This document shows, piece after piece, positions 1 through 64,000 of a stretch of DNA of 64,000 nucleotides (the stretch's first letter is position 1; every line of letters starts with the position of its first letter). The translations under genes were made by a program, and so were the position numbers. Source of the stretch: Erysipelotrichaceae bacterium (GTDB lineage: Bacteria > Bacillota_I > Bacilli_A > RFN20 > CAG-449). Location: the NCBI GenBank assembly GCA_015059095.1, contig SVBA01000005.1:30298-94297 (forward strand), written 5' to 3'. The notes under the pieces are model-generated. The model did no database searches and was not told the origin of the DNA. It worked only from the letters and a program-made list of their open reading frames with translations.

Positions 1-458
1 TTTAATTTACCCTTATAAAATTGATCATAAATTAAAGGTATCATACCAGTTTGCCAGTCATGAATATGGAGAATTTCAAAAGCTAATTCCATTTCATAAA
101 TCATTTGAACTGAAGCTAATTGGAAGAACGCAAATCTCTCTTGATCATCTAAATAACCATATGGTTTTTCTCTATCAAAATAGAAATCATTATTAATAAA
201 ATAATAAGTAATTCCTTGATAAATAGTTTTATAAATATCACATTGGAGTTTTCTCCAAGCCATTCTGACTTCAAAAGTCGAAACTTTTTCAATATTTAAT
301 CCAAGCTTATTTTCCCTAATATTACGATAATAAGGCATTGTAATAGATGTAGGAATCTTATATACTACCATCTTTCTAGAAAGTGAATATGTAACATCCC
401 CTAATCCGCCAACTTTAAGGAAAGGTTTAGCTTCGGAAGTTATCATATTAACTCTCAT
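1..458 (-). CDS. glgA: Glycogen synthase, 5' part (runs off the window edge; not in ORF track)
   Basis: Manual translation from ATG at 458: MRVNMITSEAKPFLKVGGLGDVTYSLSRK...MPYY...YFINNDFYFDREKPYGYLDDQERFAFFQ. The KxGGLGDV ADP-glucose motif is present and the start overlaps the glgD stop (TAATG). Confidence 0.95.
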   Translation of the reverse strand, partial: MRVNMITSEAKPFLKVGGLGDVTYSLSRKMVVYKIPTSITMPYYRNIRENKLGLNIEKVSTFEVRMAWRKLQCDIYKTIYQGITYYFINNDFYFDREKPYGYLDDQERFAFFQLASVQMIYEMELAFEILHIHDWQTGMIPLIYDQFYKGKL

Positions 459-1570
459 TAGATCACATCTCCTTGTCCGACATAAAGAGGATTATCTTTA
501 GTGCCTTTTAATTCTTTTACATTAACAATTTTAGCGCCTTTATCGACGATGACATATTCTAATACTGCATCTTTAGATACTTCTGCTCCACTTAGAATAA
601 TTGAATTTCTAATCACAGCATTTTCTTTAATCTTAACATCACGACAAATTACACTATTTTCAACTTTACCATTAATAATCGCCCCATTTGAAACAAATGA
701 ATTTCTAACCCACGCATTCTTTAAATACTTTGCAGGTGGAGTATCATGTGTTTTAGTATAAATTGGCCAATCATTAGAAACAATTTTATTCAAATTTTCA
801 AAATCTAATAATGATAAACTCTTTTCAAGATAATCTTTAATAGATTTGACAATTTCAGCATATCCTTTATATTCGTAAGTATCAATTTTTAACATTGGTG
901 AAAGATAATTAATTGCATCTTTTAAATTAAAGAATTTAGATGTCTCATTTGAGAATCCTAAAATTTCCTTTAATTTATCTAAATTAATAACATATGTTTC
1001 TAAAGAAACATTAACGTCATCACTAACACCAAAATTCTTTCTAATGCCAATTAAATTACCATTAGTATTAATATCAAAAATATCTTGATCAATCCATTCA
1101 CTCTTACCATTATTTATCTTTTTATAAACACAAGTAATAACAGAATTCATTTTAATATGTTGTTCAATTACTTCATTAAAATCCATTCTATAAAGGATAT
1201 GAGCAGGAGCAACAATAACATATTTATAAGTCACTTCGTCAACTAACCATTCATTCTCGATAATGTTATTAATATCAGTATTATATAAATAATTTGATGC
1301 ATGTTTCTCGTTATAACAGATAACAGTTTTTCCTAATTTAGTATTATTTGTATAAGACATTGCATTGTCCATATGTTTAATGATACTTCTAGGTGCTTTA
1401 TTAACTAAAATACCAACCGTATTAACATTAGAATTCGAGAAATTTGATAATGCTATATCTACAAAGGCATAACGACCTAAAAAAGGAAGAGTTGCTAAAG
1501 AACGGTTTTTTGTAATTGCTCCAAGTTCTGGAGAAGTATGCATATTAACTAAACCTAAAATACGTGCCAT
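458..1570 (-). CDS. glgD: Glucose-1-phosphate adenylyltransferase, non-catalytic subunit GlgD
   Basis: RSLATLPFLGRYAFVDIALSNFSNS and C-terminal hexapeptide repeats; lacks the GGxGxRL loop; lies between glgC and glgA. Confidence 0.92.
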   Translation of the reverse strand: MARILGLVNMHTSPELGAITKNRSLATLPFLGRYAFVDIALSNFSNSNVNTVGILVNKAPRSIIKHMDNAMSYTNNTKLGKTVICYNEKHASNYLYNTDINNIIENEWLVDEVTYKYVIVAPAHILYRMDFNEVIEQHIKMNSVITCVYKKINNGKSEWIDQDIFDINTNGNLIGIRKNFGVSDDVNVSLETYVINLDKLKEILGFSNETSKFFNLKDAINYLSPMLKIDTYEYKGYAEIVKSIKDYLEKSLSLLDFENLNKIVSNDWPIYTKTHDTPPAKYLKNAWVRNSFVSNGAIINGKVENSVICRDVKIKENAVIRNSIILSGAEVSKDAVLEYVIVDKGAKIVNVKELKGTKDNPLYVGQGDVI

Positions 1571-1582
1571 ATTTATATCCTC

Positions 1583-2701
1583 CTATTTAGTAATTAATTT
1601 AATGTCGTTAACTTGTCCAATGACTTCTCTACCATCCTCAATAACAACATTATTTGCAACAATAACATTTTTTAAATGAACGTTTTTACCTATAATTGCT
1701 CCAGGCATAATGACTGAATCTTCAATTTTAGAATCTTCACCAATATGTGCACCAGTAAATAATACAGAATGATTAACTTCACCAAAAATAATTGAGCCTT
1801 GATTAATAATAGAATTAGTAACTCGAGCGTTTGGTCCAATATATTGAGGTAAAGACTTTGTATCTTCCGTATAAATTTTAAATGAGGACATATTATTATA
1901 TAAATCTAATGCTTTTTCATCGTCAATTAATTCCATATTTGCTTCCCATAAAGAAGATAATGTACCTACGTCTTTCCAATATCCATCAAATGGATAACCA
2001 TATACTCCTTTATCATTATTTAAAAAATAAGGAATAATATCTTTACCAAAATCATGAGATGAAGAAGGATTATTCGCATCTAAAACTAAAGCATCTCTTA
2101 AAGAAGAATACTTAAAGATATAAACACCCATAGATGCATTTCTAGATTCTGAAAATTTTGGTTTTTCAACAAATGAAGTAACGCGTTTAGTATCATCTAA
2201 AGTTAAAATACCAAATCTAGAAACATCTTTTTCATCGCAAGTCAAACAAGCAATTGTACATTCAGCATCAACACTCTTAGTGAAAGCCAACATCTTTGCA
2301 TAATTCATTTTATAAATATGATCTGCTGATAAAATCAAAACATATTCTGGATCAATAGAATCCATATAATCTAAATTTTGATATACTGCATCACCAGTAC
2401 CTGCATACCAATGAGAGCCATCAGCCTTTTGTCTAGGACCTAAAATAGAAAACTCTGAGTTATTACCATCAAATCCCCAATGTTTCCCTTTAGAACAATA
2501 ATTTGATAATTCTACGGATTCATATTGAGTAACTACCCCAACATCAGTTACCCCAGAATTTGCTAATGAAGAAAGAACAAAGTCAATAATACGATACTTT
2601 CCTCCAAAATGAACTGCAGGTTTACTTGTTTTCATGGTTAAAGCTTCAAGTCTAGTTCCCTTACCACCTGCTAATACGATTGCTAACATCTCATTTGCCA
2701 T
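1583..2701 (-). CDS. glgC: Glucose-1-phosphate adenylyltransferase GlgC
   Basis: VLAGGKGTRL, KPAVHFGGKYRIIDF, WYAGTGDAVYQN, FVEKP, YWKDVGT motifs. Confidence 0.96.
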   Translation of the reverse strand: MANEMLAIVLAGGKGTRLEALTMKTSKPAVHFGGKYRIIDFVLSSLANSGVTDVGVVTQYESVELSNYCSKGKHWGFDGNNSEFSILGPRQKADGSHWYAGTGDAVYQNLDYMDSIDPEYVLILSADHIYKMNYAKMLAFTKSVDAECTIACLTCDEKDVSRFGILTLDDTKRVTSFVEKPKFSESRNASMGVYIFKYSSLRDALVLDANNPSSSHDFGKDIIPYFLNNDKGVYGYPFDGYWKDVGTLSSLWEANMELIDDEKALDLYNNMSSFKIYTEDTKSLPQYIGPNARVTNSIINQGSIIFGEVNHSVLFTGAHIGEDSKIEDSVIMPGAIIGKNVHLKNVIVANNVVIEDGREVIGQVNDIKLITK

Positions 2702-3644
2702 ATTTGATCACCTCATAATTTCTTAAAATACAAATGTATAAGTTTTGAAAATCATCTACTAATTTAATAAATGAATCAATCTTTTTATCGATTGAATTAT
2801 AGGTAAGTTTTTTTCTTAAAGAGTTTGTAACTCTTAATTCCCATCCATTAATATAGATAAATACTTTATTTTTATGAATTGTTAAGACAAAATTTGAGCG
2901 AGTAAATTTTCTTAAATCATAAATTAAGGAAATAATTTTATCATTAATAATTCTATGAGTTAATTTTCCTAAATTAGTATTAATAAATAAAGGATAAGGA
3001 TATTTATCAGGATAATTAATAATAAACTTATACAATCCTTTAGAATCAATTTCTTCTAGAGAAAAATTATCTTCAAATCTAAACTCTACATAACCATCAA
3101 ACTTTTGTTCATTTTCACAAGATACTAAAAGTGCTCTTTTTTTATGATTACTCTTTGAAAATAATTGAGTAAAATTAATATTAAATATACTTTTTATAGA
3201 AAAGAGATAATCTATATTCATCTTTTTATATTTAATAACATCTTCTGCAAAATCAATAGAAGAATTTACACTAGGAAGTCTTTTTTCTAAAAGATAGATT
3301 TCATTAAGCTTTAATTCTTCAAAAAATTCATTTAAATAATCCTTTTGATATTTAGTATTATTAACATAATATGAAATTAAAATGACTACAATATTAATTA
3401 ATACTACTAAAGAAATACCAGCAATATTAATGATCATTTGTAATTTTTTATTACTATCAATAAACAAAATATCAAAATGTTTTTTTATCCATGCACAATA
3501 TTCAAAATTGAAATATTGGCTAGATAAATAAAGAAAAAGAATTGCTAAAGTTAACATCATAAAAATAACGATAGCAAATACGTGTCTAGAGATATATCTA
3601 GATTTAATTGATTTAACTTTTCGTGTTGCGTTACTTGTTTTCAT
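2691..3644 (-). CDS. Hypothetical membrane protein (2 N-terminal TM helices, soluble C-terminal domain); first gene of the glg operon
   Basis: 317-aa ORF with two hydrophobic segments; 3' end overlaps the glgC start. Confidence 0.6.
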   Translation of the reverse strand: MKTSNATRKVKSIKSRYISRHVFAIVIFMMLTLAILFLYLSSQYFNFEYCAWIKKHFDILFIDSNKKLQMIINIAGISLVVLINIVVILISYYVNNTKYQKDYLNEFFEELKLNEIYLLEKRLPSVNSSIDFAEDVIKYKKMNIDYLFSIKSIFNINFTQLFSKSNHKKRALLVSCENEQKFDGYVEFRFEDNFSLEEIDSKGLYKFIINYPDKYPYPLFINTNLGKLTHRIINDKIISLIYDLRKFTRSNFVLTIHKNKVFIYINGWELRVTNSLRKKLTYNSIDKKIDSFIKLVDDFQNLYICILRNYEVIKYGK

Positions 3645-3665
3645 ATGTATAGTCCTAACAATTAT

Positions 3666-3693
3666 ATTATATCATAAAGATAAATTTTGAAAA
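3666..3693 (-). promoter_or_regulatory. Putative sigma-A promoter of the hyp-glgCDA operon
   Basis: Minus strand TTTTCA-16 nt-TATAAT with extended -10 (TGATATAAT). Confidence 0.5.
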
Positions 3694-3727
3694 GACCCAT
3701 TTTTTTCGAATTTCGAAAAAATCGAAT

Positions 3728-3755
3728 AAAAAAATAGGCTTTACAGCCTATTTTC
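3728..3755 (-). terminator. Rho-independent terminator after the jetABC/small membrane gene unit
   Basis: Inverted repeat AAAATAGGC-tttaca-GCCTATTTT followed by a T run on the minus strand, right after the stop at 3755. Confidence 0.75.
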
Positions 3756-4204
3756 TAAAAATCATCCTCGTATCTTCTAGTTTTCTTTCTCTTTCTTCTC
3801 TTCTTAAAGATAGCTAAGAATAATAACCATAAGATTGCATAAAGAGCTAATGGGAACCAAGTTGCACCTAAAATTGTTTTTTGCCATAAATCAACACCTG
3901 GAGCAATTAAGCTTAATAAATCCATAATTGTTTTATGAACAGAAACTTCAAATGGTAACATGAATGCTTCAAAACCTTGAGCGATTGGATTAACAATAGC
4001 ATTTGATGTAACAAAAGAAGAAACAACTTCAAATGTCATAGCAAATCTATATCCAAAGAAAAGTAATGGTAATAACCAAATAGAAGCCCAAATACCTCTA
4101 TATTTAGCAAAGAATAATAAAATCAATAATGGAACGATAAGACCAACTAAAAGTCCAACGTTTGCCATAACAAATATATCACTAATAGTAATTAATAAAT
4201 TCAT
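3755..4204 (-). CDS. Hypothetical small membrane protein (about 3 TM helices, basic C-tail)
   Basis: 149-aa hydrophobic ORF ending KKRRKRKKTRRYEDDF; has an RBS and its own promoter-like site. Confidence 0.65.
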   Translation of the reverse strand: MNLLITISDIFVMANVGLLVGLIVPLLILLFFAKYRGIWASIWLLPLLFFGYRFAMTFEVVSSFVTSNAIVNPIAQGFEAFMLPFEVSVHKTIMDLLSLIAPGVDLWQKTILGATWFPLALYAILWLLFLAIFKKRRKRKKTRRYEDDF

Positions 4205-4227
4205 AAAAATAACCTTCCCTTTTTTAT

Positions 4228-4256
4228 ATTATATAAATTTCGTTTATACTTTACAA
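4228..4256 (-). promoter_or_regulatory. Sigma-A promoter of the 149-aa membrane protein gene
   Basis: Minus strand TTGTAA-17 nt-TATAAT immediately after the jetC stop. Confidence 0.6.
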
Positions 4257-4258
4257 CA

Positions 4259-7200
4259 TTATTTTCTAATTTCGAAAGTATCAACGAACGAACGTGAGTT
4301 TTGTCTATTAACTAGTAATGTCTTATCAACTAATTTTGCTAAATCAGAGACTTTTTCACTTGGCGCAGATAAGATTACTTGTAATCCGAAGTTCTTTAAG
4401 ATTTTAATAGATTCTATAATACGAGTTGAGTCCATTTTCGAGAAAGCTTCATCGAAAATTACTAATCTAATACAGTTTGATAAAGTACCTGATTGTCTAA
4501 TACGATAAAGTTGAGAGAATGAAGCTAATATAGAAACGTAGAATGGAGTTTGAGTTTCACCACCTGATTGCTTCTTAATATTTTTTGCTAACGAATAAGC
4601 TTTACCTTCACCTTTTTTGACTAACATATCAAACATTAAGTAAGTTCTATAATCAGTGAATTTAACAACGTTTTGTTCTAATACACTATTTTGATCTTTA
4701 CTAGAAGATACATCACCTATTAATTTAAATAAAGATGACATAACTTCTTGATATTTTTCAAAATATGTATTTTCATCTTCACCATACGATAATAATAAAT
4801 CATCAGTAATCATATCATAATATTCACGATATTGAGGAGCAGGAGTAACAACAAATTGATAAGAGTCATTACCAAATTGTGCATCTTTTAAAGCATCATT
4901 CAAATCATCAATTTGAGTTCTAACTGCTTCAATCGATGTCTTTAATTTGAAGATGAAGTCATCTTTAAATTCTTTTGTTGCTTTATTGTAAGCATCAATA
5001 ATCTTTTCTTGATACTCTGGTAATTTAACATCGCGTAGTAAAGTCAAATCATTTTCAAAATCATCATTATTTTCTTTTGTGATATCATAAGATAATTTGT
5101 AAGTTAAACAATATTCTCTTCTTAATTCATTCATCGAATTAAATTGACGTCTAATTGCATTTTGACTTCTAATGAATAAATCTTCATAATCCGTTCTAAT
5201 TGCAACTAGTGATCTACCAGAAGATAATTCTTCATTAAATTTAGGAAGAGCAATTTCATCAACAAATTGTTGATCGAAATTTTCTTTAATTTCACTTAAT
5301 ACTAAATTAGAATGTTCGATTTGTTGAGGAATTTTTTCTTCGTTGATGATACGAATATTACTTAGTAGAGAACCTCTTTCGATTGCTAAAGCTTGTTTAT
5401 CATCTTCTAAATTCTTAATATCTTGATCAATTTTTACAATTCTATTTTCAATAGAAGCAACTTCTAAAGAACCAGAATTATCTAATTCTTCTTGATATCT
5501 TTCTAAATTAGTCTTTAATCCAGGAAGAGTAGAAGCTTCTTCAAATACTTTACTTGCTTGAGTTACTTCATATGGATTTAATTGAGCTAGCTTATTAACT
5601 CCACTTAAGGTTTCATTTAAAGTTCTTAATAAAGTAATTAAACCTTCATTTTCATCAACTTCTAATTGTTTAGCTCTCATTACCTCTTGAGAAACTTTTC
5701 TACCAATTAATGGATATTGATAATTTTTAGGTGGTATAGTTTGACCAGCATAACCTTGATATAAATCACAATCAGGAGTAATGCCTCTACCAGATTCTCT
5801 AGCTTCAGCAAAAGTTTCACACTTAATTAATCTACCTAATAAGAAATTCGAATAATCTCTAGCACCTTGATGATCGGTAACAATTTCTTCCGCTAAAGAA
5901 TTATAGTCTTTAGTAATATTCGCTTTTCTTAACTTTTCAGAGTCCACTAAAATTGTGCGGTAATAATTAAGATTTTTACAAATATCTTTAAATACTCTAT
6001 AAGCAGTTTCATAGTATTCTTCATCGACAAATAAAGACAATTTTTGAGTGTTTAAATATCCTTCAACCGCTTTTACCCATCTAGGAGTTTTAATGTCCAC
6101 TAAATCAGCATAAATATAAACTTTAACTTGTTTATTATAATAATCGGATAAACGATGTTCTAACTCACTTCTTAATCTAGTAAGTTGATAATCATACATC
6201 TTACCACCATTTTTCATATCTGCGACTTGTTGTTTAGCAAAATTATGAGATGAAATTAAATCAGCAAGTGAACTTCTAATATTTAATGAAACATCTAAAA
6301 CATTTTCCTTAAATGATGTAATCGCATCTTGGAAAGAAGTAACTACTTTAGAATCCATATTTTCGATTGAATCAAAGACATTTTTAAATTCTTCACTCTT
6401 GGAAATCATATTTTCACTAGATTCAATCAAATTATCAACATCTTTTTTAAATCGAGAATATACTCTATTTTCCTTAATTGCTGTCGCTAAAGTGTTAATA
6501 TTTTTAGCAGCACTATGATAATTTGAAATATATGATGAGAAGTTAGATCTAATTGTAATTAGATTATCTTCAATTTCTTGAATTTTTCTTTCTGTTTGTT
6601 CTTTAGCATTATTTAATTCACTAGTTAATTGATATGCTCCAGAAGAAACTTTTTGAGCAATTAAACTTTCTTTTGTTTTATTTAATGATTCTAAACTAGC
6701 ATCAATACTTTCTAATTCCTTAACAATTTCTTCTAATCTTGCTTCAGAAGAAGCAACATCTTTTTGTAAATTAGAAATTTGATTTAAATATACTTGATAA
6801 GTTAATCTTTTAGAAATATAAGAAGCTAAATTTAATTCTAATTTCTTTTGTTTGAATTCTTCATAATATCTATGAATTTCTTCTAATCTAGAAATTTTAA
6901 CTTTCATATTATCTGCTTCAATTTCTAAACGTTTATATTGTTGAATATTATTTCTCATAGATTCAACGTTAATTTCAGAAGGAACATCACAAACATATTC
7001 AGTTAAAAATTGTTCAATATTTGTAATTGGAGTAAATGATACTGCCTTTTTAAATAATGAGAAATATTTATCTTTAATTCCCCCAAATACATCTTTAATC
7101 TTATCTTGATATTGTGCATTAGTATCTGCAAACCAATACTCACTTGGACGATAATTTAAAGAAAAATATTCATTTAATTGCTTATAAGACATTGGTACTT

Positions 7201-7627
7201 GTAGTGTGCAGAAATCATTTTCTGGAATTTTATCTTGAAGAATAAAGAAATGATGTTCTTCACTTGAATCTTCATAAATATCAAATACAATACCAGTACA
7301 GAAATGACTATCTGTTGTATCATCATACCATTCTAAAACGATATATGATGAGAAACGACCATTTCTTAAATATTTAAATGAACCTTCCCCATCATCACCA
7401 ATTTCACCTTTTAAGTAACCTTTTAATGTACGACCAGCTTTTTCACTAGCAGCCTTATTAAATTGTCTACCAGAAGTATCACCTAATAATACTACTTGCA
7501 TTGCGTCAATCAAAGTAGATTTACCAGCAGCATTTTGTCCAGTTAAAAAGTTAACTTGATCTAGTTCAAATGTTGTATTGTAGAAATAGTGCCAATTGAT
7601 GATACGTACTTTAACTAATTTTTTCAT
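4259..7627 (-). CDS. jetC: SMC-family ATPase, JetC/MksB-like
   Basis: N-terminal Walker A LTGQNAAGKSTLIDA, long coiled coils, signature QSGGETQ, Walker B LVIFDEAF; 1122 aa; downstream of JetA/JetB-like genes. Confidence 0.85.
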   Translation of the reverse strand: MKKLVKVRIINWHYFYNTTFELDQVNFLTGQNAAGKSTLIDAMQVVLLGDTSGRQFNKAASEKAGRTLKGYLKGEIGDDGEGSFKYLRNGRFSSYIVLEWYDDTTDSHFCTGIVFDIYEDSSEEHHFFILQDKIPENDFCTLQVPMSYKQLNEYFSLNYRPSEYWFADTNAQYQDKIKDVFGGIKDKYFSLFKKAVSFTPITNIEQFLTEYVCDVPSEINVESMRNNIQQYKRLEIEADNMKVKISRLEEIHRYYEEFKQKKLELNLASYISKRLTYQVYLNQISNLQKDVASSEARLEEIVKELESIDASLESLNKTKESLIAQKVSSGAYQLTSELNNAKEQTERKIQEIEDNLITIRSNFSSYISNYHSAAKNINTLATAIKENRVYSRFKKDVDNLIESSENMISKSEEFKNVFDSIENMDSKVVTSFQDAITSFKENVLDVSLNIRSSLADLISSHNFAKQQVADMKNGGKMYDYQLTRLRSELEHRLSDYYNKQVKVYIYADLVDIKTPRWVKAVEGYLNTQKLSLFVDEEYYETAYRVFKDICKNLNYYRTILVDSEKLRKANITKDYNSLAEEIVTDHQGARDYSNFLLGRLIKCETFAEARESGRGITPDCDLYQGYAGQTIPPKNYQYPLIGRKVSQEVMRAKQLEVDENEGLITLLRTLNETLSGVNKLAQLNPYEVTQASKVFEEASTLPGLKTNLERYQEELDNSGSLEVASIENRIVKIDQDIKNLEDDKQALAIERGSLLSNIRIINEEKIPQQIEHSNLVLSEIKENFDQQFVDEIALPKFNEELSSGRSLVAIRTDYEDLFIRSQNAIRRQFNSMNELRREYCLTYKLSYDITKENNDDFENDLTLLRDVKLPEYQEKIIDAYNKATKEFKDDFIFKLKTSIEAVRTQIDDLNDALKDAQFGNDSYQFVVTPAPQYREYYDMITDDLLLSYGEDENTYFEKYQEVMSSLFKLIGDVSSSKDQNSVLEQNVVKFTDYRTYLMFDMLVKKGEGKAYSLAKNIKKQSGGETQTPFYVSILASFSQLYRIRQSGTLSNCIRLVIFDEAFSKMDSTRIIESIKILKNFGLQVILSAPSEKVSDLAKLVDKTLLVNRQNSRSFVDTFEIRK

Positions 7628-7638
7628 TTGTGCACCTC

Positions 7639-8253
7639 CTAGAACATATCTTGACCGTATTTTTCAATTTGGTCGAAGATAACATTAATTCTATCAATAT
7701 CGATAATATAAAGAATAGAAGGTAAAATATAGAAAGTTAAACTTCTATCTCTAAATTCACCACTAACTCTTGAAATAATATTGTGATTTTCTAAGAAACG
7801 ATATGATGAAGCCATTGCAACTGCACTTGGTTTCTTATCTTGTTTAATAAGACCCTTTTCAATTAATATTTGTAATAATTCAGCAGCAGAGAAATATACT
7901 TCAGTAGTCATTTCTTCTTTTTCTTTTGATAATTCATACGCATATCTTAATCCATATACAATAATTGAAGTTAAGAAGTCAATTCTAATATGGTTATCTT
8001 GATATTCATTATTAATCATAACAACTCCAAGACGAGAGTCTTTTTCAATTGTCCATCCTGAAAATTCAAGATATTCACGAATCATATCGATATTTCTTTC
8101 AATAAAAGAATAATCTCTATTTGACTTCATCATTTTGGAATGGCGATCATAATTTTCACGAAGAATGAATGATTTTAACATTAAGTTATTAACTACACGT
8201 GCAAAATCATCTTTTTCTTGGTTTGATAATTGTAGGTATTTTTCTTCAAACAT
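7639..8253 (-). CDS. jetB: JetB/MksE-like KITE subunit (DUF4194-like)
   Basis: 204 aa, middle gene of the A-B-C cassette; DUF4194-like pattern (YLEFSGWTI..DSRLGVV; FYILPSILY). Confidence 0.75.
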   Translation of the reverse strand: MFEEKYLQLSNQEKDDFARVVNNLMLKSFILRENYDRHSKMMKSNRDYSFIERNIDMIREYLEFSGWTIEKDSRLGVVMINNEYQDNHIRIDFLTSIIVYGLRYAYELSKEKEEMTTEVYFSAAELLQILIEKGLIKQDKKPSAVAMASSYRFLENHNIISRVSGEFRDRSLTFYILPSILYIIDIDRINVIFDQIEKYGQDMF

Positions 8254-8254
8254 A

Positions 8255-9694
8255 CTATTCTCCTTTCTTTACATATGAATAGTTAGGCATTTCATATTTT
8301 TCATCTTTAGTAATTCTTTCGATATTTTCTGGACGAACATAGTTATAGAAAGAATGACGAGAATCAGCTTTTACTGTTCCTAAAATTACCATTATGAAAT
8401 CCTCAACAGATTTTACAGGAATCTTTTTAACATCGATTTCCTTATTGTCTTTAAATGCCTTAGCCATAAATTCCATGACTCTCTCATCACTATATTGATC
8501 CATAATATCTAGTAATGATTGCATTAATCCTTCATTAACTTCATGATTGAAATCATCTAATTGCATTGGATCTCCATCAATTCTAGATGATTTTCTAAAT
8601 GGCTTAGTCAATGAATCAGAATCGATATATCCTTGTTGATATAACATTATAGAGTTATTAATATCTCTAACTATACCTGGATATACTTTTCCTTTATCTT
8701 CACCATTAATAACTTTAGCTAAACTTAAGAAAATTGTTTCTAATTTACCTTTAATAGTTTTGTCTGAGTTATTAAGATAAATCACTTTTTCAGTAGTTGC
8801 TTTAGTATAAGATGATTGAGCTTTATCAATTTCATCCATTTCAAGTGCTAACTTAGCATATGTATCTTGAATGTAGTTAATCTTTTTAACAATATCTTTT
8901 TCAGCATCTTGACGATCTTTTAAACTTCTATTTAAGATTAAAGCTTGATCAATTAATTTATTTCTAACTTCTTCATTTAATAACCATCTTTTTAAAATAC
9001 TAGAAATTGGTCCATTATATAAAATGATAGAATCATTTGTCTTTAAAGGATGATAAATAGGATCAACAACATCTTCTCTTGCAATATCAAAGTGTTGAGT
9101 TAAAACTTCATTTGGAGAGAAGATATTAGATAATTGTTTATGGAATACTCTAATTGAATGATCTAATTTAGTGACTTCTAGTTCTAAGTCTCTAGTTTTA
9201 TTTGTTGCATTCATTAAAGTACGGTACATAAATTCAGATTGATTTTCATCTTCCATTTGTAAATCAGCATATGTTGAATGAACAAAAGAAATATACTTAG
9301 ATTCATTATCTGACATAAATTCATAAACAAGTTTTAACATACTGATTGAATAAGATGGAAGAAGAATATATTCTGCACCTGATTTAATTTCAGTATCTAT
9401 AACAATCCAACCAGTTTCTACTAATCTTCTAACAATTAAATTAGCCTTTGCAGCAAGTGTTGGTTCATAAATGATTGGTGAATCTTCATCAAAATCATCT
9501 TCTTCTAAAATTAATGAAGAGATTTCTTGTTCACCTCTACTTCTTAAAAGATCTAAATAATCTGATTTTCTAATACGATTATGGTATAAAATTAATGCAT
9601 CGTATAAAGTAACGAGTGCAAGACCATAAATGTTTTTATTTCTCGATGATAAGATGCTAAAGAAATTATCTGGTATCTTACTAAATAAATTCAT
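8255..9694 (-). CDS. jetA: JetA/MksF-like kleisin subunit (DUF5716-like)
   Basis: About 480 aa; N-terminus MNLFSKIPDNFFSILSS.NK.IY and LVETGWI motif. The second ATG (9694) is correctly spaced from the GGAGG RBS. Confidence 0.75.
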   Translation of the reverse strand: MNLFSKIPDNFFSILSSRNKNIYGLALVTLYDALILYHNRIRKSDYLDLLRSRGEQEISSLILEEDDFDEDSPIIYEPTLAAKANLIVRRLVETGWIVIDTEIKSGAEYILLPSYSISMLKLVYEFMSDNESKYISFVHSTYADLQMEDENQSEFMYRTLMNATNKTRDLELEVTKLDHSIRVFHKQLSNIFSPNEVLTQHFDIAREDVVDPIYHPLKTNDSIILYNGPISSILKRWLLNEEVRNKLIDQALILNRSLKDRQDAEKDIVKKINYIQDTYAKLALEMDEIDKAQSSYTKATTEKVIYLNNSDKTIKGKLETIFLSLAKVINGEDKGKVYPGIVRDINNSIMLYQQGYIDSDSLTKPFRKSSRIDGDPMQLDDFNHEVNEGLMQSLLDIMDQYSDERVMEFMAKAFKDNKEIDVKKIPVKSVEDFIMVILGTVKADSRHSFYNYVRPENIERITKDEKYEMPNYSYVKKGE

Positions 9695-9749
9695 TTTCAT
9701 CCTCCTTTTCTAAAGCAATACAAAAAGTAGACATAAGTGCTCTTTTAAT

Positions 9750-9778
9750 ATTTTATATTAAAAAACTACATTTTTCAA
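9750..9778 (-). promoter_or_regulatory. Sigma-A promoter of jetABC, overlapping the plsC terminator
   Basis: Minus strand TTGAAA-17 nt-TAAAAT. Confidence 0.5.
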
Positions 9779-9788
9779 TGTAGTTTTA
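9761..9788 (-). terminator. Terminator after plsC
   Basis: AAAACTACA-ttgaaaaa-TGTAGTTTT hairpin plus T run on the minus strand. Confidence 0.6.
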
Positions 9789-9807
9789 ATTTTATTGATA
9801 TAATTCA

Positions 9808-10554
9808 TTAATTTTTCTTAATTTTTTTATCAAATTCAATAAACTCATTAACTTTATCTTGTATCATTTGATGACATTGATTAGAAATATCTTGAGTAGT
9901 TAAATGTTTATAATCATCTTTAGTGAACGGTTTAAAGAAATGGATATAAATAGGATAAACCTTATAATTATATTTGCCATTTAATAATCTTTCAGTACCA
10001 TGAATTGCACAAGGAATAATCTTCTTATTAATTGACATTGGGAATTTATAAGTACCCGCTTTAAATGGATTAAGTTTATAATCTTTATCTTTTGTTCTAG
10101 TACCTTCAGGATAAATAATCCATTTGATATTGTCTTCAAGTAATGATTTTCTTACTTTTTTCATTACTCTAAGTTCTTCTTTTAAATTATCTCTATCCAT
10201 AAATATAGAACCCATCGTTCCTAAAATTTGTTTTGCTACAGGAACTTTTGTTAATTCTCCTTTTGAAACAAATGCTAGAGGATCATCAAATAATTCAAAC
10301 ATTACTGATCCATCAACAAGACTTTGATGGTTTGGTGTAATCATAAAGGATTGTTCGTTAGGTATATTTTCTAAACCGGTAACATAAAGTTTTACACCTA
10401 AAGTTTTATGTAATCGTTTTAAATAAAACTTAAGTTTTCTAAAAACTTTGATTCTAGAATTCTTATCTTTTCTTGGATATGCAAAAAGAACATAGAATAC
10501 CATTGGTAGTCCATATCTAATTAATCTTGGTAGAATTTTTAACCATCTAAGCAT
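9808..10554 (-). CDS. plsC: 1-acyl-sn-glycerol-3-phosphate acyltransferase
   Basis: NHQSLVD (HX4D), FVSKGEL, FMDRDN and YPEGTR acyltransferase motifs. Confidence 0.9.
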   Translation of the reverse strand: MLRWLKILPRLIRYGLPMVFYVLFAYPRKDKNSRIKVFRKLKFYLKRLHKTLGVKLYVTGLENIPNEQSFMITPNHQSLVDGSVMFELFDDPLAFVSKGELTKVPVAKQILGTMGSIFMDRDNLKEELRVMKKVRKSLLEDNIKWIIYPEGTRTKDKDYKLNPFKAGTYKFPMSINKKIIPCAIHGTERLLNGKYNYKVYPIYIHFFKPFTKDDYKHLTTQDISNQCHQMIQDKVNEFIEFDKKIKKN

Positions 10555-10569
10555 ATCGTATCTCCTTTT

Positions 10570-10845
10570 TTAATATTTTAGTCCTAAATATGTAATAGTT
10601 TCAACAACAATAACCACATTATTATTAAGAGTTTCAATTCTTCCGCGAACAGCAACTAATGAATTGTTCTTAAATGTAAATATTTCACCTTTTACTTCTT
10701 TATTCCAATTACATAAAGGAATTTTATCAATAATTAGATTATCTGCAAAATTAGTATACACTCTTTCTACTAATAGATACCTAATTCTTGGCTCCTTATT
10801 ATCAATTTCGACAAGAGAGCCAACCAAACAAATAGAATTCAACAT
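10570..10845 (-). CDS. Short SSB-like OB-fold protein lacking the acidic C-terminal tail
   Basis: N.ICLVG.L...IDKIPLCNW...LVAVRGRIET resembles the SSB OB fold; 91 aa; strong GGAGG RBS. Confidence 0.65.
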   Translation of the reverse strand: MLNSICLVGSLVEIDNKEPRIRYLLVERVYTNFADNLIIDKIPLCNWNKEVKGEIFTFKNNSLVAVRGRIETLNNNVVIVVETITYLGLKY

Positions 10846-10907
10846 AATTTACCTCCTACATATATTGTAAAAGGTTTTTTTGCTCGTGAATCCCTATTTT
10901 CTCCCAC

Positions 10908-13064
10908 CTATTTCTTAACTGCAACAACTAATGATAAACTATTTACTGTTAAATGTTGGGAATAAAATTCAGAAATCAAGCTGCCTGATTCATTAAAAAT
11001 AATTTGATAATAATCATATAAATTTACATTAATTTTTGACTTTGTTGGATTAATGAAAATTTTAACATTCTTAAATGGAGCAAGAACTTCTTCATTAAAG
11101 AAATCAATAACTAAACATCCATTACTTTCATCAATAAATCTTATAGATTGTTCAATAGTATTTTTATCATCAAATCTAAAGAATGAATATTGTTTTCTAA
11201 GTGCAACTAATTGTCTAAAGAATTCATATAAATCTTTTCTAGAGTCTAATACATCCCATTTCATTTGATTAATTAAATCTCCAGAACGATATGAGTTGTG
11301 ATCACCATTCTTAGAAAGTCCGATTTCTTGGCCCATATGAATAAATGGAACACCACAAGATAATAATACTACTGCATTTATTAATTTTAAACGTCTAAAC
11401 AATTCATCTTCATTATCATCATAACAACATACCTTCAATTTATCATAAAGAGTATTATTATCATGACATTCTACATAGTTAATTGATTGCTTTGGATCAT
11501 TAAATAATGGTGGGAATGCAATTGGTAAAGTAGAACCTGCAAAGATATGTTTAAATCCATCTCTATAGTTAGTATCACCAGTTAAATAACCTCTAATGTA
11601 AAGTTCTGAATGGTTAGTTTTCCCTTTTGATGTGTCTCTAAAACGATCATTAAAATGACCTATATTTGGGATTAAATTTGCATTATTCATATTCGCTCTT
11701 TGATTAGATGGCATACATGTAGGCATATCCCATCCTTCACCATAGATGATAAAATCAGGTTTAATAGCAGTACAAGCTTTATAGACTTCATTAATAGTTT
11801 GAATATCAATTAAGCCCATTAAGTCAAATCTTAAACCATCAATGCCATAATTTTTCACCCAGTGTACACATGAATCAACAATAAACTTTCTTCCCATTAG
11901 ATGTCTTGATTCAAATTCATTACCACAGAAAGAACCATCACTCTTAGTACCATCATTATTAAATTTAAAATAATAATTTGGGCAAATTGCCTCAAAGTTA
12001 CTTAATTCCATGTTGAATACATGATTATAAACAACATCCATAACCACTCTTAATCCTTTTGCATGTAAACTAGCGACCATCTTTTTACATTCTAAAATAC
12101 GCGCATATGGATCAGAAGGATTTGAAGAATAACTTCCTTCAGGAGCATTATAATTAAGTGGGTCATATCCCCAGTTATAAGTATCTTGAGGATGATCATC
12201 ACTAGTAGTACAAAAATCATAGAAAGGTAAAATTTGTACGTGAGTAACACCTAGAGATTCTAAATAATCAATTCCCATTGGAATTCCTTTTTTAGTTTTA
12301 TAACCAGATTCAGTCATCCCTAAAAATTTTCCTTTATTTGCAAAAGGAGATTTCTCTTGAGAAGTAAAATCTCTAACATCTAATTCATAAATAACCGCAT
12401 CAGTAATTTTATTAAATTTAGGCAAACATTCTTCATTTAAATCAATGTTTACTTTATCAAAATCAACGATTACACCATGTCTAGAATTTCTAGTAACAGC
12501 CTTAGCATATGGATCAACTGCTTCATTATATTTACCATTAACTTTAACGATGTAGTTATATGAGCAACCTTCTAAATCACCTTCAACTTCGCATTCAAAA
12601 ATTCCAGTTTTTTCGTCTTTAACTAAATTCATTGATGTCTTTTTAATTTCTTCATCTTCCTTAGTATAGACAAATACAGTAACATAACTTGCAAGCGGTG
12701 AGAAAACTCTAAATATCGTTTTTTCTTTTGAATAAATCGCACCTAATTCACCATCAAAATATGTGCGATCAATATACTTATCTAATCTACATAAATAAGA
12801 ACAATTAAGTTGAATAACAATATTTCTTTCATCAAATATTTCATAATCTACACCTATTTTTAATTCAGGAATTTCATCTAAATTATATGTAAAAAATTTT
12901 GAGTTTTCATTTTTTGAAGCAATATGTAATTCCTTGATATATTTACCATCTTCATATAAATAAAAATTTGTACATCCAGCTCCATTGTAAGATTTAGGAA
13001 TGTGAACTTCAATAAGGTTCAATGATTTTAAAATAGCTTTAAATTGATAATCTTTATCTGGCAT
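10908..13064 (-). CDS. pulA: Type I pullulanase / glycogen debranching enzyme (GH13), cytoplasmic
   Basis: YNWGYDP, DVVYNH, DGLRFDLMG, YGEGW and YVECHDN motifs; no signal peptide. Confidence 0.92.
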   Translation of the reverse strand: MPDKDYQFKAILKSLNLIEVHIPKSYNGAGCTNFYLYEDGKYIKELHIASKNENSKFFTYNLDEIPELKIGVDYEIFDERNIVIQLNCSYLCRLDKYIDRTYFDGELGAIYSKEKTIFRVFSPLASYVTVFVYTKEDEEIKKTSMNLVKDEKTGIFECEVEGDLEGCSYNYIVKVNGKYNEAVDPYAKAVTRNSRHGVIVDFDKVNIDLNEECLPKFNKITDAVIYELDVRDFTSQEKSPFANKGKFLGMTESGYKTKKGIPMGIDYLESLGVTHVQILPFYDFCTTSDDHPQDTYNWGYDPLNYNAPEGSYSSNPSDPYARILECKKMVASLHAKGLRVVMDVVYNHVFNMELSNFEAICPNYYFKFNNDGTKSDGSFCGNEFESRHLMGRKFIVDSCVHWVKNYGIDGLRFDLMGLIDIQTINEVYKACTAIKPDFIIYGEGWDMPTCMPSNQRANMNNANLIPNIGHFNDRFRDTSKGKTNHSELYIRGYLTGDTNYRDGFKHIFAGSTLPIAFPPLFNDPKQSINYVECHDNNTLYDKLKVCCYDDNEDELFRRLKLINAVVLLSCGVPFIHMGQEIGLSKNGDHNSYRSGDLINQMKWDVLDSRKDLYEFFRQLVALRKQYSFFRFDDKNTIEQSIRFIDESNGCLVIDFFNEEVLAPFKNVKIFINPTKSKINVNLYDYYQIIFNESGSLISEFYSQHLTVNSLSLVVAVKK

Positions 13065-13085
13065 AAAATCTCCTCACACTACAAT

Positions 13086-13103
13086 ATTATTGTTAACAAT
13101 AAT
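13086..13103. promoter_or_regulatory. Perfect 18-bp palindrome ATTATTGTTAACAATAAT in the pulA 5' region (putative operator)
   Basis: Read directly; lies downstream of a TTGAAA-17-TAATAT promoter-like site and upstream of the pulA RBS. Confidence 0.55.
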
Positions 13104-13147
13104 CTTCCTTTTAAAATATTAAAAAAAATATTGTTATTTTTCAAGAT

Positions 13148-13184
13148 AAAAAAGAAAAATGACGTAAGTTAACTTACGCCATTT
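13148..13184 (-). terminator. Terminator after ftsK
   Basis: AAATGGCGTAAGTT/AACTTACGTCATTT hairpin plus T run. Confidence 0.75.
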
Positions 13185-13194
13185 ACAAATTTTA

Positions 13195-15747
13195 TTAATT
13201 TTCACTATTTTCATCTACTTCACTACTCGTAGCAACGACAATTCTACGGTTACCATTGACTCTTTTTACAACTCCTTCATCTTCTAAACAATTTAAGATA
13301 TGGTCTGCTCTTGCATACCCAATTCCAAAGTTAGATTGTAAATTACTAGTTGAAGCAATTCTAGTTCTAATTACATGTGCTTTACATTCTTCATGTAATT
13401 CGTCTAATTCTTTTCTTCTTTCACCATTTCCGTGAAATAAAACTGTTTGTTGAGGTACCAAGTTCAAGAAATTTTCATCATATTTCACCTCAACTTGATC
13501 TTTAATAAATTGAGTAATTTGGACAATTTCTACTCCTGAAATAAAGGCACCTTGAACACGTACCAATGAGTTATGACGAGGAATTCTACATAACATATCC
13601 CCATTACCTAATAAAGATTCAGCTCCACCTTCATCTAAGATGGTCTTTGAGTCAACATATTGAGGAACAAGTAAACCTACTCTAGAAGGGATGACTGCTT
13701 TAATATCACCTGTAATTACATTGACAGAAGGTCTTTGAGTACAAATGATTAAATAAATACCACAAGCTCTAGCTTTTTGAGCCAATCGCTTAACACTTTG
13801 TTCAATTTCTTTACCATATTCGCTCATAAAATCAGAAAATTCATCACAAACCAATACGATATTAGACATTTTTTCAAACCCCTGAATTTCAGCAAATTCA
13901 TTATATTCAGAAATCTTAGCAGCCCCTCTTTCGGAAAGTAATTCATATCTTCTTTCCATTTCTTGTACTAAACGTTTAAGAGCTTCCTTACCTTCTTTAG
14001 CATCAGTAATAATTGGACATAATAAATGTGGCAAATTCGCATATTTTGAAAATTCTACTTTCTTAGGGTCAATTAACATTAATTTTAATTCATCAGGAGT
14101 ATTTCTCATGATAAATGTCGAAATGATAGTATTAACAAATACAGATTTACCAGAACCAGTAGTACCTGCGACTAATAAGTGAGGTAGTTCATCCATTGAA
14201 GTAGTAACTACTCTGCCTTCAATATCTTTACCTAATGGAATTAATAATTTATCTTTATCTGATGTTTTATCTTTAATTTGTTCAAAGCATTCCCTAAACG
14301 ATACCCCTGTTGGTTTTTCATTTCCAACTTCAATACTCGAAGTGTCTCTACCTTCAACTACCATTTCAATTCTAACTGTTTTATTACCATTTAAAGCAAT
14401 TGAAATTTCATTTGAAACGGATGCAAGAGTATTTACTCTTACTCCTTCATTCATCTTAACATTAAATCTAGTAACAGAAGGACCAATAGTATATGAAATT
14501 ACTTGAGCACCAATCTTATATTGACTAAATGTATTATTAATCTTTTCTAATCTTTGTTGTGCAATCCTTTGATTTTCATATTTTGTATCTTCAGTCGCAT
14601 GGATTTTTAGTAATGAAAATGGAGGTAATTGATATGGTTTTTTCTTTTCAATTTTAGGAGTAGATTCACGTGTTTTAACTATATTTTGAGCCTTTTCTTG
14701 AACTATAATTGGTTTTACAACTTCAATCTTTTTTTCTTCAGGAATCTTTTCTTCAATTGGCCTAATATCATTCACTTCATTAATAAGCGTATTATTATAA
14801 TTTGGTTTTAATAATTCATCAGAAAAATATGATTTTGGTTCTTCTTTTACTTCTTCTTGAGGTGGAACTAAATCATCTACTTCAATAGGTTTAACATCTT
14901 TAACTTCGTTTTTAGGCAATTCTTCAATATCATCAATAAAAAATGATTTAACATTTACTGGTTTAGTAGGAATGACTAATTCTTCAATAATCGGTTTACC
15001 TAATGGAATCTTTTCTTCTTTTTCTATAGTAGAAGTTTCTTCAACCTTTTCAATTTCATTATCGTGGTTCTCTTCCACTATTTTTTCAATTAATGGTGTA
15101 GATTCTGATTCACTTAGTTTTATTTCTTCAAGTTTCTTTTCTTCTTTTCTCTCTTTAATTTTATAAGAATAATTAACAAAGAACTTAACAATGTAAGCAA
15201 TAATATCTTTAAATAATAATACTAAGCCTACTGTCATACAAATAATATAAATAATTGTAGTACCAACATTTGTCACACAAGTATTTAATAGTGCTTTTAA
15301 TGTAAAACCAATAAATCCTCCTCCGGTAGATGCTAAATTTGATAAATTATCAATTACAAAAACACCAGAAGACACTGACCCCATATGTTCATTAAATAAT
15401 TGAACTAAATTATTAAAATTAAGTTCACTATTAGTATTACTAGACGCGATTAATAATGAAATAAAAACTAGTATTGCTCCAAATAGGTTCATATTAATCT
15501 TAACTTTAAAAACCTTCTTTTTAAACATTAAATAGAATGCTAAAACTAAAAGAATTGCGTATAAAATAAAGTAATATGCGCCAAATAAATAAATTGTAAT
15601 GTATGTTAAAAAATTACCAACCGGGCCTTTATTTAATAATCCTATAATACTTAATAATACAATCATTAACCCAATTAATACGTATTCAACATCATCACCT
15701 AATATTTTATTATCACGAGTTTTAGGACTCTTCATTTTTTCTTTCAT
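13195..15747 (-). CDS. ftsK: DNA translocase FtsK/SpoIIIE
   Basis: N-terminal TM domain, PHLLVAGTTGSGKSV Walker A, KARACGIYLIICTQRPS, C-terminal gamma (winged-helix) domain. Confidence 0.95.
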   Translation of the reverse strand: MKEKMKSPKTRDNKILGDDVEYVLIGLMIVLLSIIGLLNKGPVGNFLTYITIYLFGAYYFILYAILLVLAFYLMFKKKVFKVKINMNLFGAILVFISLLIASSNTNSELNFNNLVQLFNEHMGSVSSGVFVIDNLSNLASTGGGFIGFTLKALLNTCVTNVGTTIIYIICMTVGLVLLFKDIIAYIVKFFVNYSYKIKERKEEKKLEEIKLSESESTPLIEKIVEENHDNEIEKVEETSTIEKEEKIPLGKPIIEELVIPTKPVNVKSFFIDDIEELPKNEVKDVKPIEVDDLVPPQEEVKEEPKSYFSDELLKPNYNNTLINEVNDIRPIEEKIPEEKKIEVVKPIIVQEKAQNIVKTRESTPKIEKKKPYQLPPFSLLKIHATEDTKYENQRIAQQRLEKINNTFSQYKIGAQVISYTIGPSVTRFNVKMNEGVRVNTLASVSNEISIALNGNKTVRIEMVVEGRDTSSIEVGNEKPTGVSFRECFEQIKDKTSDKDKLLIPLGKDIEGRVVTTSMDELPHLLVAGTTGSGKSVFVNTIISTFIMRNTPDELKLMLIDPKKVEFSKYANLPHLLCPIITDAKEGKEALKRLVQEMERRYELLSERGAAKISEYNEFAEIQGFEKMSNIVLVCDEFSDFMSEYGKEIEQSVKRLAQKARACGIYLIICTQRPSVNVITGDIKAVIPSRVGLLVPQYVDSKTILDEGGAESLLGNGDMLCRIPRHNSLVRVQGAFISGVEIVQITQFIKDQVEVKYDENFLNLVPQQTVLFHGNGERRKELDELHEECKAHVIRTRIASTSNLQSNFGIGYARADHILNCLEDEGVVKRVNGNRRIVVATSSEVDENSEN

Positions 15748-15794
15748 TTAGCATCACCTCTTTTAGTATACCATACTTTTATAAATATAAAAGT

Positions 15795-15821
15795 AAAAAA
15801 ATAAGGCAAGTTGCCTTATTT
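15795..15821 (-). terminator. Terminator after the mraZ-rsmH-ftsL-hyp operon
   Basis: AATAAGGCAA-c-TTGCCTTATT plus T run. Confidence 0.75.
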
Positions 15822-15822
15822 C

Positions 15823-16035
15823 TTAATTAATTCTTTTAATAGATTTATTTCTATATAAATTAATAGATTTCATTGCGATTACAGAGAATACACCATTAAC
15901 TAAGGCAAGGACAATAGATAATGTAATCATAATTACTTGGTCATGAGAGAATAACATATTCACAATTACTGTTGTAATTAATGATAATGCAATCCATAAA
16001 TCTAGTGCGAAAAATGCTTTAATAAATTTACTCAT
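15823..16035 (-). CDS. Small two-TM hypothetical protein
   Basis: 70 aa, two hydrophobic helices, GGAG RBS; follows ftsL. Confidence 0.55.
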   Translation of the reverse strand: MSKFIKAFFALDLWIALSLITTVIVNMLFSHDQVIMITLSIVLALVNGVFSVIAMKSINLYRNKSIKRIN

Positions 16036-16050
16036 ATTATCTACTCCTAT

Positions 16051-16266
16051 TTATTTAGTTTCAATGACGAATACGTGTTCATCATTTTGTTCATTAGTTA
16101 ATTCTTGAATTTCATTATTTAATTGGACATTTTCAGTATTCATTGAAACAGAAATTGGTAGAATTACAGCTAAAGATAATACAACTAAAACACCACCAAG
16201 AATTCCTAATTTTCTTGCTTTGTAATCAAATTTTGTCATGTTCTTTTTTTCTAATTTGTTTTTCAT
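16051..16266 (-). CDS. ftsL: FtsL-like cell division protein
   Basis: Basic N-terminus, single TM, short coiled coil (QLNNEIQELTNEQ); canonical position after rsmH. Confidence 0.65.
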   Translation of the reverse strand: MKNKLEKKNMTKFDYKARKLGILGGVLVVLSLAVILPISVSMNTENVQLNNEIQELTNEQNDEHVFVIETK

Positions 16267-16270
16267 AGTT

Positions 16271-17206
16271 TTATTTCCTTTCTATAATTCTTAATTTTGC
16301 TGGCTTAGCACGATTATTGATTTCTAATTCCTCTTCTGTAGCAATAATCACCTTTCTATTAACTAGAATGTATTCTAATTCTTTATTTGAAGAAGGTAAG
16401 TATCTAGATGTTACTTCTTCTTTAGTTAAAGAATTGAAATATCTTTTAACGATTCTATCTTCAAGTGAGTTAAATGTAATAACTGCAACTCTACCTTTAG
16501 AATTTAACATTTCACAAGCATCTTTTAATGCTGTTTCTAGAACTTCTAATTCTCTATTAACTTCAATTCTGATAGCTTGGAAAGTTTGTTTAGCAGGATG
16601 TCCGACTTTCTTTAATACCTTTTGAGGCAATACAGATTTAATGACATCTACTAATTGAAATGTTGTTTCGATAGGTTTATTTTCTCTTACTTTTACAATT
16701 TGTTTTGCAATTTGATAAGCAAATGGTTCTTCTCCATATTCTCTTAAGATTCTAGTTAATTCTTGTAAAGAATAATTATTAACTACCTCATAAGCAGACA
16801 ATGAAGATTCTTGATTCATTCTCATATCTAATCGAGCATCATATCGATAAGAGAAACCTCTATCTTGTTCATCAAATTGAGCAGAACTAACTCCTAAGTC
16901 AAACATTATTCCATCTACTTTATTTACTCCGATTTCATTTAAATCCTTTTTAAGATTTTCAAAGTTATCGTTAATTAATGTAAATGAAGAAGATATTTTT
17001 TCAAGTCTTTCTCTTGATTCATTAATTGCTTGTATATCTTGATCAAAGCAATATAGGTGACCCGTAGTTAATCTTTTTAATACTTCGCTAGAATGACCTC
17101 CTCTACCTAAAGTTCCATCAACATAGATTCCGTTTTCTTTAATGTTCAATCCTTCGACTGTTTCTTTTAATAAGACTGGTATATGTTTATATTCCATATT
17201 ATTCAC
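16271..17206 (-). CDS. rsmH: 16S rRNA m4C1402 methyltransferase
   Basis: HIPVLL, VDGTLGRGGHS, DLGVSS.QFD, RGFSY, HPAKQTFQAIRIEVN motifs. Confidence 0.96.
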   Translation of the reverse strand: MNNMEYKHIPVLLKETVEGLNIKENGIYVDGTLGRGGHSSEVLKRLTTGHLYCFDQDIQAINESRERLEKISSSFTLINDNFENLKKDLNEIGVNKVDGIMFDLGVSSAQFDEQDRGFSYRYDARLDMRMNQESSLSAYEVVNNYSLQELTRILREYGEEPFAYQIAKQIVKVRENKPIETTFQLVDVIKSVLPQKVLKKVGHPAKQTFQAIRIEVNRELEVLETALKDACEMLNSKGRVAVITFNSLEDRIVKRYFNSLTKEEVTSRYLPSSNKELEYILVNRKVIIATEEELEINNRAKPAKLRIIERK

Positions 17207-17630
17207 CGAAGATTAGATTTGCTGCATTTTCTTCATATGCTAATTCATTTTCTTCTTCTAGAGTTTTATATCTTTCTCTATCCCAAATTTCAATTTTGTC
17301 ATCAGCACCGATAATTACAACATCTTTTTTAATTAAGCATTTTTCTAATGATTCTTTAGTTAGTTGAATTCTTCCTTGTTTATCAATTTCACATTGATAT
17401 GAGTTCGCAAAGAACGTTCTTTTATATGCTCTTACTTTTGGATCGTTAGAGTTTTGAGAAGACATCTTAGCAACAATCTTTTCAAATGTTTCAACTGGAT
17501 ATACCGCTAAACATTTATCAAGACCTAAGTTGATGTAAACCTTAGTTCCTAATTGTTCTCTAAGTTTAGAAGGCATAATAACTCTAGACTTTTCATCTAA
17601 GCTATGATTGTAAGTTCCGATAAAAAACAT
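17199..17630 (-). CDS. mraZ: Transcriptional regulator MraZ
   Basis: FIGTYNHSLDEKSRVIMP, IDKQGRI, IIGADDKIEIW; upstream of rsmH. Confidence 0.95.
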   Translation of the reverse strand: MFFIGTYNHSLDEKSRVIMPSKLREQLGTKVYINLGLDKCLAVYPVETFEKIVAKMSSQNSNDPKVRAYKRTFFANSYQCEIDKQGRIQLTKESLEKCLIKKDVVIIGADDKIEIWDRERYKTLEEENELAYEENAANLIFGE

Positions 17631-17636
17631 ACTAAT

Positions 17637-17693
17637 TCCTCCACTTCTCTCCCCAACTACTCCAATTATATCCCTTTTACTCCACTTTGTAAA
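17637..17693 (-). promoter_or_regulatory. mraZ promoter with overlapping MraZ-type G-rich direct repeats
   Basis: TTTACA-17-TATAAT (17693-17665) overlapped by GTGGAG/AGGGAT/TTGGAG/TTGGGG/GTGGAG at about 10-bp periodicity. Confidence 0.75.
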
Positions 17694-17726
17694 TAAATAA
17701 TTGAAAAAATATTCAAAATATTTAAT

Positions 17727-17758
17727 AAAAAAAACTAGCCCTTCATAAGAGCTAGTCT
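17727..17758 (-). terminator. Terminator after pheS-pheT-yceD
   Basis: ACTAGC...GCTAGT stem with T run on the minus strand. Confidence 0.65.
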
Positions 17759-17761
17759 TTT

Positions 17762-18271
17762 CTAATCTTCATCATCTAAATCTAAGTTTAATAATTTTTC
17801 AAATCTAGGATCTATCGTCTCTTTCTTCTTTTTGTAGTAGTCATCTTCAGAAATAACTTCCCATCCATCCCCTTTTATAGTTTCTGGTTCATCTTTACCA
17901 ATAATTTTTAATGGAATAGAAGTAATTAAAGTTGATAATATTTCTTCATACATATCATATTGATCATCCTCAACTTGAATAATATCTTCATCATCATAAT
18001 CATTTTCTTCAAATGATAAAGTCAAAGAAACTTTTTCTTTAATTTTATATGGGACTGGTTTTAAAGATCTTGTAGAACGCAAAATCAAATCTGCTTTCAA
18101 GACATAATCTACAACAACTAAATCAACTACTTCTTTTGCTTCTAAAGTAACGTGAACTTTTTTAATTTCTATAATATCAGGATTAGAAGCAATATCTTTG
18201 ATATTGATAATAACATCTTCATCGTATCTAATTGCTTTTTTGGCTTTAATATCGTTTCTATAAATAATCAT
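17762..18271 (-). CDS. YceD/DUF177 family protein
   Basis: LILRSTRSLKPV, IPLKII, GDGWEVISED...IDPRFEKL pattern typical of Firmicutes DUF177. Confidence 0.8.
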   Translation of the reverse strand: MIIYRNDIKAKKAIRYDEDVIINIKDIASNPDIIEIKKVHVTLEAKEVVDLVVVDYVLKADLILRSTRSLKPVPYKIKEKVSLTLSFEENDYDDEDIIQVEDDQYDMYEEILSTLITSIPLKIIGKDEPETIKGDGWEVISEDDYYKKKKETIDPRFEKLLNLDLDDED

Positions 18272-18272
18272 A

Positions 18273-20663
18273 CTATTTTCTTAATTCTGCTTTATATTCT
18301 TTAAATAATGCGTCTAAAATATTTCTTTCTGTTTCAGAAATAACTGAATCAACTAAAGTCTTAGTATCATCTTGATAAACAATAGAAATTGCGATTGATT
18401 TAGTTCCTTCTTCTAAGAATTCGCCTTGATATACGTCAAAGATTTGAACGTCTTTTACTAATGATTTACCAAACTTTTTAATAGTTCTAATAATATCACC
18501 AGCAAAAACATTTTCCTTAACTACTAAAGCAATATCTCTAGTAACAGATGGATATTTAGAAATTTGAGACATCTTAACTTGTGATGTTCTTAATTCTAAT
18601 AATTTAGTTAAATTTAGATTCAATATATATGTTTCTTTAAAATCTTTAGAAACACTAGGATGAACTTGACCACACACACCAACAATATCTTTACCAAGCA
18701 TAATCTTAGTACTTCTACCAGGATGATAATATTTTGAGTCAGTTAATCTTTCTTCTTTATATCTATTTTTGTCAATACCTAAAATAGTTAAAATAGATTC
18801 TAAAATACCATGGATATCATAGAAATCATATGGTCTTTTTTCTAATGAGCCTCTTAAAGATTTACTACCATTCAATGCGACAACTAATTCTTCATAATGT
18901 TGAGATTTAGTATCAATTGAAGCAACTTCGAATAATGCTAAATCTTTTTGTTGATGATCTAAGTTATATTTTACAATATCTAAAACTGATGAAACTAAAC
19001 CTCTTCTAACAATAGAATGTTCTACTGTCATCGGATTCATAATTACATAAGATTCATCTTTATTTAATAAAATGAACTCTTCACTCATCTTAGGAGAAAC
19101 CAAAGCATAAGTTAATACTTCATTTAATCCATGAGCAATTAAACTTTCTCTAATTTTCAAACGTTTTTGTTGACTTGGAGTATATCCTCCAGTTGTAGTA
19201 GGCATTAATGGTAATTGTGACTTAATCGCACCAAAACCAATATAACGAATAATTTCTTCACTTAAATCAGCATTTACCTTTAAATCAATACGATGATCAG
19301 GAGGTAAAGCAACAAAATTATCTCCATCAACATCAATTACTTTAATCATTAACTTAGTTAAGACATTTACAATTTCTTCTCTAGTAAATGATGTACCTAA
19401 TCTTTTATTAATATAAGAAACTGAACATTCAATTTGAGTTTCATTACCTTTTAAAGTAGAATATCTTACATTTTTTGAAACCACTTTCGCATCTGCAAGT
19501 TCAACTAATAATTGACATGCTAAATCTAAAACAAATTCATCTTGATATGGATTAATACCCTTAGCAAATCTAGCGCTTGATTCACTAGATAAACCTAATC
19601 TATTACCTGTTTGTCTAACTGTTGAACCTTTAAAATTAGCTGCTTCAATTGCAATATTTACTGTCTTATCATCAACTGCAACATTTAATAGACCCATAGT
19701 GCCTGCTAAACATACTGGAATATCATTATTAGTAACTACTAAGTCACCTTTTTCAACTTGATATTCTTTTTCATCTAAAGCTACTACTGGACCTTCATAA
19801 TCATTTTTAACAACAAAGTTGTTACCTTGTAATTTATCTAAATCGTACATATGTAATGGTTGACCTGTTAATAACATAACATAGTTACCAATATCAACGA
19901 TGTTATTAATTGATCTAACACCTTCTGCCATTAAGAATCTTTGCATCCACAATGGTGATTCTTTAGTAACAACATCTTTAACAACTTTAATTGAAAATTG
20001 AGGACAATCTGAAGTAGAACTACCACAAGTAATATTAGAATCAATTTCATCATATTTAATAGGAGTAGGAATATTTACTTCTCTATCAAATAAAGCACCT
20101 AATTCTTTAGCAATAGAATAAATTGCTAAACAGTCAGATCTATTTGCTAGTACATTAATATCGAAGACTACATCATCTAGTCCTAAATATTCTAATACTT
20201 CTTCATTACCAACAATCGCATCTTCAGGTAATTCTTCAATACCATTAATTTGTTCATCTCTTAAATATAATTTATCTACGCCTAATTCATTTAGTGCACA
20301 GCACATACCATTTGATTCGACACCTCTTTTTAAAGATTTGGAAATAGTAAAGCAATCTTTTCCAAGTACTGCTCCAGGTCTAGCAACAATTACCTTTAAC
20401 CCAACTCTTACATTAGGAGCGCCACAAACAATTTGTTCAACACCATATTTTTCACCCAAATTAACTTTTAAAACGTGCAAATGATCAGAATCTGGATGAT
20501 CCACAACTTCAACAATTTGACCAATAACTAAATTAGTAGCTTGAGCCAAAGAACTAACTTCTTCAACTTCTAAACCTGCGAAAGTTAATTTATTAGCAAT
20601 TTCACTAGGAGAAATACCATCTAAATTAACAAATTGTTTTAATAATTTATAACTTGCTAACAT
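18273..20663 (-). CDS. pheT: Phenylalanine-tRNA ligase beta subunit
   Basis: HPDSDHL.V, IVCGAPNV, ANRSDCL, INNIVDIGNYVM, PSVTRDIALVV; 796 aa. Confidence 0.97.
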   Translation of the reverse strand: MLASYKLLKQFVNLDGISPSEIANKLTFAGLEVEEVSSLAQATNLVIGQIVEVVDHPDSDHLHVLKVNLGEKYGVEQIVCGAPNVRVGLKVIVARPGAVLGKDCFTISKSLKRGVESNGMCCALNELGVDKLYLRDEQINGIEELPEDAIVGNEEVLEYLGLDDVVFDINVLANRSDCLAIYSIAKELGALFDREVNIPTPIKYDEIDSNITCGSSTSDCPQFSIKVVKDVVTKESPLWMQRFLMAEGVRSINNIVDIGNYVMLLTGQPLHMYDLDKLQGNNFVVKNDYEGPVVALDEKEYQVEKGDLVVTNNDIPVCLAGTMGLLNVAVDDKTVNIAIEAANFKGSTVRQTGNRLGLSSESSARFAKGINPYQDEFVLDLACQLLVELADAKVVSKNVRYSTLKGNETQIECSVSYINKRLGTSFTREEIVNVLTKLMIKVIDVDGDNFVALPPDHRIDLKVNADLSEEIIRYIGFGAIKSQLPLMPTTTGGYTPSQQKRLKIRESLIAHGLNEVLTYALVSPKMSEEFILLNKDESYVIMNPMTVEHSIVRRGLVSSVLDIVKYNLDHQQKDLALFEVASIDTKSQHYEELVVALNGSKSLRGSLEKRPYDFYDIHGILESILTILGIDKNRYKEERLTDSKYYHPGRSTKIMLGKDIVGVCGQVHPSVSKDFKETYILNLNLTKLLELRTSQVKMSQISKYPSVTRDIALVVKENVFAGDIIRTIKKFGKSLVKDVQIFDVYQGEFLEEGTKSIAISIVYQDDTKTLVDSVISETERNILDALFKEYKAELRK

Positions 20664-20674
20664 AATTTTCCCTC

Positions 20675-21706
20675 CTATTCTTTTGTAAATTGAGATAAGA
20701 ATCTCTTATCATTTTGATAAAATTTTCTAATATCATCAATTCCATATTTTAACATCGCAACTCTTTCAATACCGATACCAAAAGCAAATCCTTGATAAAC
20801 CTTAGTATCAAAACCACACATCTCTAAAACATTAGGATGAACCATACCAGCACCTAAAACTTCAATCCAACCAGTACCTTTACATAATTTACAGCCTTTT
20901 CCTCCACATTCAAAACATGAAATATCAGCTTCAACAGATGGTTCAGTAAATGGGAAATAAGATGATCTCATTCTTACTTGACGCTTTTCACCAAACATCG
21001 ATCTAGCAAATAATTCTAATGTAGATAATAAGTTACCCATATTGACATTTGAATCGATTACTAAACCTTCAATTTGTCCAAATTGATGAGAGTGAGTAGC
21101 ATCATCATCTCTTCTATATACTTTACCTGGAGAAATTATCTTAATTGGCCCAACACCATTTTTTGATAACATGACATGAGCTTGAACTGGAGAAGTTTGG
21201 CTTCTCATTAAGTGAGTTTCATCAATATAAAATGAATCTTGCATATCTCTAGCAGGATGACCTTTTGGTACATTTAATAATTCAAAATTGAAATGATCTA
21301 ATTCAACTTCAGGACCTTCAACAATATCATATCCCATACCAATAAAAATACGTGATACTTCATCAACAATTAAATTAAATGGATGTTTACTACCTTTAGT
21401 ATAATCAGATGAAGGTAAAGTAAAGTCAACAACTTCTTTAGCTAGTTTTTCTTGTAATTTTTTTTCTTCTAAAGATAATCTAGTTTCTTCAACCTTTTGA
21501 GTAATATCCATTTTAATTGAGTTAATTAGTTGACCAAATTTTGCTCTTTCTTCTCCTTGTAAATCTTTCATTTTTGACATTGATTGCATGAGTTCACTTT
21601 TCTTAGAAAGATAAGTATTACGAATATTTTGTAATTCTTCCATAGATGAGACTTTTGAAAGTTCTTCTAAAGCTAGTTCATGAATTTGATGTAATCTTTC
21701 ATTCAT
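20675..21706 (-). CDS. pheS: Phenylalanine-tRNA ligase alpha subunit
   Basis: HPARDMQDSFY, GKVYRRDDDATHSHQF, YFPFTEPS, GFAFGIGIERVAML. Confidence 0.97.
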   Translation of the reverse strand: MNERLHQIHELALEELSKVSSMEELQNIRNTYLSKKSELMQSMSKMKDLQGEERAKFGQLINSIKMDITQKVEETRLSLEEKKLQEKLAKEVVDFTLPSSDYTKGSKHPFNLIVDEVSRIFIGMGYDIVEGPEVELDHFNFELLNVPKGHPARDMQDSFYIDETHLMRSQTSPVQAHVMLSKNGVGPIKIISPGKVYRRDDDATHSHQFGQIEGLVIDSNVNMGNLLSTLELFARSMFGEKRQVRMRSSYFPFTEPSVEADISCFECGGKGCKLCKGTGWIEVLGAGMVHPNVLEMCGFDTKVYQGFAFGIGIERVAMLKYGIDDIRKFYQNDKRFLSQFTKE

Positions 21707-21800
21707 AAAAAACCTCCATTAGTTAATTTATTAACTATTTTTAATAAAATCATAAATATAATAACACTTCTAGATAATTAATTAAAACTAATATTTTATA

Positions 21801-21832
21801 AAAAAAGAAAAAAGATGTATTAATACATCTAT
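21801..21832 (-). terminator. Terminator after sigG
   Basis: AGATGTATT/AATACATCT hairpin plus T run. Confidence 0.7.
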
Positions 21833-21850
21833 TTTCAACAAATTTAATTT

Positions 21851-22630
21851 TTAAAGAACATATTTTTTTAAATATGTTAAAGCATTTTTTTCAAGTCTTG
21901 ATACTTGTGCTTGACTAATATTAAATTCTTCTGCAATCTCTACTTGAGACATACCTTCATAATATCTTTTCTTAATTATTCTTTTTTCCATATCATCTAA
22001 ATTTTCAATACCTTGTTTTAATGATAAGTAAACTATCATTTTTTCATGTTCATTTGGGTGATTTGGAACTACATCCTGAAGTAAAATCGAATCGTCAAAA
22101 TCATTATATATTGGTTCATTTAAACTACTTAATGGCATTGTTGATTCTATTGCTTCTAATATCTGATATTCAGAAACATTTAGTATCTTGCCAATTTCAC
22201 TATTATCAGGAACTCTACCAAATTCGTTAATATAATTCTCTTTTTCTTTCATGAAATGATACGCTAAGTCCTTTATTTGTCTAGATACTCTTAAAAAGGA
22301 TGAGTCTCTTAAATATCTTCTAATTTCTCCTTCAATCATTGGAACTGCATAAGTAGAAAATTTAACATCTTGACTAACATCAAAATTGTTAATTGCTTTT
22401 ATTAGACCTATTGTTCCAATTTGAAATAAGTCGTCTAAATTATCATATCTTCTAGAGAATTTATTTACTATTGATAAAACCAATTTCAAATTTCCAATTA
22501 CTACTTCATCGAAAAATTCTTTTTCATTATTTATTCGATACATTTTCAATAATTCTAATGTTTTTTCACTAGATATTGATTTAATTTTACTTGTTTCTAT
22601 TCCTACTATTTCTACCTTATTTTTAGCCAA
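21851..22630 (-). CDS. sigG: Forespore sigma factor SigG
   Basis: TTG start at 22630 after AAGGAG gives MAKNKVEIVGIETSKI (cf. SigG N-terminus); DDLFQIGTIGLIKAINNFD, YAVPMIEGEIRRYLRD, SQAQVSRLEK. Confidence 0.85.
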   Translation of the reverse strand: MAKNKVEIVGIETSKIKSISSEKTLELLKMYRINNEKEFFDEVVIGNLKLVLSIVNKFSRRYDNLDDLFQIGTIGLIKAINNFDVSQDVKFSTYAVPMIEGEIRRYLRDSSFLRVSRQIKDLAYHFMKEKENYINEFGRVPDNSEIGKILNVSEYQILEAIESTMPLSSLNEPIYNDFDDSILLQDVVPNHPNEHEKMIVYLSLKQGIENLDDMEKRIIKKRYYEGMSQVEIAEEFNISQAQVSRLEKNALTYLKKYVL

Positions 22631-22715
22631 TTTAAAAAATCTCCTTTTCAAGATTATTATTGGACAAAAACAATTTTTAATACAAAAAAGCACCAGATTT
22701 ACTGATGCTAATTAA

Positions 22716-23273
22716 TTATCTTTTTCTAAAAATTTCGTGTTTTAAATGGAATAATTCATCCATAAAGTTATTCATTTCTTCAAAGAGCTTCGCATGAGAT
22801 GTGTAATATTTAATATTACGGCTAGTTGAGAAATTAATTGTAATAGATAAGCGTCTTGTTGACAAATAAATAATTAAGAAGATTAAGAATAATACTAAGC
22901 CTCCTCCTGCTACTCCAAGAGCAACATATAAATTATTTTCTAATAATAGATATAAAGGATAAGCAGCAACACCACAAACAACCAAAAAGAAAATTGCTAA
23001 AAATAGTAAAATAGGTTTAGAAACTTTTTTAACTTGTGTAGATTCAATTTCATCCAAAGCCACTAAAGTTTTTTCTTTAGTAGTACCGCTTCTTCTTCTA
23101 ACAACTAAGCAGTCTTCGTTAGCGTCAAAAGTTAAATTTTCAATTCTAATTCTTTTATTAATTTTTGTTTTTGGTTCCATAGAATATTCACTACTTACAG
23201 GAATATTATCTGGTTTTTTCTCTTGTTTGACATCAAAGTCAAAATCTAAATCTTCTCTTCTTTTATTCTTCAT
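22716..23273 (-). CDS. Hypothetical membrane protein (central TM hairpin)
   Basis: 185 aa with two central hydrophobic helices; followed by a terminator hairpin at about 22686-22712. Confidence 0.55.
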   Translation of the reverse strand: MKNKRREDLDFDFDVKQEKKPDNIPVSSEYSMEPKTKINKRIRIENLTFDANEDCLVVRRRSGTTKEKTLVALDEIESTQVKKVSKPILLFLAIFFLVVCGVAAYPLYLLLENNLYVALGVAGGGLVLFLIFLIIYLSTRRLSITINFSTSRNIKYYTSHAKLFEEMNNFMDELFHLKHEIFRKR

Positions 23274-23333
23274 AACAAAATCCTCTTATCTTATTTTACT
23301 CAACAAGAACTAAATATTCAATAAAATATTTAA

Positions 23334-24434
23334 TTATCTACTTTGATTTACCCCGATTGCACCTAAAATTAATTCTCTAGAGATAATTTTATCTTTTGCC
23401 AAGTATAAAATTAACGCTGCTATGAGTTTTCTACTATCAACAGGTAATTTTAAAAATTGTCTTAAAGCCTTATGTGGTCTTTTCGCCATCTCTGTTAAAG
23501 TTATCGATCCTCCTGCTGCCATTACCTCAAATAAATAATGAACAAATTCTTTAGATTTTTCTTCACTCAAAGAATCCATAATATCATCAATTTTTTGTTT
23601 CATTAAATTACTTTGAATATTAAATTCTTCCACTTCCTGGAATGAAACTTTCCCTCTACTAAATTCCCATGACATAGGATCATGTTGTTGTAATCCTCGA
23701 TAGGTAGAATAAATTATTTTTGGCTCTACTGGAGAAAAAAATAATCTTCCGATAATTCCTCCTTGAGGAATAATGTGAGAAATTTTATCTAATCTATCTT
23801 GTGGAATCGCTTCACAAATCTTTTTATTTAAACCTGGTCCATCATATGAGATAACTTTTTTTACTTTATCTTTAATAGAATCATCACAGAAACTATAAGC
23901 ATAAATAGCTTCCATTCCACCTTTAGAATGACCAACAATATAAAACTCATTTAATTCAGCACCAACTTTATTTAAATAATCTAAACTATGTTTTAAACAT
24001 GGAATATCTGTTGTATACATCATCTTAAAATCTTCTTTCCACCCAACAATAGTATCATCAGTACCTGAAAAAACAACAACTGACAACGAATCATCAATAT
24101 CAACGATTAATGAAGTAGCCTGAGTCTCACTAATGTGATCGATAATAGAATGGAAAGTGTGAATTTTTAAAGAAGAAAATCTTTTAGTTTTGCTCGCTCT
24201 ATATAACATTTTTGTGATATTTGAGTTAATAATTAGACCTAATTGATTTAATTCATGAACCCTTACATGTCTACTTAAACAATGAAAAAAATCTCTTTTC
24301 CCCTTTTTTGGAAAACTAACATTACAATCGAGCATTGGAAGCATAGATAAAATTACACCATCTAACTCATTAAATGGCAATTCATTAAAAGATAAATTTT
24401 GGCAATAATCTAAATAATTGTGTAAGTTTCCCAT
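23334..24434 (-). CDS. DUF2974/Mbeg1-like alpha/beta hydrolase
   Basis: FSGTDDTIVGWKEDF, GHSKGG nucleophile elbow, YDGPG, QHDPMSW. Confidence 0.85.
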   Translation of the reverse strand: MGNLHNYLDYCQNLSFNELPFNELDGVILSMLPMLDCNVSFPKKGKRDFFHCLSRHVRVHELNQLGLIINSNITKMLYRASKTKRFSSLKIHTFHSIIDHISETQATSLIVDIDDSLSVVVFSGTDDTIVGWKEDFKMMYTTDIPCLKHSLDYLNKVGAELNEFYIVGHSKGGMEAIYAYSFCDDSIKDKVKKVISYDGPGLNKKICEAIPQDRLDKISHIIPQGGIIGRLFFSPVEPKIIYSTYRGLQQHDPMSWEFSRGKVSFQEVEEFNIQSNLMKQKIDDIMDSLSEEKSKEFVHYLFEVMAAGGSITLTEMAKRPHKALRQFLKLPVDSRKLIAALILYLAKDKIISRELILGAIGVNQSR

Positions 24435-24480
24435 ATTTACTCCTAATATTATTATAATATTAAATTTTTAAAAAATAAAC

Positions 24481-24720
24481 TCAACATTTTAATTTAAATG
24501 AATATATTTTTTCTTCTATTTTTTGCCTTTTCCCGCAAAATGCCATAACATAACCTGATATAAAATCAATTATTCTATAACTAGTTTTTACATCTACTAA
24601 ACTTACATTTACTATCACTTCATTACCATTTTTTAATAAATTCAATATTTCTTCTAAATCTTCATAATTTTTATATAATATAACCTTAGGAGTTATAAAA
24701 TTCTTTTTTACTCTAGTCAT
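24481..24720 (-). CDS. sepF: Minimal SepF (FtsZ-binding core only)
   Basis: LKNGNEVIVNV...RIIDFISGYVMAF.G...KI SepF core; 79 aa. Confidence 0.8.
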   Translation of the reverse strand: MTRVKKNFITPKVILYKNYEDLEEILNLLKNGNEVIVNVSLVDVKTSYRIIDFISGYVMAFCGKRQKIEEKIYSFKLKC

Positions 24721-24721
24721 A

Positions 24722-25417
24722 TCATTTTTTAATAGTAGAATGTAATTTCTTTAGAATCTTTTTTTCAAGTCGAGAAATATAAGATTGCGATATACCAAGA
24801 AGTTCTGCTGTTTCTTTTTGTGTCAATTCATCTCTACCATTAAGTCCATAACGATATTCAATTATTTCTTTTTCTCTTTCATTTAATACATTTAATGCTA
24901 CTTCTAAATTATCAACATCTTCTTGATAATCAATTTCATCAAATATAGTTGTACCATTATCTTGAAGAATATCTTGTAATAATAATTCATTACCGTCATA
25001 ATCAGCTTTCAATGGTTCATCTAATGACACTTCAAGTTTTGTTCTTTGAAATTTCCTAAGGTGCATTAATATCTCATTTTCAATACATCTAGAAGCATAT
25101 GTTGCTAGTTTAATATTCTTATCTAATTTATACGTATTAATCGCTTTTATTAATCCAATTGTTCCAATTGAGATTAAATCCTCTAAATTAGTAATATTAG
25201 TATCATATCTTTTAGCAACATAAACTACTAATCTTAAATTATGTTCAATCAATTGATTTCTTGCATCGATATCACCAGTTTCATTATATTTACTAACTAA
25301 TAAATCCTCTTCTTCTTTTGAAAGGGGTGGTAATAAATTTTCATTACCAGTAATATAGTAGTTTGTCGAACTAATTTTAAATAAACTCATTAACTTATTT
25401 ATCAAACTTTTAATCAT
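24722..25417 (-). CDS. sigE: Mother-cell sigma factor pro-SigE
   Basis: Pro-sequence then YYITGNENLLPPLSKEEE, LIEHNLRLVVYVAKRY, KLATYASRCIENEILM, GISQSYISRLEK; downstream of spoIIGA. Confidence 0.93.
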   Translation of the reverse strand: MIKSLINKLMSLFKISSTNYYITGNENLLPPLSKEEEDLLVSKYNETGDIDARNQLIEHNLRLVVYVAKRYDTNITNLEDLISIGTIGLIKAINTYKLDKNIKLATYASRCIENEILMHLRKFQRTKLEVSLDEPLKADYDGNELLLQDILQDNGTTIFDEIDYQEDVDNLEVALNVLNEREKEIIEYRYGLNGRDELTQKETAELLGISQSYISRLEKKILKKLHSTIKK

Positions 25418-25426
25418 ATGTCCTCC

Positions 25427-26170
25427 TTAATTTATATAAGCGTTTAATAATATTTCACATCCATTGAAGTCCTTTGTATCTACCAAAGCAACATATACAT
25501 AATAAGATTCTTTCTTATCTTCTATTGATAAAAGGCATTCTTGGACATCAATAAGACTTTGATTATTGATCGATTCAATTTCAACTTTTATCTTTTTATC
25601 TACTTCAAATAAGTATTTATCTTTATTGATAAAGATAACTGGTACATCATTATGTTTTAAAGTATTTCCAGAATCATAATAACCGGTGTAATACACTTTT
25701 TTATTATTTTTTAATAAATAACATGTTGTTTTATAATTGTGTAACCTAAATAAACTATCGACTAGCTTAATAGACAATATTAGTGAAATTAAAAATATTG
25801 GTCCAAATAAATAAGACAACATTCCCTTAGGAGAATTAATAGTCAATATAAAGTTATAACATGAATTATAAATAGACAATTTATCTATTATAAAAGTTAA
25901 TAATGAATATATAAATAAATATAAGAATAAACTTTTAAAGTAATTTTCTTTAAAAATCATTAATAAAAAAATACTTATGAAGACAAAGTAAATTAATATA
26001 GATAAATATATATTTAAATACACCAAATAAATTGAAAATCCTACTAATACTGTGAAGATTACTTCTAAATAAATTTTACTTTTTACTATTAATAAAGACT
26101 TAGCAAAATATAAAGAAGTATACCCTAATACAATTTGAAGTAAAAATGACAAATCCATATAGATGTTCAT
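25427..26170 (-). CDS. spoIIGA: Pro-sigma-E processing aspartic protease SpoIIGA
   Basis: About 5 TM helices then YDSGN catalytic motif; between ftsZ and sigE; likely start MNIYMD at 26170. Confidence 0.8.
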   Translation of the reverse strand: MNIYMDLSFLLQIVLGYTSLYFAKSLLIVKSKIYLEVIFTVLVGFSIYLVYLNIYLSILIYFVFISIFLLMIFKENYFKSLFLYLFIYSLLTFIIDKLSIYNSCYNFILTINSPKGMLSYLFGPIFLISLILSIKLVDSLFRLHNYKTTCYLLKNNKKVYYTGYYDSGNTLKHNDVPVIFINKDKYLFEVDKKIKVEIESINNQSLIDVQECLLSIEDKKESYYVYVALVDTKDFNGCEILLNAYIN

Positions 26171-26196
26171 ATTATCACCGAATAAATTAAAGCACA

Positions 26197-26222
26197 AAAA
26201 AAGTGCGAAAATTGTCGCACTT
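26197..26222 (-). terminator. Terminator after ftsZ
   Basis: AGTGCGA-caattt-TCGCACT plus T7. Confidence 0.7.
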
Positions 26223-26232
26223 AGTATTCTAA

Positions 26233-27330
26233 TTAATTTTCTGAATTTATATCTGAGAAGAAGTCAGGTAAGATAGAAGTTTTTGATGTTGAAACATGAA
26301 CTTCTTCTTCCACTTTTGGTTCTTCAACTGGTGTTCTAGTTTGTCTAACCATTGGAGTAGGATCACTTGGAACATAATCTTCATCAAATTCAGTAGCGAT
26401 TACACTAATTAACATTTCATCATGAAGTTCAGGATTTTGTTGAACACCAAAGATAATGTTAACATTTGCACCAGCAGCTTCAGTAATATATGAAATTGCT
26501 TCTTGAGTTTCATCAAGAGTAACTCCTGATCCACCAGTAACATTAATAATTGCTGAATGAGCGCCTTTAATAGAAGCTTCAAGTAATGGTGAAGCGATTG
26601 CACTAGTAGCAGCATCCATAGCCTTATTTGGACCACTACCAGAACCAAATCCAATAAGAGCTAATCCTTTACCTTCTAAAGTAGCCTTAACATCAGCAAA
26701 GTCTAAGTTAATTAATCCAGGTAATAAAATTAAATCAGTAATTGTTTTAACAGATTGAGATAATACTCTATCAGATTCAGCAAAAGCATCTGCAATAGAT
26801 TTATTACCATTCATCATCATTAATTTATCATTAGAAACAACAATAATTGAGTCTACTTCATTTTTAAGTTTATTTAATCCTTCAACAGCCTTTACTTTTC
26901 TAGAATTACCTTCAAAACTGAATGGTCTAGTGACGATAGCGATAGTTAATGCACCTGCTTCACGAGCAATTTTAGCAACAATTGGAGCAGCACCAGTACC
27001 AGTTCCTCCTCCCATACCAGCGGCAATAAATACCATATTAGCGCCTTGAACAATTTCTTTTAAATCTTCAATAGAAGCTTCAGCAGCATTTTTACCAATT
27101 TCTGGATTTCCTCCTGCACCTAAACCTTTAGTGTAATCTCTTCCTAATACATATCGATGTTCAGCTTGAGACGTTGCTAAAGCTTGCGCATCAGTATTAA
27201 CAACCCAGAATTCAATACTTTGAATTTGGTCTTCAATCATTTGATTTACTGCATTATTACCTGCACCACCAACACCAATTACTACAATTTTTGCATAGCT
27301 TTCAAAAGCATCAAAATTAAATTCTTGCAT
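26233..27330 (-). CDS. ftsZ: Cell division protein FtsZ
   Basis: GVGGAGNNAVN, GLGAGGNPEIG, GMGGGTGTGAAP tubulin signature, INLDFADV. Confidence 0.98.
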   Translation of the reverse strand: MQEFNFDAFESYAKIVVIGVGGAGNNAVNQMIEDQIQSIEFWVVNTDAQALATSQAEHRYVLGRDYTKGLGAGGNPEIGKNAAEASIEDLKEIVQGANMVFIAAGMGGGTGTGAAPIVAKIAREAGALTIAIVTRPFSFEGNSRKVKAVEGLNKLKNEVDSIIVVSNDKLMMMNGNKSIADAFAESDRVLSQSVKTITDLILLPGLINLDFADVKATLEGKGLALIGFGSGSGPNKAMDAATSAIASPLLEASIKGAHSAIINVTGGSGVTLDETQEAISYITEAAGANVNIIFGVQQNPELHDEMLISVIATEFDEDYVPSDPTPMVRQTRTPVEEPKVEEEVHVSTSKTSILPDFFSDINSEN

Positions 27331-27341
27331 ATTCTTTCCTC

Positions 27342-28556
27342 CTATAGTTCTTCATGAACATTGTATGAATGTCTTCTAGAGTCTTTTGATTGTACTCTAG
27401 AAATTGTTGTTTGAGCAAATTCATCATCTGCTTCCATTGGGATAAACTTATCCGCATATTTTATTAAACCCAAACAGTTTTGATATGATTTATCTCTTGC
27501 TCCAAAACTATAAGGTGTCGCATCAATAATTGTAACTTGTAGTTCTTTTTCAAGAAGTTCTTTTAATCCATTTAACTTAGTTCCCCCACCGGTTAAAACG
27601 ATAGGTAAATATCTAGAATCATTACTTGACCAAGTAGCAATTTGTTTTTTTATCGCGGTAATTAAAGGATCAACAGCTTCTCTAATAGTCGTTGAAATAT
27701 CTTTAATAGTTAGTCCATTATAGACATTAACTTTAAATGATGGTTCATGATCCATTCCATATTTTTCTTTCAATACTTTAGCTTCTTTAGTAGAAAGATT
27801 TAATCTTTCTGCCATATATTCAGTTATTCGATCACTACCAAATTTAAAACAACCACTTTGAGATATTAAATTACGATGAGTAATTTGAGTTAATGATGTA
27901 ATTTCACTACCGATATTCAATAGATAATATGATGCAGAAGTTGTTGTTACTTGTTCATTATCTTGTAGATAAAGTGCAGTTGCAAATGGAGCTACTACCA
28001 TTTGTCTTACTTTTACCCCAGCATTTTCAATTACTTTTAAATAACCATCAACCAAATTTCTATCTAAAGCATAAATAGAAGCATGAACAGTTAATGTTTC
28101 ACTAGTTCTACCAATAGGTGCTTCATAATGATTTTCATGATTTTCTAAAGTATATGAATATGGAACCACATCAATAATTTTTAAATTTTCTGATAATCTA
28201 ACTTTCTTTAATTGGGAGATACAGTTATTAATATCAATTTGAGCAATTTTATTATCTAAAGAGATTGTATTAGTTATTGCATTTTCTCTAATGAATACTA
28301 AACCCATTGGAGGTAAAGCTAAAACTACCTCTCTAATTTTGATATTTAACATTTCATTAGCAGCATTAATAACTCCTTTAATTGCTGCAGTTAGCGCATC
28401 TGATTCTACAACGAATCCAGCGTCTAAAGCATTAACATTAGACTCTAAAGCGTGTAAAACATAAACTAAACCATCTAATGCATATCCATGAACTAATCTT
28501 ACTGTTTTACTAGAAATCTCTAAAGCAGTATATCTTTTAATTTCACTATTAGACAT
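27342..28556 (-). CDS. ftsA: Cell division protein FtsA (divergent)
   Basis: Actin-like fold motifs (LEISSKTVR, LNIGSEIT, IVLTGGGTKLNGL); immediately upstream of ftsZ. Confidence 0.85.
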   Translation of the reverse strand: MSNSEIKRYTALEISSKTVRLVHGYALDGLVYVLHALESNVNALDAGFVVESDALTAAIKGVINAANEMLNIKIREVVLALPPMGLVFIRENAITNTISLDNKIAQIDINNCISQLKKVRLSENLKIIDVVPYSYTLENHENHYEAPIGRTSETLTVHASIYALDRNLVDGYLKVIENAGVKVRQMVVAPFATALYLQDNEQVTTTSASYYLLNIGSEITSLTQITHRNLISQSGCFKFGSDRITEYMAERLNLSTKEAKVLKEKYGMDHEPSFKVNVYNGLTIKDISTTIREAVDPLITAIKKQIATWSSNDSRYLPIVLTGGGTKLNGLKELLEKELQVTIIDATPYSFGARDKSYQNCLGLIKYADKFIPMEADDEFAQTTISRVQSKDSRRHSYNVHEEL

Positions 28557-29476
28557 TAACTATTCTCCTCTCCGTCAACACTTCCTTCTAAAGAAGGATT
28601 ATTGTACTTAACATGATAATATATTTTATCATTAATTTTTTGCATAACAACTTTAATAGATTTAACATTTACTTCTTTACCATTTAAAGTTTCACTAAAA
28701 GAAACAAAGTTATCTTTTGTTTTTTCGTCAGATAGTAAAGAAATATAATTATCAATCTTTTCTTTTGTAATAATTACCTTCAAATCATCAACCTTTTTAG
28801 CAGAATCAAATACAACTTTTAAAATCGTGTTATCATCTAAACCAGAGTTATAATAGAAATTAAAGTAATAAGAATCCGAATCATAAGAAACTCCGATTAG
28901 ATTTTCTTTATCTTCATCCTCAAGACTCAATATTAATTTTGATAAATGTTCTACTCTACTTTCTAAAAATTTTTGTTCGTAGGGTTTAGTAAAAGTAGTA
29001 ATCAAATTTTGTGTGTGAAGATATAAATAATCACCAATTAAAGGATCTTTAGATTTCAACAAATCTTCATCTAACAACTTACCATTACTTAAATATCGAC
29101 TATCTTGATATTGAAGTACAGGGACTACTTCTTCAATGTTAATTGATAAACCTAAAGGTGTAATTTTAACATTTACTGAATCATCCTCAATAAGTGGAGA
29201 CTTTTTTAAATTATCTACAATTTTATCTTTAGAAATCAAATATAGTGATTCTTTTTTACTAATACCTGCTATAGATAAAATTTCATCGTTTGAATAATGA
29301 ATATTACCTGATATTTTAGAATTACTAACTTGAGAAAATGGAAGTAAAAAATAGGCGATAATTAAAGAAAAAGTAAGGCATGCTGAAACAATCTTAATGA
29401 TAAGATTTCTTCTTTTCTTACGTTGAATACCTCTAATTTTCTTTTCAAAATCAGACATAGAATTAATATTTGTCAT
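28556..29476 (-). CDS. divIB: FtsQ/DivIB
   Basis: Basic N-terminus, single TM, POTRA-like ISGNIHYSNDEILSIAGI; dcw position. Confidence 0.8.
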   Translation of the reverse strand: MTNINSMSDFEKKIRGIQRKKRRNLIIKIVSACLTFSLIIAYFLLPFSQVSNSKISGNIHYSNDEILSIAGISKKESLYLISKDKIVDNLKKSPLIEDDSVNVKITPLGLSINIEEVVPVLQYQDSRYLSNGKLLDEDLLKSKDPLIGDYLYLHTQNLITTFTKPYEQKFLESRVEHLSKLILSLEDEDKENLIGVSYDSDSYYFNFYYNSGLDDNTILKVVFDSAKKVDDLKVIITKEKIDNYISLLSDEKTKDNFVSFSETLNGKEVNVKSIKVVMQKINDKIYYHVKYNNPSLEGSVDGEENS

Positions 29477-30324
29477 TAATTACCTCTTATTTTTTCAATT
29501 TCTAGATCGATATAATAACCTAGTTTATTATATAATAACCGATTTGTTTCTTCAATTAAAGAGATAATATTTTCAAATTTCTCTTTTGGTGTAACTTCAA
29601 TGAAGTTAGAATGAATATTTGAAATCATTGAATTACCCATTTTTTTGCCTTTTAAATTTAATTGTTCAATTAGAAAAGGTATTTTTACAATTGTATAATG
29701 TTTAAAAGTAGAACCCAGTGTTAATTTATTATGTGGTTGAGTTTGTCTTCTTAATAAATCTACTTTTTTCTTATTTTCTAAAAGGATATTTTTATCTTGG
29801 AACACAATAGTAAATTTTGCTTTTATTATCAAAATATTCTTATATTTTAGTATTGTTTGATGGTATAAAAAAACTATTTCTTCTTTCTTTAAAGTAATAA
29901 TTTTTCCAAATTCATTTAAAACAACTAGTTCTACTAAGTTAGTTGAAATACATTGATTAAAACAAGAAATATTATTTCTGATACCTCCTCCAAGAGTACA
30001 TGGTATACCTTCTAATTTTTCAAATCCAGATATTCCTTTATTTGCTAAATATGATGACAAATATTTGATTGATACTGATGATCCAATTTCTAAGTATTTA
30101 TCGATTATGATTGTTTTATTTATATATTTTATAAATATATAATCACAATAATAAAATGAAAAAAATATATTAGAAGTGTTTCCAATATATTTAATTCTTT
30201 TATTTACTTTTAATATTTTTTTTATACATTCTAATTCGTCTGTTTCAATATATAATTTTACTTTTCCTCCTACTTTAATATAAGAAACATTAGAAATATC
30301 ATAATTATACTTAATTTTTAACAT
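29476..30324 (-). CDS. murB: UDP-N-acetylmuramate dehydrogenase (divergent)
   Basis: SYIKVGG, GNTSN, LEGIPCTLGGGIRNN, TQP...TLGSTFK, ISNIHSNFI. Confidence 0.85.
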   Translation of the reverse strand: MLKIKYNYDISNVSYIKVGGKVKLYIETDELECIKKILKVNKRIKYIGNTSNIFFSFYYCDYIFIKYINKTIIIDKYLEIGSSVSIKYLSSYLANKGISGFEKLEGIPCTLGGGIRNNISCFNQCISTNLVELVVLNEFGKIITLKKEEIVFLYHQTILKYKNILIIKAKFTIVFQDKNILLENKKKVDLLRRQTQPHNKLTLGSTFKHYTIVKIPFLIEQLNLKGKKMGNSMISNIHSNFIEVTPKEKFENIISLIEETNRLLYNKLGYYIDLEIEKIRGN

Positions 30325-31306
30325 TTTTAATTATCTCTTGATAAATAAGTTCTCGACTATTATTAATTTTAAATTTGCTCATGCTTTTATATCTAGATAA
30401 TGCAAAATCAAAATCTATAAAACTATTAATATGATTTGAAATAGTAATCAACGAAAAATCTTTTTCTTTTATTTTACTTACTAAATTTTTATTTACTAAA
30501 TAATCGACATTCTTCTCTTGATGATTATTTTTAACATATGGAGAAGGTATGCTAATACAATATGTATTTGATTGTATCACTTCATATAAAGTAGACGCTC
30601 CACCTCTTGAAAAGACTATATCATAATTATCAATTTCATTTCTTAAGTCTATAAATTCTTTTACTTTAATTTTATTAAATTTATTTTTAAATCGAGAAAA
30701 CAACTTACTTCCAATAACTAAAGTATAACTATGTTTGTCATCCAATTTATTATCAATTATCATTAATTTTTCAATTAAAGATGATGATCCTAAAGAACCA
30801 AAAATGAATAATACATTAAACTTATTTTTATATATAAATTCTTTTTGCTTAATCTTATCACCACTAGGATTACCAACTAGTATTCCCTTATTATCATCAC
30901 ATTCAAAGCTATATAATACTTTATTAGAATATTTTCTACATAATTTATTACTATCACCTAAAATGATATTTTGTTCATGAATAAGTAATGGTTTATCTTT
31001 TTTTAAAAATAAACTCAATGTTGTAATAAATCCCCCAAAGCCAATATAAATATCATATTTTTTGTTTTTTAATTTATTTATTTCTTTTATTAATTTAATT
31101 ATTTCAAAAGGAGAAGATAGCACCTTTTTAAAACTATTTTTGCTATCTATTGTTATTAATTTATCATTAGGCAAAATAATTTCTTCCATTTGCCCTTTAA
31201 ATCCTAAATAAGTTACATTAATTCCTTTTGTTTCTAAATATTTTCCTAGTTCAAAGCAAGGATAGATATGACCACCTGTTGAACTACTTAGAAGCAATAC
31301 GTTCAT
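30311..31306 (-). CDS. murG: Undecaprenyl-PP-MurNAc-pentapeptide GlcNAc transferase
   Basis: STGGHIYP, GFGG, HEQN, VGNP, FGSLGS, SRGGASTL.E, HQEKN; likely start MNVLL at 31306. Confidence 0.9.
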   Translation of the reverse strand: MNVLLLSSSTGGHIYPCFELGKYLETKGINVTYLGFKGQMEEIILPNDKLITIDSKNSFKKVLSSPFEIIKLIKEINKLKNKKYDIYIGFGGFITTLSLFLKKDKPLLIHEQNIILGDSNKLCRKYSNKVLYSFECDDNKGILVGNPSGDKIKQKEFIYKNKFNVLFIFGSLGSSSLIEKLMIIDNKLDDKHSYTLVIGSKLFSRFKNKFNKIKVKEFIDLRNEIDNYDIVFSRGGASTLYEVIQSNTYCISIPSPYVKNNHQEKNVDYLVNKNLVSKIKEKDFSLITISNHINSFIDFDFALSRYKSMSKFKINNSRELIYQEIIKNVKN

Positions 31307-32396
31307 ATTCTTTTTCTCCTTTATTAACAATTAAGCCTAACGAAAATAAAATGACTACTAAAGAAGACCCACCATAACTTATTAAAGGTAAAGTAATTCC
31401 AGTTACTGGAAATAAACCAATTACTACCCCTAAATTAATAATTACTTGGATCATGAAGATACTCAATAAACCTAATGATAAAAAACTTTTAAATAAGCTC
31501 TTTTCATTTTTTATTAAAACAAAAGAAGAATAGATTATTAAAGAAAACAAAAAAATTACGATTAATCCTCCTATTAGACCAAATTCTTCTACTACAATAG
31601 CAAATATAAAATCAGTTTGAGGTTCAGGTAAATAGTAATGAATTTGAATTGAACCATTTATTCCTTGTCCTAATAATCCTCCTGGACCTAGTGCATATAA
31701 TGATTGAATTATTTGAAATCCACTACCAAGAGGGTCACTAAAAGGATCAATAAAAGCATAAATTCTTTCTAAACGATAACTTTTTGATAATACTAAGATT
31801 AATATTCCAATAATTCCAATTATTATAATACTAACAAACCATTTTCCAGGTAATTTAGATAATAATATTTGGATAAAAATCGCTCCTAATATTACCATAC
31901 ATGTTCCAAAATCTGGTTGAAGCATAATTAGTACTATCCCTAATAATGAAGCGATTAATATAGGTATTAAAGAAGATATTTTTTTACTTCGCTTATAATT
32001 ACTAGATAAATATATTGAATTAAATATAATTATTCCAATTTTAAAAAATTCACTAGGCTGAAAAGATAAACTACCTACTCCAAGCCATGAAGTAGAACCA
32101 TTTTTAGTAATCCCAACTCCAGGAATCAATACTAGTATTAACAATATATAAGAAACAATTAATAGTATATAACCATATTTTAGTATCCATTCCTCTTTTA
32201 TTTTCATACCAACAAATAAACTAAGAATACCTAAAATAAAATATATCGATTGTCTTTTAAAAAAGTAATATTCGTCATTATATAAATAACTCGCCCATAT
32301 TTTAGACGACTCTTTTACCATAAATACACCAAATAAGCTTAATAATATTACTGAAATAGTTAATGTATATCGATATTTGTTTAAATTAGTTACCAT
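31284..32396 (-). CDS. spoVE: SEDS protein FtsW/SpoVE
   Basis: Multi-TM; SWLGVGSLSFQPSEF.K, QPDFGT, GFQIIQS, LPEPQTDFIF, TGITLPLISYGGSS; upstream of murG. Confidence 0.88.
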   Translation of the reverse strand: MVTNLNKYRYTLTISVILLSLFGVFMVKESSKIWASYLYNDEYYFFKRQSIYFILGILSLFVGMKIKEEWILKYGYILLIVSYILLILVLIPGVGITKNGSTSWLGVGSLSFQPSEFFKIGIIIFNSIYLSSNYKRSKKISSLIPILIASLLGIVLIMLQPDFGTCMVILGAIFIQILLSKLPGKWFVSIIIIGIIGILILVLSKSYRLERIYAFIDPFSDPLGSGFQIIQSLYALGPGGLLGQGINGSIQIHYYLPEPQTDFIFAIVVEEFGLIGGLIVIFLFSLIIYSSFVLIKNEKSLFKSFLSLGLLSIFMIQVIINLGVVIGLFPVTGITLPLISYGGSSLVVILFSLGLIVNKGEKEYERIASK

Positions 32397-32420
32397 ACTA
32401 AAACATATGAAAATGATAAT

Positions 32421-32446
32421 AAAAAAAGAAGTGATTGTATCACTTC
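32421..32446 (-). terminator. Terminator after the large lipoprotein gene
   Basis: GAAGTGAT-aca-ATCACTTC plus T7. Confidence 0.75.
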
Positions 32447-32465
32447 CCTTATTTATAGAATCAAA

Positions 32466-35400
32466 TTAATAATCAATAATAATTGAATCCCAGTATGTTG
32501 CATATCCTAAGTTATTTGTGATACGAACATATTTATATGTAGCAACACTAGCTGTTACTTCATATTCTTTAGTACCTTTAACTGTATTCATTAATACTGT
32601 TTCAGCTTCTGAGAAATCAGCATTATTTGAGAATTCAAATTTCATCATACCTTCATTATCATATGTTGATTTTGTTGCAGCAAAAGTTAATTTAACTGAT
32701 TTAATACCACTTTCAATTGCACTAGCTGTTTCAATTGAAGAAGCAACACCACCATTAGCTGTTTTGTTTCTCATTTGAAGTCCGTTATTAGTACCATCAT
32801 TATTCGTATAACATGAAACTTGAGTATATTTCATTTTAACGCCATCAACTGTAGCTTCACCATCACCATAAGCAACGCTAGTTCCAGCAAAACCCAATAA
32901 TTTTGAACTTGTTAGATTTATTTCAGTTTTACTAATTGAAACCTTAATAAAATAGAGAGAACAAATATATTCAGTAGGATTACTAACTGTAACTTGAGCA
33001 ACATTTGGAGAAACTTCTAATAAATTTCCAGTTAAAGTATGAGCAATTTCTTCACCTGTAGCGTCTGCGCCTTTATGAAATTTAAAGTTGTCATATGTGC
33101 CATATTGTTCAATTTCTAATTTAGAAATAAAGTAACCATCAGGTACACTAATTGTTAATACGTCTCCATCAACATTAGCATTAAAATAGATTGAATCATA
33201 TTCAGTACACAAATTATTAATTGAAACTGTAAAATCAATTTCTTCAGTATTTGAAAAATCTTTTGCTTTCAAAACAACTACTTTTGTTTCTGGTGATTCA
33301 GTCAAATTCAAATCCTCAATTCCAATTTTAGTTTTATATCCATCATAATATTCTTTACAGTAAGCATAATCAAATGCATCTTTTCCTTCTTCTACATTTA
33401 AATAGATTTGATCAATAGTTCTAGTAAGACCTTTATATGTAATAGTTGGGATTAGTTTAAATTCAATTGATTCTTCAAGTTCATCACTTGGTATAGTAAA
33501 TACTACTTTTTGAATACCATCTTCATTTACTAAAGTAACAGTATTAGATGTATCCTCTGTTTCTAATTTCCAATCAAATTTTATTAATTCACCTTCAAAT
33601 AAAATTTCACTATCTAAAGCAAATCCTTCACTAACACTATTATCATCACCCATTGATACAAATAATGCATCTACAAATAGTTTAAAATCATTACCATATG
33701 GATAATCAAAAGTAACATTAGTTAATTGTCCTTGGAAGAATACAATATTTTCCCACTCTTCTTTACTTCCTTCAAAGCAAATTTTTACACTAGGATCATT
33801 AACAGTAATATACTTAGTATCTTTAGGAATTATATAATATTGTGCATTATAGAAATCATAATCTGCAAGATTTATCATCTTTTCATATTCACTATCAATA
33901 TCAAACTTTGTTTCTATAATATCGACCAATTCATATTCATTATTTTCATTTAAACAATATAAATTAGTAGATTGATAATTATAATTTTTAACATTATTAA
34001 AGAAATCTTCTTTTGTTCCTGCATAATATAGTTCTAAAGTATCACAGTCAAAATTAAGTGCAAATGTTCCAATTTCTTTAATTGTTGAAGGTAAGAATAC
34101 CTTATTAACATTTTTCATAAGTGTGAATGAGTAAGGTTGAATCTTTTCAAGCCCTTCTTCAAACCCAATTGATTCAGTAGCCAAGTAATGACCATTACTA
34201 TCTTTAAAATACACATTATTAGCACTTGCAAGTATACTTGAATCAATATGACCTACTTCACTAGCCCAATAATTAATATCAAAATCAAAATATAAATGTT
34301 CAATCTCTGCGCCACTACAACGATCAATATATTCTAATCCTTTTGATAACCATAAAGTATTAACACTTAGATTATTAGCACTTGATATTTGATAAGTACC
34401 TACAATTTCCTCTGGTAAATCAAAGAATATTGAATCATAGTTTCTATCTGTATTGAATGAACCAATATGATAACACTTAATTTTTTGATATTTTACTCCA
34501 TCAAAGAAATATCTTGGCATTAAAACATAATTTTGATCAGTAGGAGCAGAATAATAAGTTAATATATTTTCGCTTGATTGTTCAAAAGAGAAATAACCAG
34601 GAGCAGCGATTAATTCTTCATCCATAATTACAAGTTCTCTTTCAAAAGAAAGAATAACTTCATCATTTTCATTAAGTGCAGAAATAGTAATTAAATATTC
34701 TCCTATTTCAGTAATATTTTCTTTAGATGCAACAATTTTAACATTTGGAATATCATTTGGTAATTCAATGCTATGAGCATTACCATCATAAACAACATAT
34801 TTATCCTCAATATCAAGTAATTTAATTACTTCAAATCCTTCTTTTGATACTCCATATTCAACGCTTACCTCTTTTTGAATTTCGTAAGCTATATCAATTG
34901 ATATATTCTGTTTTATTGCATTATCTTCAAAATAAATAGAATTAGTAAATTCATCGTAAAGAAGATCAAGATAATCCACATTCGAAGTAATATAAATAGA
35001 CTTTAACTTACTTTCTAGTTTTTGGGTAGAAATATAAGGACGACCAACTAGATACAGAGGTCCAAATTGATTACAATCAAAAGTAACTGTTTTTAAATTT
35101 CTAAGTCCTTTTAAACTAGCAGAGTATTTAATTGGTTCATCAATTACTAAATGTTCTATTTCATGAACGTTAATCCACTTATTATTTTCATCTAATACAT
35201 AAAAATTATTTGAACGATTTAAGATATTATCCAAATGAAGATATTCTAATGATGATTTATATTCAATATTTAAAAATTCATTTAATGTACCGTTATAATA
35301 AATTTCATCGACAAGAGACATAATAGGGTTATCTTCTATTTTTTCTAATGAATTAGGTAAATATAAAGTATCTAATTTAGAAGGATCTGCATTTCCCAAC

Positions 35401-36983
35401 ATAGTACAATTTTTTAGAGTAGTATATCCTTCAGGAATAGTCAATTTAGAAACTTGTAAATTACAACCTTCATAATCAAATACAGGTTCACCTTTATAAG
35501 TAGTTGGGAAAGTTAGTTCATCATTATCTCCATAATATCCTATAATTCTATAACCTTTACCAGTTACATAAGAAAGTTCAAGACCTTCTGCAACATTTTC
35601 GTCTTTATTTAATAATCCATTTACTAGATCATTTATCCATTGTTCTTCACTTCCATCATATTCAGGATGATATTTTAAATAAATATCGTATGCAGATTCA
35701 CCTTTTTCACCTTTTAGTAAATCTAAAGAAACTAAATTATTCCAAGATTCATCACCAATATATTTCCATTGAATATAATTTTCACTTACTTGGAAAGTAA
35801 CTTCTCTTCCGTCTTCACCTTTTTCGACAACTAATGATGATAATTCAACTAACTTACTCCAAGATTCATCACTTTCATATTTCCATTCTAATGAGCCATC
35901 ATTAACTTGGAAAATTGGATTTTTACCATCTTTACCTTTTAAAGCTTCAATAGTAATCAAATCTATCCACTCATCACTTGATTCATATTTATATTTAATA
36001 GATTCATCAATCACTTCAACAATGATTTTTTCACCATTTTCACCTTTTTCACCAACTAAAGAATCAAGAGAAATAAGTTCTTTATATTCAGTTTCATCAT
36101 TATAACGATAAACGATATAATTGTCTTTAATTTCAATAATTACTTCTCTTCCATCTTTACCTTTTTCGCCAGTTAAAGTTGAAAGTTCAATTAAATTTTT
36201 CCAAGTTTCTTCACCAACATATTTCCATTTAATGAATCCTTCACTTACTTCAAATGTTACTTCCTTTCCATTTTCACCTTTTTCACCAACTAAAGATTCT
36301 AATGAAACTAGGTTATTCCAAGATCCATCACCTTGATATTGCCATTTTATATAGCCATCAAGAACTTGAAGAGAAACTTGTTTTCCATCATCTCCAGTTT
36401 CTCCTTTATCGCCAACTAAAGACGATAATTCAATTAATACTTTCCATGATTCTTCATTTTCATATTTCCATTGAATTGATCCATCTTTAACTTGTAACAT
36501 TACCTCTTGGCCATCTTCACCATCAGTTCCATCTTTACCATCTGCTCCATCTTTACCAATTAAAGTGTTAATAGAGATTAAATTAGTCCATGATGTATCA
36601 TCTACATATTTCCATTGAATGTGATCCTCAGAAACTTGGAAAGTAACTTCTCTACCATCAATCCCATTTTGTCCTGCTAATTCTGTAAGTGAAATTAGTT
36701 CTGTCCAATTAGAAGAGTTCTTATATTTCCACTTAATTGAATTATCTTTAATAATTAATTCAATCGAATCTCCTTTAATTGATTCAAGCCATTCTTCATA
36801 TGTTCCTTGATATCCTGATCTTTTTGCAAGGTCATAAATATGCTTTTGTTGACTTTCTTCATCATTTTCAATGATTTCACTTGATGAACTATTAGATGAA
36901 ACATTGCAAGAAGTCAATACTCCACCACAAAATAAAACAAGTGAAAGAAAAGGAATCATTATTTTTTTCATTATAGGTTTCAT
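32466..36983 (-). CDS. 1505-aa surface lipoprotein: Gly-X-Y-linked beta repeats, BspA/LRR_5-like region, Ig/MBG-like segment, beta-rich C-terminal domains
   Basis: True start MKPIMKK at 36983 (AGGAG RBS); lipobox LTSC; 9 repeats V.FQV....IQWKY......W..L..L..L.G; LRR-like LYLPNSLEKI and VFLPSTIKEIG. Confidence 0.8.
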   Translation of the reverse strand: MKPIMKKIMIPFLSLVLFCGGVLTSCNVSSNSSSSEIIENDEESQQKHIYDLAKRSGYQGTYEEWLESIKGDSIELIIKDNSIKWKYKNSSNWTELISLTELAGQNGIDGREVTFQVSEDHIQWKYVDDTSWTNLISINTLIGKDGADGKDGTDGEDGQEVMLQVKDGSIQWKYENEESWKVLIELSSLVGDKGETGDDGKQVSLQVLDGYIKWQYQGDGSWNNLVSLESLVGEKGENGKEVTFEVSEGFIKWKYVGEETWKNLIELSTLTGEKGKDGREVIIEIKDNYIVYRYNDETEYKELISLDSLVGEKGENGEKIIVEVIDESIKYKYESSDEWIDLITIEALKGKDGKNPIFQVNDGSLEWKYESDESWSKLVELSSLVVEKGEDGREVTFQVSENYIQWKYIGDESWNNLVSLDLLKGEKGESAYDIYLKYHPEYDGSEEQWINDLVNGLLNKDENVAEGLELSYVTGKGYRIIGYYGDNDELTFPTTYKGEPVFDYEGCNLQVSKLTIPEGYTTLKNCTMLGNADPSKLDTLYLPNSLEKIEDNPIMSLVDEIYYNGTLNEFLNIEYKSSLEYLHLDNILNRSNNFYVLDENNKWINVHEIEHLVIDEPIKYSASLKGLRNLKTVTFDCNQFGPLYLVGRPYISTQKLESKLKSIYITSNVDYLDLLYDEFTNSIYFEDNAIKQNISIDIAYEIQKEVSVEYGVSKEGFEVIKLLDIEDKYVVYDGNAHSIELPNDIPNVKIVASKENITEIGEYLITISALNENDEVILSFERELVIMDEELIAAPGYFSFEQSSENILTYYSAPTDQNYVLMPRYFFDGVKYQKIKCYHIGSFNTDRNYDSIFFDLPEEIVGTYQISSANNLSVNTLWLSKGLEYIDRCSGAEIEHLYFDFDINYWASEVGHIDSSILASANNVYFKDSNGHYLATESIGFEEGLEKIQPYSFTLMKNVNKVFLPSTIKEIGTFALNFDCDTLELYYAGTKEDFFNNVKNYNYQSTNLYCLNENNEYELVDIIETKFDIDSEYEKMINLADYDFYNAQYYIIPKDTKYITVNDPSVKICFEGSKEEWENIVFFQGQLTNVTFDYPYGNDFKLFVDALFVSMGDDNSVSEGFALDSEILFEGELIKFDWKLETEDTSNTVTLVNEDGIQKVVFTIPSDELEESIEFKLIPTITYKGLTRTIDQIYLNVEEGKDAFDYAYCKEYYDGYKTKIGIEDLNLTESPETKVVVLKAKDFSNTEEIDFTVSINNLCTEYDSIYFNANVDGDVLTISVPDGYFISKLEIEQYGTYDNFKFHKGADATGEEIAHTLTGNLLEVSPNVAQVTVSNPTEYICSLYFIKVSISKTEINLTSSKLLGFAGTSVAYGDGEATVDGVKMKYTQVSCYTNNDGTNNGLQMRNKTANGGVASSIETASAIESGIKSVKLTFAATKSTYDNEGMMKFEFSNNADFSEAETVLMNTVKGTKEYEVTASVATYKYVRITNNLGYATYWDSIIIDY
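35700..36780 (-). repeat. Nine tandem 36-48-aa intragenic repeats with short Gly-X-Y linkers
   Basis: Units begin DSIELII, REVTFQV, QEVMLQV, KQVSLQV, KEVTFEV, REVIIEI, EKIIVEV, KNPIFQV, REVTFQV, separated by GEKGENG/GKDGADG runs. Confidence 0.9.
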
Positions 36984-37000
36984 AAAAATTTTTCTCCTTT

Positions 37001-37020
37001 TTTTATTGTTTACAATAAAA
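37001..37020. promoter_or_regulatory. Palindrome TTTTATTGT-TT-ACAATAAAA at the lipoprotein transcription start region (putative operator)
   Basis: Read directly; abuts the -10 box; same TATTGT-N2-ACAATA core as at pulA. Confidence 0.5.
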
Positions 37021-37050
37021 TTATACCCCCCCCCCGTCATATTTTGTCAA
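37020..37050 (-). promoter_or_regulatory. Consensus sigma-A promoter with a G10 homopolymer in the spacer (phase-variation candidate)
   Basis: Minus strand TTGACA-aaatatgac-GGGGGGGGGG-TATAAT; spacer 19 nt; C10 at 37026-37035 on the + strand. Confidence 0.9.
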
Positions 37051-37052
37051 AG

Positions 37053-37076
37053 AAAAATCGCTTTTTACAGCGATTA
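37053..37076 (-). terminator. Terminator after mscS
   Basis: AATCGCT-gtaaaa-AGCGATT plus T run. Confidence 0.65.
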
Positions 37077-37670
37077 TTTCTTAGTATTAATTTCAAGTTT
37101 ATTGTAAGGAATTTTAATATTATTGTCATTTAATGCTTTTCTAACTTGCTCTAATAAATCCCAATTAGCATCCCAATATTCTGGAGTTTTTACCCAAACT
37201 CTAGTATAAATTACTGTACTAGATTTTTCATATGCACCAACTCTAACAAATGGAGCAGGTTTATCTAAAACTAATTGATGGTTATTTACTACATTACTAA
37301 TAATTTCAATAACTTTATTAGCATCTTCATCATATGATATTTCAAATTGAAGATCTAATCTTCTTACATCTTTAGCAGAATAGTTAATTATTACATTAGC
37401 AGATAAATTACCATTAGGAATTGTAACTTGTTTATTATCAAATCCAATAACCCCTAAAAAGACTAAAATAGCTAAAAATTTAAGTACCTTACGATAAGTC
37501 GAAAAAACAGCATTAACTATAGTTTCATCTTTTTTCTTAATCCTTTTCTTATCCCTTTAGCAGTCCAGTTAATGAAAATAAAGATAACAATTAATAAAAC
37601 TAATGCAATAATGAATTTTAAACCAGTCGTTGTGCACCATGCAATAAACTGATTCCATAATTCATTCCAT
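37074..37670 (-). pseudogene. mscS: mscS small-conductance mechanosensitive channel, 3' part (IS-interrupted, frameshifted, internally deleted)
   Basis: Manual translation: WNELWNQFIAWCTTTGLKFIIALVLL..., a frameshift near the A6 run (~37530), then DETIVNAVFSTYRKVLKFLAILVFLGVIGFD|NKQVTIPNGNL..INYS..DVRRLDLQFEISYDED...YTRVWVKTPEYWD..IPYNKLEI. The TM3/beta segment is missing. Confidence 0.85.
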
Positions 37671-37900
37671 TGAACCTCTCATATCTAAAGACACAAGATT
37701 CTTGCTTCAGAGAATAACTAAGGATATTCTCTCCACAAGCGTAACTTCGGGTAGTTCCTACCCTAGATATATTTTATTATTTAATTATGATTTTGTCCAT
37801 AATGTAAAATATTTAAAGATGCATTATAATCTCTATCTATCTTTAAAGAACAATATGGACATTGATATATTCTAGAATCTTTTACTTCATAAGTATTGTT
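37650..37900 (-). ncRNA. Predicted TnpB omega-RNA (right-end RNA) with 3' guide from flanking mscS; 5' boundary approximate
   Basis: Right-end hairpins GGGTAG-gaa-CTACCC, AGAGAATA...TATTCTCT and the terminal CTTTAG stem, then flank ATGGAATGAATTATGGAATC. Confidence 0.65.
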
Positions 37901-39078
37901 ACATCTAGAACATGTTTTACTTGATGGATAATACCTATCTATTTTATGTATTTGTTTATCATACATTTTTGCTTTATATTCTAAAACTTTAATTAATCTT
38001 CCTATACAAGTAGATATTAACTTTCTTTTATTTCTTTTTACTACTTGTTTAGTTATTAATTCTTTTATATTTAGATCTTCTATATATAAAGTATCATATT
38101 CTTTAATTAATGAACTTGTTATCTTATGAATATAATCATTAATAATATTTACTTTATGTTCTTCTATTTTAGCTTTCTTTATTCTTAGTTTCTTTCTATT
38201 AGAAGAATCTATCTTTGTTTTTGATATTCTTCTTTGTAATCTAGTTATCTTTTTTTCTATTTTATCTAGTTTCAATGGATTTACATAAATAACATTATCA
38301 CTAGTCGTCACTAGATTTCTTACTCCTACATCGATTCCTACTTCTTTATTTGTCTTAACTAATGGATTTATATCTACTTCATGAATAATAGAAGCATAAT
38401 ACTTATTTGATGGAGTTCTAGTAACTGTTACACTTATTATTTTTACATCATTAAAAGAATAATGATATTTACATTTAATTAATCCTAGTTTAGGAAGTTT
38501 AATATGTTTAGATAATATCTCGATATTATTATTTGTATAATTAGTTCTAAAACTTTGATATGTATTTTTCTTAGATACATATTTAGGTTTATTAAATCCT
38601 TTTTTAGATTTAAATTCTTTCTTAATATCTATAAAGAAGTTATTATAAGAAGTTTTTAAATCCTTTAATGAATTTTGAAGAACAAACTTATCTACTTCTT
38701 TTAAAAATGAAGTATCTTCTTTTTGTTTTAAAGAAGTTAACTCTTTACTCCAAGAATAATAAGAATAATCTTTGTTAGAAGTTGAATAATCTAAAAAGTA
38801 ATTATAAACATATCTTCTACAACCAAAAAAAGAGTTCATCTTATTAATTTGTTCTTTATTTGGATATAGTCTTATCTTAATTCCTTTTTGCATTATTTCT
38901 CTCCTTGCGTTTTTATAGTAAGTTTTCCTATATATATTATATAGCAAACCTTGATATAGTTCTACAAAAATTTATTTTTTTGTATCTTTGATACAAAAGC
39001 GAGATTATTTTTAGATTATAGATGAAAAGAAAAACCAATTTACTCTCACATTAATAAGAGAGTGGGGGTCGGTTGGTT
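37670..39078 (-). mobile_element. Non-autonomous IS200/IS605-family (IS1341-like, tnpB-only) element
   Basis: Left end begins after TTGAT (39083-39079) with hairpin ACTCTC...GAGAGT; right end GAATC-TTGTGTC-TTTA-GATATGA-GAGGTTCA(A); no target duplication; no tnpA. Confidence 0.9.
37781..38893 (-). CDS. tnpB: RNA-guided endonuclease TnpB
   Basis: Start MQKGIKIRLYPN (AAGGAG RBS); RuvC D (GIDVG), E (IEDL), D (DRDYNASLNI); zinc finger CSRC...CPYC. Confidence 0.95.
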   Translation of the reverse strand: MQKGIKIRLYPNKEQINKMNSFFGCRRYVYNYFLDYSTSNKDYSYYSWSKELTSLKQKEDTSFLKEVDKFVLQNSLKDLKTSYNNFFIDIKKEFKSKKGFNKPKYVSKKNTYQSFRTNYTNNNIEILSKHIKLPKLGLIKCKYHYSFNDVKIISVTVTRTPSNKYYASIIHEVDINPLVKTNKEVGIDVGVRNLVTTSDNVIYVNPLKLDKIEKKITRLQRRISKTKIDSSNRKKLRIKKAKIEEHKVNIINDYIHKITSSLIKEYDTLYIEDLNIKELITKQVVKRNKRKLISTCIGRLIKVLEYKAKMYDKQIHKIDRYYPSSKTCSRCNNTYEVKDSRIYQCPYCSLKIDRDYNASLNILHYGQNHN

Positions 39079-39125
39079 ATCAATAGTAAAATCCCATTTT
39101 GACTATCTTGTAAGTAATTAACCAT
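39079..39125 (-). pseudogene. mscS: mscS 5' fragment left of the IS insertion
   Basis: GAGGTG RBS then ATG GTT AAT TAC TTA CAA GAT AGT CAA AAT GGG ATT TTA CTA TTG AT, ending at the TTGAT target. Confidence 0.7.
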
Positions 39126-39168
39126 AATACCACCTCGATATTATGATAAATTAAGTTTATAAAAACTT

Positions 39169-40341
39169 CTAGAGATTTATTAGTTTATTAAACTTTTCTC
39201 CTCTTTCTATATAAGATGAATATTGATCAAAAGAAGCACAAGCAGGAGAAAAAACTACGTAATACTCTTTTTTATAACTTTTATTTATATATTTAATAAC
39301 TTCATCTAATGTTTCAAAATACATATCTCCACAACTATTAAATATTTTTAACTTACTTTTACCGTATGAAATTATAATATCTTTATTTTGTTTTTTTATC
39401 TTACTAAAGTTTTCTTTTTTATCAATACCGCCTAAAATTAATATTCTTGGTCTATCATTATATACATCTAAACAGGCATTAGTAGAAGAAATAGATGTTG
39501 ATTTAGAATCATTAATAAAAGTCAGATTACCTTTAGTCAATATTTTTTCCATTCTATAATGATCCATTTTAAAGAAATATTGAGATTCTTCGATATCCTT
39601 TTCATTTAAATTAAATTTTCTTGCAATATCACAAGCAATATTCCAATAAATTTGATTATATTTATTTAAATTTAAATTAGTATATTCTCTTAAATCATTT
39701 ACTTTTACTATGTTTTTTCGCCTTTTTTGATAAGTTAATAATTCATTTGGTAAGTATATAACTTTGGATAAATTGACTAGTTTTAATTTTGAGGCTATAT
39801 AACATTCTTTAGAAAAAACACTATCATAATGATTATCTAAAATATTAGTAATTATTCCAATATCAAATATATTTCTATATGTATTTTCTAATTGAAAAGA
39901 AGATAATTCTAAAATAACTATATCATCTTTTTTTATTTCGTGTATTTTACTAGTTAAAGGTACTCCAATATTACCTAATTTATGTACTCTATTATTTTTA
40001 CTTAACAAATGATATAACATATTAACTAATGTAGTTTTACCATTTGATCCAGTAACCCCAATAATATAATTATCTTGAATATAAGATAATCCAAGTTCTA
40101 TTTCTGAAATTACTTTTTTTGATAAAGAAACTGCTAATTGATAAATTTTTGAAGTTTGTTTAATTCCTGGACTTCTTATTACTAAATCAAAATATGGTAA
40201 TTCTTTTTTCAATCTATAATAAGAAAAATAATTATCCATATTTATTTTTTTCTTATCATAAATATAAACATTGTGATTATCTTTTAATAATTCATATGCT
40301 GATTTACCACTTAAAGAAAAGCCTAATATTAATATTCTCAT
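39169..40341 (-). CDS. murD: UDP-MurNAc-L-Ala-D-Glu ligase (compact, 390 aa)
   Basis: GVTGSNGKTT, LELSSFQLE, NDSKST, FSPACASFDQY..Y.ERG..F. Confidence 0.92.
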   Translation of the reverse strand: MRILILGFSLSGKSAYELLKDNHNVYIYDKKKINMDNYFSYYRLKKELPYFDLVIRSPGIKQTSKIYQLAVSLSKKVISEIELGLSYIQDNYIIGVTGSNGKTTLVNMLYHLLSKNNRVHKLGNIGVPLTSKIHEIKKDDIVILELSSFQLENTYRNIFDIGIITNILDNHYDSVFSKECYIASKLKLVNLSKVIYLPNELLTYQKRRKNIVKVNDLREYTNLNLNKYNQIYWNIACDIARKFNLNEKDIEESQYFFKMDHYRMEKILTKGNLTFINDSKSTSISSTNACLDVYNDRPRILILGGIDKKENFSKIKKQNKDIIISYGKSKLKIFNSCGDMYFETLDEVIKYINKSYKKEYYVVFSPACASFDQYSSYIERGEKFNKLINL

Positions 40342-41366
40342 AATTTAAGCCCTATTATTAACCCTATTAAACTAAGAGTAAAACCTATCATATAAAAGCA
40401 CATAACAATCGTATATTCTTTTTTACCCATTAGTTCTAAATGATGATGAAACGGACTCATTAAAAAAATCCTTTTTTTTGTAATTTTAAAACATAAAACC
40501 TGAAGTATTACACTCATAGTTTCAAAAACAAATAATCCTCCAACAATTAGTAATAGTAACTCTTTTTTACTCATTAAAGCAATATATCCAAGTATCGCTC
40601 CTAAAGGTAAACTTCCTGAGTCACCCATAAATATTTTAGCAGGATGCAAATTTAAAAGAATAAAACCAAAAGTCGCTCCATAAACCATAATTAATAAATA
40701 TACAAGATTAGTATTATTATCTAATAATAAGAAGATAATAAAAGGTAATATGCTAATTAAAAATAATCCACTTGCAAGTCCATCTAACCCGTCTGTTAAA
40801 TTGACTGAATTTGAAGAACCTACAATCAATAAAACACTAAAGATAATAAATAAAGGTCCTAAGAATATTTTATATTTATCATTAAAATGAAATGAATAGT
40901 CAAATATACCCTTGTTATCTAAAATTAAATAAACAATTAATACTACTAATATTTCTAATAAAATTCTAATTAAAGGAGATAGTCCTTCATGTGATCTAAA
41001 TATAAGTTTTAATAAATCATCTACTAATCCAATAACGAAAAATAAAATTAAAATAATAATGCCTAATAAAAATTGATAATCAAAATATGAATCAAAAATA
41101 AATAAAGATGTTATTAAAATAGATACAATAATACTTATTCCACCAATCGTTGGTGTATTTTTTTTGTTTTGATGAGTGGAGGATAGATAAGAAGAAATTT
41201 CTTGTCCCCTTCTTTTTTTATTAAAATAAGAAATTAATACCTTACATATTCTATTAGAAATAAAAGTAGAAATAATTAATAATAAAATGCATCTAGTAAA
41301 AATTAAAATATGTGTGTTCATAATAAAAAATATTATTCCATTAATGAAAATAGAATAATATTTCAA
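40338..41366 (-). CDS. mraY: Phospho-MurNAc-pentapeptide transferase (start may be 41321)
   Basis: KKNTPTIGG, GLVDD, SNSVNLTDGLDGLA, PAKIFMGDSGS, MSPFHHHLE. Confidence 0.95.
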   Translation of the reverse strand: MKYYSIFINGIIFFIMNTHILIFTRCILLLIISTFISNRICKVLISYFNKKRRGQEISSYLSSTHQNKKNTPTIGGISIIVSILITSLFIFDSYFDYQFLLGIIILILFFVIGLVDDLLKLIFRSHEGLSPLIRILLEILVVLIVYLILDNKGIFDYSFHFNDKYKIFLGPLFIIFSVLLIVGSSNSVNLTDGLDGLASGLFLISILPFIIFLLLDNNTNLVYLLIMVYGATFGFILLNLHPAKIFMGDSGSLPLGAILGYIALMSKKELLLLIVGGLFVFETMSVILQVLCFKITKKRIFLMSPFHHHLELMGKKEYTIVMCFYMIGFTLSLIGLIIGLKL

Positions 41367-42932
41367 TTATTTAATCACTTTTTCAACTTTAAAAGATAAT
41401 TTATTATTACCTCTAAAGGTATCTAATTCTAATTTACCTAATAATTTAACTACACCTTTAATTCCAAAATTTTCATTAAAGTTAAATCCTATAAATGAAC
41501 AATCTGGATTAATATTACCTTTTATATGTTTATAATTCTGCATATAATTGATTAAGTTACAAGGAAATTCTACAACTAAATACGGTTCTTCAAAACCTTC
41601 ACCATAAGGAGATAATTTTTTAATAGTTTGATAATTATAATACGATAAATCAAATCTTGAACATTCGATAATCACTTTCTCTTTTTCTTTAAATTCTTTT
41701 CCAATGGCAAGTTTATTAATTTCCTTAGTAAATTCTTCTAATTTATCTATATTAATAGATAAACCACCTGCAGCAGCATGACCTCCAAAACCTAATAGAA
41801 GATGTTCTAGCTTTTTAAAAGTATCACTTAAAGGAAACCCTTCAAAAGATCTAGCAGAACCCTTTAATACGCCTTCTTCTTCAGTAGAAGTAAAAATAAC
41901 ACAAGGTTTTTTAATTTCATTTAATACTCTATTTGCTACTAGTCCTATTAATCCTTCAATTAAAAAATCCATATGTTCAACTACTACTAATGAATCTTGA
42001 TGTTTTGATAAATCTATTTTTCTAAATGCTTCTTGAGAAACATTTTTTCTTTCATCATTACATGCATTAATAAAATCTCCTAAAGACGCCATTTCTTCTT
42101 TAGAGGAAGTAGAAAAGAAAGAAACAACTCTATTAACTTTAGTGTCTTTAATAATTCTTCCAACTGCATTAATTTTAGGAGCGATAGTAAATGATAAATC
42201 TTTTTCTTCTTTAATATCTTCTCCATTATTTAAAATTAAGAAAGGCAAAAATCTTTTTTCTTTTAAGATTTTTAAAGCTAATCGAACAATATTTCTATTA
42301 TATGAAATTAAAGGCATCATATCTGAAATGGTCGCTAGAGCAGCTAAAGTAAGTAAATAGTCATCTATTCTATCTAGTACCACTCTTGATAAGTTAAAAG
42401 CAACATACGCTCCACATTCAGGAAGATTTAAATTACTCTTTTTTAAAAATGGATGAATTACACAATATGCAGGAGGTAATTCTTTAATCATTTCATGATG
42501 GTCAGTTAAAATTACATCAATACCATATTCTTTAGCTTTATTTAAGGCATCTATTTGAGCAACACCATTATCGACAGTAATAATTAAGTTATAACCTTTT
42601 TGATTGATCAAATCGACCATTTTTTCTGTAATTCCATATCCATCTTTATATCTTGAAGGAATATAGTAACCAATATTTTGATAATTAAGGTATTTAAACA
42701 TATTTACTAAAATAGAAACACTAGAAAAACCATCACAATCATAGTCACCATAGATCATGATTTTTTCTTTATTCTCAATCGCTTTAATAATTCTTTCTTT
42801 TGCTTCTATAATACCAATGAAATCATTAGGATCTTCTAAATCGTCATAGCTAATCTCTTTAGTTAACTCATTATAATCTTCCAATGATAAATGATAAGCA
42901 TCGAGCAATTTTTCTAAAAATCTATCTAACAT
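41367..42932 (-). CDS. recJ: ssDNA exonuclease RecJ
   Basis: IYGDYDCDG, IPSRYKDGYG, TVDNG, TDHH, APKINAVGR, GSARS, GGHAAAGG. Confidence 0.93.
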   Translation of the reverse strand: MLDRFLEKLLDAYHLSLEDYNELTKEISYDDLEDPNDFIGIIEAKERIIKAIENKEKIMIYGDYDCDGFSSVSILVNMFKYLNYQNIGYYIPSRYKDGYGITEKMVDLINQKGYNLIITVDNGVAQIDALNKAKEYGIDVILTDHHEMIKELPPAYCVIHPFLKKSNLNLPECGAYVAFNLSRVVLDRIDDYLLTLAALATISDMMPLISYNRNIVRLALKILKEKRFLPFLILNNGEDIKEEKDLSFTIAPKINAVGRIIKDTKVNRVVSFFSTSSKEEMASLGDFINACNDERKNVSQEAFRKIDLSKHQDSLVVVEHMDFLIEGLIGLVANRVLNEIKKPCVIFTSTEEEGVLKGSARSFEGFPLSDTFKKLEHLLLGFGGHAAAGGLSINIDKLEEFTKEINKLAIGKEFKEKEKVIIECSRFDLSYYNYQTIKKLSPYGEGFEEPYLVVEFPCNLINYMQNYKHIKGNINPDCSFIGFNFNENFGIKGVVKLLGKLELDTFRGNNKLSFKVEKVIK

Positions 42933-42944
42933 AATATACCTTCT

Positions 42945-42968
42945 AAAAAAGGCTACGTAAGTAGCCTT
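42945..42968 (-). terminator. Terminator after secDF
   Basis: AAGGCTAC-ttac-GTAGCCTT plus T run. Confidence 0.75.
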
Positions 42969-42973
42969 ATAAA

Positions 42974-45514
42974 TTAATCGTTAATTCCTGGAATAATAGC
43001 TTCTTTAGCTTCTGCCCCAGCATTACGGTTTTGAGCCTTAGCTTTAGCCATTCTCTTTTTATTTCTATTTTCGTAATTAATTGCAATTCTTAATCTTACA
43101 TTCTTTTCTAAGTATAAATATACTGGAACTAATAAGAATAAAGTGAATGCTCCACCAACAATAATACTTAAAGCCATTGCACCATAAGTTGAAGTAACAC
43201 CTGCAGTAAATGGTGAGAATAATGCAATAACAATAGTACCAACTAAACCAGTTAATAATAATGCCACTACTGTAATCATAGAAGTTTTAACAGAATTTAA
43301 AGCAATTTCTTCTCTTTGTTCATAAGTATTAATTCTTACTTTTGATTCACGTTTTAATCTCTTCATTCTTTCAAATAATGGAAGTTGAGCAATAATTGTA
43401 ATTAATAAACCTGCTGCAATACCTGTTAAAGATAAAGCAGAGATTTCAATTCTTGTAGCTGCAAAGAATCCAAATGAAACTGCAGCAGCAGGAATTAAAG
43501 TTGCTAGAGATGCTAAACCATAAGTATAGCCAAATCTAATTAATACATATAAGAATGCTAGTCCTGCAAATAATGATACGATAACAACTGCACTACCGAT
43601 TAAGTATTCAACTGAACTTGAAGAACATACTGTTAATACTGCTGTTGGATTTTCAGAATGATCTAATGAAGCTAATTTACCTACAAATTCATCTGTATTA
43701 AATGTTGAAGGATCAACAACACCATCTAATTCCACTGAAACATATACTACATCTACTAAATTTTCTTTACCAGCTATAACAACATTTTGTTCAACATTAA
43801 TATCAATGTTATTTAATGTATAAGTAGGATAATTTGTTTGGAAGAATTCTTTTACTTCTTCAGTTGTTTCAAAAATATACTTTGATTCAATAATTTCAGA
43901 AGAAATTTCAATTCTTGAATATGTCTTAGATTCTTGAGAAGCATTGAATACTGGAGTAGATGGAATAATTGCAAATACAGCGATTAATAATCCACATACA
44001 ACTGTTGTAATAGCAGCAGCTAATGCGCTTACCTTACCATGTTTCTTAGCGTCAAATTTATACATTGGGTTGAATTTTCTTTGAGGTTCAAGAGCTAAGA
44101 TATTTGGAACATTTTTTTCATCGACCATAAAGATTTTTTTATTATTAGTAGCAACTTTGTTATTAGTTAACCACCACATAGCAAATGAAGTTAATAATCT
44201 ATTGAATACTAATGCAGTTAAGAAACCAATAATTAATGTAATTGGTAATAATTTAACTTGTGCAGATACTGCAAATACAGAAACAATTGCGACGAATAAA
44301 CCAATAAATGCAACGTCAAATACGTTAACAAATGATTGTTTATTAGCTTCTTGATTAGCTTTAATAGGAGATTTACCTTTTAATAGTTCATCTTTAAATC
44401 TATCCATATATGTAAATACAAATGAAGCATTAGCAACTAAAGTAGCAATGAATCCTAATGCAACCATTGTTGTAAATGTATATTGGAAGAAGTTAAATAA
44501 TAAAATTTGTACTAATAATGAAACAGCTAAACCTGTCCAAGCACCTAAACCTGCTAAACCATATCTAATAACATAAACTACTAATAAGACGATAGAACAA
44601 GCTAAGATTCCCCACATAATAATATGATCATAATCTTGACCTTCAGTAGCAGAAATATGTTGAGTATATAATCTAGTTAATTCAAAATCTTCTTGTCCAT
44701 AATTGATTATTCTTTCAATTGTGTGAGCAGATTCACCAACCATTGAAACTTGATTGAATGAATAATAAGAAATTAATAATGTAGTATCATCTGTATCACC
44801 ATTAACATCTTCAACATAAGAGAAGTTATCAGTTGGAACAATTGCTAAAACTTTATCTCTAATTTGTTGTTTTGAAACATCACCTTCATTTGTGAAAGCT
44901 TCAACATAGGAGTCTGTTTCAACTTTATCTAACCATAGAACCATAACACCTGTAATACTATTTTGCTCTTCTCCATTACCATATTCATTTTGGAAATGAG
45001 TATAAGCAGAATTACAAATTTCGATGAATTCTTTAAATTCTTTTGGATCTTTAACCTTAACTTCTACATAAGGAGAAGCACCATTCCATGCTACTTCAGC
45101 TGAATCAATAACAAATGGATCAACAATTTCATAAACATAGTCTTCGTTACCATGATTAATGATTGTAGAAGCTGTAATTTGACCTGTAGCTTCAACTGAA
45201 CGTAAAACATAATCCAAATTTTCTTCACTTTCAGCATTCATTCTAATTCTAATAAAATTTTCTAAACCTAAATCATCTTGTTCAATTTCTACTTGAGCAT
45301 TTTCAACTCCAGCATCTTCAATACGTTGAACAACGATGTCACCGATTTCTTCTAATTCTTTTTGAGAATCTTTAAAATCGACTTTATAGACAGTTTCATA
45401 ACCACCTGCATATTCTAAACCTGCAGTTAATTCAGAAACTTGAGGTTGTATATTACTAAATACGACCAATAATAATGATACAACTAATACGAGAAACCCG
45501 TAAAAACGACGCAT
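42974..45514 (-). CDS. secDF: Fused SecD-SecF, highly divergent
   Basis: TM1 + GLEYAGG, large extracytoplasmic P1 domain, 5 TM, second loop, 5 TM; RFKDELLKGKS and LFERMK motifs; upstream of recJ as in B. subtilis; start MRRFYG at 45514. Confidence 0.8.
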   Translation of the reverse strand: MRRFYGFLVLVVSLLLVVFSNIQPQVSELTAGLEYAGGYETVYKVDFKDSQKELEEIGDIVVQRIEDAGVENAQVEIEQDDLGLENFIRIRMNAESEENLDYVLRSVEATGQITASTIINHGNEDYVYEIVDPFVIDSAEVAWNGASPYVEVKVKDPKEFKEFIEICNSAYTHFQNEYGNGEEQNSITGVMVLWLDKVETDSYVEAFTNEGDVSKQQIRDKVLAIVPTDNFSYVEDVNGDTDDTTLLISYYSFNQVSMVGESAHTIERIINYGQEDFELTRLYTQHISATEGQDYDHIIMWGILACSIVLLVVYVIRYGLAGLGAWTGLAVSLLVQILLFNFFQYTFTTMVALGFIATLVANASFVFTYMDRFKDELLKGKSPIKANQEANKQSFVNVFDVAFIGLFVAIVSVFAVSAQVKLLPITLIIGFLTALVFNRLLTSFAMWWLTNNKVATNNKKIFMVDEKNVPNILALEPQRKFNPMYKFDAKKHGKVSALAAAITTVVCGLLIAVFAIIPSTPVFNASQESKTYSRIEISSEIIESKYIFETTEEVKEFFQTNYPTYTLNNIDINVEQNVVIAGKENLVDVVYVSVELDGVVDPSTFNTDEFVGKLASLDHSENPTAVLTVCSSSSVEYLIGSAVVIVSLFAGLAFLYVLIRFGYTYGLASLATLIPAAAVSFGFFAATRIEISALSLTGIAAGLLITIIAQLPLFERMKRLKRESKVRINTYEQREEIALNSVKTSMITVVALLLTGLVGTIVIALFSPFTAGVTSTYGAMALSIIVGGAFTLFLLVPVYLYLEKNVRLRIAINYENRNKKRMAKAKAQNRNAGAEAKEAIIPGIND

Positions 45515-45681
45515 ATTTTCTACCTCCACAGTTCTAATATTTCATCATCTTGCTTAATATAGATAATGAGTAATTGATAATTTAAGATTTATTTTATATT
45601 TATATAAAAACACGAAAAATAAATAAATCGCTTATTAAATATACCATTACTGTTTATTAATTTCAATTAATAAGGTGAAAA

Positions 45682-47007
45682 ATGAAGAAAAAAAATCAAA
45701 CATTATATTTAGTTAGTGTAATATTCCTTGGTTTAAGAGCAAAATTCATCTCTTTACTTAGTAAAATCATTATGAATCGAGAACTTGGAGTAGAGGCGAT
45801 GGGACTATTTTCATTAGTCAATCCCTTTATTGTTTTATTAATTTCTCTTTCCAATTTGTCTTTGCCTAGTGCAATTGCAACATTAATTTCTAAAAATCCA
45901 AAAAAAGATAAATTGATATTGATATCTGGATTTTCAATTTTTACGATTTTATCGATTGGATTAATGTTATTAACATTCCTTTGCGATAATTTAATTGCGA
46001 CTTCCATTTTAAAAAATAAAGATGCAATTTATTGTATAAGAGCTAGTCTTATAATGATACCTTTGACTGGATTATCTGCAATAATTAAGGGATATTTTCT
46101 TGGAAAAGGAGAGATTAGTTTAACTTCGTCTTCACAAACATATGAAGAAGCAGGACGACTACTCTTTATAATATTAATAGTTATGATTTATAAGAATTCA
46201 ATAATTCCAATTAAGGCTAGTTTTGCAGTATATTCTTTAGCATTTGGTGAAATATTTCAAATCAGTTATATGGTTTTCTTTTCATCAATCAATAAACAAA
46301 ATATAATTCCTTTTTTTAAAAGACATCTTATGGAATCAAGAAATGAAATTCGACCATTATTAAACATTTCTATTCCTTTAACTTTATCAAGATTAGTTGG
46401 ATCAATCACCTATTTTTTTGAACCTATTATATTTACTAGAATTATGTTAAATAATGGTTCAACATTACAAAATTTAACAATTGAATATGGAATTCTTTCT
46501 TCTTACGTAATGCCATTATTATTTATGCCAAGTTTTATCAGCGTAGCTTTTGGAAATTATCTACTTCCTAATATGGGAAATTTAGTATCTTCTTCAAAAC
46601 ATAAAGACGCATTACATCTATTATTTAAAATAACGATAATATGCCTATTTATTGGACTTTTTATCTCTATATTTTTTCTGATTTTTGGTAAAATTTTGCT
46701 TCAATTTTTATATGGTACTACGCTTGGATTTGAGTATCTTAAAATACTATGTTTCCCCTTTATAATTTACTATATTGAAACACCTATTATTTCATCACTA
46801 AACATCTATGATTTAAGTAAAAAAAGTTTTATTTCTACTTTAATATCTTCACTTATTCGCCTTGTTTTAATGGTCCCATTAGTTAAATATTTTGGTGTTT
46901 TAGGAATAAGTTTTGCAACAATAATTGGAGTGATTATTGATATATCATTAAACTTATTTTTTCTTTTCTTTTTTTTCAAAAGGAATAAGATAAAGATCAT
47001 CGATTAA
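45682..47007 (+). CDS. spoVB: SpoVB-like MOP flippase
   Basis: RELGVEAMGLF, KGYFLG, SQTYEE.GR, SIPLTLSRLVGS, YGILSSYVMPLL; convergent with a DUF421 gene as in B. subtilis. Confidence 0.85.
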   Translation: MKKKNQTLYLVSVIFLGLRAKFISLLSKIIMNRELGVEAMGLFSLVNPFIVLLISLSNLSLPSAIATLISKNPKKDKLILISGFSIFTILSIGLMLLTFLCDNLIATSILKNKDAIYCIRASLIMIPLTGLSAIIKGYFLGKGEISLTSSSQTYEEAGRLLFIILIVMIYKNSIIPIKASFAVYSLAFGEIFQISYMVFFSSINKQNIIPFFKRHLMESRNEIRPLLNISIPLTLSRLVGSITYFFEPIIFTRIMLNNGSTLQNLTIEYGILSSYVMPLLFMPSFISVAFGNYLLPNMGNLVSSSKHKDALHLLFKITIICLFIGLFISIFFLIFGKILLQFLYGTTLGFEYLKILCFPFIIYYIETPIISSLNIYDLSKKSFISTLISSLIRLVLMVPLVKYFGVLGISFATIIGVIIDISLNLFFLFFFFKRNKIKIID

Positions 47008-47616
47008 TTCTTGTCCAAAAAATACTTCTTTTTCATTCTGATATCCTTTCTTTTTCAGCATTTCTATTACTTCTTCATATGTTAAATTATACTTTTTTAA
47101 ATACTCTTTATTTATTTCCCCATCAATTATTAATAATTCAGGATTTTTCACTATTCTTTCACTTTTTTTAATCACACATAATGTACCATTATCTTCAATA
47201 AAAGCATAACTTACTTCAATAGGAGACTGAATATTATTTTGATGTAAGTGACTCATCAAATCATCGATATTATATCTTTGCCTTTTTAGTTCTTGAATAT
47301 CTATCTTTCCATCAACTATTAAAAATGTTGGTTTACCTTCTGTTAATAATCTAAATTTTCGTGACTTTAAAGAAATATAAGCAGTAATTATTTGAAATAA
47401 AACTATTATAGTAACTGGAAGTAAAGATTTCAAAATTGAATTAGAAGAATCATTTAAACTAAGAGAAAATAATTCGGAAATAATTAAAAAAACCACGATA
47501 TCATGAGTAGACACTTGTGACATTTCTCTTTTCCCCATTACTCTTAATATAATAATTAAAAAGAAATAGCAACCAATCGTTTTCAAACTTAGTAATCCAA
47601 GTTCTAATAGAGTCAT
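46954..47616 (-). CDS. DUF421 (YetF/YrbG) membrane protein
   Basis: LRVMGKREMSQVS..D, GKPTFLIVDGKI, AFIEDNG.L, LIIDGEI. Confidence 0.88.
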   Translation of the reverse strand: MTLLELGLLSLKTIGCYFFLIIILRVMGKREMSQVSTHDIVVFLIISELFSLSLNDSSNSILKSLLPVTIIVLFQIITAYISLKSRKFRLLTEGKPTFLIVDGKIDIQELKRQRYNIDDLMSHLHQNNIQSPIEVSYAFIEDNGTLCVIKKSERIVKNPELLIIDGEINKEYLKKYNLTYEEVIEMLKKKGYQNEKEVFFGQELIDDLYLIPFEKKEKKK

Positions 47617-47660
47617 ATTTTCTCCTTTCTTCTTCATATAGTTAGTTGAGGAATAAATAT

Positions 47661-48023
47661 ATGAAAAATAAATTAATCAATTTTAGTATAACCACATTAA
47701 TAATCTTTATATTAGGTTTAATCACTTCGTTAATAATCTCTTTATTATTCTCTTTTTCATTAATCAATAGTAAAACTAACGACATTATAATGATATGCAT
47801 ATCAATGGTTCTTTTCTTTTTATTTGGACTAATATTTGGCTTCAAAGAGAAAAAAAGAGGCCTATTAAATGGCCTCTTATTAACAATATTATATATTTTA
47901 TTTTTAATTACATTTAAATTACTTAATCCTAGTTTTACTTATTCATCTATTTACATTACTCTTAGTAGATGTTCATTAATTATTTTAGGATCAGTAGTAG
48001 GTGTAAATATTAATCATGAGTAA
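47661..48023 (+). CDS. YrzE-like (TIGR04086-type) 4-TM membrane protein
   Basis: GLIFGFKEKKRGLLNGLL motif; convergent with ruvB as in B. subtilis. Confidence 0.75.
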   Translation: MKNKLINFSITTLIIFILGLITSLIISLLFSFSLINSKTNDIIMICISMVLFFLFGLIFGFKEKKRGLLNGLLLTILYILFLITFKLLNPSFTYSSIYITLSRCSLIILGSVVGVNINHE

Positions 48024-49014
48024 ATAAATCAATATTATAATGTTGATATGCTTTTTCTGTTGCTATTCTACCCCTTGGAGTTTTATTAATTAAACCTAAT
48101 TTTAGTAAATATGGTTCATAAACTTCTTCTAGATTATTAACTTCTTCACCAATAGTTGATGCTAGAGTTTCTAAACCAACTGGTCCACCATTAAATCTTT
48201 TAATCAATGTTCTAATGTATCTAGAATCAATATCATCTAGACCTAATTCGTCAATTTTTAATAATTTTAATGCTGAAAGAGCTAGCTCCTTAGTAATAAA
48301 AGTAAAATCTTGATAAGAAGCAAAATCTCTAACTCGACGATAAATTCTATTAGCAATTCTTGGAGTACCTCTAGAACGGATTGCAATTAATCTTGCCGCA
48401 TCGTAATCAATAGGAGTATTAAATACTTTACTTGTTCTTACCACAATATCAGTTAATTCATCATCAGTATAATAATTTAATCTTGAAACAATACCAAATC
48501 TATCTCGTAGAGGTGAAGATAAATCACCTGGTTTTGTCGTTGCACCAAAAAGAGTAAAAGGTGCTAAATCAATAGATATGTTTCTAGCTTCATCACCTTT
48601 ACCTATCATTAAAGTTAAAGTAAAATCTTCCATTGCTCCATATAGAATTTCTTCAACGACTCTTGGAAGTCGATGAATTTCATCAATGAATAAAATATCA
48701 CCTGGTTCAATTGTCGATAAAATAGAGGCTAAATCACCTGGTTTTTCTAAACTCGGTCCATTAACTAATTTAATTTTTCCACCCATTTCATGCGCAACTA
48801 CATACGCTAAAGTAGTTTTACCAAGTCCTGGAGGACCATAAACTAAAACGTGATCTAAAACTTCTTCTCTTTTTCTAGCAGCACCAATAAAAACTCTTAA
48901 ATTTTCTTTAATTTCCCCTTGTCCAACATATTCATCGAATGTTAAAGGGCGAAGAGTTAATTCCTCTTCTAATTCTCTATTATCTTTTTTATTTGGATCT
49001 AATAATCTAGCCAT
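48010..49014 (-). CDS. ruvB: Holliday junction helicase RuvB
   Basis: LRPLTFDEYVGQ, GPPGLGKTTLA, FIDEIHRL, GATT, SRGTPRIANR, TPRGR. Confidence 0.97.
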   Translation of the reverse strand: MARLLDPNKKDNRELEEELTLRPLTFDEYVGQGEIKENLRVFIGAARKREEVLDHVLVYGPPGLGKTTLAYVVAHEMGGKIKLVNGPSLEKPGDLASILSTIEPGDILFIDEIHRLPRVVEEILYGAMEDFTLTLMIGKGDEARNISIDLAPFTLFGATTKPGDLSSPLRDRFGIVSRLNYYTDDELTDIVVRTSKVFNTPIDYDAARLIAIRSRGTPRIANRIYRRVRDFASYQDFTFITKELALSALKLLKIDELGLDDIDSRYIRTLIKRFNGGPVGLETLASTIGEEVNNLEEVYEPYLLKLGLINKTPRGRIATEKAYQHYNIDLFTHD

Positions 49015-49016
49015 AA

Positions 49017-49595
49017 TTATTTCCTCAACATTCTTAATCCAGTTCTAATATATTCTTCAGTAGTTAATGAATCATCATTGATTCTTTCAAAACATTCTTC
49101 AATCTCTTTTACTTTAAAACCAAGAACTTTTAAACCTTGCATTGCTTCTTCTTGGTTTTTATTCATTGTCTTTTTAGTAGTTTTACTACTAATAACACCA
49201 AAGTCAGATAACGATCCTTTTAAATCTAAGATAATTTGCGAAGCAGCTTTTGGACCAATGCCTTCTAGTTTTTTTAAGCGTTTTATATCTTCGTTTTGAA
49301 TACATGCGATAAATTCATCAATACTTATACCTCTTAATGCAGTTAAAGCAGTTCTAGGACCGATACCCTTAACTGAAATAAGTTGATTAAATACTTTCTT
49401 TTCTTGTAAATCTTTAAAGCCAACAAAATATTCTTCATCTTCTCTAACAATATGAGCAACATATACTAATACTAATTCAAAAAGAGGAAAATCTTGTGGA
49501 TGCATAACTAAAACTTGATATCCAATTCCTCCGACATCAATAACAATATAATTTTCACCTTGTTCAACAATAGTTCCTTTTAAATAATAATACAT
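49017..49595 (-). CDS. ruvA: Holliday junction binding protein RuvA
   Basis: Start MYYYLKG at 49595; DVGGIGY, LISVKGIGPRTAL, GIGPKAASQIILDLK. Confidence 0.95.
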   Translation of the reverse strand: MYYYLKGTIVEQGENYIVIDVGGIGYQVLVMHPQDFPLFELVLVYVAHIVREDEEYFVGFKDLQEKKVFNQLISVKGIGPRTALTALRGISIDEFIACIQNEDIKRLKKLEGIGPKAASQIILDLKGSLSDFGVISSKTTKKTMNKNQEEAMQGLKVLGFKVKEIEECFERINDDSLTTEEYIRTGLRMLRK

Positions 49596-49596
49596 A

Positions 49597-49698
49597 CTAT
49601 GATTTAAAAATGATGACAATAAAAACAAATACGATAATGCAAACTAATCCACTAATTAATCCTAAGTGAACCGAATTAATCTTATTTCTATTCATCAT
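49597..49698 (-). CDS. Unannotated 33-aa single-TM small protein
   Basis: AAAGGAGG RBS; MMNRNKINSVHLGLISGLVCIIVFVFIVIIFKS; stop TAG is 1 nt before the ruvA ATG. Confidence 0.65.
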   Translation of the reverse strand: MMNRNKINSVHLGLISGLVCIIVFVFIVIIFKS

Positions 49699-49710
49699 TT
49701 ATCCTCCTTT

Positions 49711-51360
49711 CTATTTATTTGTAATTGATATAGTTGCAGTTCCTCTTTCTTCATCTATACCAACAATTTCAATATTGTAATTTAATTTAGTTCCTGAATT
49801 AAAACTAAATTCACTCATCATATCATCTTTATAAAATAAATCTCTATTAGTCGCATAATAATTACTATCAAATGCGTTTCTTCCTTTATCTGATGAAATT
49901 AAGCTAACTAATTTAAAATCAGGATTAATCGAATAAGAAGATGTATTGTTTGCTCCAATAAACTGAATCTTACTAGGATGAGTTAATGTATCATTAAATA
50001 CATTAGTATAGTAATATGATTCACTAGCTTCATCTGCCACAACAAGTCTAGAATCAACATGTAATATTTTCACCCCATTCTTAGTGAAATGATATGGAAT
50101 TGAACTTCCTTCTCCTTGATAACGATGTAATGAATCAAATCTATTTAATCCTTCTGGAGTATATAATTCTAATAATAAATATTCACTAAATGGCGAATAT
50201 GAGAAAGAGTTTAAATCTGCTGGAATTAATAAAGCATTATTTCCATCCTTTGTTAAAGTAGATATTGTATATGTTCCTTCTTTTTCTACTAATAGAGGGT
50301 CAATCCAATTAAGTAAATACTTTGAATAGGCATTATGATCACCGACATTATTGTCCATCATATCTAATCTACCTAATGGTTCACTATCTAAAAAATCATA
50401 TGAATAATAATCATCTAATCCTAATACATGACCAAATTCATGAATATAAGTATGAGCATCCACTACTTTTTTTGTTTTTGGTATTCCATCATCAATATAA
50501 GTTTTAGTATATTCTCCATCCCATAAAAAATCATAGCTTAACCAAGTATAGCAATTAGCAACTGGACTTTCAAAATCAGGTTCTTTTTCATAATCCCAAT
50601 ATGTATAAGCCCATAATAGGTATTCTAAATCTTCTAGTTGCTCATTAGTATACTTTTTATCATATTTTTGATTGCCAGATAAATCATAATAATCATTCGC
50701 ATAAACTAATGCGACTGCATCAATATATCCATCTTTATCTAAATCATATTCATTTTCAATACCAGGATATTTTTCCTTAACCCATTTAACAGCTTCTCTT
50801 AAAACGTAAATACTTGGATCATTATATGAAGTCATCTCAGCAACTTCAATCAACTTCTTATTAATTGGACACCAAGAGGTAACTTGCCCTGTAATATCTA
50901 ATTTTCCATAACTAGACTCATAATAATAAGACTTAACACTTTGCCATCCTGTTTCAGTATCTTGTCCAAAGAAAGCATCATTAATATAATCTAATGCTTT
51001 ATTAGGATCATCTATACACGTCGCAGGTACATAATCTTCAAAAAATACAGGTATAACTAAAACCTTTTGTTCACCAAGAGAAGGAAGAATTTTATATCCT
51101 TCATTTTCTTTTTCTTTTAATAAAGAAATATTATAACCTGATTTACCCTCTTTCCTATCTTTTATGATTGTTTCAGTGGGTGTTTCAACTAAAGTATATG
51201 AAGAATATTCGTTACCACTATTATTAATAATTTCATCTAAAGTACCATTGATAAAACCATTAACAAATTCTAATAATAAAGAACAAGATGAAAGTGATGT
51301 TACTAAGGTTAATAACACTACTACACTACATACTTTTCTTAACACTCTTTTTTTATTCAT
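49711..51360 (-). CDS. M6-like (immune inhibitor A-type) zinc metalloprotease lipoprotein
   Basis: Lipobox LSSC; SVKSYYYESSYGKL, YIHEFGHVLGLDDYY (HExxH), DMMDNN.GDHNAYSK. Confidence 0.85.
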   Translation of the reverse strand: MNKKRVLRKVCSVVVLLTLVTSLSSCSLLLEFVNGFINGTLDEIINNSGNEYSSYTLVETPTETIIKDRKEGKSGYNISLLKEKENEGYKILPSLGEQKVLVIPVFFEDYVPATCIDDPNKALDYINDAFFGQDTETGWQSVKSYYYESSYGKLDITGQVTSWCPINKKLIEVAEMTSYNDPSIYVLREAVKWVKEKYPGIENEYDLDKDGYIDAVALVYANDYYDLSGNQKYDKKYTNEQLEDLEYLLWAYTYWDYEKEPDFESPVANCYTWLSYDFLWDGEYTKTYIDDGIPKTKKVVDAHTYIHEFGHVLGLDDYYSYDFLDSEPLGRLDMMDNNVGDHNAYSKYLLNWIDPLLVEKEGTYTISTLTKDGNNALLIPADLNSFSYSPFSEYLLLELYTPEGLNRFDSLHRYQGEGSSIPYHFTKNGVKILHVDSRLVVADEASESYYYTNVFNDTLTHPSKIQFIGANNTSSYSINPDFKLVSLISSDKGRNAFDSNYYATNRDLFYKDDMMSEFSFNSGTKLNYNIEIVGIDEERGTATISITNK

Positions 51361-52636
51361 AATAATCAAACTCGAAATCACATAAAGTTACAGTATCACC
51401 ATCTACTGCGCCTAATTCTTTTAATTTATCATCTACTCTTAAATTTCTTAAGATAGATAATAATTTTAATATGCCTTCATCACTAGTTAAATTAATTAAA
51501 GAATAAGTTCTTTCAATTCTTTCTCCATAAATTCTAAAGTGATGAGGTTTAACTCTTTCAATATTAAATTCTTCTTTAAGATCTAAATGAGCATCATATA
51601 CTTTAACATCTTGATCTTTTTCTTCATATAATGGGAAATAGCTTGCTTCATTTAATAAATCTTTAATCTTATATAACATTACATTTACCTTATCATGAAG
51701 AATCGCACTTATTGGTAAAACATCATATTTGCCTTCTAATGCTTTTTTAACTTCTAAATATTTTGCTTCTGTTTCTTCATCTTCAACTTTTGAACAAACT
51801 ACTAACATTGGTCTCTTTAATAAATTAAACCCATAAGAACCTAATTCATTATTGATTACTTCAAAATCATGTAAAGGATCTTCACTAGTCATATCTAGCA
51901 TATGAACAATAACTCTACATCTTTCAATATGTCTTAAGAATTGTAGACCAAGACCTTTACCTTGAGATGCTCCTTCAATTAACCCTGGTAAATCTGCAAC
52001 TACAAAAGAAGAACCATCATCTAAATATGTGACACCTAAATTAGGTGTAATTGTAGTAAAAGGATAATCTCCAATTTCTGGTTTAGCCTTTGATATAACG
52101 CTTAATAATGTTGATTTTCCAACACTAGGCATACCCACTAAACCAACATCTGCTAATAACTTAAGTTCAAAAGTGATCATTCTTTCTTGACCAGGTAATC
52201 CATTTTCAGCAATCTTTGGAGCTTGGATAACACTAGTAGTAAAACAAGCATTGCCTCTTCCACCTCTTCCACCTTTAGCAACAACAAATTCTTGACCTTC
52301 TTTTGATAAATCTGCTAAGAAAGTTCTTTCTTCACCATTAACTTCAAAAATAACTGTACCAACTGGAACATCTAAGTAAACATTTTTAGCAGCTCTACCA
52401 TACATCTTTTTCTTTTGACCTTTTTCACCATCTTCTGCAACTACTTTTTTAACATGAGAGTAAGCAATTAAAGTTGATTGATCATGTACAGCTCTAACAA
52501 TGATAGAACCTCCTCTACCACCATTTCCACCATCAGGTCCACCAAATTCATTAGATTTGATATGTAAAAATGATAAGGCACCATTTCCACCTTTACCTGC
52601 TTTTACTAAAAACGGTCTAGTTTTATCTATAAACAT
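51353..52636 (-). CDS. obgE: GTPase ObgE
   Basis: Gly-rich Obg domain, GMPSVGKST, YPFTT, DLPGLIEGA, C-terminal OCT domain. Confidence 0.97.
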   Translation of the reverse strand: MFIDKTRPFLVKAGKGGNGALSFLHIKSNEFGGPDGGNGGRGGSIIVRAVHDQSTLIAYSHVKKVVAEDGEKGQKKKMYGRAAKNVYLDVPVGTVIFEVNGEERTFLADLSKEGQEFVVAKGGRGGRGNACFTTSVIQAPKIAENGLPGQERMITFELKLLADVGLVGMPSVGKSTLLSVISKAKPEIGDYPFTTITPNLGVTYLDDGSSFVVADLPGLIEGASQGKGLGLQFLRHIERCRVIVHMLDMTSEDPLHDFEVINNELGSYGFNLLKRPMLVVCSKVEDEETEAKYLEVKKALEGKYDVLPISAILHDKVNVMLYKIKDLLNEASYFPLYEEKDQDVKVYDAHLDLKEEFNIERVKPHHFRIYGERIERTYSLINLTSDEGILKLLSILRNLRVDDKLKELGAVDGDTVTLCDFEFDYYE

Positions 52637-52760
52637 CTAAATCACTCCTTTCTAAATATTAAATTTAGAAACCATAAGATTTCATTTTTTATTATATCAA
52701 AATAATTTTTAATTATAAATAATAAAAATTAGAAGACTATAAAATATTTTATTTTTTATT

Positions 52761-52794
52761 AAAACAAAAAAGCATTTGGACAACCAAATGCTTT
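52761..52794 (-). terminator. Terminator after rpmA
   Basis: AAAGCATTTGG-ttgt-CCAAATGCTTT plus T run. Confidence 0.8.
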
Positions 52795-52809
52795 GATAAC
52801 TAAATTTAA

Positions 52810-53100
52810 TTATTCAGCTTCGACTGGAACTACAGTAGCCTTTTTTCTATCTTTACCCCAGCGTACGAATCTTACAATACCATCACATGTAGCGAAGATT
52901 GTATCATCTCCACCTTTTTTAGTATTGACACCTGGATAAATTTTTGTACCGCGTTGGCGATAGATGATAGAACCTGCTGTGCAGAATTGACCATCAGCGA
53001 CCTTACATCCTAATCTTTTAGATTCAGAATCACGACCGTTCTTTGTAGAACCGACACCCTTTTTAGAAGCAAATAATTGAATATTTAATTGGAACTTCAT
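52810..53100 (-). CDS. rpmA: 50S ribosomal protein L27 with Prp-cleaved N-terminal extension
   Basis: [10 protein letters not shown]|[15 protein letters not shown]. Confidence 0.97.
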
Positions 53101-53120
53101 ATATTTTGCACCTTCTTTCA

Positions 53121-53414
53121 TTACTTAATTTTTATAAACTTTGGATAACTTTCTTGTATAGTTTGTAATTGAATTAATATTACATTTAATACTTCAATAC
53201 TTTTTGATCCTGGTTTAACAATTACTTTAGCATATCCTTCTTCTAAAATAATTTCTTCAACATCTTCTTTATTAAGAGCGTTGAATCCACCAGTGATAAT
53301 ACAAGATACTCCGGCACAGACTAAATCTTTGCCGTGTTCAGCAAAATTCGCATGTCCTTTAACTTCAAGTCCATTAACGATTTCGCCTGATGAAATAATA
53401 CTTACTTTAATCAT
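53121..53414 (-). CDS. prp: Ribosomal-processing cysteine protease Prp
   Basis: [18 protein letters not shown]; lies between rplU and rpmA. Confidence 0.93.
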
Positions 53415-53420
53415 GAATAA

Positions 53421-53729
53421 TTAAGCGTTAATTGATTCAATAACTAAGCATGTATATGGTTGGCGATGGCCTTGTTTTCTACGATAGTTAGCTTTGCTTT
53501 TGTATTTGAAAACTAAGATTTTCTTTTCTTTACCTTGTTTTTCAACTTTTGCAGTAACTGTAGCGCCACTAACATATGGAGTACCAACTTTTAATTCGTC
53601 ACCAGATACTAATAATACTTTTTCAAAAGTATATTCAGCACCAGCTTCGACATCTAACTTTTCAGTATAGATTTTTTGACCAACTTCAACTTTAATTTGC
53701 TTTCCGCCAGTTTCGATAATTGCGTACAT
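53421..53729 (-). CDS. rplU: 50S ribosomal protein L21
   Basis: [18 protein letters not shown]. Confidence 0.98.
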
Positions 53730-53751
53730 AAATTTACGTTACCTCCTTCTT

Positions 53752-53830
53752 TCTATAGACTTAGACTCGCTTTCAAGGTAGATTACTCATTTTTGGAACC
53801 TTTTTAATGCGGTTGAGGCCCTCTATAAGG
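53752..53830 (-). ncRNA. L21 ribosomal protein leader RNA
   Basis: Upstream of rplU: ...ACCGCA..AAGGTT...ACCTTGAAAGCGAGTCTAAGTCTATA, resembling the Firmicutes L21 leader; terminal stem CTATAG. Confidence 0.7.
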
Positions 53831-53916
53831 CGACAACATAGATATATTAACAAAGACTTTCACTTATTTCAATGAAATAAATAAAATTTTCTCAATATTT
53901 TTTGTTTTTTTAACAT

Positions 53917-54702
53917 CTATTTCTCTTCAAGTACATCTATTTCTTGTTTTAAGTTTTCTTTTTTTAAAATATCACTAATAATTCCTTTTTCATCAATTAT
54001 TTTGTTATTTACATAACAATAGTTATCATTTAAACGATAAATTTCTTTTTTAGAATTAATTTTAATTTTCATCGAATTTCTATTAGATAATCTACTAATT
54101 AGATATAGCAAATAATTCTTTTTAAAATTAATGATGGAAATAATCAAACTAATAAAAAGAAAAAGCATAGTAATTACTTCTCCTAAGCTAAGTAAATAAG
54201 ATGAAAAAATAACTAATGATAAAATCGATATAATAATTCTTGATGCCCTGAGTTTATATTCATTTAAAAATGAGGTCAAAGATAATTCAATAATTTTTGC
54301 TCCATCTAATGGATAAATTGGTAGTAGATTAAATAATAAAATGAATTTATTAGATATCATCGCATCTTCATAACCATATAATGATAAAATTCCTAAATTA
54401 TATAACATTTTTATTATTGCACACGAAAAAATAAAACTCGATGGTCCTGCGATTAAAACTAATAATTGTTTATGAAAACTATAACTTTCTAAATCAGGAA
54501 TTTTTAAATAAAATCCAATTGGTAAAAACTCAATTTCTCCTACTTTGACTTTTAAAAATTTTGCCATTAAAAAATGAAAAAATTCATGAATAAAAGCTAT
54601 TAAATAATGGATAAAAATAAAGCCGAATTTATTGAAAATTAGTGCAATTAATATATATATAATTGTTAAAGGGTTAACAATAAAATTAAATAATTGCTTC
54701 AT
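53917..54702 (-). CDS. spoIVFB: SpoIVFB-like M50 intramembrane metalloprotease (pro-sigma-K processing)
   Basis: HEFFH, IAGP, FNLLPIYPLDG; upstream of rplU as in B. subtilis. Confidence 0.85.
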   Translation of the reverse strand: MKQLFNFIVNPLTIIYILIALIFNKFGFIFIHYLIAFIHEFFHFLMAKFLKVKVGEIEFLPIGFYLKIPDLESYSFHKQLLVLIAGPSSFIFSCAIIKMLYNLGILSLYGYEDAMISNKFILLFNLLPIYPLDGAKIIELSLTSFLNEYKLRASRIIISILSLVIFSSYLLSLGEVITMLFLFISLIISIINFKKNYLLYLISRLSNRNSMKIKINSKKEIYRLNDNYCYVNNKIIDEKGIISDILKKENLKQEIDVLEEK

Positions 54703-55249
54703 TATATGATATTAATTTTCCTTCTTTTTTGAAAAGTACTTTAAAAGAATCTTGATAGGAAGCGAATTTTTCTCCTTTATTAAGTTCGTCATATTGTTTG
54801 ACTATAACTTCATTTAAAGAAGAATAAGATGCAACTACTCCGTTATTATAACTAACTAATAAGGAATAACTATCATTATCCTGATATACGCCAAGAATCA
54901 CCCCATCATGAAGCATTGAAACTGAAGTGTCTTCACTAGTAAACATATTGTTTTCTAATGGAATATACATGACGCTATTAGACACTAGTTGATCATTATT
55001 CTTTTTATTCTCAAACTCGAATTTAAAAAGACTATTAACAAGAGAATTAACTTTATTATTAAATGTTTTAAAATTTACAGAAATCCCAAAATTTTCGCTT
55101 AAAAACTTGCCATTTTCATCTTTTTTCATATAGATCATCCCACCTAAAATAAGTGATAAAATAATCATTAATAAAGATAGAAATGATAATATCCTTCCTT
55201 TATTTTCTTTTTTATTAATACGGTTTCTAATTTGATTTATATGCATCAT
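54686..55249 (-). CDS. spoIVFA: SpoIVFA-like protein (single TM, degenerate M23-like domain)
   Basis: TM followed by V..LHDGVILGV......LLVSYNNGVVASYSSL.EV.VKQYD..KGE; directly upstream of spoIVFB. Confidence 0.7.
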   Translation of the reverse strand: MMHINQIRNRINKKENKGRILSFLSLLMIILSLILGGMIYMKKDENGKFLSENFGISVNFKTFNNKVNSLVNSLFKFEFENKKNNDQLVSNSVMYIPLENNMFTSEDTSVSMLHDGVILGVYQDNDSYSLLVSYNNGVVASYSSLNEVIVKQYDELNKGEKFASYQDSFKVLFKKEGKLISYNEAII

Positions 55250-55288
55250 AATTACCTCCTATTAGGTATATATGAAACATTCAGATAT

Positions 55289-55975
55289 TTAATTCGATGT
55301 TAAGACATTATTTTGAAAATCTTTAATAGAACAATAGTTGTTTTCATTGACAATTATATGGTCGACCAATTCAATTCTCATAGTCATGGCAATAAATTCC
55401 AAATTAGTAGTAAACACCAGATCGTTTTCACTAGGAATTAATTCTCCAGAAGGATGATTATGAATCAAATAAAATCTATTTCCTATTCCGATTACTTCTT
55501 TTAATATTTGGTGGTAGCTACCACTAATTATGTAATTAGTTCCTTTAAATAATTCAATTACTTTTATCACTTTATCTTTTGAATTCACAATAACAACGTA
55601 ACATACTTCTTTTGTTAATTTACCTATCTTTGCGATAAAATAAGATGCTATTGATTCTTTTTTATTTATTCCAAGTTTTAAAGCTCTATCCTCTAATAAT
55701 GCTCTTTCATATAAAAATAATCCACTATGAATTCTCAAGGCCTTAGCATAGTTAATTCCTTTAATAGTCGTTAATTCGTTAATAGACGCCCTTATTATTC
55801 CATTTAATCCGTTAAAAGTAGCCAGTAATTCATTCGAAATATCTAGGGCAGATTTATTTCTAGTACCAGTAGAAATTAATATTGCCAATAATTCTGCATT
55901 TGATAAATTTTCTAGTCCATATAAAGACGCTTTTTCTCTTGGCCTTTCATAATACGCCATATCTTTAATACTCAT
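55289..55975 (-). CDS. radC: RadC (JAB domain) protein
   Basis: Start MSIKDMAYYERPREK at 55975; LSNAELLAILI.TG, HNHPSG..IPSEND, LVDHIIV. Confidence 0.93.
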   Translation of the reverse strand: MSIKDMAYYERPREKASLYGLENLSNAELLAILISTGTRNKSALDISNELLATFNGLNGIIRASINELTTIKGINYAKALRIHSGLFLYERALLEDRALKLGINKKESIASYFIAKIGKLTKEVCYVVIVNSKDKVIKVIELFKGTNYIISGSYHQILKEVIGIGNRFYLIHNHPSGELIPSENDLVFTTNLEFIAMTMRIELVDHIIVNENNYCSIKDFQNNVLTSN

Positions 55976-55976
55976 A

Positions 55977-56153
55977 TTATTGCCATTCAAATTTCCAACC
56001 TCCAGGTAAAGTTGTACTTCCTTCCTCTGACATAAATAGACGATAAACAATAACTGCAACTATTGCAGTAGCAAGAATCGCCATTACTGCAGTTAAAGTT
56101 AACGCTTCACCTGCTACTATTTCTTTAAGTTCTTGATCATTTAATACTCTCAT
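55977..56153 (-). CDS. Unannotated 58-aa peptide with bacteriocin-type leader
   Basis: GGAGG RBS; MRVLNDQELKEIVAG-EALTLTAVMAILATAIVAVIVYRLFMSEEGSTTLPGGWKFEWQ; TAA is 1 nt before the radC ATG. Confidence 0.8.
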   Translation of the reverse strand: MRVLNDQELKEIVAGEALTLTAVMAILATAIVAVIVYRLFMSEEGSTTLPGGWKFEWQ

Positions 56154-56243
56154 ATAATTATTCCTCCTACTTATTTAATTCGCTAGATTTTAAAAAAGTT
56201 CTACCCCAAAACGAAAAAAAGTGTTTATTTTTTCAAACAAACA

Positions 56244-57542
56244 CTATTTTCTACCTGATTTTATTAATTCTTCTTCCATTTCTTTTGGATTTTTTAAAGC
56301 ATAATCTTGATGATATTCTTCCGCTTTAAATAAAACAGAATCTGGAAGTAAACTAATATATACTTTTTTATTAAACTTTTTCTCCATATCATAACGATAC
56401 GAAAATAAATAGTCCATAACATTTTCATTATCAGTGAATATCGCACAAGTATAATTAAAGCCTTTATCAATATATTGACCTGAATCATCAAAAGGATCGA
56501 TACTAGAAAAATATACATCTAATAATTTTTTAGTTGATAATTTGGTCGCATCAAATTCAATTAAAATAGTTTCTCTATGACCTGTTTTTATATCTTTTAC
56601 ATCTTCATAAGTAGGATTTACTTCTATTCCTCCAGCATAACCAGAAATTACTTTACTAACTCCTTCGATAGAATAATATGGTTCAGCCATACACCAAAAA
56701 CATCCTCCTGCTAACATAAGAGTATGAATATTTCCTCTTCTATAACCTACATCATATTTACTCTCTCCATATTTAAAGCCTAATTTAGTATATACATGAT
56801 TAGATATTGGATTCTCTTTATCCACATATAAATATGGCATTAATCCTTCAGATAATAATTCTTGAGCAATGTAACTGACAACTTGTTGACAATACCCTTT
56901 ATTACGATGGTATTTAGGAGTAAAAACATTACTAATTGAACATATTTTATCTTCTTTTCGAGCAATTTTAGCAATACTAACAATTTGTCCATCTACTCTT
57001 AAAATATAATAAGAATCTAATTCTTCAATTAAAGTTTTCTTAATTACATGATCAGGAAAACTACTATCTAAAGCTTCCTTATGGAAAATGGAAATAAAAG
57101 TCACTAAATCATCAATATCATCTTCTGTAGGTTTAGTTACATTTAATGTAGGTTTAATTAATAATTCTTCAAGATACATTAAATCCATCTTATGTCTAAA
57201 GAAGTATTCGCCTCCTCTTCTATTAACATGATGTTTATAAAATCCTTCTATTAAATTTAAACTAGCTAAAACTCCAGTAAAATGTAAATTATAATCACAA
57301 ATAACGTCACTACATTCTTTTAAGAATCTTTCATCACCAAACAATAGTAAATTATAAGGTTCCATTTTTAGAACTAATAAATAAGATTCTTCATCATATA
57401 ATTTAAAACAATAATTATATCTTTCAAAAGTATTAATTTTTTGAGCATTTAATCGAAAAAATGAAGTTTCAATCGGTTTATCATCTAAAATAGCTTGATT
57501 ATCTAAAAGAAATTCTTGTCCACTTTTATAAATCTTCAACAT
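56244..57542 (-). CDS. msrA: GNAT acetyltransferase fused to peptide-methionine (S)-S-oxide reductase MsrA
   Basis: N-part ISNVFTPKYHRNKGY.......L.VDKENPISNHVY.KLGF (GNAT); C-part LAGGCFWCM, VISGYAGG, TGHRE, AEEYHQDY (MsrA); one uninterrupted ORF. Confidence 0.85.
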   Translation of the reverse strand: MLKIYKSGQEFLLDNQAILDDKPIETSFFRLNAQKINTFERYNYCFKLYDEESYLLVLKMEPYNLLLFGDERFLKECSDVICDYNLHFTGVLASLNLIEGFYKHHVNRRGGEYFFRHKMDLMYLEELLIKPTLNVTKPTEDDIDDLVTFISIFHKEALDSSFPDHVIKKTLIEELDSYYILRVDGQIVSIAKIARKEDKICSISNVFTPKYHRNKGYCQQVVSYIAQELLSEGLMPYLYVDKENPISNHVYTKLGFKYGESKYDVGYRRGNIHTLMLAGGCFWCMAEPYYSIEGVSKVISGYAGGIEVNPTYEDVKDIKTGHRETILIEFDATKLSTKKLLDVYFSSIDPFDDSGQYIDKGFNYTCAIFTDNENVMDYLFSYRYDMEKKFNKKVYISLLPDSVLFKAEEYHQDYALKNPKEMEEELIKSGRK

Positions 57543-57544
57543 AG

Positions 57545-59536
<1,992 letters not shown>

Positions 59537-59546
59537 CTAATAATTA

Positions 59547-61055
59547 TTAATCTTCTAAATCATAAATTTCTGTAAATTTCTCTTTTAAATAATTGATGTA
59601 ATAATCTGGATTAAACTTTTCTCCAGTTACCTTTAATATCCATTCATTAGGATCAGTAATTGAAGCAATAGACCAAGCATGTTCTTTTAACCAATCTCTA
59701 ATTTTATAAATTTCATCATTTCTAATACATTCTTCAATATTTAAATCTTTTTCCATTGTCTTATAAATTTGAGCAGCATAAGCACTACCTAAAGAATAAG
59801 ATGGGAAATATCCATAGGTATCAGTCCAATGAACATCTTGAAGAATACCTTCTTTATTATTTGGAACATCTACTCCTAAATATTCTTTGTATTTTTCATT
59901 CCATCTCTTATCTAAATCTTCTACACCAAATTCACCATTAATAAAGCCTTTTTCAAGTTCATAACGAATTAAAATATGTAAAGAATAAGTCAATTCATCA
60001 GCCTCAGTTCTAATTAAACTTGGAGCAGCAATATTAACTCCTTCGTATAATTCTTGTTTTGTTACATCTTTGAATTCTTCATTAAATAATTCTAAAAACT
60101 TAGGATAAATTAAATCAATAAATGCTTTAGATCTACCTACCATATTTTCAAAAAATCTTGATGCACATTCATGCATTGCCATCGACATATGACCTTCAAT
60201 ATGGTATTTATGGAATATTTCTGGTTCATTTTGATCAAATAAAGCATGTCCGCCTTCATGCATAATACTATAAAGATTAGAAATGAACATATCTTCATAA
60301 TAATGAGTTGTAACTCTAGTATCACCAAGTCCAAAACCAGTAGTAAAAGGATGTTCAGTAGTCATCAAAACTAAAGCATCCATATCTAAGCCTTCATGTT
60401 CTAATAACCATTTAGAAAATCTTTCTTGTTTATATATTTCTACTTTTCTAGATAGGAAATCTTCTCTTATTACTTTTTTTGAATTTAAAATCTTTTTAAC
60501 TAAAGGAACGATACCTTCTTTCAATTTAGAAAAGTAATCATCCAAAACTTCGATAGAATTTCCTTTTTCAAAATCATTTAAAATCGTATCATAGATAGTT
60601 TTTTCTTGTTTATCTCTTAATAATACTCTTTGTTTAGTTAATTCAATAACTTTACCTAAATAAGGTTTAAATCCTTCATAATCACCTTTTTCTTTACATT
60701 CTAACCATTTTAAATAAGAATCAGATGTTGCTTTTTGATATTCTTCTTGCATTTTTGGAGTGATATTCTTACTTTTTTCTTTACTTTCATATAAATTAGA
60801 AATCAATTTAACTTCATATTCATTTAGTCCTTCATGATTTAAATAAAGTTCATCAACAGTAGACATAAACTTCTTTGAATGCATTAATTTAAATGGGATT
60901 GAAGAAATTTTATTAATGTCATCACTTGCTCTTTGAAGACCTTTTTTAGGCGCGATACATTGCATATCAAAACTTACTTTACCCATTAAGCGATAATATA
61001 GTTCAACTTTTTCTAATGTTTTATTGATATAATTAATTCTTTGTCTATTAGTCAT
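59547..61055 (-). CDS. Carboxypeptidase Taq family (M32)
   Basis: EHPFT, HEGGHALF, HECASRFFEN, IRTEADELTY, GILQDVHW, GYFPSYSLG. Confidence 0.92.
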   Translation of the reverse strand: MTNRQRINYINKTLEKVELYYRLMGKVSFDMQCIAPKKGLQRASDDINKISSIPFKLMHSKKFMSTVDELYLNHEGLNEYEVKLISNLYESKEKSKNITPKMQEEYQKATSDSYLKWLECKEKGDYEGFKPYLGKVIELTKQRVLLRDKQEKTIYDTILNDFEKGNSIEVLDDYFSKLKEGIVPLVKKILNSKKVIREDFLSRKVEIYKQERFSKWLLEHEGLDMDALVLMTTEHPFTTGFGLGDTRVTTHYYEDMFISNLYSIMHEGGHALFDQNEPEIFHKYHIEGHMSMAMHECASRFFENMVGRSKAFIDLIYPKFLELFNEEFKDVTKQELYEGVNIAAPSLIRTEADELTYSLHILIRYELEKGFINGEFGVEDLDKRWNEKYKEYLGVDVPNNKEGILQDVHWTDTYGYFPSYSLGSAYAAQIYKTMEKDLNIEECIRNDEIYKIRDWLKEHAWSIASITDPNEWILKVTGEKFNPDYYINYLKEKFTEIYDLED

Positions 61056-61056
61056 A

Positions 61057-62805
61057 TTATTTAATTTTCTCCTTTATTTTTAAAGCAATTTCTAGAGGAA
61101 CAATTTGACTTAGTTCTTCTAAAGAAGCCTTCTTTAAACTATCTAAAGAAGGAAATGCTTTTTCTAAACTCTCTTTTCTTTTTTTACCTATCCCTTTAAT
61201 ATCGTCATAGATAGAAGAAGTTAGTCCTTTTCCTCTTTTATCTTTATGGAAAGTAATCGCATAACGATGGACTTCATCTTGCATTCTTACAAGCATTAAG
61301 AAGAGTCTTGATTTTTTATCGATGTAATGTAATTCATTATTGTAAATCAAACCATTAGTATGATGCTTATCATTTTTAGATAGGCCACATACTGGAATAT
61401 TTAACATCAAATTATCTAACACTTCTCTAGCTACGTTAATTTGATTTTCTCCCCCATCCACAATGATTAAATCTGGCATTTTCTTATCTTCGATAAGAAG
61501 ACGAGTATATCTTCTTCGAATTACTTCTTCCATCGATTTTAAATCATCTTTACCAGAAGATTCTTGAATATTAAACTTACGATACTCACTAGGAACTTTA
61601 ACTCCATTAATAAATACAACCATCGCACCTATTGGGAAAGAACCTTGTAAGTGTGAATTATCAAATAACTCAATATGTAAAGGAGTCTTAATTTTTAATA
61701 AATCACCTAATTCATTTAATAAAGATAATGTATCATCTTCAAGTCTAGCCGTTAAAAAATGTTCATCTAAACCATTTTTTGCATTTTCATAGGCGATTAA
61801 TAATAAATCTTTTTTTACTCCTCTAGTTGGAGAAATAACTTTTCTTTCTAATAAGTAAGATAATTTTTCGCCAATTTCTTTATTAGATACAATGATTTCT
61901 TTTGGAATATTATGAGACAAATAATATTGAAAAACATTTTCAATAAATTCCTCTTCATAATCTTCAAACTCTTCCATAATGAAGACATCTTTACCAAGTA
62001 AATTACCTTTACGATATGTCATAATACAAATCGAATAATAACCATCACGTGTAGATAAAGAAATGACATCTCGATCGATATGATCTTGAAGTTGAATATT
62101 TTGTTTAATAACAACTTTTTCAATCGAATCTAAAATATCTTTAATTTCTTTAGCCTTTTCAAATTCTAGTTTTTCACTAGCATCCATCATTTCAAGTTTT
62201 AATTTCTCTTTAATTTTTGAAGTATCACCATTTAAAAAATGATTAATTTCATTAATTAAAGGTATATATTCTTCTTCACTAACCTTTTTTATGCATGGTC
62301 CTAAACATTGACCTAAATGATAATATAAACAAGGTTCAGTTTTTAAATGTTGACATTTTCTTAGTGGAAATAACTTATTTAACAAATCAATTGTTTTATA
62401 ACATGCCTGAGAATTAGGATAAGGACCAAAATATTTAAAATTTTTATCTTTATCATTATAAGCAATCTTTAAAAATGGATCCCCTTTTTTATTTAAAGCA
62501 ATATAAGGATAAGATTTACCATCTTTTAATAAAATGTTGTATTTAGGATAATATTTTCTAATTAAATTAATTTCTAAAAGTAAAGCTTCTTTTTCATTTA
62601 ATGTTTCAATTGTATCAAAATCATCTATTTCTCTAACCATGCGAAAAACTTTTCCTTCTTGAGGACGAAGGAAGTATTGTTTAACTCTTTTAATTAAAGA
62701 TTTCGCTTTCCCTACATAAATTATAGTTCCACTTTCATCTTTCATTAAATAAACACCTGGTTTAGAAGTTAATAAATCAATTTTTGCCTTAACTTTTTCA
62801 TTCAT
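61057..62805 (-). CDS. uvrC: Excinuclease ABC subunit C
   Basis: PGVYLMKD...IIYVGKAKSL (GIY-YIG), PKYNILLKDGKSYPYI, IELFDNSH, IIVDGG.NQ, RMQDEVHRYAI. Confidence 0.96.
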   Translation of the reverse strand: MNEKVKAKIDLLTSKPGVYLMKDESGTIIYVGKAKSLIKRVKQYFLRPQEGKVFRMVREIDDFDTIETLNEKEALLLEINLIRKYYPKYNILLKDGKSYPYIALNKKGDPFLKIAYNDKDKNFKYFGPYPNSQACYKTIDLLNKLFPLRKCQHLKTEPCLYYHLGQCLGPCIKKVSEEEYIPLINEINHFLNGDTSKIKEKLKLEMMDASEKLEFEKAKEIKDILDSIEKVVIKQNIQLQDHIDRDVISLSTRDGYYSICIMTYRKGNLLGKDVFIMEEFEDYEEEFIENVFQYYLSHNIPKEIIVSNKEIGEKLSYLLERKVISPTRGVKKDLLLIAYENAKNGLDEHFLTARLEDDTLSLLNELGDLLKIKTPLHIELFDNSHLQGSFPIGAMVVFINGVKVPSEYRKFNIQESSGKDDLKSMEEVIRRRYTRLLIEDKKMPDLIIVDGGENQINVAREVLDNLMLNIPVCGLSKNDKHHTNGLIYNNELHYIDKKSRLFLMLVRMQDEVHRYAITFHKDKRGKGLTSSIYDDIKGIGKKRKESLEKAFPSLDSLKKASLEELSQIVPLEIALKIKEKIK

Positions 62806-64000
62806 TTTAAATAAACTACGGTTGCTCCTACCCCACCTTCACCTAGACCACCTAGTCTAAATGATTTAATATCTTTTCTTTTCTTCAAATATTCATGAAC
62901 TGCACTTCTTAATTTACCAGTTCCTGAACCATGAATCAATCTAACTTCACTATATCTAGCAGCAATTGCATCACTTAAATAAGCATCAATTTCTCTTAAA
63001 CCTTCTTCAACTCGATATCCAACTATATTACATTCTAAACTTACCTTTTTATCTAATTTGTAACTTGGAGTATACGTTTTAGGCTTATTATCTTTTTTAG
63101 AAGCTTTAATTTTAGTTAAACCACTAGATTTTACACTCAAATTTAAACCTTGATCAGTTAGTAAAGTTACATTATCACCTTTGATTCTAATTACTTTACC
63201 AGTAACATTAAAATCATCCGCTCTTACATAATCATTGATTGAAGGAACATAAGAAGATTCTTCTTCATCTTCTTCGTAATCTCTTAATAAATCTAAATTA
63301 CGTTTTGCAGTAATTACTTCATGCATTTTATAATCTTCTTTAGATTTAAATTGTTCAAAGATTTTATCTATTTCTTCTTTAGCTTCTTCAATAATTTTTT
63401 GTTTTTCACTTTCTGCTTCTTCTTTTATCTTATCTTGAAGTTTTAATAGATTTCTTTTTTCATGTTCTAGATTTCTAATTCTTTTATTAATTTCTTCTTC
63501 TTTTTCTTTTAAAGAAAGTTGAATAGATTCATTTTCTTCTAAACGTTTTTGTAAAAGCGCTAAAGTAATTTCTTTATCAGTTTTTCTTTTATCTTCAATA
63601 TAAGAATAACTAGTATCTAAAATTTCTTTATTTAACCCCATACGTTTAGACATTTCTAAACCATAGGATTTCCCTGCTACACCTAATCTAAGACGATAAG
63701 TAGGTGCAATATTTTCTTCATCGAATTCCATCGAAGCATTTAAAATGTAATTATTTTCTAAAGCAAAAGTCTTTAATCCATCATAATGCGACGTTAATAC
63801 TGCAAATGCTCCAACTTTATGTAAATAGGTAATTACACCAATACCCAATGCTTCACCATCTAAAGGAGAAGTCCCTGTACCAAGTTCATCAAATATAACT
63901 AAAGAATCTTCACTAATTTGATCAACAATTTCAATAATATTTTTAATATGACCTGAGAAAGTAGATAAATTATCAATCAATGATTGATTATCACCCATAT
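62802..64000 (-). CDS. mutS2: Endonuclease MutS2, 3' part (start lies beyond the window)
   Basis: GDNQSL..NLSTFSGH, FDELGTGTSP.DG.ALG, NASMEFD, G..GKSYG, C-terminal Smr domain LIHGSGTGKLR...GG.GAT. Confidence 0.93.
   Translation of the reverse strand, partial: MGDNQSLIDNLSTFSGHIKNIIEIVDQISEDSLVIFDELGTGTSPLDGEALGIGVITYLHKVGAFAVLTSHYDGLKTFALENNYILNASMEFDEENIAPTYRLRLGVAGKSYGLEMSKRMGLNKEILDTSYSYIEDKRKTDKEITLALLQKRLEENESIQLSLKEKEEEINKRIRNLEHEKRNLLKLQDKIKEEAESEKQKIIEEAKEEIDKIFEQFKSKEDYKMHEVITAKRNLDLLRDYEEDEEESSYVPSINDYVRADDFNVTGKVIRIKGDNVTLLTDQGLNLSVKSSGLTKIKASKKDNKPKTYTPSYKLDKKVSLECNIVGYRVEEGLREIDAYLSDAIAARYSEVRLIHGSGTGKLRSAVHEYLKKRKDIKSFRLGGLGEGGVGATVVYLK

What the first reader, a model, noticed from the sequence alone, without database searches (positions are those of the whole stretch)
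4259..9778. Wadjet/MksBEF SMC operon without the JetD/MksG nuclease, in housekeeping context
Seen: jetA-jetB-jetC-like genes with intact Walker A, signature and Walker B motifs and their own promoter. They are flanked by ssb-like/plsC and the glycogen operon, with no integrase, IS or other defence genes nearby. No TOPRIM-type jetD occurs before or after the cassette; the next gene is a 149-aa membrane protein, then a terminator. Established: Wadjet anti-plasmid cleavage needs JetD, while nuclease-less MksBEF of P. aeruginosa acts as a chromosome condensin. Inference: either a defence SMC domesticated as a chromosome organiser (possibly replacing Smc-ScpAB in a reduced genome), or a system using a trans-encoded or different effector.
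Basis: partly seen in the sequence, partly recalled or inferred. Interest (0 to 1): 0.7.

Follow-up and report, generated by a model that had tools for sequence, protein, structure and literature searches.

The report
Domesticated nuclease-less Wadjet (JetABC) operon
This is an intact, transcribed three-gene DNA motor (JetABC) of the plasmid-cutting "Wadjet" type that lost its cutting subunit once, long ago, has since been inherited like a housekeeping gene in a clade of uncultured gut Bacilli, and has a rebuilt nuclease-docking site, so it most likely folds or segregates DNA, as the already known MukBEF and MksBEF do.

Summary
On the minus strand, jetA (8255-9694), jetB (7639-8253) and jetC (4259-7627) are strong type I Wadjet matches with intact ATPase motifs. 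No JetD is detectable in any frame of the 64-kb window, which is otherwise core chromosome.

In 80 related genomes the JetD-less operons form one outgroup-rooted clade (63 species, 99% support), usually followed by glgC-glgD-glgA. The sister clade and two plasmid outgroups keep jetD abutting jetC.

The genes are under strong purifying selection (dN/dS 0.06-0.14). Four gut metatranscriptomes show transcripts that start at the predicted promoter and end at the predicted terminator.

The JetC "larynx" segment, where E. coli F919 docks JetD, is the most diverged stretch between the clades: hydrophobic in JetD-bearing systems, acidic here. A neighbouring His conserved in JetD-bearing systems is Tyr here and in two independent JetD-loss lineages.

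Best reading: a domesticated, nuclease-free loop-extruding SMC complex. Loss of JetD/MksG within the Wadjet group is already published, so this is a new member of a known kind.

The parts
9750..9778 (-). Sigma-A-like promoter of jetA (TTGAAA, 17 nt, TAAAAT). Its -35 lies in the loop of an AT-rich hairpin plus T-run (about 9787-9760) that ends the plsC transcript.
   Evidence: Consensus scan and sequence. RNA contigs of four metatranscriptomes end at 9717-9728, and depth falls to about 0-2.5 over plsC and p91.
8255..9694 (-). jetA, the kleisin (479 aa from the ATG at 9694; an in-frame ATG at 9700 lies directly against the GGAGG).
   Evidence: Pfam PF18982 JetA E=1.6e-80 and PADLOC JetA1 E=1.7e-106. 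Gene callers in identical contigs give 479 aa. dN/dS 0.10-0.13.
7639..8253 (-). jetB, the KITE / MukE-like subunit (204 aa).
   Evidence: Pfam DUF4194 E=6e-15 and PADLOC JetB1 E=4.5e-63. dN/dS about 0.06. The N-terminal helix is kept, with F2 here against W2 in the JetD-bearing clade.
4259..7627 (-). jetC, the SMC / MukB-like ATPase (1122 aa).
   Evidence: PADLOC JetC1 1096 bits; Pfam AAA_29, SbcC_Walker_B and MukB N-terminal. Solved JetC chains 9qxt and 8as8 are the best PDB matches. dN/dS 0.09-0.14.
7514..7540 (-). JetC Walker A (residues 30-38, GQNAAGKST).
   Evidence: G30, G35, K36, S37 and T38 are invariant in 63 of 63 JetD-less and 12 of 12 JetD-bearing relatives, except S37 at 10 of 12.
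4550..4567 (-). JetC signature motif S-G-G-E-T-Q (residues 1021-1026).
   Evidence: Invariant in all relatives.
4448..4468 (-). JetC Walker B (residues 1054-1060, RLVIFDE).
   Evidence: F-D-E is invariant in all relatives.
4751..4789 (-). JetC 'larynx' segment (residues 947-959, S-YGEDENTYFEKY), the counterpart of the E. coli JetC F919-H927 segment that docks the JetD aCAP domain. Here it is one residue shorter and acidic, and the conserved His is Tyr.
   Evidence: Ranks first of 1084 six-column windows for clade divergence, loss of hydrophobicity and gain of negative charge. H to Y is the only switch among 25 columns shared by JetD-bearing Firmicutes and E. coli. The outgroups keep L-F, and Rossellomorea keeps the full G-Y-N-L-F-S...K-H motif. 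Docking role from bioRxiv 10.1101/2023.11.03.565488.
3755..4204 (-). m149, a small multi-pass membrane protein with a polybasic tail and an acidic/aromatic tip (KKRRKRKKTRRYEDDF). It is co-transcribed with jetC and also has its own promoter-like site at 4256-4228.
   Evidence: No Pfam or PADLOC hit. Homologues lie directly after jetC in all 11 members of the window's subclade and nowhere else in the fetched loci. An RNA contig spans 3765-4569. It evolves fast, dN/dS 0.33-0.42.
3729..3756 (-). Intrinsic terminator that closes the jetABC-m149 unit.
   Evidence: 12-bp stem followed by a T-run. RNA contigs stop at 3763-3765 and depth is 0 over 3205-3738.

Best explanation
jetA-jetB-jetC encode a complete type I Wadjet-derived SMC holocomplex (JetC ATPase dimer, JetA kleisin, JetB KITE dimer) that works without a nuclease.

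Shown here:
- The three genes are intact, under strong purifying selection and transcribed in vivo from their own promoter.
- No jetD lies in the window or within 10 kb of jetC in any of the 60 JetD-less relatives with enough flanking sequence.
- The JetD-less state arose once, at the base of a clade of at least 63 species of uncultured low-GC Bacilli.
- It sits at a fixed core-chromosome position (ftsK/pulA/plsC - jetABC - glgCDA).
- The JetC surface segment that docks JetD in E. coli has been replaced by a conserved acidic loop.

Inferred: the complex still loads on DNA and extrudes loops using ATP, as JetABC does. Having lost its executioner, it acts on the chromosome (compaction, segregation or resolution of sister chromosomes) in the way the nuclease-less Wadjet-group complexes MksBEF and MukBEF do. 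In the window's own subclade a co-transcribed small membrane protein (m149) may be an accessory partner.
For: - Identity and intact motifs.
- No JetD in the six-frame window search; JetD abuts jetC only in 12 Clostridia-type loci and in both plasmid outgroups.
- Synteny with glgCDA down to 36% JetC identity.
- Outgroup-rooted tree with a 63-row JetD-less clade at 99% SH-aLRT.
- dN/dS for jetA/B/C of 0.06-0.14, like glgC and pulA and below ftsK and plsC.
- The base composition of the operon matches the rest of the window.
- No close plasmid relative (28% identity at most).
- Metatranscriptome contigs cover jetABC-m149 with ends at the predicted promoter and terminator.
- Larynx loop ranks 1 of 1084 for clade divergence, and H927-equivalent His becomes Tyr, recurring in the independent JetD-loss lineages L082 and L078.
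- Docking role of E. coli F919.
- Published precedent for JetD loss giving chromosome-acting complexes: PMC10586767 and bioRxiv 10.1101/2024.10.02.616235 Fig. S1A.
Against: - The whole genome could not be searched, so a jetD gene elsewhere is not excluded.
- No functional data exist for any member of this clade. Action on the chromosome is inferred by analogy.
- Whether Smc-ScpAB is present is unknown. If it is, the added value of a second condensin is unclear.
- The residue-level mapping of E. coli F919 is ambiguous. phmmer and MAFFT place it at column 1031 (D951 here), while hhalign places it on a conserved aromatic at column 1035, which is F or Y in both clades.
- RNA evidence comes from assembled contigs of one study, without strand information.
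Confidence: 0.6

Rival explanations
1. It is still a nucleolytic plasmid-defence system. JetABC senses small circular DNA and recruits a JetD, or another nuclease, encoded elsewhere in the genome.
For: JetABC alone provides the DNA-shape sensing in Wadjet (PMC10586767). The rest of the genome could not be searched. Complete jetABCD exists in other Erysipelotrichales such as Bulleidia extructa.
Against: - In every JetD-bearing locus seen, jetD overlaps or abuts jetC: 12 chromosomal loci and 2 plasmid loci.
- None of the 60 JetD-less loci with enough flanking sequence has JetD within 10 kb.
- The hydrophobic docking dipeptide is replaced by acidic residues, which resembles the inactivating F919E mutation, and the linked His is lost.
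- The operon sits in core synteny and has no defence-island neighbours.
Confidence: 0.12
2. It controls plasmids or other mobile DNA without a nuclease. JetABC fully extrudes small circles and then holds, compacts or mis-segregates them instead of cutting, in the style of Smc5/6 silencing. In this subclade m149 might help at the membrane.
For: The sensing machinery is fully conserved. A conserved acidic patch replaces the JetD site, which suggests a new use of that surface rather than drift. m149 is co-transcribed and always follows jetC in the subclade.
Against: There is no precedent in bacteria. m149 is absent from 52 of the 63 clade members, evolves fast (dN/dS 0.33-0.42) and has no recognisable domain. 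Vertical, housekeeping-like conservation is unusual for immunity genes.
Confidence: 0.15
3. It is a decaying remnant of a defence system with no current function.
For: Loss of the effector is often the first step of decay. L082 (jetD in three pieces) and L078 (no jetD) sit on very long JetC branches.
Against: All three reading frames are intact across 63 species. dN/dS is 0.06-0.14. The ATPase motifs are invariant. The operon is transcribed in vivo. Branch lengths are normal, unlike those of L082 and L078.
Confidence: 0.02

Closest known systems
Type I Wadjet / JetABCD (E. coli GF4-3 JET, PDB 8as8, 8bfn, 8q72; P. aeruginosa PA14 JetABC, PDB 8dk1-3; also called MksBEFG or EptABCD)
   Same: Same three core subunits in the same gene order. 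The best HMM matches are the type I models JetA1, JetB1 and JetC1. Solved JetC chains are the best PDB matches. The ATPase motifs and the JetB N-terminal helix are kept.
   Different: There is no JetD in the operon or the window. The JetC larynx docking segment is acidic instead of hydrophobic, and the linked His is Tyr. The context is core and syntenic rather than a defence island or plasmid, and inheritance is vertical.
MksBEF of Pseudomonas aeruginosa (nuclease-less Wadjet-group condensin)
   Same: An SMC-kleisin-KITE operon of the Wadjet group without MksG/JetD. [quoted passage not shown]
   Different: The origin is independent, inside Firmicute type I Wadjet, with a JetD-bearing sister clade at 36-39% JetC identity. 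A chromosome role is shown for P. aeruginosa and only inferred here.
MukBEF of E. coli and other gamma-proteobacteria
   Same: A Wadjet-group SMC complex lacking the nuclease, vertically inherited as a core gene set (bioRxiv 10.1101/2024.10.02.616235).
   Different: MukBEF replaced Smc-ScpAB and is highly diverged. Here only the first 55 residues of JetC touch the Pfam MukB N-terminal model (36 bits), JetA and JetB match no MukF or MukE model, and replacement of Smc-ScpAB was not testable.
Mycobacterial MksB (a condensin beside EptABCD)
   Same: A second, nuclease-less Mks-type complex reported to act in chromosome and replisome organisation while a JetD-bearing paralogue does the defence (PMC11329512, abstract seen).
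   Different: It is from a different phylum and coexists with a complete Wadjet. Whether this genome has any other SMC system is unknown.

Membership tests
Type I Wadjet (JetABCD) plasmid-defence system | JetA kleisin (DUF5716 / PF18982) | tested here: met
   Pfam E=1.6e-80; PADLOC JetA1 E=1.7e-106.
Type I Wadjet (JetABCD) plasmid-defence system | JetB KITE subunit (DUF4194) | tested here: met
   Pfam E=6e-15; PADLOC JetB1 E=4.5e-63.
Type I Wadjet (JetABCD) plasmid-defence system | JetC SMC ATPase with intact Walker A, signature and Walker B motifs | tested here: met
   PADLOC JetC1 1096 bits; motifs invariant across the clade.
Type I Wadjet (JetABCD) plasmid-defence system | JetD Toprim nuclease encoded with the operon | tested here: not met
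   The six-frame JetD profile search of the 64-kb window gives a best E-value of 0.82. In JetD-bearing relatives and outgroups jetD abuts jetC. The rest of the genome was not searchable.
Type I Wadjet (JetABCD) plasmid-defence system | JetC larynx residue(s) that dock the JetD aCAP domain (E. coli F919; F919E is inactive) | tested here: inconclusive
   phmmer and MAFFT map F919 to D951. The hydrophobic pair [ILV/R][F/A] of all JetD-bearing sequences is [ED][DA] here, and the segment ranks 1 of 1084 for divergence. hhalign instead maps F919 to a conserved F/Y four residues later. The H927 equivalent is Tyr.
Type I Wadjet (JetABCD) plasmid-defence system | Patchy or mobile distribution in a defence-island or plasmid context | tested here: not met
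   The window is core chromosome. Synteny with glgCDA is conserved in most of the 63 species. The clade is monophyletic. Plasmid homologues are 28% identical at most.
Type I Wadjet (JetABCD) plasmid-defence system | Restriction of small circular plasmids by cleavage | not testable with these tools
   Needs transformation or plasmid-stability assays, or reconstitution.
Nuclease-less Wadjet-group condensins (MksBEF / MukBEF kind) | SMC-kleisin-KITE operon of the Wadjet group lacking MksG/JetD | tested here: met
   The phenomenon is catalogued in bioRxiv 10.1101/2024.10.02.616235 Fig. S1A.
Nuclease-less Wadjet-group condensins (MksBEF / MukBEF kind) | Maintained by selection as a vertically inherited core gene set | tested here: met
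   dN/dS 0.06-0.14; 63-species clade at 99% support; synteny; transcription.
Nuclease-less Wadjet-group condensins (MksBEF / MukBEF kind) | Acts in chromosome organisation or segregation | not testable with these tools
   Needs Hi-C, ChIP-seq or genetics in a cultivable relative or a heterologous host.
MukBEF proper | MukF and MukE subunits and a full-length MukB match | tested here: not met
   JetA matches only PF18982 and JetB only PF13835. The MukB N-terminal model matches only residues 6-60, at 36 bits.
Smc-ScpAB | Canonical Smc (SMC_N above threshold, with hinge) together with ScpA and ScpB | tested here: not met
   SMC_N scores 17.8 bits against a cut-off of 40 and there is no hinge model hit. 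No ScpA or ScpB was found among the window proteins scanned.

The most novel reading that the evidence does not exclude
In this deep clade of small-genome gut Bacilli the former JetD-docking surface of JetC was converted into a conserved acidic patch that recruits a new, non-nuclease partner. In the window's subclade that partner could be the co-transcribed membrane protein m149, with its polybasic tail. The nuclease-free JetABC would then have become the principal, or even the only, chromosome condensin. That would be a second, independent replacement or sidelining of Smc-ScpAB, caught with its JetD-bearing sister clade still alive.
Probability: 0.1. Interest if true: 0.75.

Novelty: new member of a known kind. 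Interest (0 to 1): 0.42.

Why it matters
A leading hypothesis holds that bacterial condensins such as MukBEF and MksBEF descend from plasmid-defence Wadjet systems by loss of the nuclease. MukBEF is too diverged to show how that happened.

Here the event is recent enough to read. A JetD-less clade of 63 species sits next to a JetD-bearing sister clade at 36-39% JetC identity. The sequence changes that go with the loss are concentrated at the experimentally defined JetD-docking site: a hydrophobic loop becomes an acidic one, and His becomes Tyr. The His-to-Tyr change recurs in two other JetD-loss lineages.

That gives concrete residues to mutate, and a natural pair of systems to compare, for anyone asking what turns an immune SMC into a chromosomal one.

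The phenomenon as such is already catalogued, and nothing here shows a new mechanism.

Tried and rejected
- **Genome-wide searches:** This is the main gap.
- **Smc probe:** a tblastn of a remembered B. subtilis Smc sequence against all 1.6 Mb of fetched loci found nothing. This is uninformative, because the loci cover only about 10 kb either side of jetC.
- **Earlier scan notes for this genome:** they hold nothing on smc, scpAB or jetD.
- **m317 as an alternative effector:** rejected. Its confident model (pLDDT 88) resembles the glycolipid-transport factor TtfA and not a nuclease, and its stop overlaps the glgC start.
- **m149 as an effector:** unlikely. It has 149 aa, only transmembrane helices and a charged tail, no family hit, and occurs in one subclade only.
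- **JetB N-terminal helix, the second predicted JetD contact:** it is retained and differs only by W2 to F2, so it does not discriminate.
- **Exact residue equivalence of E. coli F919:** hhalign disagrees by four residues with phmmer and MAFFT. I therefore claim only that the segment is remodelled.
- **Promoter prediction alone:** consensus matches are not enriched over shuffles in this AT-rich DNA. The promoter call rests on the RNA contig ends.
- **'ssb-like' neighbour:** no HMM support.
- **Plasmid origin:** rejected.
- **Population variants carrying an insertion after jetC:** none seen in four DNA runs.
Full report
**What is there**

All genes in the first 16 kb of the window are on the minus strand. 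The ORFs at 8255-9700, 7639-8253 and 4259-7627 match:
- Pfam JetA (E=1.6e-80) and DUF4194 (E=6e-15).
- The AAA_29, SbcC_Walker_B and MukB-N models.
- The type I PADLOC models JetA1 (E=1.7e-106), JetB1 (E=4.5e-63) and JetC1 (1096 bits).

The best solved-structure matches of JetC are E. coli and P. aeruginosa JetC chains. Walker A, the signature S-G-G-E-T-Q and Walker B F-D-E are intact, and invariant in all 63 JetD-less and 12 JetD-bearing relatives examined. A GGAGG lies 6 nt before the ATG at 9694, so jetA most likely starts there (479 aa, as gene callers also give).

Downstream come:
- A 149-aa membrane protein (m149, 3755-4204).
- A strong terminator (3756-3729).
- A 317-aa membrane protein (m317, 2691-3644) whose stop overlaps the start of glgC.
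- glgC, glgD and glgA.

Upstream lie plsC, a 91-aa gene without family hits, a pullulanase and ftsK.

The rest of the window is core chromosome: mraZ-rsmH, ftsW, murG, ftsZ, spoIIGA-sigE-sigG, pheST, ruvAB, recJ, secDF, obg, rplU with its L21 leader, ligA, uvrC and mutS2. The only mobile-element gene is a TnpB at 37.8 kb. G+C content is uniform at about 27%.

**No JetD**

I built a JetD profile from the roughly 410-aa ORFs that abut jetC in ten related loci; the one from Caldicoprobacter oshimai is confirmed as Pfam JetD_C (E=3.5e-28). The profile finds nothing in a six-frame translation of the window (best E=0.82).

A jetD elsewhere in the genome, and the presence of smc-scpAB, therefore could not be tested. 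This is the main limitation of the report.

**Relatives**

The collection holds very many homologues, with JetC identity falling smoothly from 92% to about 43%. A scan of one genome per species returned more than 540 JetC-encoding stretches; the best 80 were kept.

- In most of these loci, down to 36% JetC identity, jetABC is followed directly or nearly directly by glgC-glgD-glgA. In many, plsC, pullulanase and ftsK lie upstream.
- JetD is present in 12 loci, always overlapping or abutting jetC. All 12 are Clostridia-type organisms at 39% JetC identity or less.
- In L082 jetD is broken into three ORFs, and L078 has none.

The maximum-likelihood JetC tree, rooted with two plasmid-borne jetABCD operons from Cohnella and Rossellomorea, splits the ingroup in two. 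One clade of 16 rows is JetD-bearing and contains L082 and L078 on very long branches. The other has 63 rows (60 without JetD, 3 with contigs too short to tell), with 99% SH-aLRT support and a stem of 0.52. The simplest history is one ancient loss of jetD in an ancestor of these uncultured low-GC Bacilli, followed by vertical descent.

The closest plasmid homologues are only 28% identical. DNA assemblies from independent gut samples are collinear across m317-m149-jetC.

**Selection and expression**

Against two close relatives (92% and 87% JetC identity), dN/dS values are:

| Gene | dN/dS |
|---|---|
| jetA | 0.10-0.13 |
| jetB | 0.06 |
| jetC | 0.09-0.14 |
| glgC | 0.05 |
| pulA | 0.08-0.10 |
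| ftsK | 0.20 |
| plsC | 0.16-0.23 |
| m149 | 0.33-0.42 |
| m317 | 0.31-0.36 |

So jetABC is as constrained as glgC and pulA and more so than ftsK and plsC, while m149 and m317 evolve much faster.

Four bovine-gut metatranscriptome runs hold the operon. Laid on the window:
- Their contigs cover jetA-jetB-jetC at about 99% identity.
- They end at 9717-9728, just downstream of the predicted -10 box (9755-9750).
- Depth drops to about 0-2.5 over plsC and the 91-aa gene.
- Contigs run from the 3' end of jetC through m149, stop at 3763-3765 at the terminator, and leave 3205-3738 uncovered.

This pattern is what RNA, not contaminating DNA, would give. It confirms an independently transcribed jetABC-m149 unit.

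Caveats: these are assembled contigs from one study, and they carry no strand information.

**The JetD-docking site**

[quoted passage not shown] JetC F919 inserts into a hydrophobic pocket of JetD, and F919E abolishes restriction (bioRxiv 10.1101/2023.11.03.565488).

phmmer and MAFFT both place F919 at window residue D951. At this segment the sequences are:
- The 12 JetD-bearing Firmicute sequences read G-Y-N-[ILV]-[AF]-S.
- The Rossellomorea outgroup reads G-Y-N-L-F-S.
- Cohnella has S-L-F and E. coli has A-R-F.
- Nearly all of the JetD-less clade has a loop one residue shorter that is acidic (x-G-[ED]-[DA]-[ED]).

Among 1084 six-column windows of the JetC alignment, this segment ranks first for between-clade Jensen-Shannon divergence, first for loss of hydrophobicity and first for gain of negative charge.

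Eight residues further on, the His equivalent to E. coli H927 is conserved in all 12 JetD-bearing sequences, in the two JetD-clade loci with truncated contigs and in Rossellomorea. It is Tyr in 58 of 60 JetD-less clade members, and also in L082 and L078, which lost JetD independently. It is the only one of 25 columns shared by JetD-bearing Firmicutes and E. coli that is switched.

Caveat: hhalign maps F919 four residues later, onto an aromatic that both clades keep. So I claim remodelling of the docking segment, not loss of one specific residue.

The JetB N-terminal helix, a second predicted JetD contact, is retained (W2 to F2 only).

**The membrane-protein neighbours**

m149 homologues follow jetC in all 11 members of the window's subclade and nowhere else. 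They share a polybasic tail with an acidic/aromatic tip.

m317 belongs to a DUF3137-like family. The family lies between jetC and glgC in three JetD-less subclades, and stays next to jetC in L012 and L014, where the glg genes are absent. Its model is confident (pLDDT 88) and resembles the mycobacterial glycolipid-transport factor TtfA (Foldseek E=7.6e-5), not a nuclease.

Neither protein looks like a replacement effector. Most of the clade has no gene at all between jetC and glgC.

**Interpretation**

The data fit a domesticated, nuclease-free SMC complex that still hydrolyses ATP and presumably extrudes DNA loops, acting on the chromosome. They fit poorly with an active nucleolytic defence system or with a decaying remnant. 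A non-nucleolytic role in controlling small circular DNA cannot be excluded.

**Comparison with the literature**

The kind is known:
- Bürmann et al. (bioRxiv 10.1101/2024.10.02.616235) map loss of MksG/JetD across the Wadjet group in their Fig. S1A.

I found no paper that describes this Bacilli clade, its glg synteny or the docking-site changes. Bulleidia extructa, another member of the Erysipelotrichales, carries a complete jetABCD.

Earlier notes of this scan report the same JetD-less operon in five other genomes. I re-derived the vertical-inheritance conclusion independently. New here are outgroup rooting, the expression evidence and the docking-site analysis.

**Verdict**

This is a new member of a known kind, of moderate interest.

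Noticed in passing
window 2691-3644 (-): m317 is a two-TM membrane protein of a DUF3137-like family. Its confident model (pLDDT 88) resembles the mycobacterial trehalose-monomycolate transport factor TtfA (PDB 6t84, E=7.6e-5). Its stop overlaps the glgC start. The family stays next to jetC in L012 and L014 even where the glg operon is missing.
   Followed up: partly
window 3755-4204 (-): m149 has a conserved C-terminal polybasic stretch followed by an acidic/aromatic tip (KKRRKRKKTRRYEDDF; relatives end in EDYF, YDE or similar). It appears more highly transcribed than jetC in four metatranscriptomes.
   Followed up: partly
L082 13349-14550: In an uncultured Clostridia MAG the jetD gene after jetC is split into three ORFs that all match the JetD profile, so it is probably a pseudogene. 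Its JetC sits on a very long branch and already carries the His-to-Tyr change.
   Followed up: partly
window 10570-10845 (-): The 91-aa gene upstream of plsC has no Pfam or NCBIfam hit. By eye it looks like a short OB-fold (N-terminal ...ICLVGSL..., C-terminal ...VAVRGRIE...). It is conserved upstream of plsC-jetABC in the subclade.
   Followed up: no
window 37781-38947 (-): A TnpB / IS605 OrfB-type gene (OrfB_IS605, Cas12f1-like TNB and HTH domains) is the only mobile-element gene seen in the window.
   Followed up: no
L009 11216-12475: A choloylglycine (bile-salt) hydrolase family gene (E=8e-92) is inserted between m149 and m317 in one rabbit-gut relative.
   Followed up: no
L029-L033, L036, L041, L062, L075, L077: Several 'cleanbin' genome records carry organism labels (Slackia, Parabacteroides, Phocaeicola, Alistipes, Prevotella, Lachnospiraceae) that do not fit their contigs. 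The contigs are syntenic with, and nest phylogenetically among, low-GC Bacilli MAGs, so the taxonomy in the record titles is probably wrong.
   Followed up: no
window 53753-53824 (-): An L21 leader (Rfam RF00559, 37.8 bits) lies upstream of rplU, as expected in Bacillota.
   Followed up: no

Follow-up and report, generated by a model that had tools for sequence, protein, structure and literature searches.

A poly-G tract in the promoter spacer of a strain-variable lipoprotein gene, a probable contingency locus in an uncultured gut Firmicute

Here, we report that the promoter of a 4.5-kb lipoprotein gene in an uncultured gut Firmicute carries ten consecutive guanines between two perfect consensus hexamers, and that the length of this run is heterogeneous within one sequencing run and replaced by an interrupted sequence in sister strains. 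The locus lies in a 64-kb window, the whole stretch of DNA that was analysed, to which all coordinates refer. On balance, we think it rather likely that the G10 run is a hypermutable SSR in the spacer of the sole promoter of this monocistronic, strain-variable gene and acts as a slippage-driven expression switch. The locus is probably a promoter-spacer contingency locus of the type known from porA and tp0126.

The promoter and the lipoprotein gene

On the minus strand, the promoter reads TTGACA, aaatatgac, G10 and TATAAT in that order, with a hexamer-to-hexamer spacer of 19 nt, ten of which form the single G run (Table 1). An earlier note on this DNA had described the same arrangement, perfect hexamers with G10 in a 19-nt spacer before the lipoprotein gene, and it is borne out when the sequence is re-read. 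The note had also called the tract the only G/C run longer than about 5 nt in an AT-rich window, which holds as well: GC content is 26.9% and the longest other G/C runs in the 64 kb are 5 nt. About 20 kb of extra flanking genome sequence contains no further G/C run of at least 6 nt, leaving G10 as the only such run in approximately 84 kb of a genome with 27% GC. A perfect hexamer pair (TTGACA-N15-21-TATAAT) is by itself not rare, with one in the window and 0.43 expected. For G8, the expectation is 0.05 per window; three overlapping G8 matches are seen, and none of 100 dinucleotide shuffles matched that. A neutral G10 would be improbable and unstable at this base composition. The conjunction of a perfect pair around the sole G10, right after a terminator and 37 nt before an ATG (36983–36981), is not chance. 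The homopolymer of about 7 nt or more that porA/tp0126-type loci carry between −35 and −10 takes the form TTGACA-9 nt-G10-TATAAT here. The hairpin on the other side of the −35 hexamer, 6 nt 5′ of it, closes an mscS-like remnant and insulates the promoter from read-through of the upstream gene; downstream, 22 nt separate TATAAT from GGAG.

Table 1 Features of the lipoprotein locus
Feature	Position	Strand	Remark
−35 hexamer TTGACA, perfect consensus	37045..37050	-	unchanged in all strain contigs crossing −35
Spacer part without repeat, aaatatgac	37036..37044	-	sister strains aaataagac (37039 A>T, + strand)
G10 homopolymer adjoining −10, spacer 19 nt	37026..37035	-	minor forms G9, G11, G12 in X2; GTGGAGG elsewhere
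−10 hexamer TATAAT, perfect consensus	37020..37025	-	from the sequence
Predicted transcription start, G/A 7–9 nt past −10	37011..37013	-	inferred from promoter geometry
Ribosome-binding site GGAG, 10 nt 5′ of ATG	36994..36997	-	from the sequence
1505-aa lipoprotein gene	32466..36983	-	RBS-led start 36983; signal peptide, lipobox LTSC
Terminator-like hairpin AATCGCT-GTAAAA-AGCGATT + T run	37056..37075	-	7-pair stem, T tail
Terminator-like hairpin 3′ of lipoprotein gene, before ftsW	32424..32450	-	serves mscS directly in cassette-free strains
Strain-variable cassette: terminator, poly-G promoter, gene	32462..37070	-	boundaries good to a few nt

The listed open reading frame (32466–37040, 1524 aa) begins at an in-frame upstream ATG within the promoter. 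The 1505-aa lipoprotein named in the earlier note agrees with the RBS-led start and with the N-terminus MKPIMKKIMIPFLSLVLFCGGVLTSC, which bears the lipobox LTSC (Cys26). Nine repeats of about 39 aa, each combining Gly-X-Y with xWKY, span approximately residues 70–445 and form a stalk common to phage fibre-like proteins and to surface proteins of Acholeplasma and Bacilli, and BspA-type LRR segments are present as weak matches only. The C-terminal domain (approximately residues 1363–1505) carries no annotation and no Pfam model matches it, and it is present in about 200 other protein clusters; a PDB sequence search with the lipoprotein returned no match. The protein is predicted to be surface-exposed; porA/tp0126-type loci control products that are surface-exposed or interact with the host or with phages. 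The role of major surface antigen or adhesin proposed in the earlier note is putative for a lipoprotein with a repeat stalk and only weak LRR matches. Genes resembling SigE, SigG and SpoVB make it plausible that the host is a spore-former.

Tract length, strain alleles and transcription

Read-level data were taken from Logan contigs and unitigs, not from reads, and the depths of overlapping unitigs were summed. In run X2, in which the flanks have a depth of approximately 4,600–4,950 and zero SNP polymorphism over 18.5 kb, G9, G11 and G12 unitigs occur beside the modal G10, and within these clonal flanks indels of at least 1% occur only at the tract. Summed unitig depths are 1,465–2,130 for C9, 241–402 for C11 and 141–151 for C12, giving G9 a share of roughly 15–40%, a rough figure since overlapping depths were summed; G8 accounts for less than 1% of summed depth. 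No length variants occur in the five A8/T8 and roughly 24 A7/T7 runs of these 18.5 kb; A8/T8 is the longest in-run control homopolymer and is shorter than G10. Consensus alleles that are pure homopolymers are all G10 (X1, X2 and X31), with none fixed at G8 or G9, and one contig of X4 may carry a run of at least 11 C's. Contigs break around the tract in six low-depth runs (X3, X4, X9, X11, X12 and X15), whereas those with the interrupted allele described below cross the site unbroken at similar depth (2.8–13.6×). The earlier note's expectation of a variable tract is thus upheld in part: G9, G11 and G12 in X2 and a 16-nt spacer in the sister strain speak for variation, whereas slippage in vitro is possible and the consensus homopolymers are all G10. 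In standard Illumina libraries, homopolymers of 8–18 nt give about 5% wrong alleles with a deletion bias that rises with PCR cycles (PMC11878640), and G tracts produce specific artefacts (PMC9187656). Slippage during library PCR and Illumina errors at G tracts can introduce false alleles, biased towards deletions, at a level of several per cent (PMC11878640, PMC9187656).

Between strains, the hexamers are conserved and the spacer is the indel-polymorphic site: G10 makes it 19 nt long, GTGGAGG 16 nt. The latter sequence stands in place of G10 in six runs from three studies (X7, X8, X16, X25, X27 and X28), in a strain 96–97% identical to the G10 strain. At least two SNP backgrounds carry G10, that of X1/X2 and that of X31, which has sister-strain SNPs. 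The whole cassette is missing in X30 and in one minor X8 contig; compared with the window sequence, the cassette-free junction joins the loose ends '...CACTTCCCTTATTTATAGAAC' to 37071. The adjacent mscS is split by a TnpB element.

A locus-specific DNA pattern that matches the window gave 0 matches among metagenome contigs, exact look-ups led to no contigs other than the source contig and that of X1 in Logan, and protein searches for orthologous fragments bearing other promoter alleles yielded none above 50% identity. Other assemblies with an identical FtsW all end within the 3′ end of the lipoprotein gene, a 2x-depth repeat, and the contig of a 91% identical orthologue begins about 40 nt inside the gene, so that its promoter is missing. 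A search for related loci with the N-terminal 233 aa returned only relatives of 35–52%, none of which has a tract. Homopolymers are likewise absent from the promoters of distant lipoprotein homologues and of proteins sharing the C-terminal domain; for two of the latter, the gene follows that of a secreted nuclease in an operon. Short contigs from X1 and X3–X6 (37014/18–37050, 3–5 mismatches) were considered as paralogous promoter copies and rejected, because any organism's TTGACA-A-rich-G10-TATAAT promoter would match in this way; their flanks and depths differ.

Bovine gut metatranscriptomes provide RNA contigs for the interrupted-allele strain only. These cover the lipoprotein gene up to 36994, which is the 5′ edge in three runs, those of the upstream gene extend no further than 37087, and positions 36995–37086 are covered by no RNA contig in four runs. 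This gap places the start of transcription in the intergenic region, and in the interrupted-allele strain the gene forms a transcription unit of its own, with read-through ruled out. Another promoter behind the edge at 36994 was considered and rejected, as no acceptable −10/−35 pair lies upstream of the edge. The earlier note had put the start about 7 nt past the −10 hexamer; the RNA edge fits a start downstream of that hexamer, although the contigs leave +1 unfixed.

Related systems and recurrence of the design

The mechanism itself is well known, from pathogens. Multi-locus phasomes, with many SSR contingency loci per genome, occur in Campylobacter, Neisseria and Treponema pallidum. For Neisseria meningitidis porA, the original experimental work demonstrated both switching and its effect on expression; the spacer considered here, like that of porA, varies in a homopolymeric run of G's, but porA is a bench-proven outer-membrane porin gene of a Gram-negative pathogen, whereas the present case concerns a lipoprotein of an uncultured low-GC gut Firmicute and rests on sequence data. 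In Mycoplasma hyorhinis, the vlp genes encode variable surface lipoproteins switched by poly-A in the −35/−10 spacer. Both vlp and the present locus combine a surface lipoprotein, a low-GC Firmicute-derived lineage and a spacer homopolymer; vlp, however, is a clustered multigene family with poly-A and size-variable repeats, in contrast to the poly-G, the single gene and the walled, probably sporulating bacterium considered here. According to PMC7864442, the porA poly-G tract lies in a sigma-70-type spacer and sets the level of the surface protein, with an optimum of 17 nt. In T. pallidum, tp0126, which encodes an OmpW homologue, has 7–11 G's between −35 and −10, in numbers that vary within isolates, and transcription of tp0126, like that of porA, is best when the poly-G sets the spacer to 17 nt; in tp0126 reporters, 8 G's are permissive and 10 G's give near-background output (PMC7864442). 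This G8/G10 contrast is the same as that predicted here, but T. pallidum is a spirochaete pathogen with many tracts per genome (tp0126 and the tprL and tprE/G/J poly-G promoters), compared with one in the approximately 84 kb read here. Bifidobacterium breve UCC2003 is, like the present host, a Gram-positive gut commensal, and its pilus G10–G11 tracts are heterogeneous in populations, G10 shifting by about 10% in each direction in vivo (PMC9187656). Its characterised tracts differ in being intragenic and frame-shifting, that is, in switching translation; its authors mention more G tracts in promoter spacers, without analysing them (PMC9187656).

At least 120 other genome stretches, the majority of them from gut bacteria, share the arrangement TTGACA-N-TATAAT with a run of G8 or longer in the spacer. 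The G run adjoins the −10 hexamer in 96 of 124 such promoters, and the commonest build is a 9-nt prefix followed by G10 (15 cases). Signal-peptide-like N-termini are found in 55 of the 75 ORFs downstream of such promoters versus 189 of 972 other ORFs (odds ratio 11). Among the 96 promoters with an adjoining run, G9/G10 tracts yield 17 nt in 1 of 72, and spacers cluster at 18–19 and 15–16 nt. We tentatively suggest, as a possibility short of an expectation, that the locus exemplifies a widespread type of contingency promoter, as yet undescribed, which uncultured gut Firmicutes would share with further host-associated bacteria. Such promoters would be built from perfect hexamers, a short prefix of unique sequence and a run of G's at −10. 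With a resting length 1–2 G above the 17-nt optimum, secreted or surface proteins would be low by default and ON in a minority of cells, and locked alleles (GTGGAGG) and cassette loss would be alternative outcomes.

A slippage switch and its alternatives

In the proposed switch, slipped-strand mispairing during replication in vivo would gain or lose G's, and their number would set the hexamer distance at 17 nt (G8), 18 (G9), 19 (G10) or 20 (G11). Because both hexamers are consensus and no alternative −35 is present at 17–18 nt from the −10, promoter strength should hang almost wholly on spacing. It follows that G8 is predicted to be fully ON, G9 to be ON in part, and the assembled G10 allele to be weak or OFF, and the lack of an alternative −35 supports the earlier prediction of full expression at G8 and low or no expression at G10. 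Switching would be reversible, and a clonal population would always hold a minority of lipoprotein-expressing cells, which may confer a selective benefit. In sister strains, the interrupted, slippage-proof GTGGAGG fixes the promoter at 16 nt and the gene is expressed, and further strains lack the cassette altogether.

The tract might instead be hypermutable and switch reversibly without a biological role. A GTGGAGG-like spacer would have become G7 by two point mutations and expanded by slippage, with G10 as a promoter-down allele that silences an accessory gene, dispensable and en route to loss. The gene is indeed accessory, its neighbourhood is decaying (the split mscS), the modal allele is off-optimum with G8 below 1%, and there is no second tract in 84 kb. 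We nevertheless consider such a by-product unlikely, as the 4.5-kb ORF is still intact in the G10 strain, G10 occurs on more than one SNP background, contig breaks suggest the homopolymer in more lineages (for example, X11/X12) and accidents would have had to produce the same design ahead of secreted proteins again and again, in 120 or more other stretches, which is hard to credit.

More doubtful still is a stable tract before a constitutive promoter, perhaps one tolerating 19 nt, with G9, G11, G12 and the contig breaks arising from PCR stutter, Illumina G-tract errors and the assembler. The error rates cited above and the uniformly G10 consensus alleles fit this account, as does the stutter-like profile (−1 >> +1 > +2), yet G9, at 1,465–2,130 against flanks of about 4,850, makes up at least about 15% even if double-counted and exceeds the cited technical levels; the strain-level swap to a 3-nt shorter interrupted sequence is not an artefact, and a 19-nt spacer without an extended −10 is expected to be poor. 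The rarity of 17-nt spacers elsewhere and the preference for 18–19 and 15–16 nt would suit a G run that works otherwise than by length, as a regulator-binding site or as rigid A-like DNA with 18–19 nt as the functional optimum. We regard this as very improbable, given that porA and tp0126 keep a 17-nt optimum despite their G tracts (PMC7864442), that the sister strain is expressed with 16 nt and no homopolymer, and that no regulator gene is linked to the cassette.

What is understood of SSR-driven phase variation comes almost wholly from pathogens. A literature search found no publication of a poly-G promoter-spacer switch for a lineage such as this one, and a 2025 review asks whether SSR phase variation is truly confined to pathogens, as it appears to be, or whether biased databases create this impression (PMC11868660). 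The slippage-switch reading offers a clean case that can be checked, in an uncultured and probably spore-forming commensal from the gut of ruminants and other animals, for which the expressed, interrupted 'locked' allele and the cassette-free strains supply natural controls. G tracts break metagenome assemblies at exactly such genes, an effect that leaves the variable surface proteins of gut Firmicutes under-assembled in a systematic way. If the wider class exists, pathogens would not be alone in having SSR phase variation that is frequent, if not multi-locus.

Promoter architecture and genomic setting

We located all elements of the poly-G spacer promoter that the earlier note had placed ahead of the 1,505-amino-acid lipoprotein gene, namely TTGACA, aaatatgac, G10 and TATAAT, with GGAG and the ATG downstream of them, and the note's claim that G10 is the sole long G/C run also held, all other G or C runs in the window being at most 5 nt. 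Nor was any G/C run of 6 nt or more found in a further roughly 20 kb of the same genome, reached via neighbouring genes. The window has a GC content of 26.9% and an expected G8 count of 0.05; its three overlapping G8 matches were reproduced by none of 100 dinucleotide-preserving shuffles. TTGACA and TATAAT occur 15–21 nt apart at one site in the window (0.43 expected). Thus, the hexamer pair by itself is not significant, and the pair together with tract, terminator and ribosome-binding site (RBS) is not a chance arrangement. No alternative −35 element was found at 17 or 18 nt, the candidates GACAAA and TGACAA matching 2/6 positions each. Because a second terminator-like hairpin follows the stop codon, the lipoprotein gene is predicted to be a self-contained transcription unit, flanked by the mscS-like remnant on one side and ftsW on the other.

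Features of the lipoprotein transcription unit (window positions)
Feature	Position	Strand	Basis
Terminator hairpin	37075-37056	minus	sequence read
−35 hexamer TTGACA	37050-37045	minus	sequence read
aaatatgac, spacer stretch between TTGACA and G10		minus	sequence read
G10 tract	37035-37026	minus	sequence read
−10 hexamer TATAAT	37025-37020	minus	sequence read
GGAG (RBS)	36997-36994	minus	sequence read
ATG of lipoprotein ORF	36983	minus	sequence read
Terminator-like hairpin 3′ of lipoprotein stop codon	32450-32424	minus	sequence read

The window is chromosomal, carrying the dcw cluster, pheT, ligA, ftsK and secDF. It stems from a 108-kb JGI metagenome contig, and the runs in which its sequence occurs are faecal or of bovine, pig and other gut origin. 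SigE-like and SigG-like sigma factor genes follow ftsZ, with a SpoVB-like gene further on (21851-26197 and 45682-47007), and an unannotated 256-residue ORF occupies the spoIIGA position. Each of the three calls lies below its equivalog cut-off yet is the best match for its gene, so that the organism, called a spore-former in the earlier note, is plausibly one. The upstream mscS-like gene (37074-39170) is interrupted by a TnpB-only IS605-type element (ORF 37781-38947), within which 37804-37957 has twofold depth; the 3′ remnant of the gene lacks a start codon.

The lipoprotein and its cassette

The N terminus of the ORF, MKPIMKKIMIPFLSLVLFCGGVLTSC, is a signal peptide with the lipobox LTSC. Nine repeats of roughly 39 residues, combining Gly-X-Y triplets with an xWKY β unit, span about residues 70–445; matches to BspA-type LRRs are weak, and the unannotated C-terminal domain is found in roughly 200 protein clusters. 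The repeat stalk recurs at 30–45% identity in surface proteins of Bacilli MAGs, Acholeplasma, Hujiaoplasma and Izemoplasmatales and in a phage protein with a capsid gene as its neighbour. In one stretch (L133, ENA ERZ27241553 k99_31496), a 1,376-residue protein with this Gly-X-Y/WKY stalk is encoded directly after a phage major capsid gene, so phage fibre-like proteins have the stalk module in common with bacterial lipoproteins. Three further stretches (L148, L149 and L150) encode lipoproteins with the unannotated C-terminal module (roughly 255 residues, 54–61% identity), 28 nt downstream of a gene for a roughly 596-residue protein with a staphylococcal nuclease domain, a proximity hinting that the module may work with secreted nucleases or bind nucleic acid or polymer. 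No full-length orthologue above 50% identity was found in the protein collections searched; a 91% identical gene sits before ftsW in another assembly.

The last roughly 76 codons of the gene (32502-32731) have twice the flank depth in runs X1 (SRR7030984) and X2 (SRR7031254) and carry two SNPs (32542 and 32554 G>T), showing that a second gene in the genome has this C-terminal end too. Eight other assemblies break within this interval.

In X30 (pig gut) and a minor contig of X8 (bovine), ...CACTTCCCTTATTTATAGAAC (window 32441-32460, the ftsW-side terminator region) is joined directly to 37071. These strains thus retain mscS, the terminator and ftsW and lack the 4.6-kb terminator–promoter–gene unit; at their empty site, ...TATAGAAC followed by CGATTATTTC, the ftsW-side terminator is fused to the mscS stop region. 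The cassette (32462-37070) is therefore accessory, a presence/absence polymorphism.

Tract alleles and transcription

All runs were read as Logan contigs or unitigs, with overlapping unitigs summed for depth. A contig of X1 (59.8×), which is probably the source sample, spans the tract and reads G10, as does X31 on another SNP background, at a depth of only 2. The X4 contig reads ten C's and ends after one unmatched base, hinting at a tract of at least 11; contigs of X3, X9, X11, X12 and X15 (3–9×) end on either side of it. In X2, where the k-mer depth of the organism is roughly 4,600–4,950, 32542 and 32554, both derived from the paralogue, are the only differences from the window over 29000-47500 that are not fixed, which makes the population clonal at the 1% level. 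Insertions or deletions are listed in this interval at the tract alone: summed depths are 1,465–2,130 for one C fewer, 241–402 for one C more and 141–151 for two more, giving a G9 share of roughly 15–40%, a rough value because overlapping unitigs are summed. None is listed at the five A8/T8 and roughly 24 A7/T7 runs of the same 18.5 kb.

A 96–97% identical sister strain occurs in X7, X8, X16, X25, X27 and X28, six runs spread over three studies, and its contigs span the region at 2.8–13.6×. Both alignment variants yield the same plus-strand string, CCTCCAC, so its promoter reads TTGACA-aaataagac-GTGGAGG-TATAAT, with a 16-nt spacer and no homopolymer. As TTGACA and TATAAT are identical in all contigs that span them and the spacer is not, the spacer appears to be the fast-evolving part of the promoter, and the interrupted allele would behave like a natural 'locked' promoter.

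Contigs from four bovine metatranscriptome runs were assigned to this interrupted-allele strain by 36912 A>T. RNA contigs reach 36994 in the lipoprotein gene in three runs and 36961 in one, those of the upstream gene extend down to 37087-37143, and none covers 36995-37086. DNA contigs of the allele span this gap at similar depth, so it marks transcript ends, and the lipoprotein gene appears to be transcribed from the intergenic region in this strain. The gap argues, for this strain, against both read-through from the upstream gene and a leader RNA containing the tract. The start is predicted at 37011-37013, 17–19 nt upstream of the edge at 36994, and the difference may reflect either end loss in the contigs or a processed end. 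Beyond 37443, the sister-strain RNA contigs depart from the window sequence.

Related promoters and a probable spacer-length switch

Scanning one genome per species for TTGACA-N7-11-G8-N0-4-TATAAT returned at least 120 genome stretches, versus about 16 by a uniform-composition estimate. The matches listed are mainly from uncultured gut Clostridia and Bacilli and also include Saccharibacteria, Treponema, Selenomonadaceae, Streptobacillus and Sneathia. Among them, the G run adjoins the −10 element in 96 of 124 promoters, and the commonest form (15 cases), a 9-nt prefix plus G10, is that of the window locus. Signal-peptide-like N termini mark 55/75 downstream ORFs against 189/972 of the other ORFs at these loci (odds ratio 11, p about 1e-21), an approximate enrichment because the control set includes spurious ORFs; lipoboxes are roughly fourfold enriched in the downstream ORFs listed.

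Switching by promoter-spacer homopolymers is a textbook mechanism, and our full-text literature search found no description of it for uncultured low-GC gut Firmicutes, in line with the earlier note, which knew of none for such a lineage. Work on B. breve points to G tracts located in promoter spacers, so far unexplored (PMC9187656). We consider it fairly probable that the locus is a contingency locus of the porA/tp0126 type, in which, as there, G number sets the spacing of two consensus hexamers: G10, with its 19-nt spacer, would leave the promoter weak or OFF, G9 would turn it partly ON and G8 would make it optimal. The optimum spacer of tp0126 and porA is 17 nt, and tprL reporters were active with G8 and near background with G10 (PMC7864442).

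An unlikely alternative is that the tract is non-adaptive and expanding and does no more than silence a gene that is dispensable. Still less probable is a stable tract whose length differences are entirely technical: G tracts do produce Illumina artefacts of their own (PMC9187656), but published noise at homopolymers of 8–18 nt is roughly 5% and deletion-biased (PMC11878640), and the X2 signal, confined to the tract, is tract-specific and above typical noise. It falls short of proof of in-vivo slippage, which at a genuine B. breve G10 tract is roughly 10% in each direction (PMC9187656). That the G run acts independently of its length is very improbable, an idea kept alive by the near absence of 17-nt spacers among G9 and G10 tracts abutting TATAAT (1/72 of those listed, L001-L120). 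Spacers of these listed tracts are mostly 15–16 and 18–19 nt, and the modal spacer of listed G8 tracts abutting TATAAT is 17 nt; it seems that assembled alleles lie off the optimum, or that the optimum is shifted for G-run spacers. For the spacer-length switch that we favour, the natural controls, a locked allele and an empty site, make the locus directly testable.

Follow-up and report, generated by a model that had tools for sequence, protein, structure and literature searches.

A complete tnpA-less TnpB element inserted 3' of TTGAT in mscS of an AT-rich gut bacterium

ISDra2 of Deinococcus radiodurans inserts 3' of TTGAT without target duplication, and the same pentanucleotide doubles as the TAM of its TnpB, in which it is read by residues Y52, S56, K76, F77, Q80, T123 and N124. 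The omega-RNA scaffold of ISDra2 ends in G-U-N-C-A-N, with -6G, -5U to -3C and -2A pairing about 100 nt upstream in a pseudoknot; the guide is the approximately 16 nt that flank the right end, and the seed is about 12 nt. Homing or retention, in which a cut in the element-free allele favours its repair from the element-bearing one, has been demonstrated for ISDra2 and related elements. A review describes two further TnpBs as compact editors with demonstrated activity, those of ISYmu1 (382 aa, TTGAT) and ISAam1 (369 aa, TTTAA). Neither a TTGAT-reading TnpB (ISDra2, ISYmu1) nor one of about 370 aa (ISAam1) is without precedent.

The window, a 64,000-nt stretch of the genome of an uncultured Erysipelotrichaceae bacterium of the ruminant gut, has a GC content of 27% and belongs to contig 29 of a 1.76-Mb assembly (38 contigs, 95% complete). 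The sequencing runs that contain window DNA are metagenomes of ruminant gut and faeces.

On its minus strand the window carries an IS200/IS605-family element of 1,409 nt (39078-37670) located directly 3' of TTGAT and interrupting mscS. An earlier note on this DNA had placed a TnpB element of about 1.41 kb immediately 3' of TTGAT (39083-39079), without target duplication and without tnpA, and this description holds: the element opens with AACCAACCGAC at 39078 and ends ...GATATGAGAGGTTCAA with 37670 as its last base, no direct repeat is present at the junctions, and neither the element nor the assembly contains a Y1 tnpA. The best explanation, and one that we consider likely, is that this is a non-autonomous element that has lost its tnpA and belongs to the ISDra2 type within the IS605 group (IS200/IS605 family), with a TnpB, an omega-RNA and a guide taken from the flank. 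The features of the locus are these:

39079-39125, minus strand: 5' fragment of mscS, with ATG at 39125 and a 1-nt deletion between 39092 and 39091 (alignment to intact alleles)
39079-39083, minus strand: TTGAT target pentanucleotide, presumed TAM, read directly 5' of the element
37670-39078, minus strand: complete tnpA-less IS200/IS605-family element, 1,409 nt, AACCAACCGAC...GAGAGGTTCAA (copies and empty alleles)
39030-39078, minus strand: subterminal hairpin of the left end, presumed TnpA binding site, weakened (DNA folds)
38936-38946, minus strand: conserved TGCTATATAAT block, possible extended -10 promoter for tnpB (alignment of copies)
38908-38916, minus strand: scar of the tnpA deletion, a repeat of the ATAAAAAC type (alignment with L052)
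37781-38893, minus strand: tnpB coding sequence, 370 aa plus stop (Pfam, alignment to ISDra2 TnpB, catalytic and zinc positions, dN/dS)
37670-37799, minus strand: omega-RNA (reRNA) scaffold, minimum extent 130 nt, overlapping the 3' end of tnpB (covariance model)
37654-37669, minus strand: predicted guide, 16 nt, TGGAATGAATTATGGA, the first bases of the 3' mscS flank (empty-allele boundary and ISDra2 rule)
37074-37669, minus strand: 3' fragment of mscS, with 7-nt and 201-nt deletions (translations, Pfam MS_channel domains, alignment to L060, L064 and L065)

The two flanks had been read as the two halves of a single mscS gene, and uninterrupted alleles from metagenomes agree with this. A protein search with the C-terminal part of MscS returned intact 283-aa proteins that are 99–100% identical over the shared part, and the contigs encoding them were then looked up. 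Eight such contigs (L060-L067) have mscS in the same gene context as the window, recJ-mraY-murD-mscS, with flank DNA 96% identical to it; L064 additionally has a large lipoprotein gene downstream. All eight join 39079 directly to 37669 and read ...ACTATTGAT|TGGAATGA..., and a 218-nt contig from a sheep-gut run (X6), which is independent of them, joins 37669 to the 5' flank identically. The empty-site allele that the earlier note had suggested looking for is thus found in related metagenomic DNA, with the junction TTGAT|TGG. When JGI metagenome contigs were scanned for exact matches to the empty-junction pattern (ACTATTGAT, 0–1 N, TGGAATGAATTATGG), there were none.

These alleles also fix the right end. 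In copies of the element alone the first and the last base are both an invariant A, and it is impossible to tell from them which of the two belongs to the element. Because the empty alleles read TTGAT|TGGAATGA, TTCAA is the end of the element, and TGGAATGAATTATGGA opens the flank and with it the guide. Of the two right ends left undecided earlier, TTCAA is therefore the correct one and the frame-restoring TTCA is not, and the guide starts with T at 37669 rather than with A as had been proposed. Other disrupted genes gave no answer about the boundary, their flanks not being simple split genes: the methyltransferase downstream of the copy in L049-L051 is without its N-terminal half, and the S8-protease-like left flank of L059 does not resume past the right end.

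Copies at least 95% identical to the element were obtained from contigs encoding members of its TnpB cluster at 90% identity, and occupy five other sites, with right ends reading GGTTCAA at all five. One (L048) lies downstream of a CBAH gene, a locus at which this genome itself has a 311-nt 3' stump (G000:C32:5711-6021); the others are in L049/L050/L051, L059, L052 and L053. In sequence alignments the similarity begins at TTGAT and ends after TTCAA. The left junction is TTGAT|AAC.. wherever it can be read (5/5: window, L048, L049, L059 and L052), so that the proposed survey of copies and their 5' flanks finds TTGAT at all four readable junctions other than that in mscS. At the right, GAGAGGTTCAA is present at six of six independent sites, and the next base varies (T, G, A, A, A, A). 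Insertion 3' of a fixed target of 4–5 nt, with neither terminal inverted repeats nor target duplication, is characteristic of the IS605 group, and the element conforms to it, with TTGAT at five independent left junctions and an empty site that reads TTGAT|flank with nothing duplicated. Together with conserved TAM-contact residues in the TnpB (below), these junctions support the earlier reading of TTGAT as target and TAM.

Two of the related contigs, L052 and L054, encode a 131-aa Y1 TnpA whose gene ends where tnpB begins. The tnpA-bearing sisters (L052, L053 and L054) match the window copy at 97% identity over the region that runs from the end of tnpA to the right end, tnpB included, and they share its TTGAT and TTCAA junctions; they differ in keeping the 131-aa Y1 transposase that the window copy is without, and in their left end, which has only some 79% identity with the left end of the tnpA-less copies. 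Alignment with L052 reveals a gap of approximately 375 nt in the tnpA-less copies, bounded by two short direct repeats: the first is at the start codon of tnpA (ATGAAAACT, now ATAAAAAC), the second close to the end of that gene. The deletion junction is common to all four tnpA-less copies (window, L048, L049 and L059), and therefore one deletion gave rise to a non-autonomous lineage that was later present at no fewer than four sites. Presumably mobilised in trans, this lineage has reached several sites since that single deletion. A tnpA acting in trans had been proposed as something to look for; we looked through the assembly and found no Y1 tnpA, which, with 1.76 Mb in 38 contigs at 95% completeness, does not prove its absence.

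A TGCTATATAAT block upstream of tnpB is invariant in four of five aligned copies, L059 having TA for GC at its second and third bases (alignment columns 139–140). In L052 the block lies just upstream of the tnpA ATG, and as a possible extended -10 promoter it may now drive tnpB. A scan for consensus promoters did not list the block, and the promoter and terminator scan found sites no more numerous than in shuffled sequence. TGGACA-17-TAAAAT within the 3' end of tnpB was rejected as a promoter, being a simple consensus match.

Substitutions private to the window copy are unevenly distributed, with 9 in 185 nt of the left end (4.9%), 7 in 1,113 nt of tnpB (0.6%) and none in 111 nt of the right end, and five of the nine left-end changes fall within the first 42 nt. 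The subterminal hairpin of the left end folds at -4.5 kcal/mol in the window copy (z -1.5) with its basal stem shifted, compared with -9.3 and -8.3 kcal/mol in L049 and L052 (z about -4). The window copy is probably no longer a good substrate for TnpA and is stranded at this site, given that the genome has no Y1 tnpA, that the left-end hairpin is weakened and that the host gene has decayed further.

That decay goes beyond the insertion. The ATG at 39125 is preceded by a GAGGTGG ribosome binding site, and 47 nt run from the ATG through TTGAT; within these, one nucleotide has been lost at 39092/39091, where intact alleles read GGGACTTTTACTATTGAT and the window GGGATTTTACTATTGAT (the same site is GGGACTTTT in intact alleles, GGGATTTTT in X6 and GGGATTTT in the window). 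After the element the frame resumes with WNELWNQF..., and is followed by a 7-nt deletion near 37540-37529 within an AAGAAAA repeat; the seven nucleotides are kept in X6 and in contigs from a bovine metatranscriptome (X17). A further, in-frame deletion of 201 nt lies between GATA repeats at 37440/37439 and takes out 67 aa, by position the helix that lines the pore together with the beginning of the beta domain. The mscS gene of the window has therefore been broken four times, by the insertion and by losses of 1, 7 and 201 nt, and is dead; the earlier note was right about the split gene and overlooked the three other lesions. At least four further metagenome contigs carry the insertion-bearing allele at 100% identity.

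The tnpB open reading frame (38893-37784) encodes 370 aa, and the protein has HTH_OrfB_IS605, OrfB_IS605 and Cas12f1-like_TNB domains, all above the Pfam cut-offs (E-values of 8.9e-15, 6.4e-21 and 3.8e-21). Its best matches among solved structures are ISDra2 TnpB (8BF8, 8EXA and 8H1J; E 1.3e-67 over residues 3–363) and an AI-designed relative. The alignment places the RuvC triad D188/E272/D355 on D191/E278/D361 of ISDra2, and a CxxC..CxxC zinc finger is formed by C328, C331, C345 and C348, which agrees with the earlier description of a 370-aa TnpB retaining these residues. All seven of the ISDra2 residues that contact the TAM have identical counterparts (Y45, S49, K69, F70, Q73, T120 and N121). 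ISDra2 TnpB is longer, at 408 aa, and has a C-terminal tail that the window TnpB lacks; in size class it resembles the TnpBs of ISYmu1 and ISAam1, the former sharing TTGAT as well, a likeness drawn from their descriptions. Across 400 genomes of the same order, the nearest relatives of this TnpB reach no more than 49% identity, and the left ends of two of these relatives (L019 and L020), which have TTGAA-type flanks, were uninformative and were dropped as evidence on the TAM.

The claim that an omega-RNA can be read at the right end is supported by a structured and covarying RNA that includes the pseudoknot helix. The stretch 37799-37670 folds into three hairpins inside a long-range helix of UGGAC with GUUCA, and a covariance model made from close copies recovers this structure behind TnpBs of 43–49% identity (E 1e-12 to 1e-14 for L019, L020 and L021, and 3e-6 for L023). 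In the RNA alignment, which is itself fitted to the model, 97.8% of cells pair, compared with 36–46% when the partners are slid; changes on both sides are seen in 12 of the 33 pairs, and none of 500 shuffles reaches the observed values. The enclosing helix 1 covaries and uses positions -6 to -2 before the guide, and it matches the ISDra2 pseudoknot. As in ISDra2, the RNA overlaps the 3' end of tnpB, the pre-guide G-U-U-C-A forms a pseudoknot with an upstream GGA-type stretch, and the right-end flank supplies the guide; in the window element the partner of the pseudoknot is about 126–130 nt upstream of the guide, compared with about 102–106 nt in ISDra2.

The predicted guide is, as the earlier note had proposed, taken from the mscS flank at the right end, TGGAATGAATTATGGA. 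In this genome its only perfect match is the element's own flank, which follows TTCAA and not TTGAT and therefore has no TAM, and no element-free guide target was found in this genome. All eight of the empty alleles known at the DNA level have one mismatch to the guide, at position 9 or 12, and both positions are inside the seed as described for ISDra2; the sampled alleles may thus escape cutting by the window copy. No difference was reported in the guide stretch of the X6 contig. At a strain divergence of 3.5–4% the mismatches need no special explanation. A more ambitious joint reading would have a naturally minimal (370 aa) and fully active TTGAT-reading TnpB, with carrier and element-free mscS alleles coexisting in the ruminant gut and with the mismatches at positions 9 and 12 representing escape variants selected by the nuclease rather than neutral divergence. 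We regard this combination as distinctly improbable; if it were true, the coexisting alleles would be a natural setting in which to watch TnpB homing.

A likely course of events is that a Y1 transposase supplied in trans inserted the element as single-stranded DNA 3' of TTGAT in mscS, without target duplication, and that the element yields a 370-aa TnpB and an omega-RNA of at least 130 nt spanning the 3' end of tnpB and the right end. By analogy with ISDra2, a 3' extension of this RNA into the flank (TGGAATGAATTATGGA) would guide TnpB to element-free mscS next to TTGAT, and a cut there followed by homologous repair would copy the element back. The traits of ISDra2-like TnpB elements that gave a clear outcome are all present except for the Y1 transposase, which is deleted; of the subterminal hairpins usual in the IS605 group, the left-end one is clear in sister copies and weak and shifted in the window copy. 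What the element shares with ISDra2 includes insertion directly after TTGAT with nothing duplicated, the D-E-D triad, a zinc finger and the seven TAM-contact residues; the differences are the loss of tnpA and a host that is a 27% GC gut bacterium. As an ordinary case of its type the element raises no new question, and it is a clean example of an understood system, with the element, its target and guide, the RNA scaffold, an empty allele and the autonomous parent all at hand. Its compact TTGAT-type TnpB, from a gut bacterium of very high AT content, is also one more candidate for a miniature editor.

We also considered that the element is a dead relic, in which TnpB and omega-RNA look intact only through recent insertion and have no function in the host. 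This fits a genome without tnpA, an eroded left-end hairpin, a second genomic copy reduced to the 311-nt 3' stump, and the three additional lesions in mscS, from which it also follows that the insertion allele is not very young. However, pairwise dN/dS values between copies, the tnpA-less ones included, are 0.14–0.31, so that tnpB is under purifying selection; the right end has no private changes and tnpB few compared with the left end; the catalytic, zinc and TAM-contact residues are all kept; and the TnpB belongs to a cluster of 166 members at 90% identity that, among the members listed, are mostly full-length at 370 aa. We therefore regard a relic as rather unlikely. The sequence favours the TnpB as a putative active nuclease, in that the open reading frame is intact, the gene is under purifying selection and the right end has no private changes.

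A host function for TnpB in place of transposon retention, for example RNA-guided repression as with nuclease-dead TnpB derivatives, could be suggested by the presence of TnpB alone, without tnpA, directly behind a conserved promoter-like block. Such domestication is very unlikely: the RuvC triad is intact, the same tnpA-less element is present at several unrelated sites, as is expected of a mobile lineage, the guide is no more than the adjacent flank, and a conserved host context is absent.

Least probable of all, and refuted by the uninterrupted alleles and the X6 joint, is a boundary chosen to restore the frame, in which the element ends in TTCA (37671), flank and guide open with A, and the empty site reads TTGATATGG in frame: with the flanks of the window allele alone this is the only junction that keeps ATG 39125 in frame with WNELW, but all eight uninterrupted alleles and X6 read TTGAT|TGG with no A, the uninterrupted alleles are in frame by means of one more base (C or T) 13 nt upstream that is missing from the window allele, six of six independent insertion sites have the A after TTCA, and the ISDra2 scaffold likewise ends G-U-N-C-A-N ahead of its guide. 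The in-frame "TTG ATA TGG" junction that the earlier note had pointed out is a coincidence, the separate upstream 1-nt deletion offsetting the extra A. In a pseudogene, a restored frame can point to the wrong boundary; genuine empty alleles are what such calls require.

The bovine metatranscriptome (X17) contains a 1,063-nt contig over tnpB, together with fragments of the right end that switch to other flanks precisely at 37670. These contigs differ from the window copy at 11 positions and therefore stem from other copies. They could be DNA carry-over, and as contig-level data they show presence only, and not expression level or RNA ends.

The Rfam family RF02269 (HPnc0580) gave a full-length match (model 1–105) at 37778-37671, with E 0.018–0.21 depending on search space; at 26.3 bits this is below the gathering score of 37, and membership was rejected. 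HPnc0580, a small RNA of Helicobacter pylori listed as uncharacterised, has a UAUCUAG-stem-GGAA-stem core in common with the omega-RNA, and the match ends at the last base but one of the element. As a guess, the HPnc0580 family may be tied to right ends of the IS605 type.

The insertion lies within mscS, directly 3' of TTGAT, and metagenomes supplied eight uninterrupted alleles of this gene (L060–L067). Over the 20 nt past TTGAT these alleles fall into two haplotypes, each of which carries exactly one mismatch to the predicted guide in the window, at position 9 or at position 12. The metagenome contigs L049 and L050 represent one and the same element locus; an additional IS21-type insertion, with IstB and Mu-transposase-like genes, is present upstream in L049 and absent from L050.

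A second copy of the element is present in the same genome (assembly G000):
G000:C32:5711-6021 (= L002 1501-1811), reverse strand: 5'-truncated second copy, 97% identity to the element.
This copy comprises the final 66 codons of tnpB and the right end, and it retains the terminal TTCAA, after which its own flank, GAATTAGATGAG, follows. At this locus the metagenome contig L048 has the element in full length, with a CBAH gene upstream of it; in this genome the break is adjoined by another ORF, differing from the arrangement in L048.

The closest genomic relatives, at loci L019 and L020 of genomes of the same order, encode TnpBs that are 48–49% identical to that of the window, and a Y1 tnpA is present in both. 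Their common left ends start after TTGAACAC and TTGAATAA instead of TTGAT, and their right ends still close with GTGTTCAA; these relatives possibly use a different target motif. L020 also adjoins an apparent tRNA gene, as judged by eye.

At the right end, window positions 37671–37778 give a full-length alignment to the Rfam family HPnc0580, an uncharacterised sRNA of H. pylori, and the alignment, at 26.3 bits (gathering score 37), stops at the penultimate base of the element. The HPnc0580 family may itself represent an IS605-type omega-RNA. Within the right-end RNA core, 36 nt (37731–37766) reach a depth of up to ~120, much above the rest, in contigs from a sheep-gut run (X6) and a bovine metatranscriptome (X17), and the sequences on either side of this piece in those contigs are unrelated. 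These 36 nt are probably a core common to further IS605-type right ends in the two communities.

Two features follow mscS in the window:
32466-37040, minus strand: 1,524-aa ORF, a giant lipoprotein gene, after mscS.
About 37040-37055, minus strand: poly-G run in the stretch that separates mscS from this lipoprotein gene, upstream of the 1,524-aa ORF.
A gene of ~1,500 aa follows mscS in the window and in L064, and ftsW-murG-murB-ftsQ lie directly after mscS in L060–L063; the presence of the large gene therefore varies within this cell-division and cell-wall gene cluster. The poly-G run has 10 G in the window versus 9 G in L064, a contig that is otherwise colinear.
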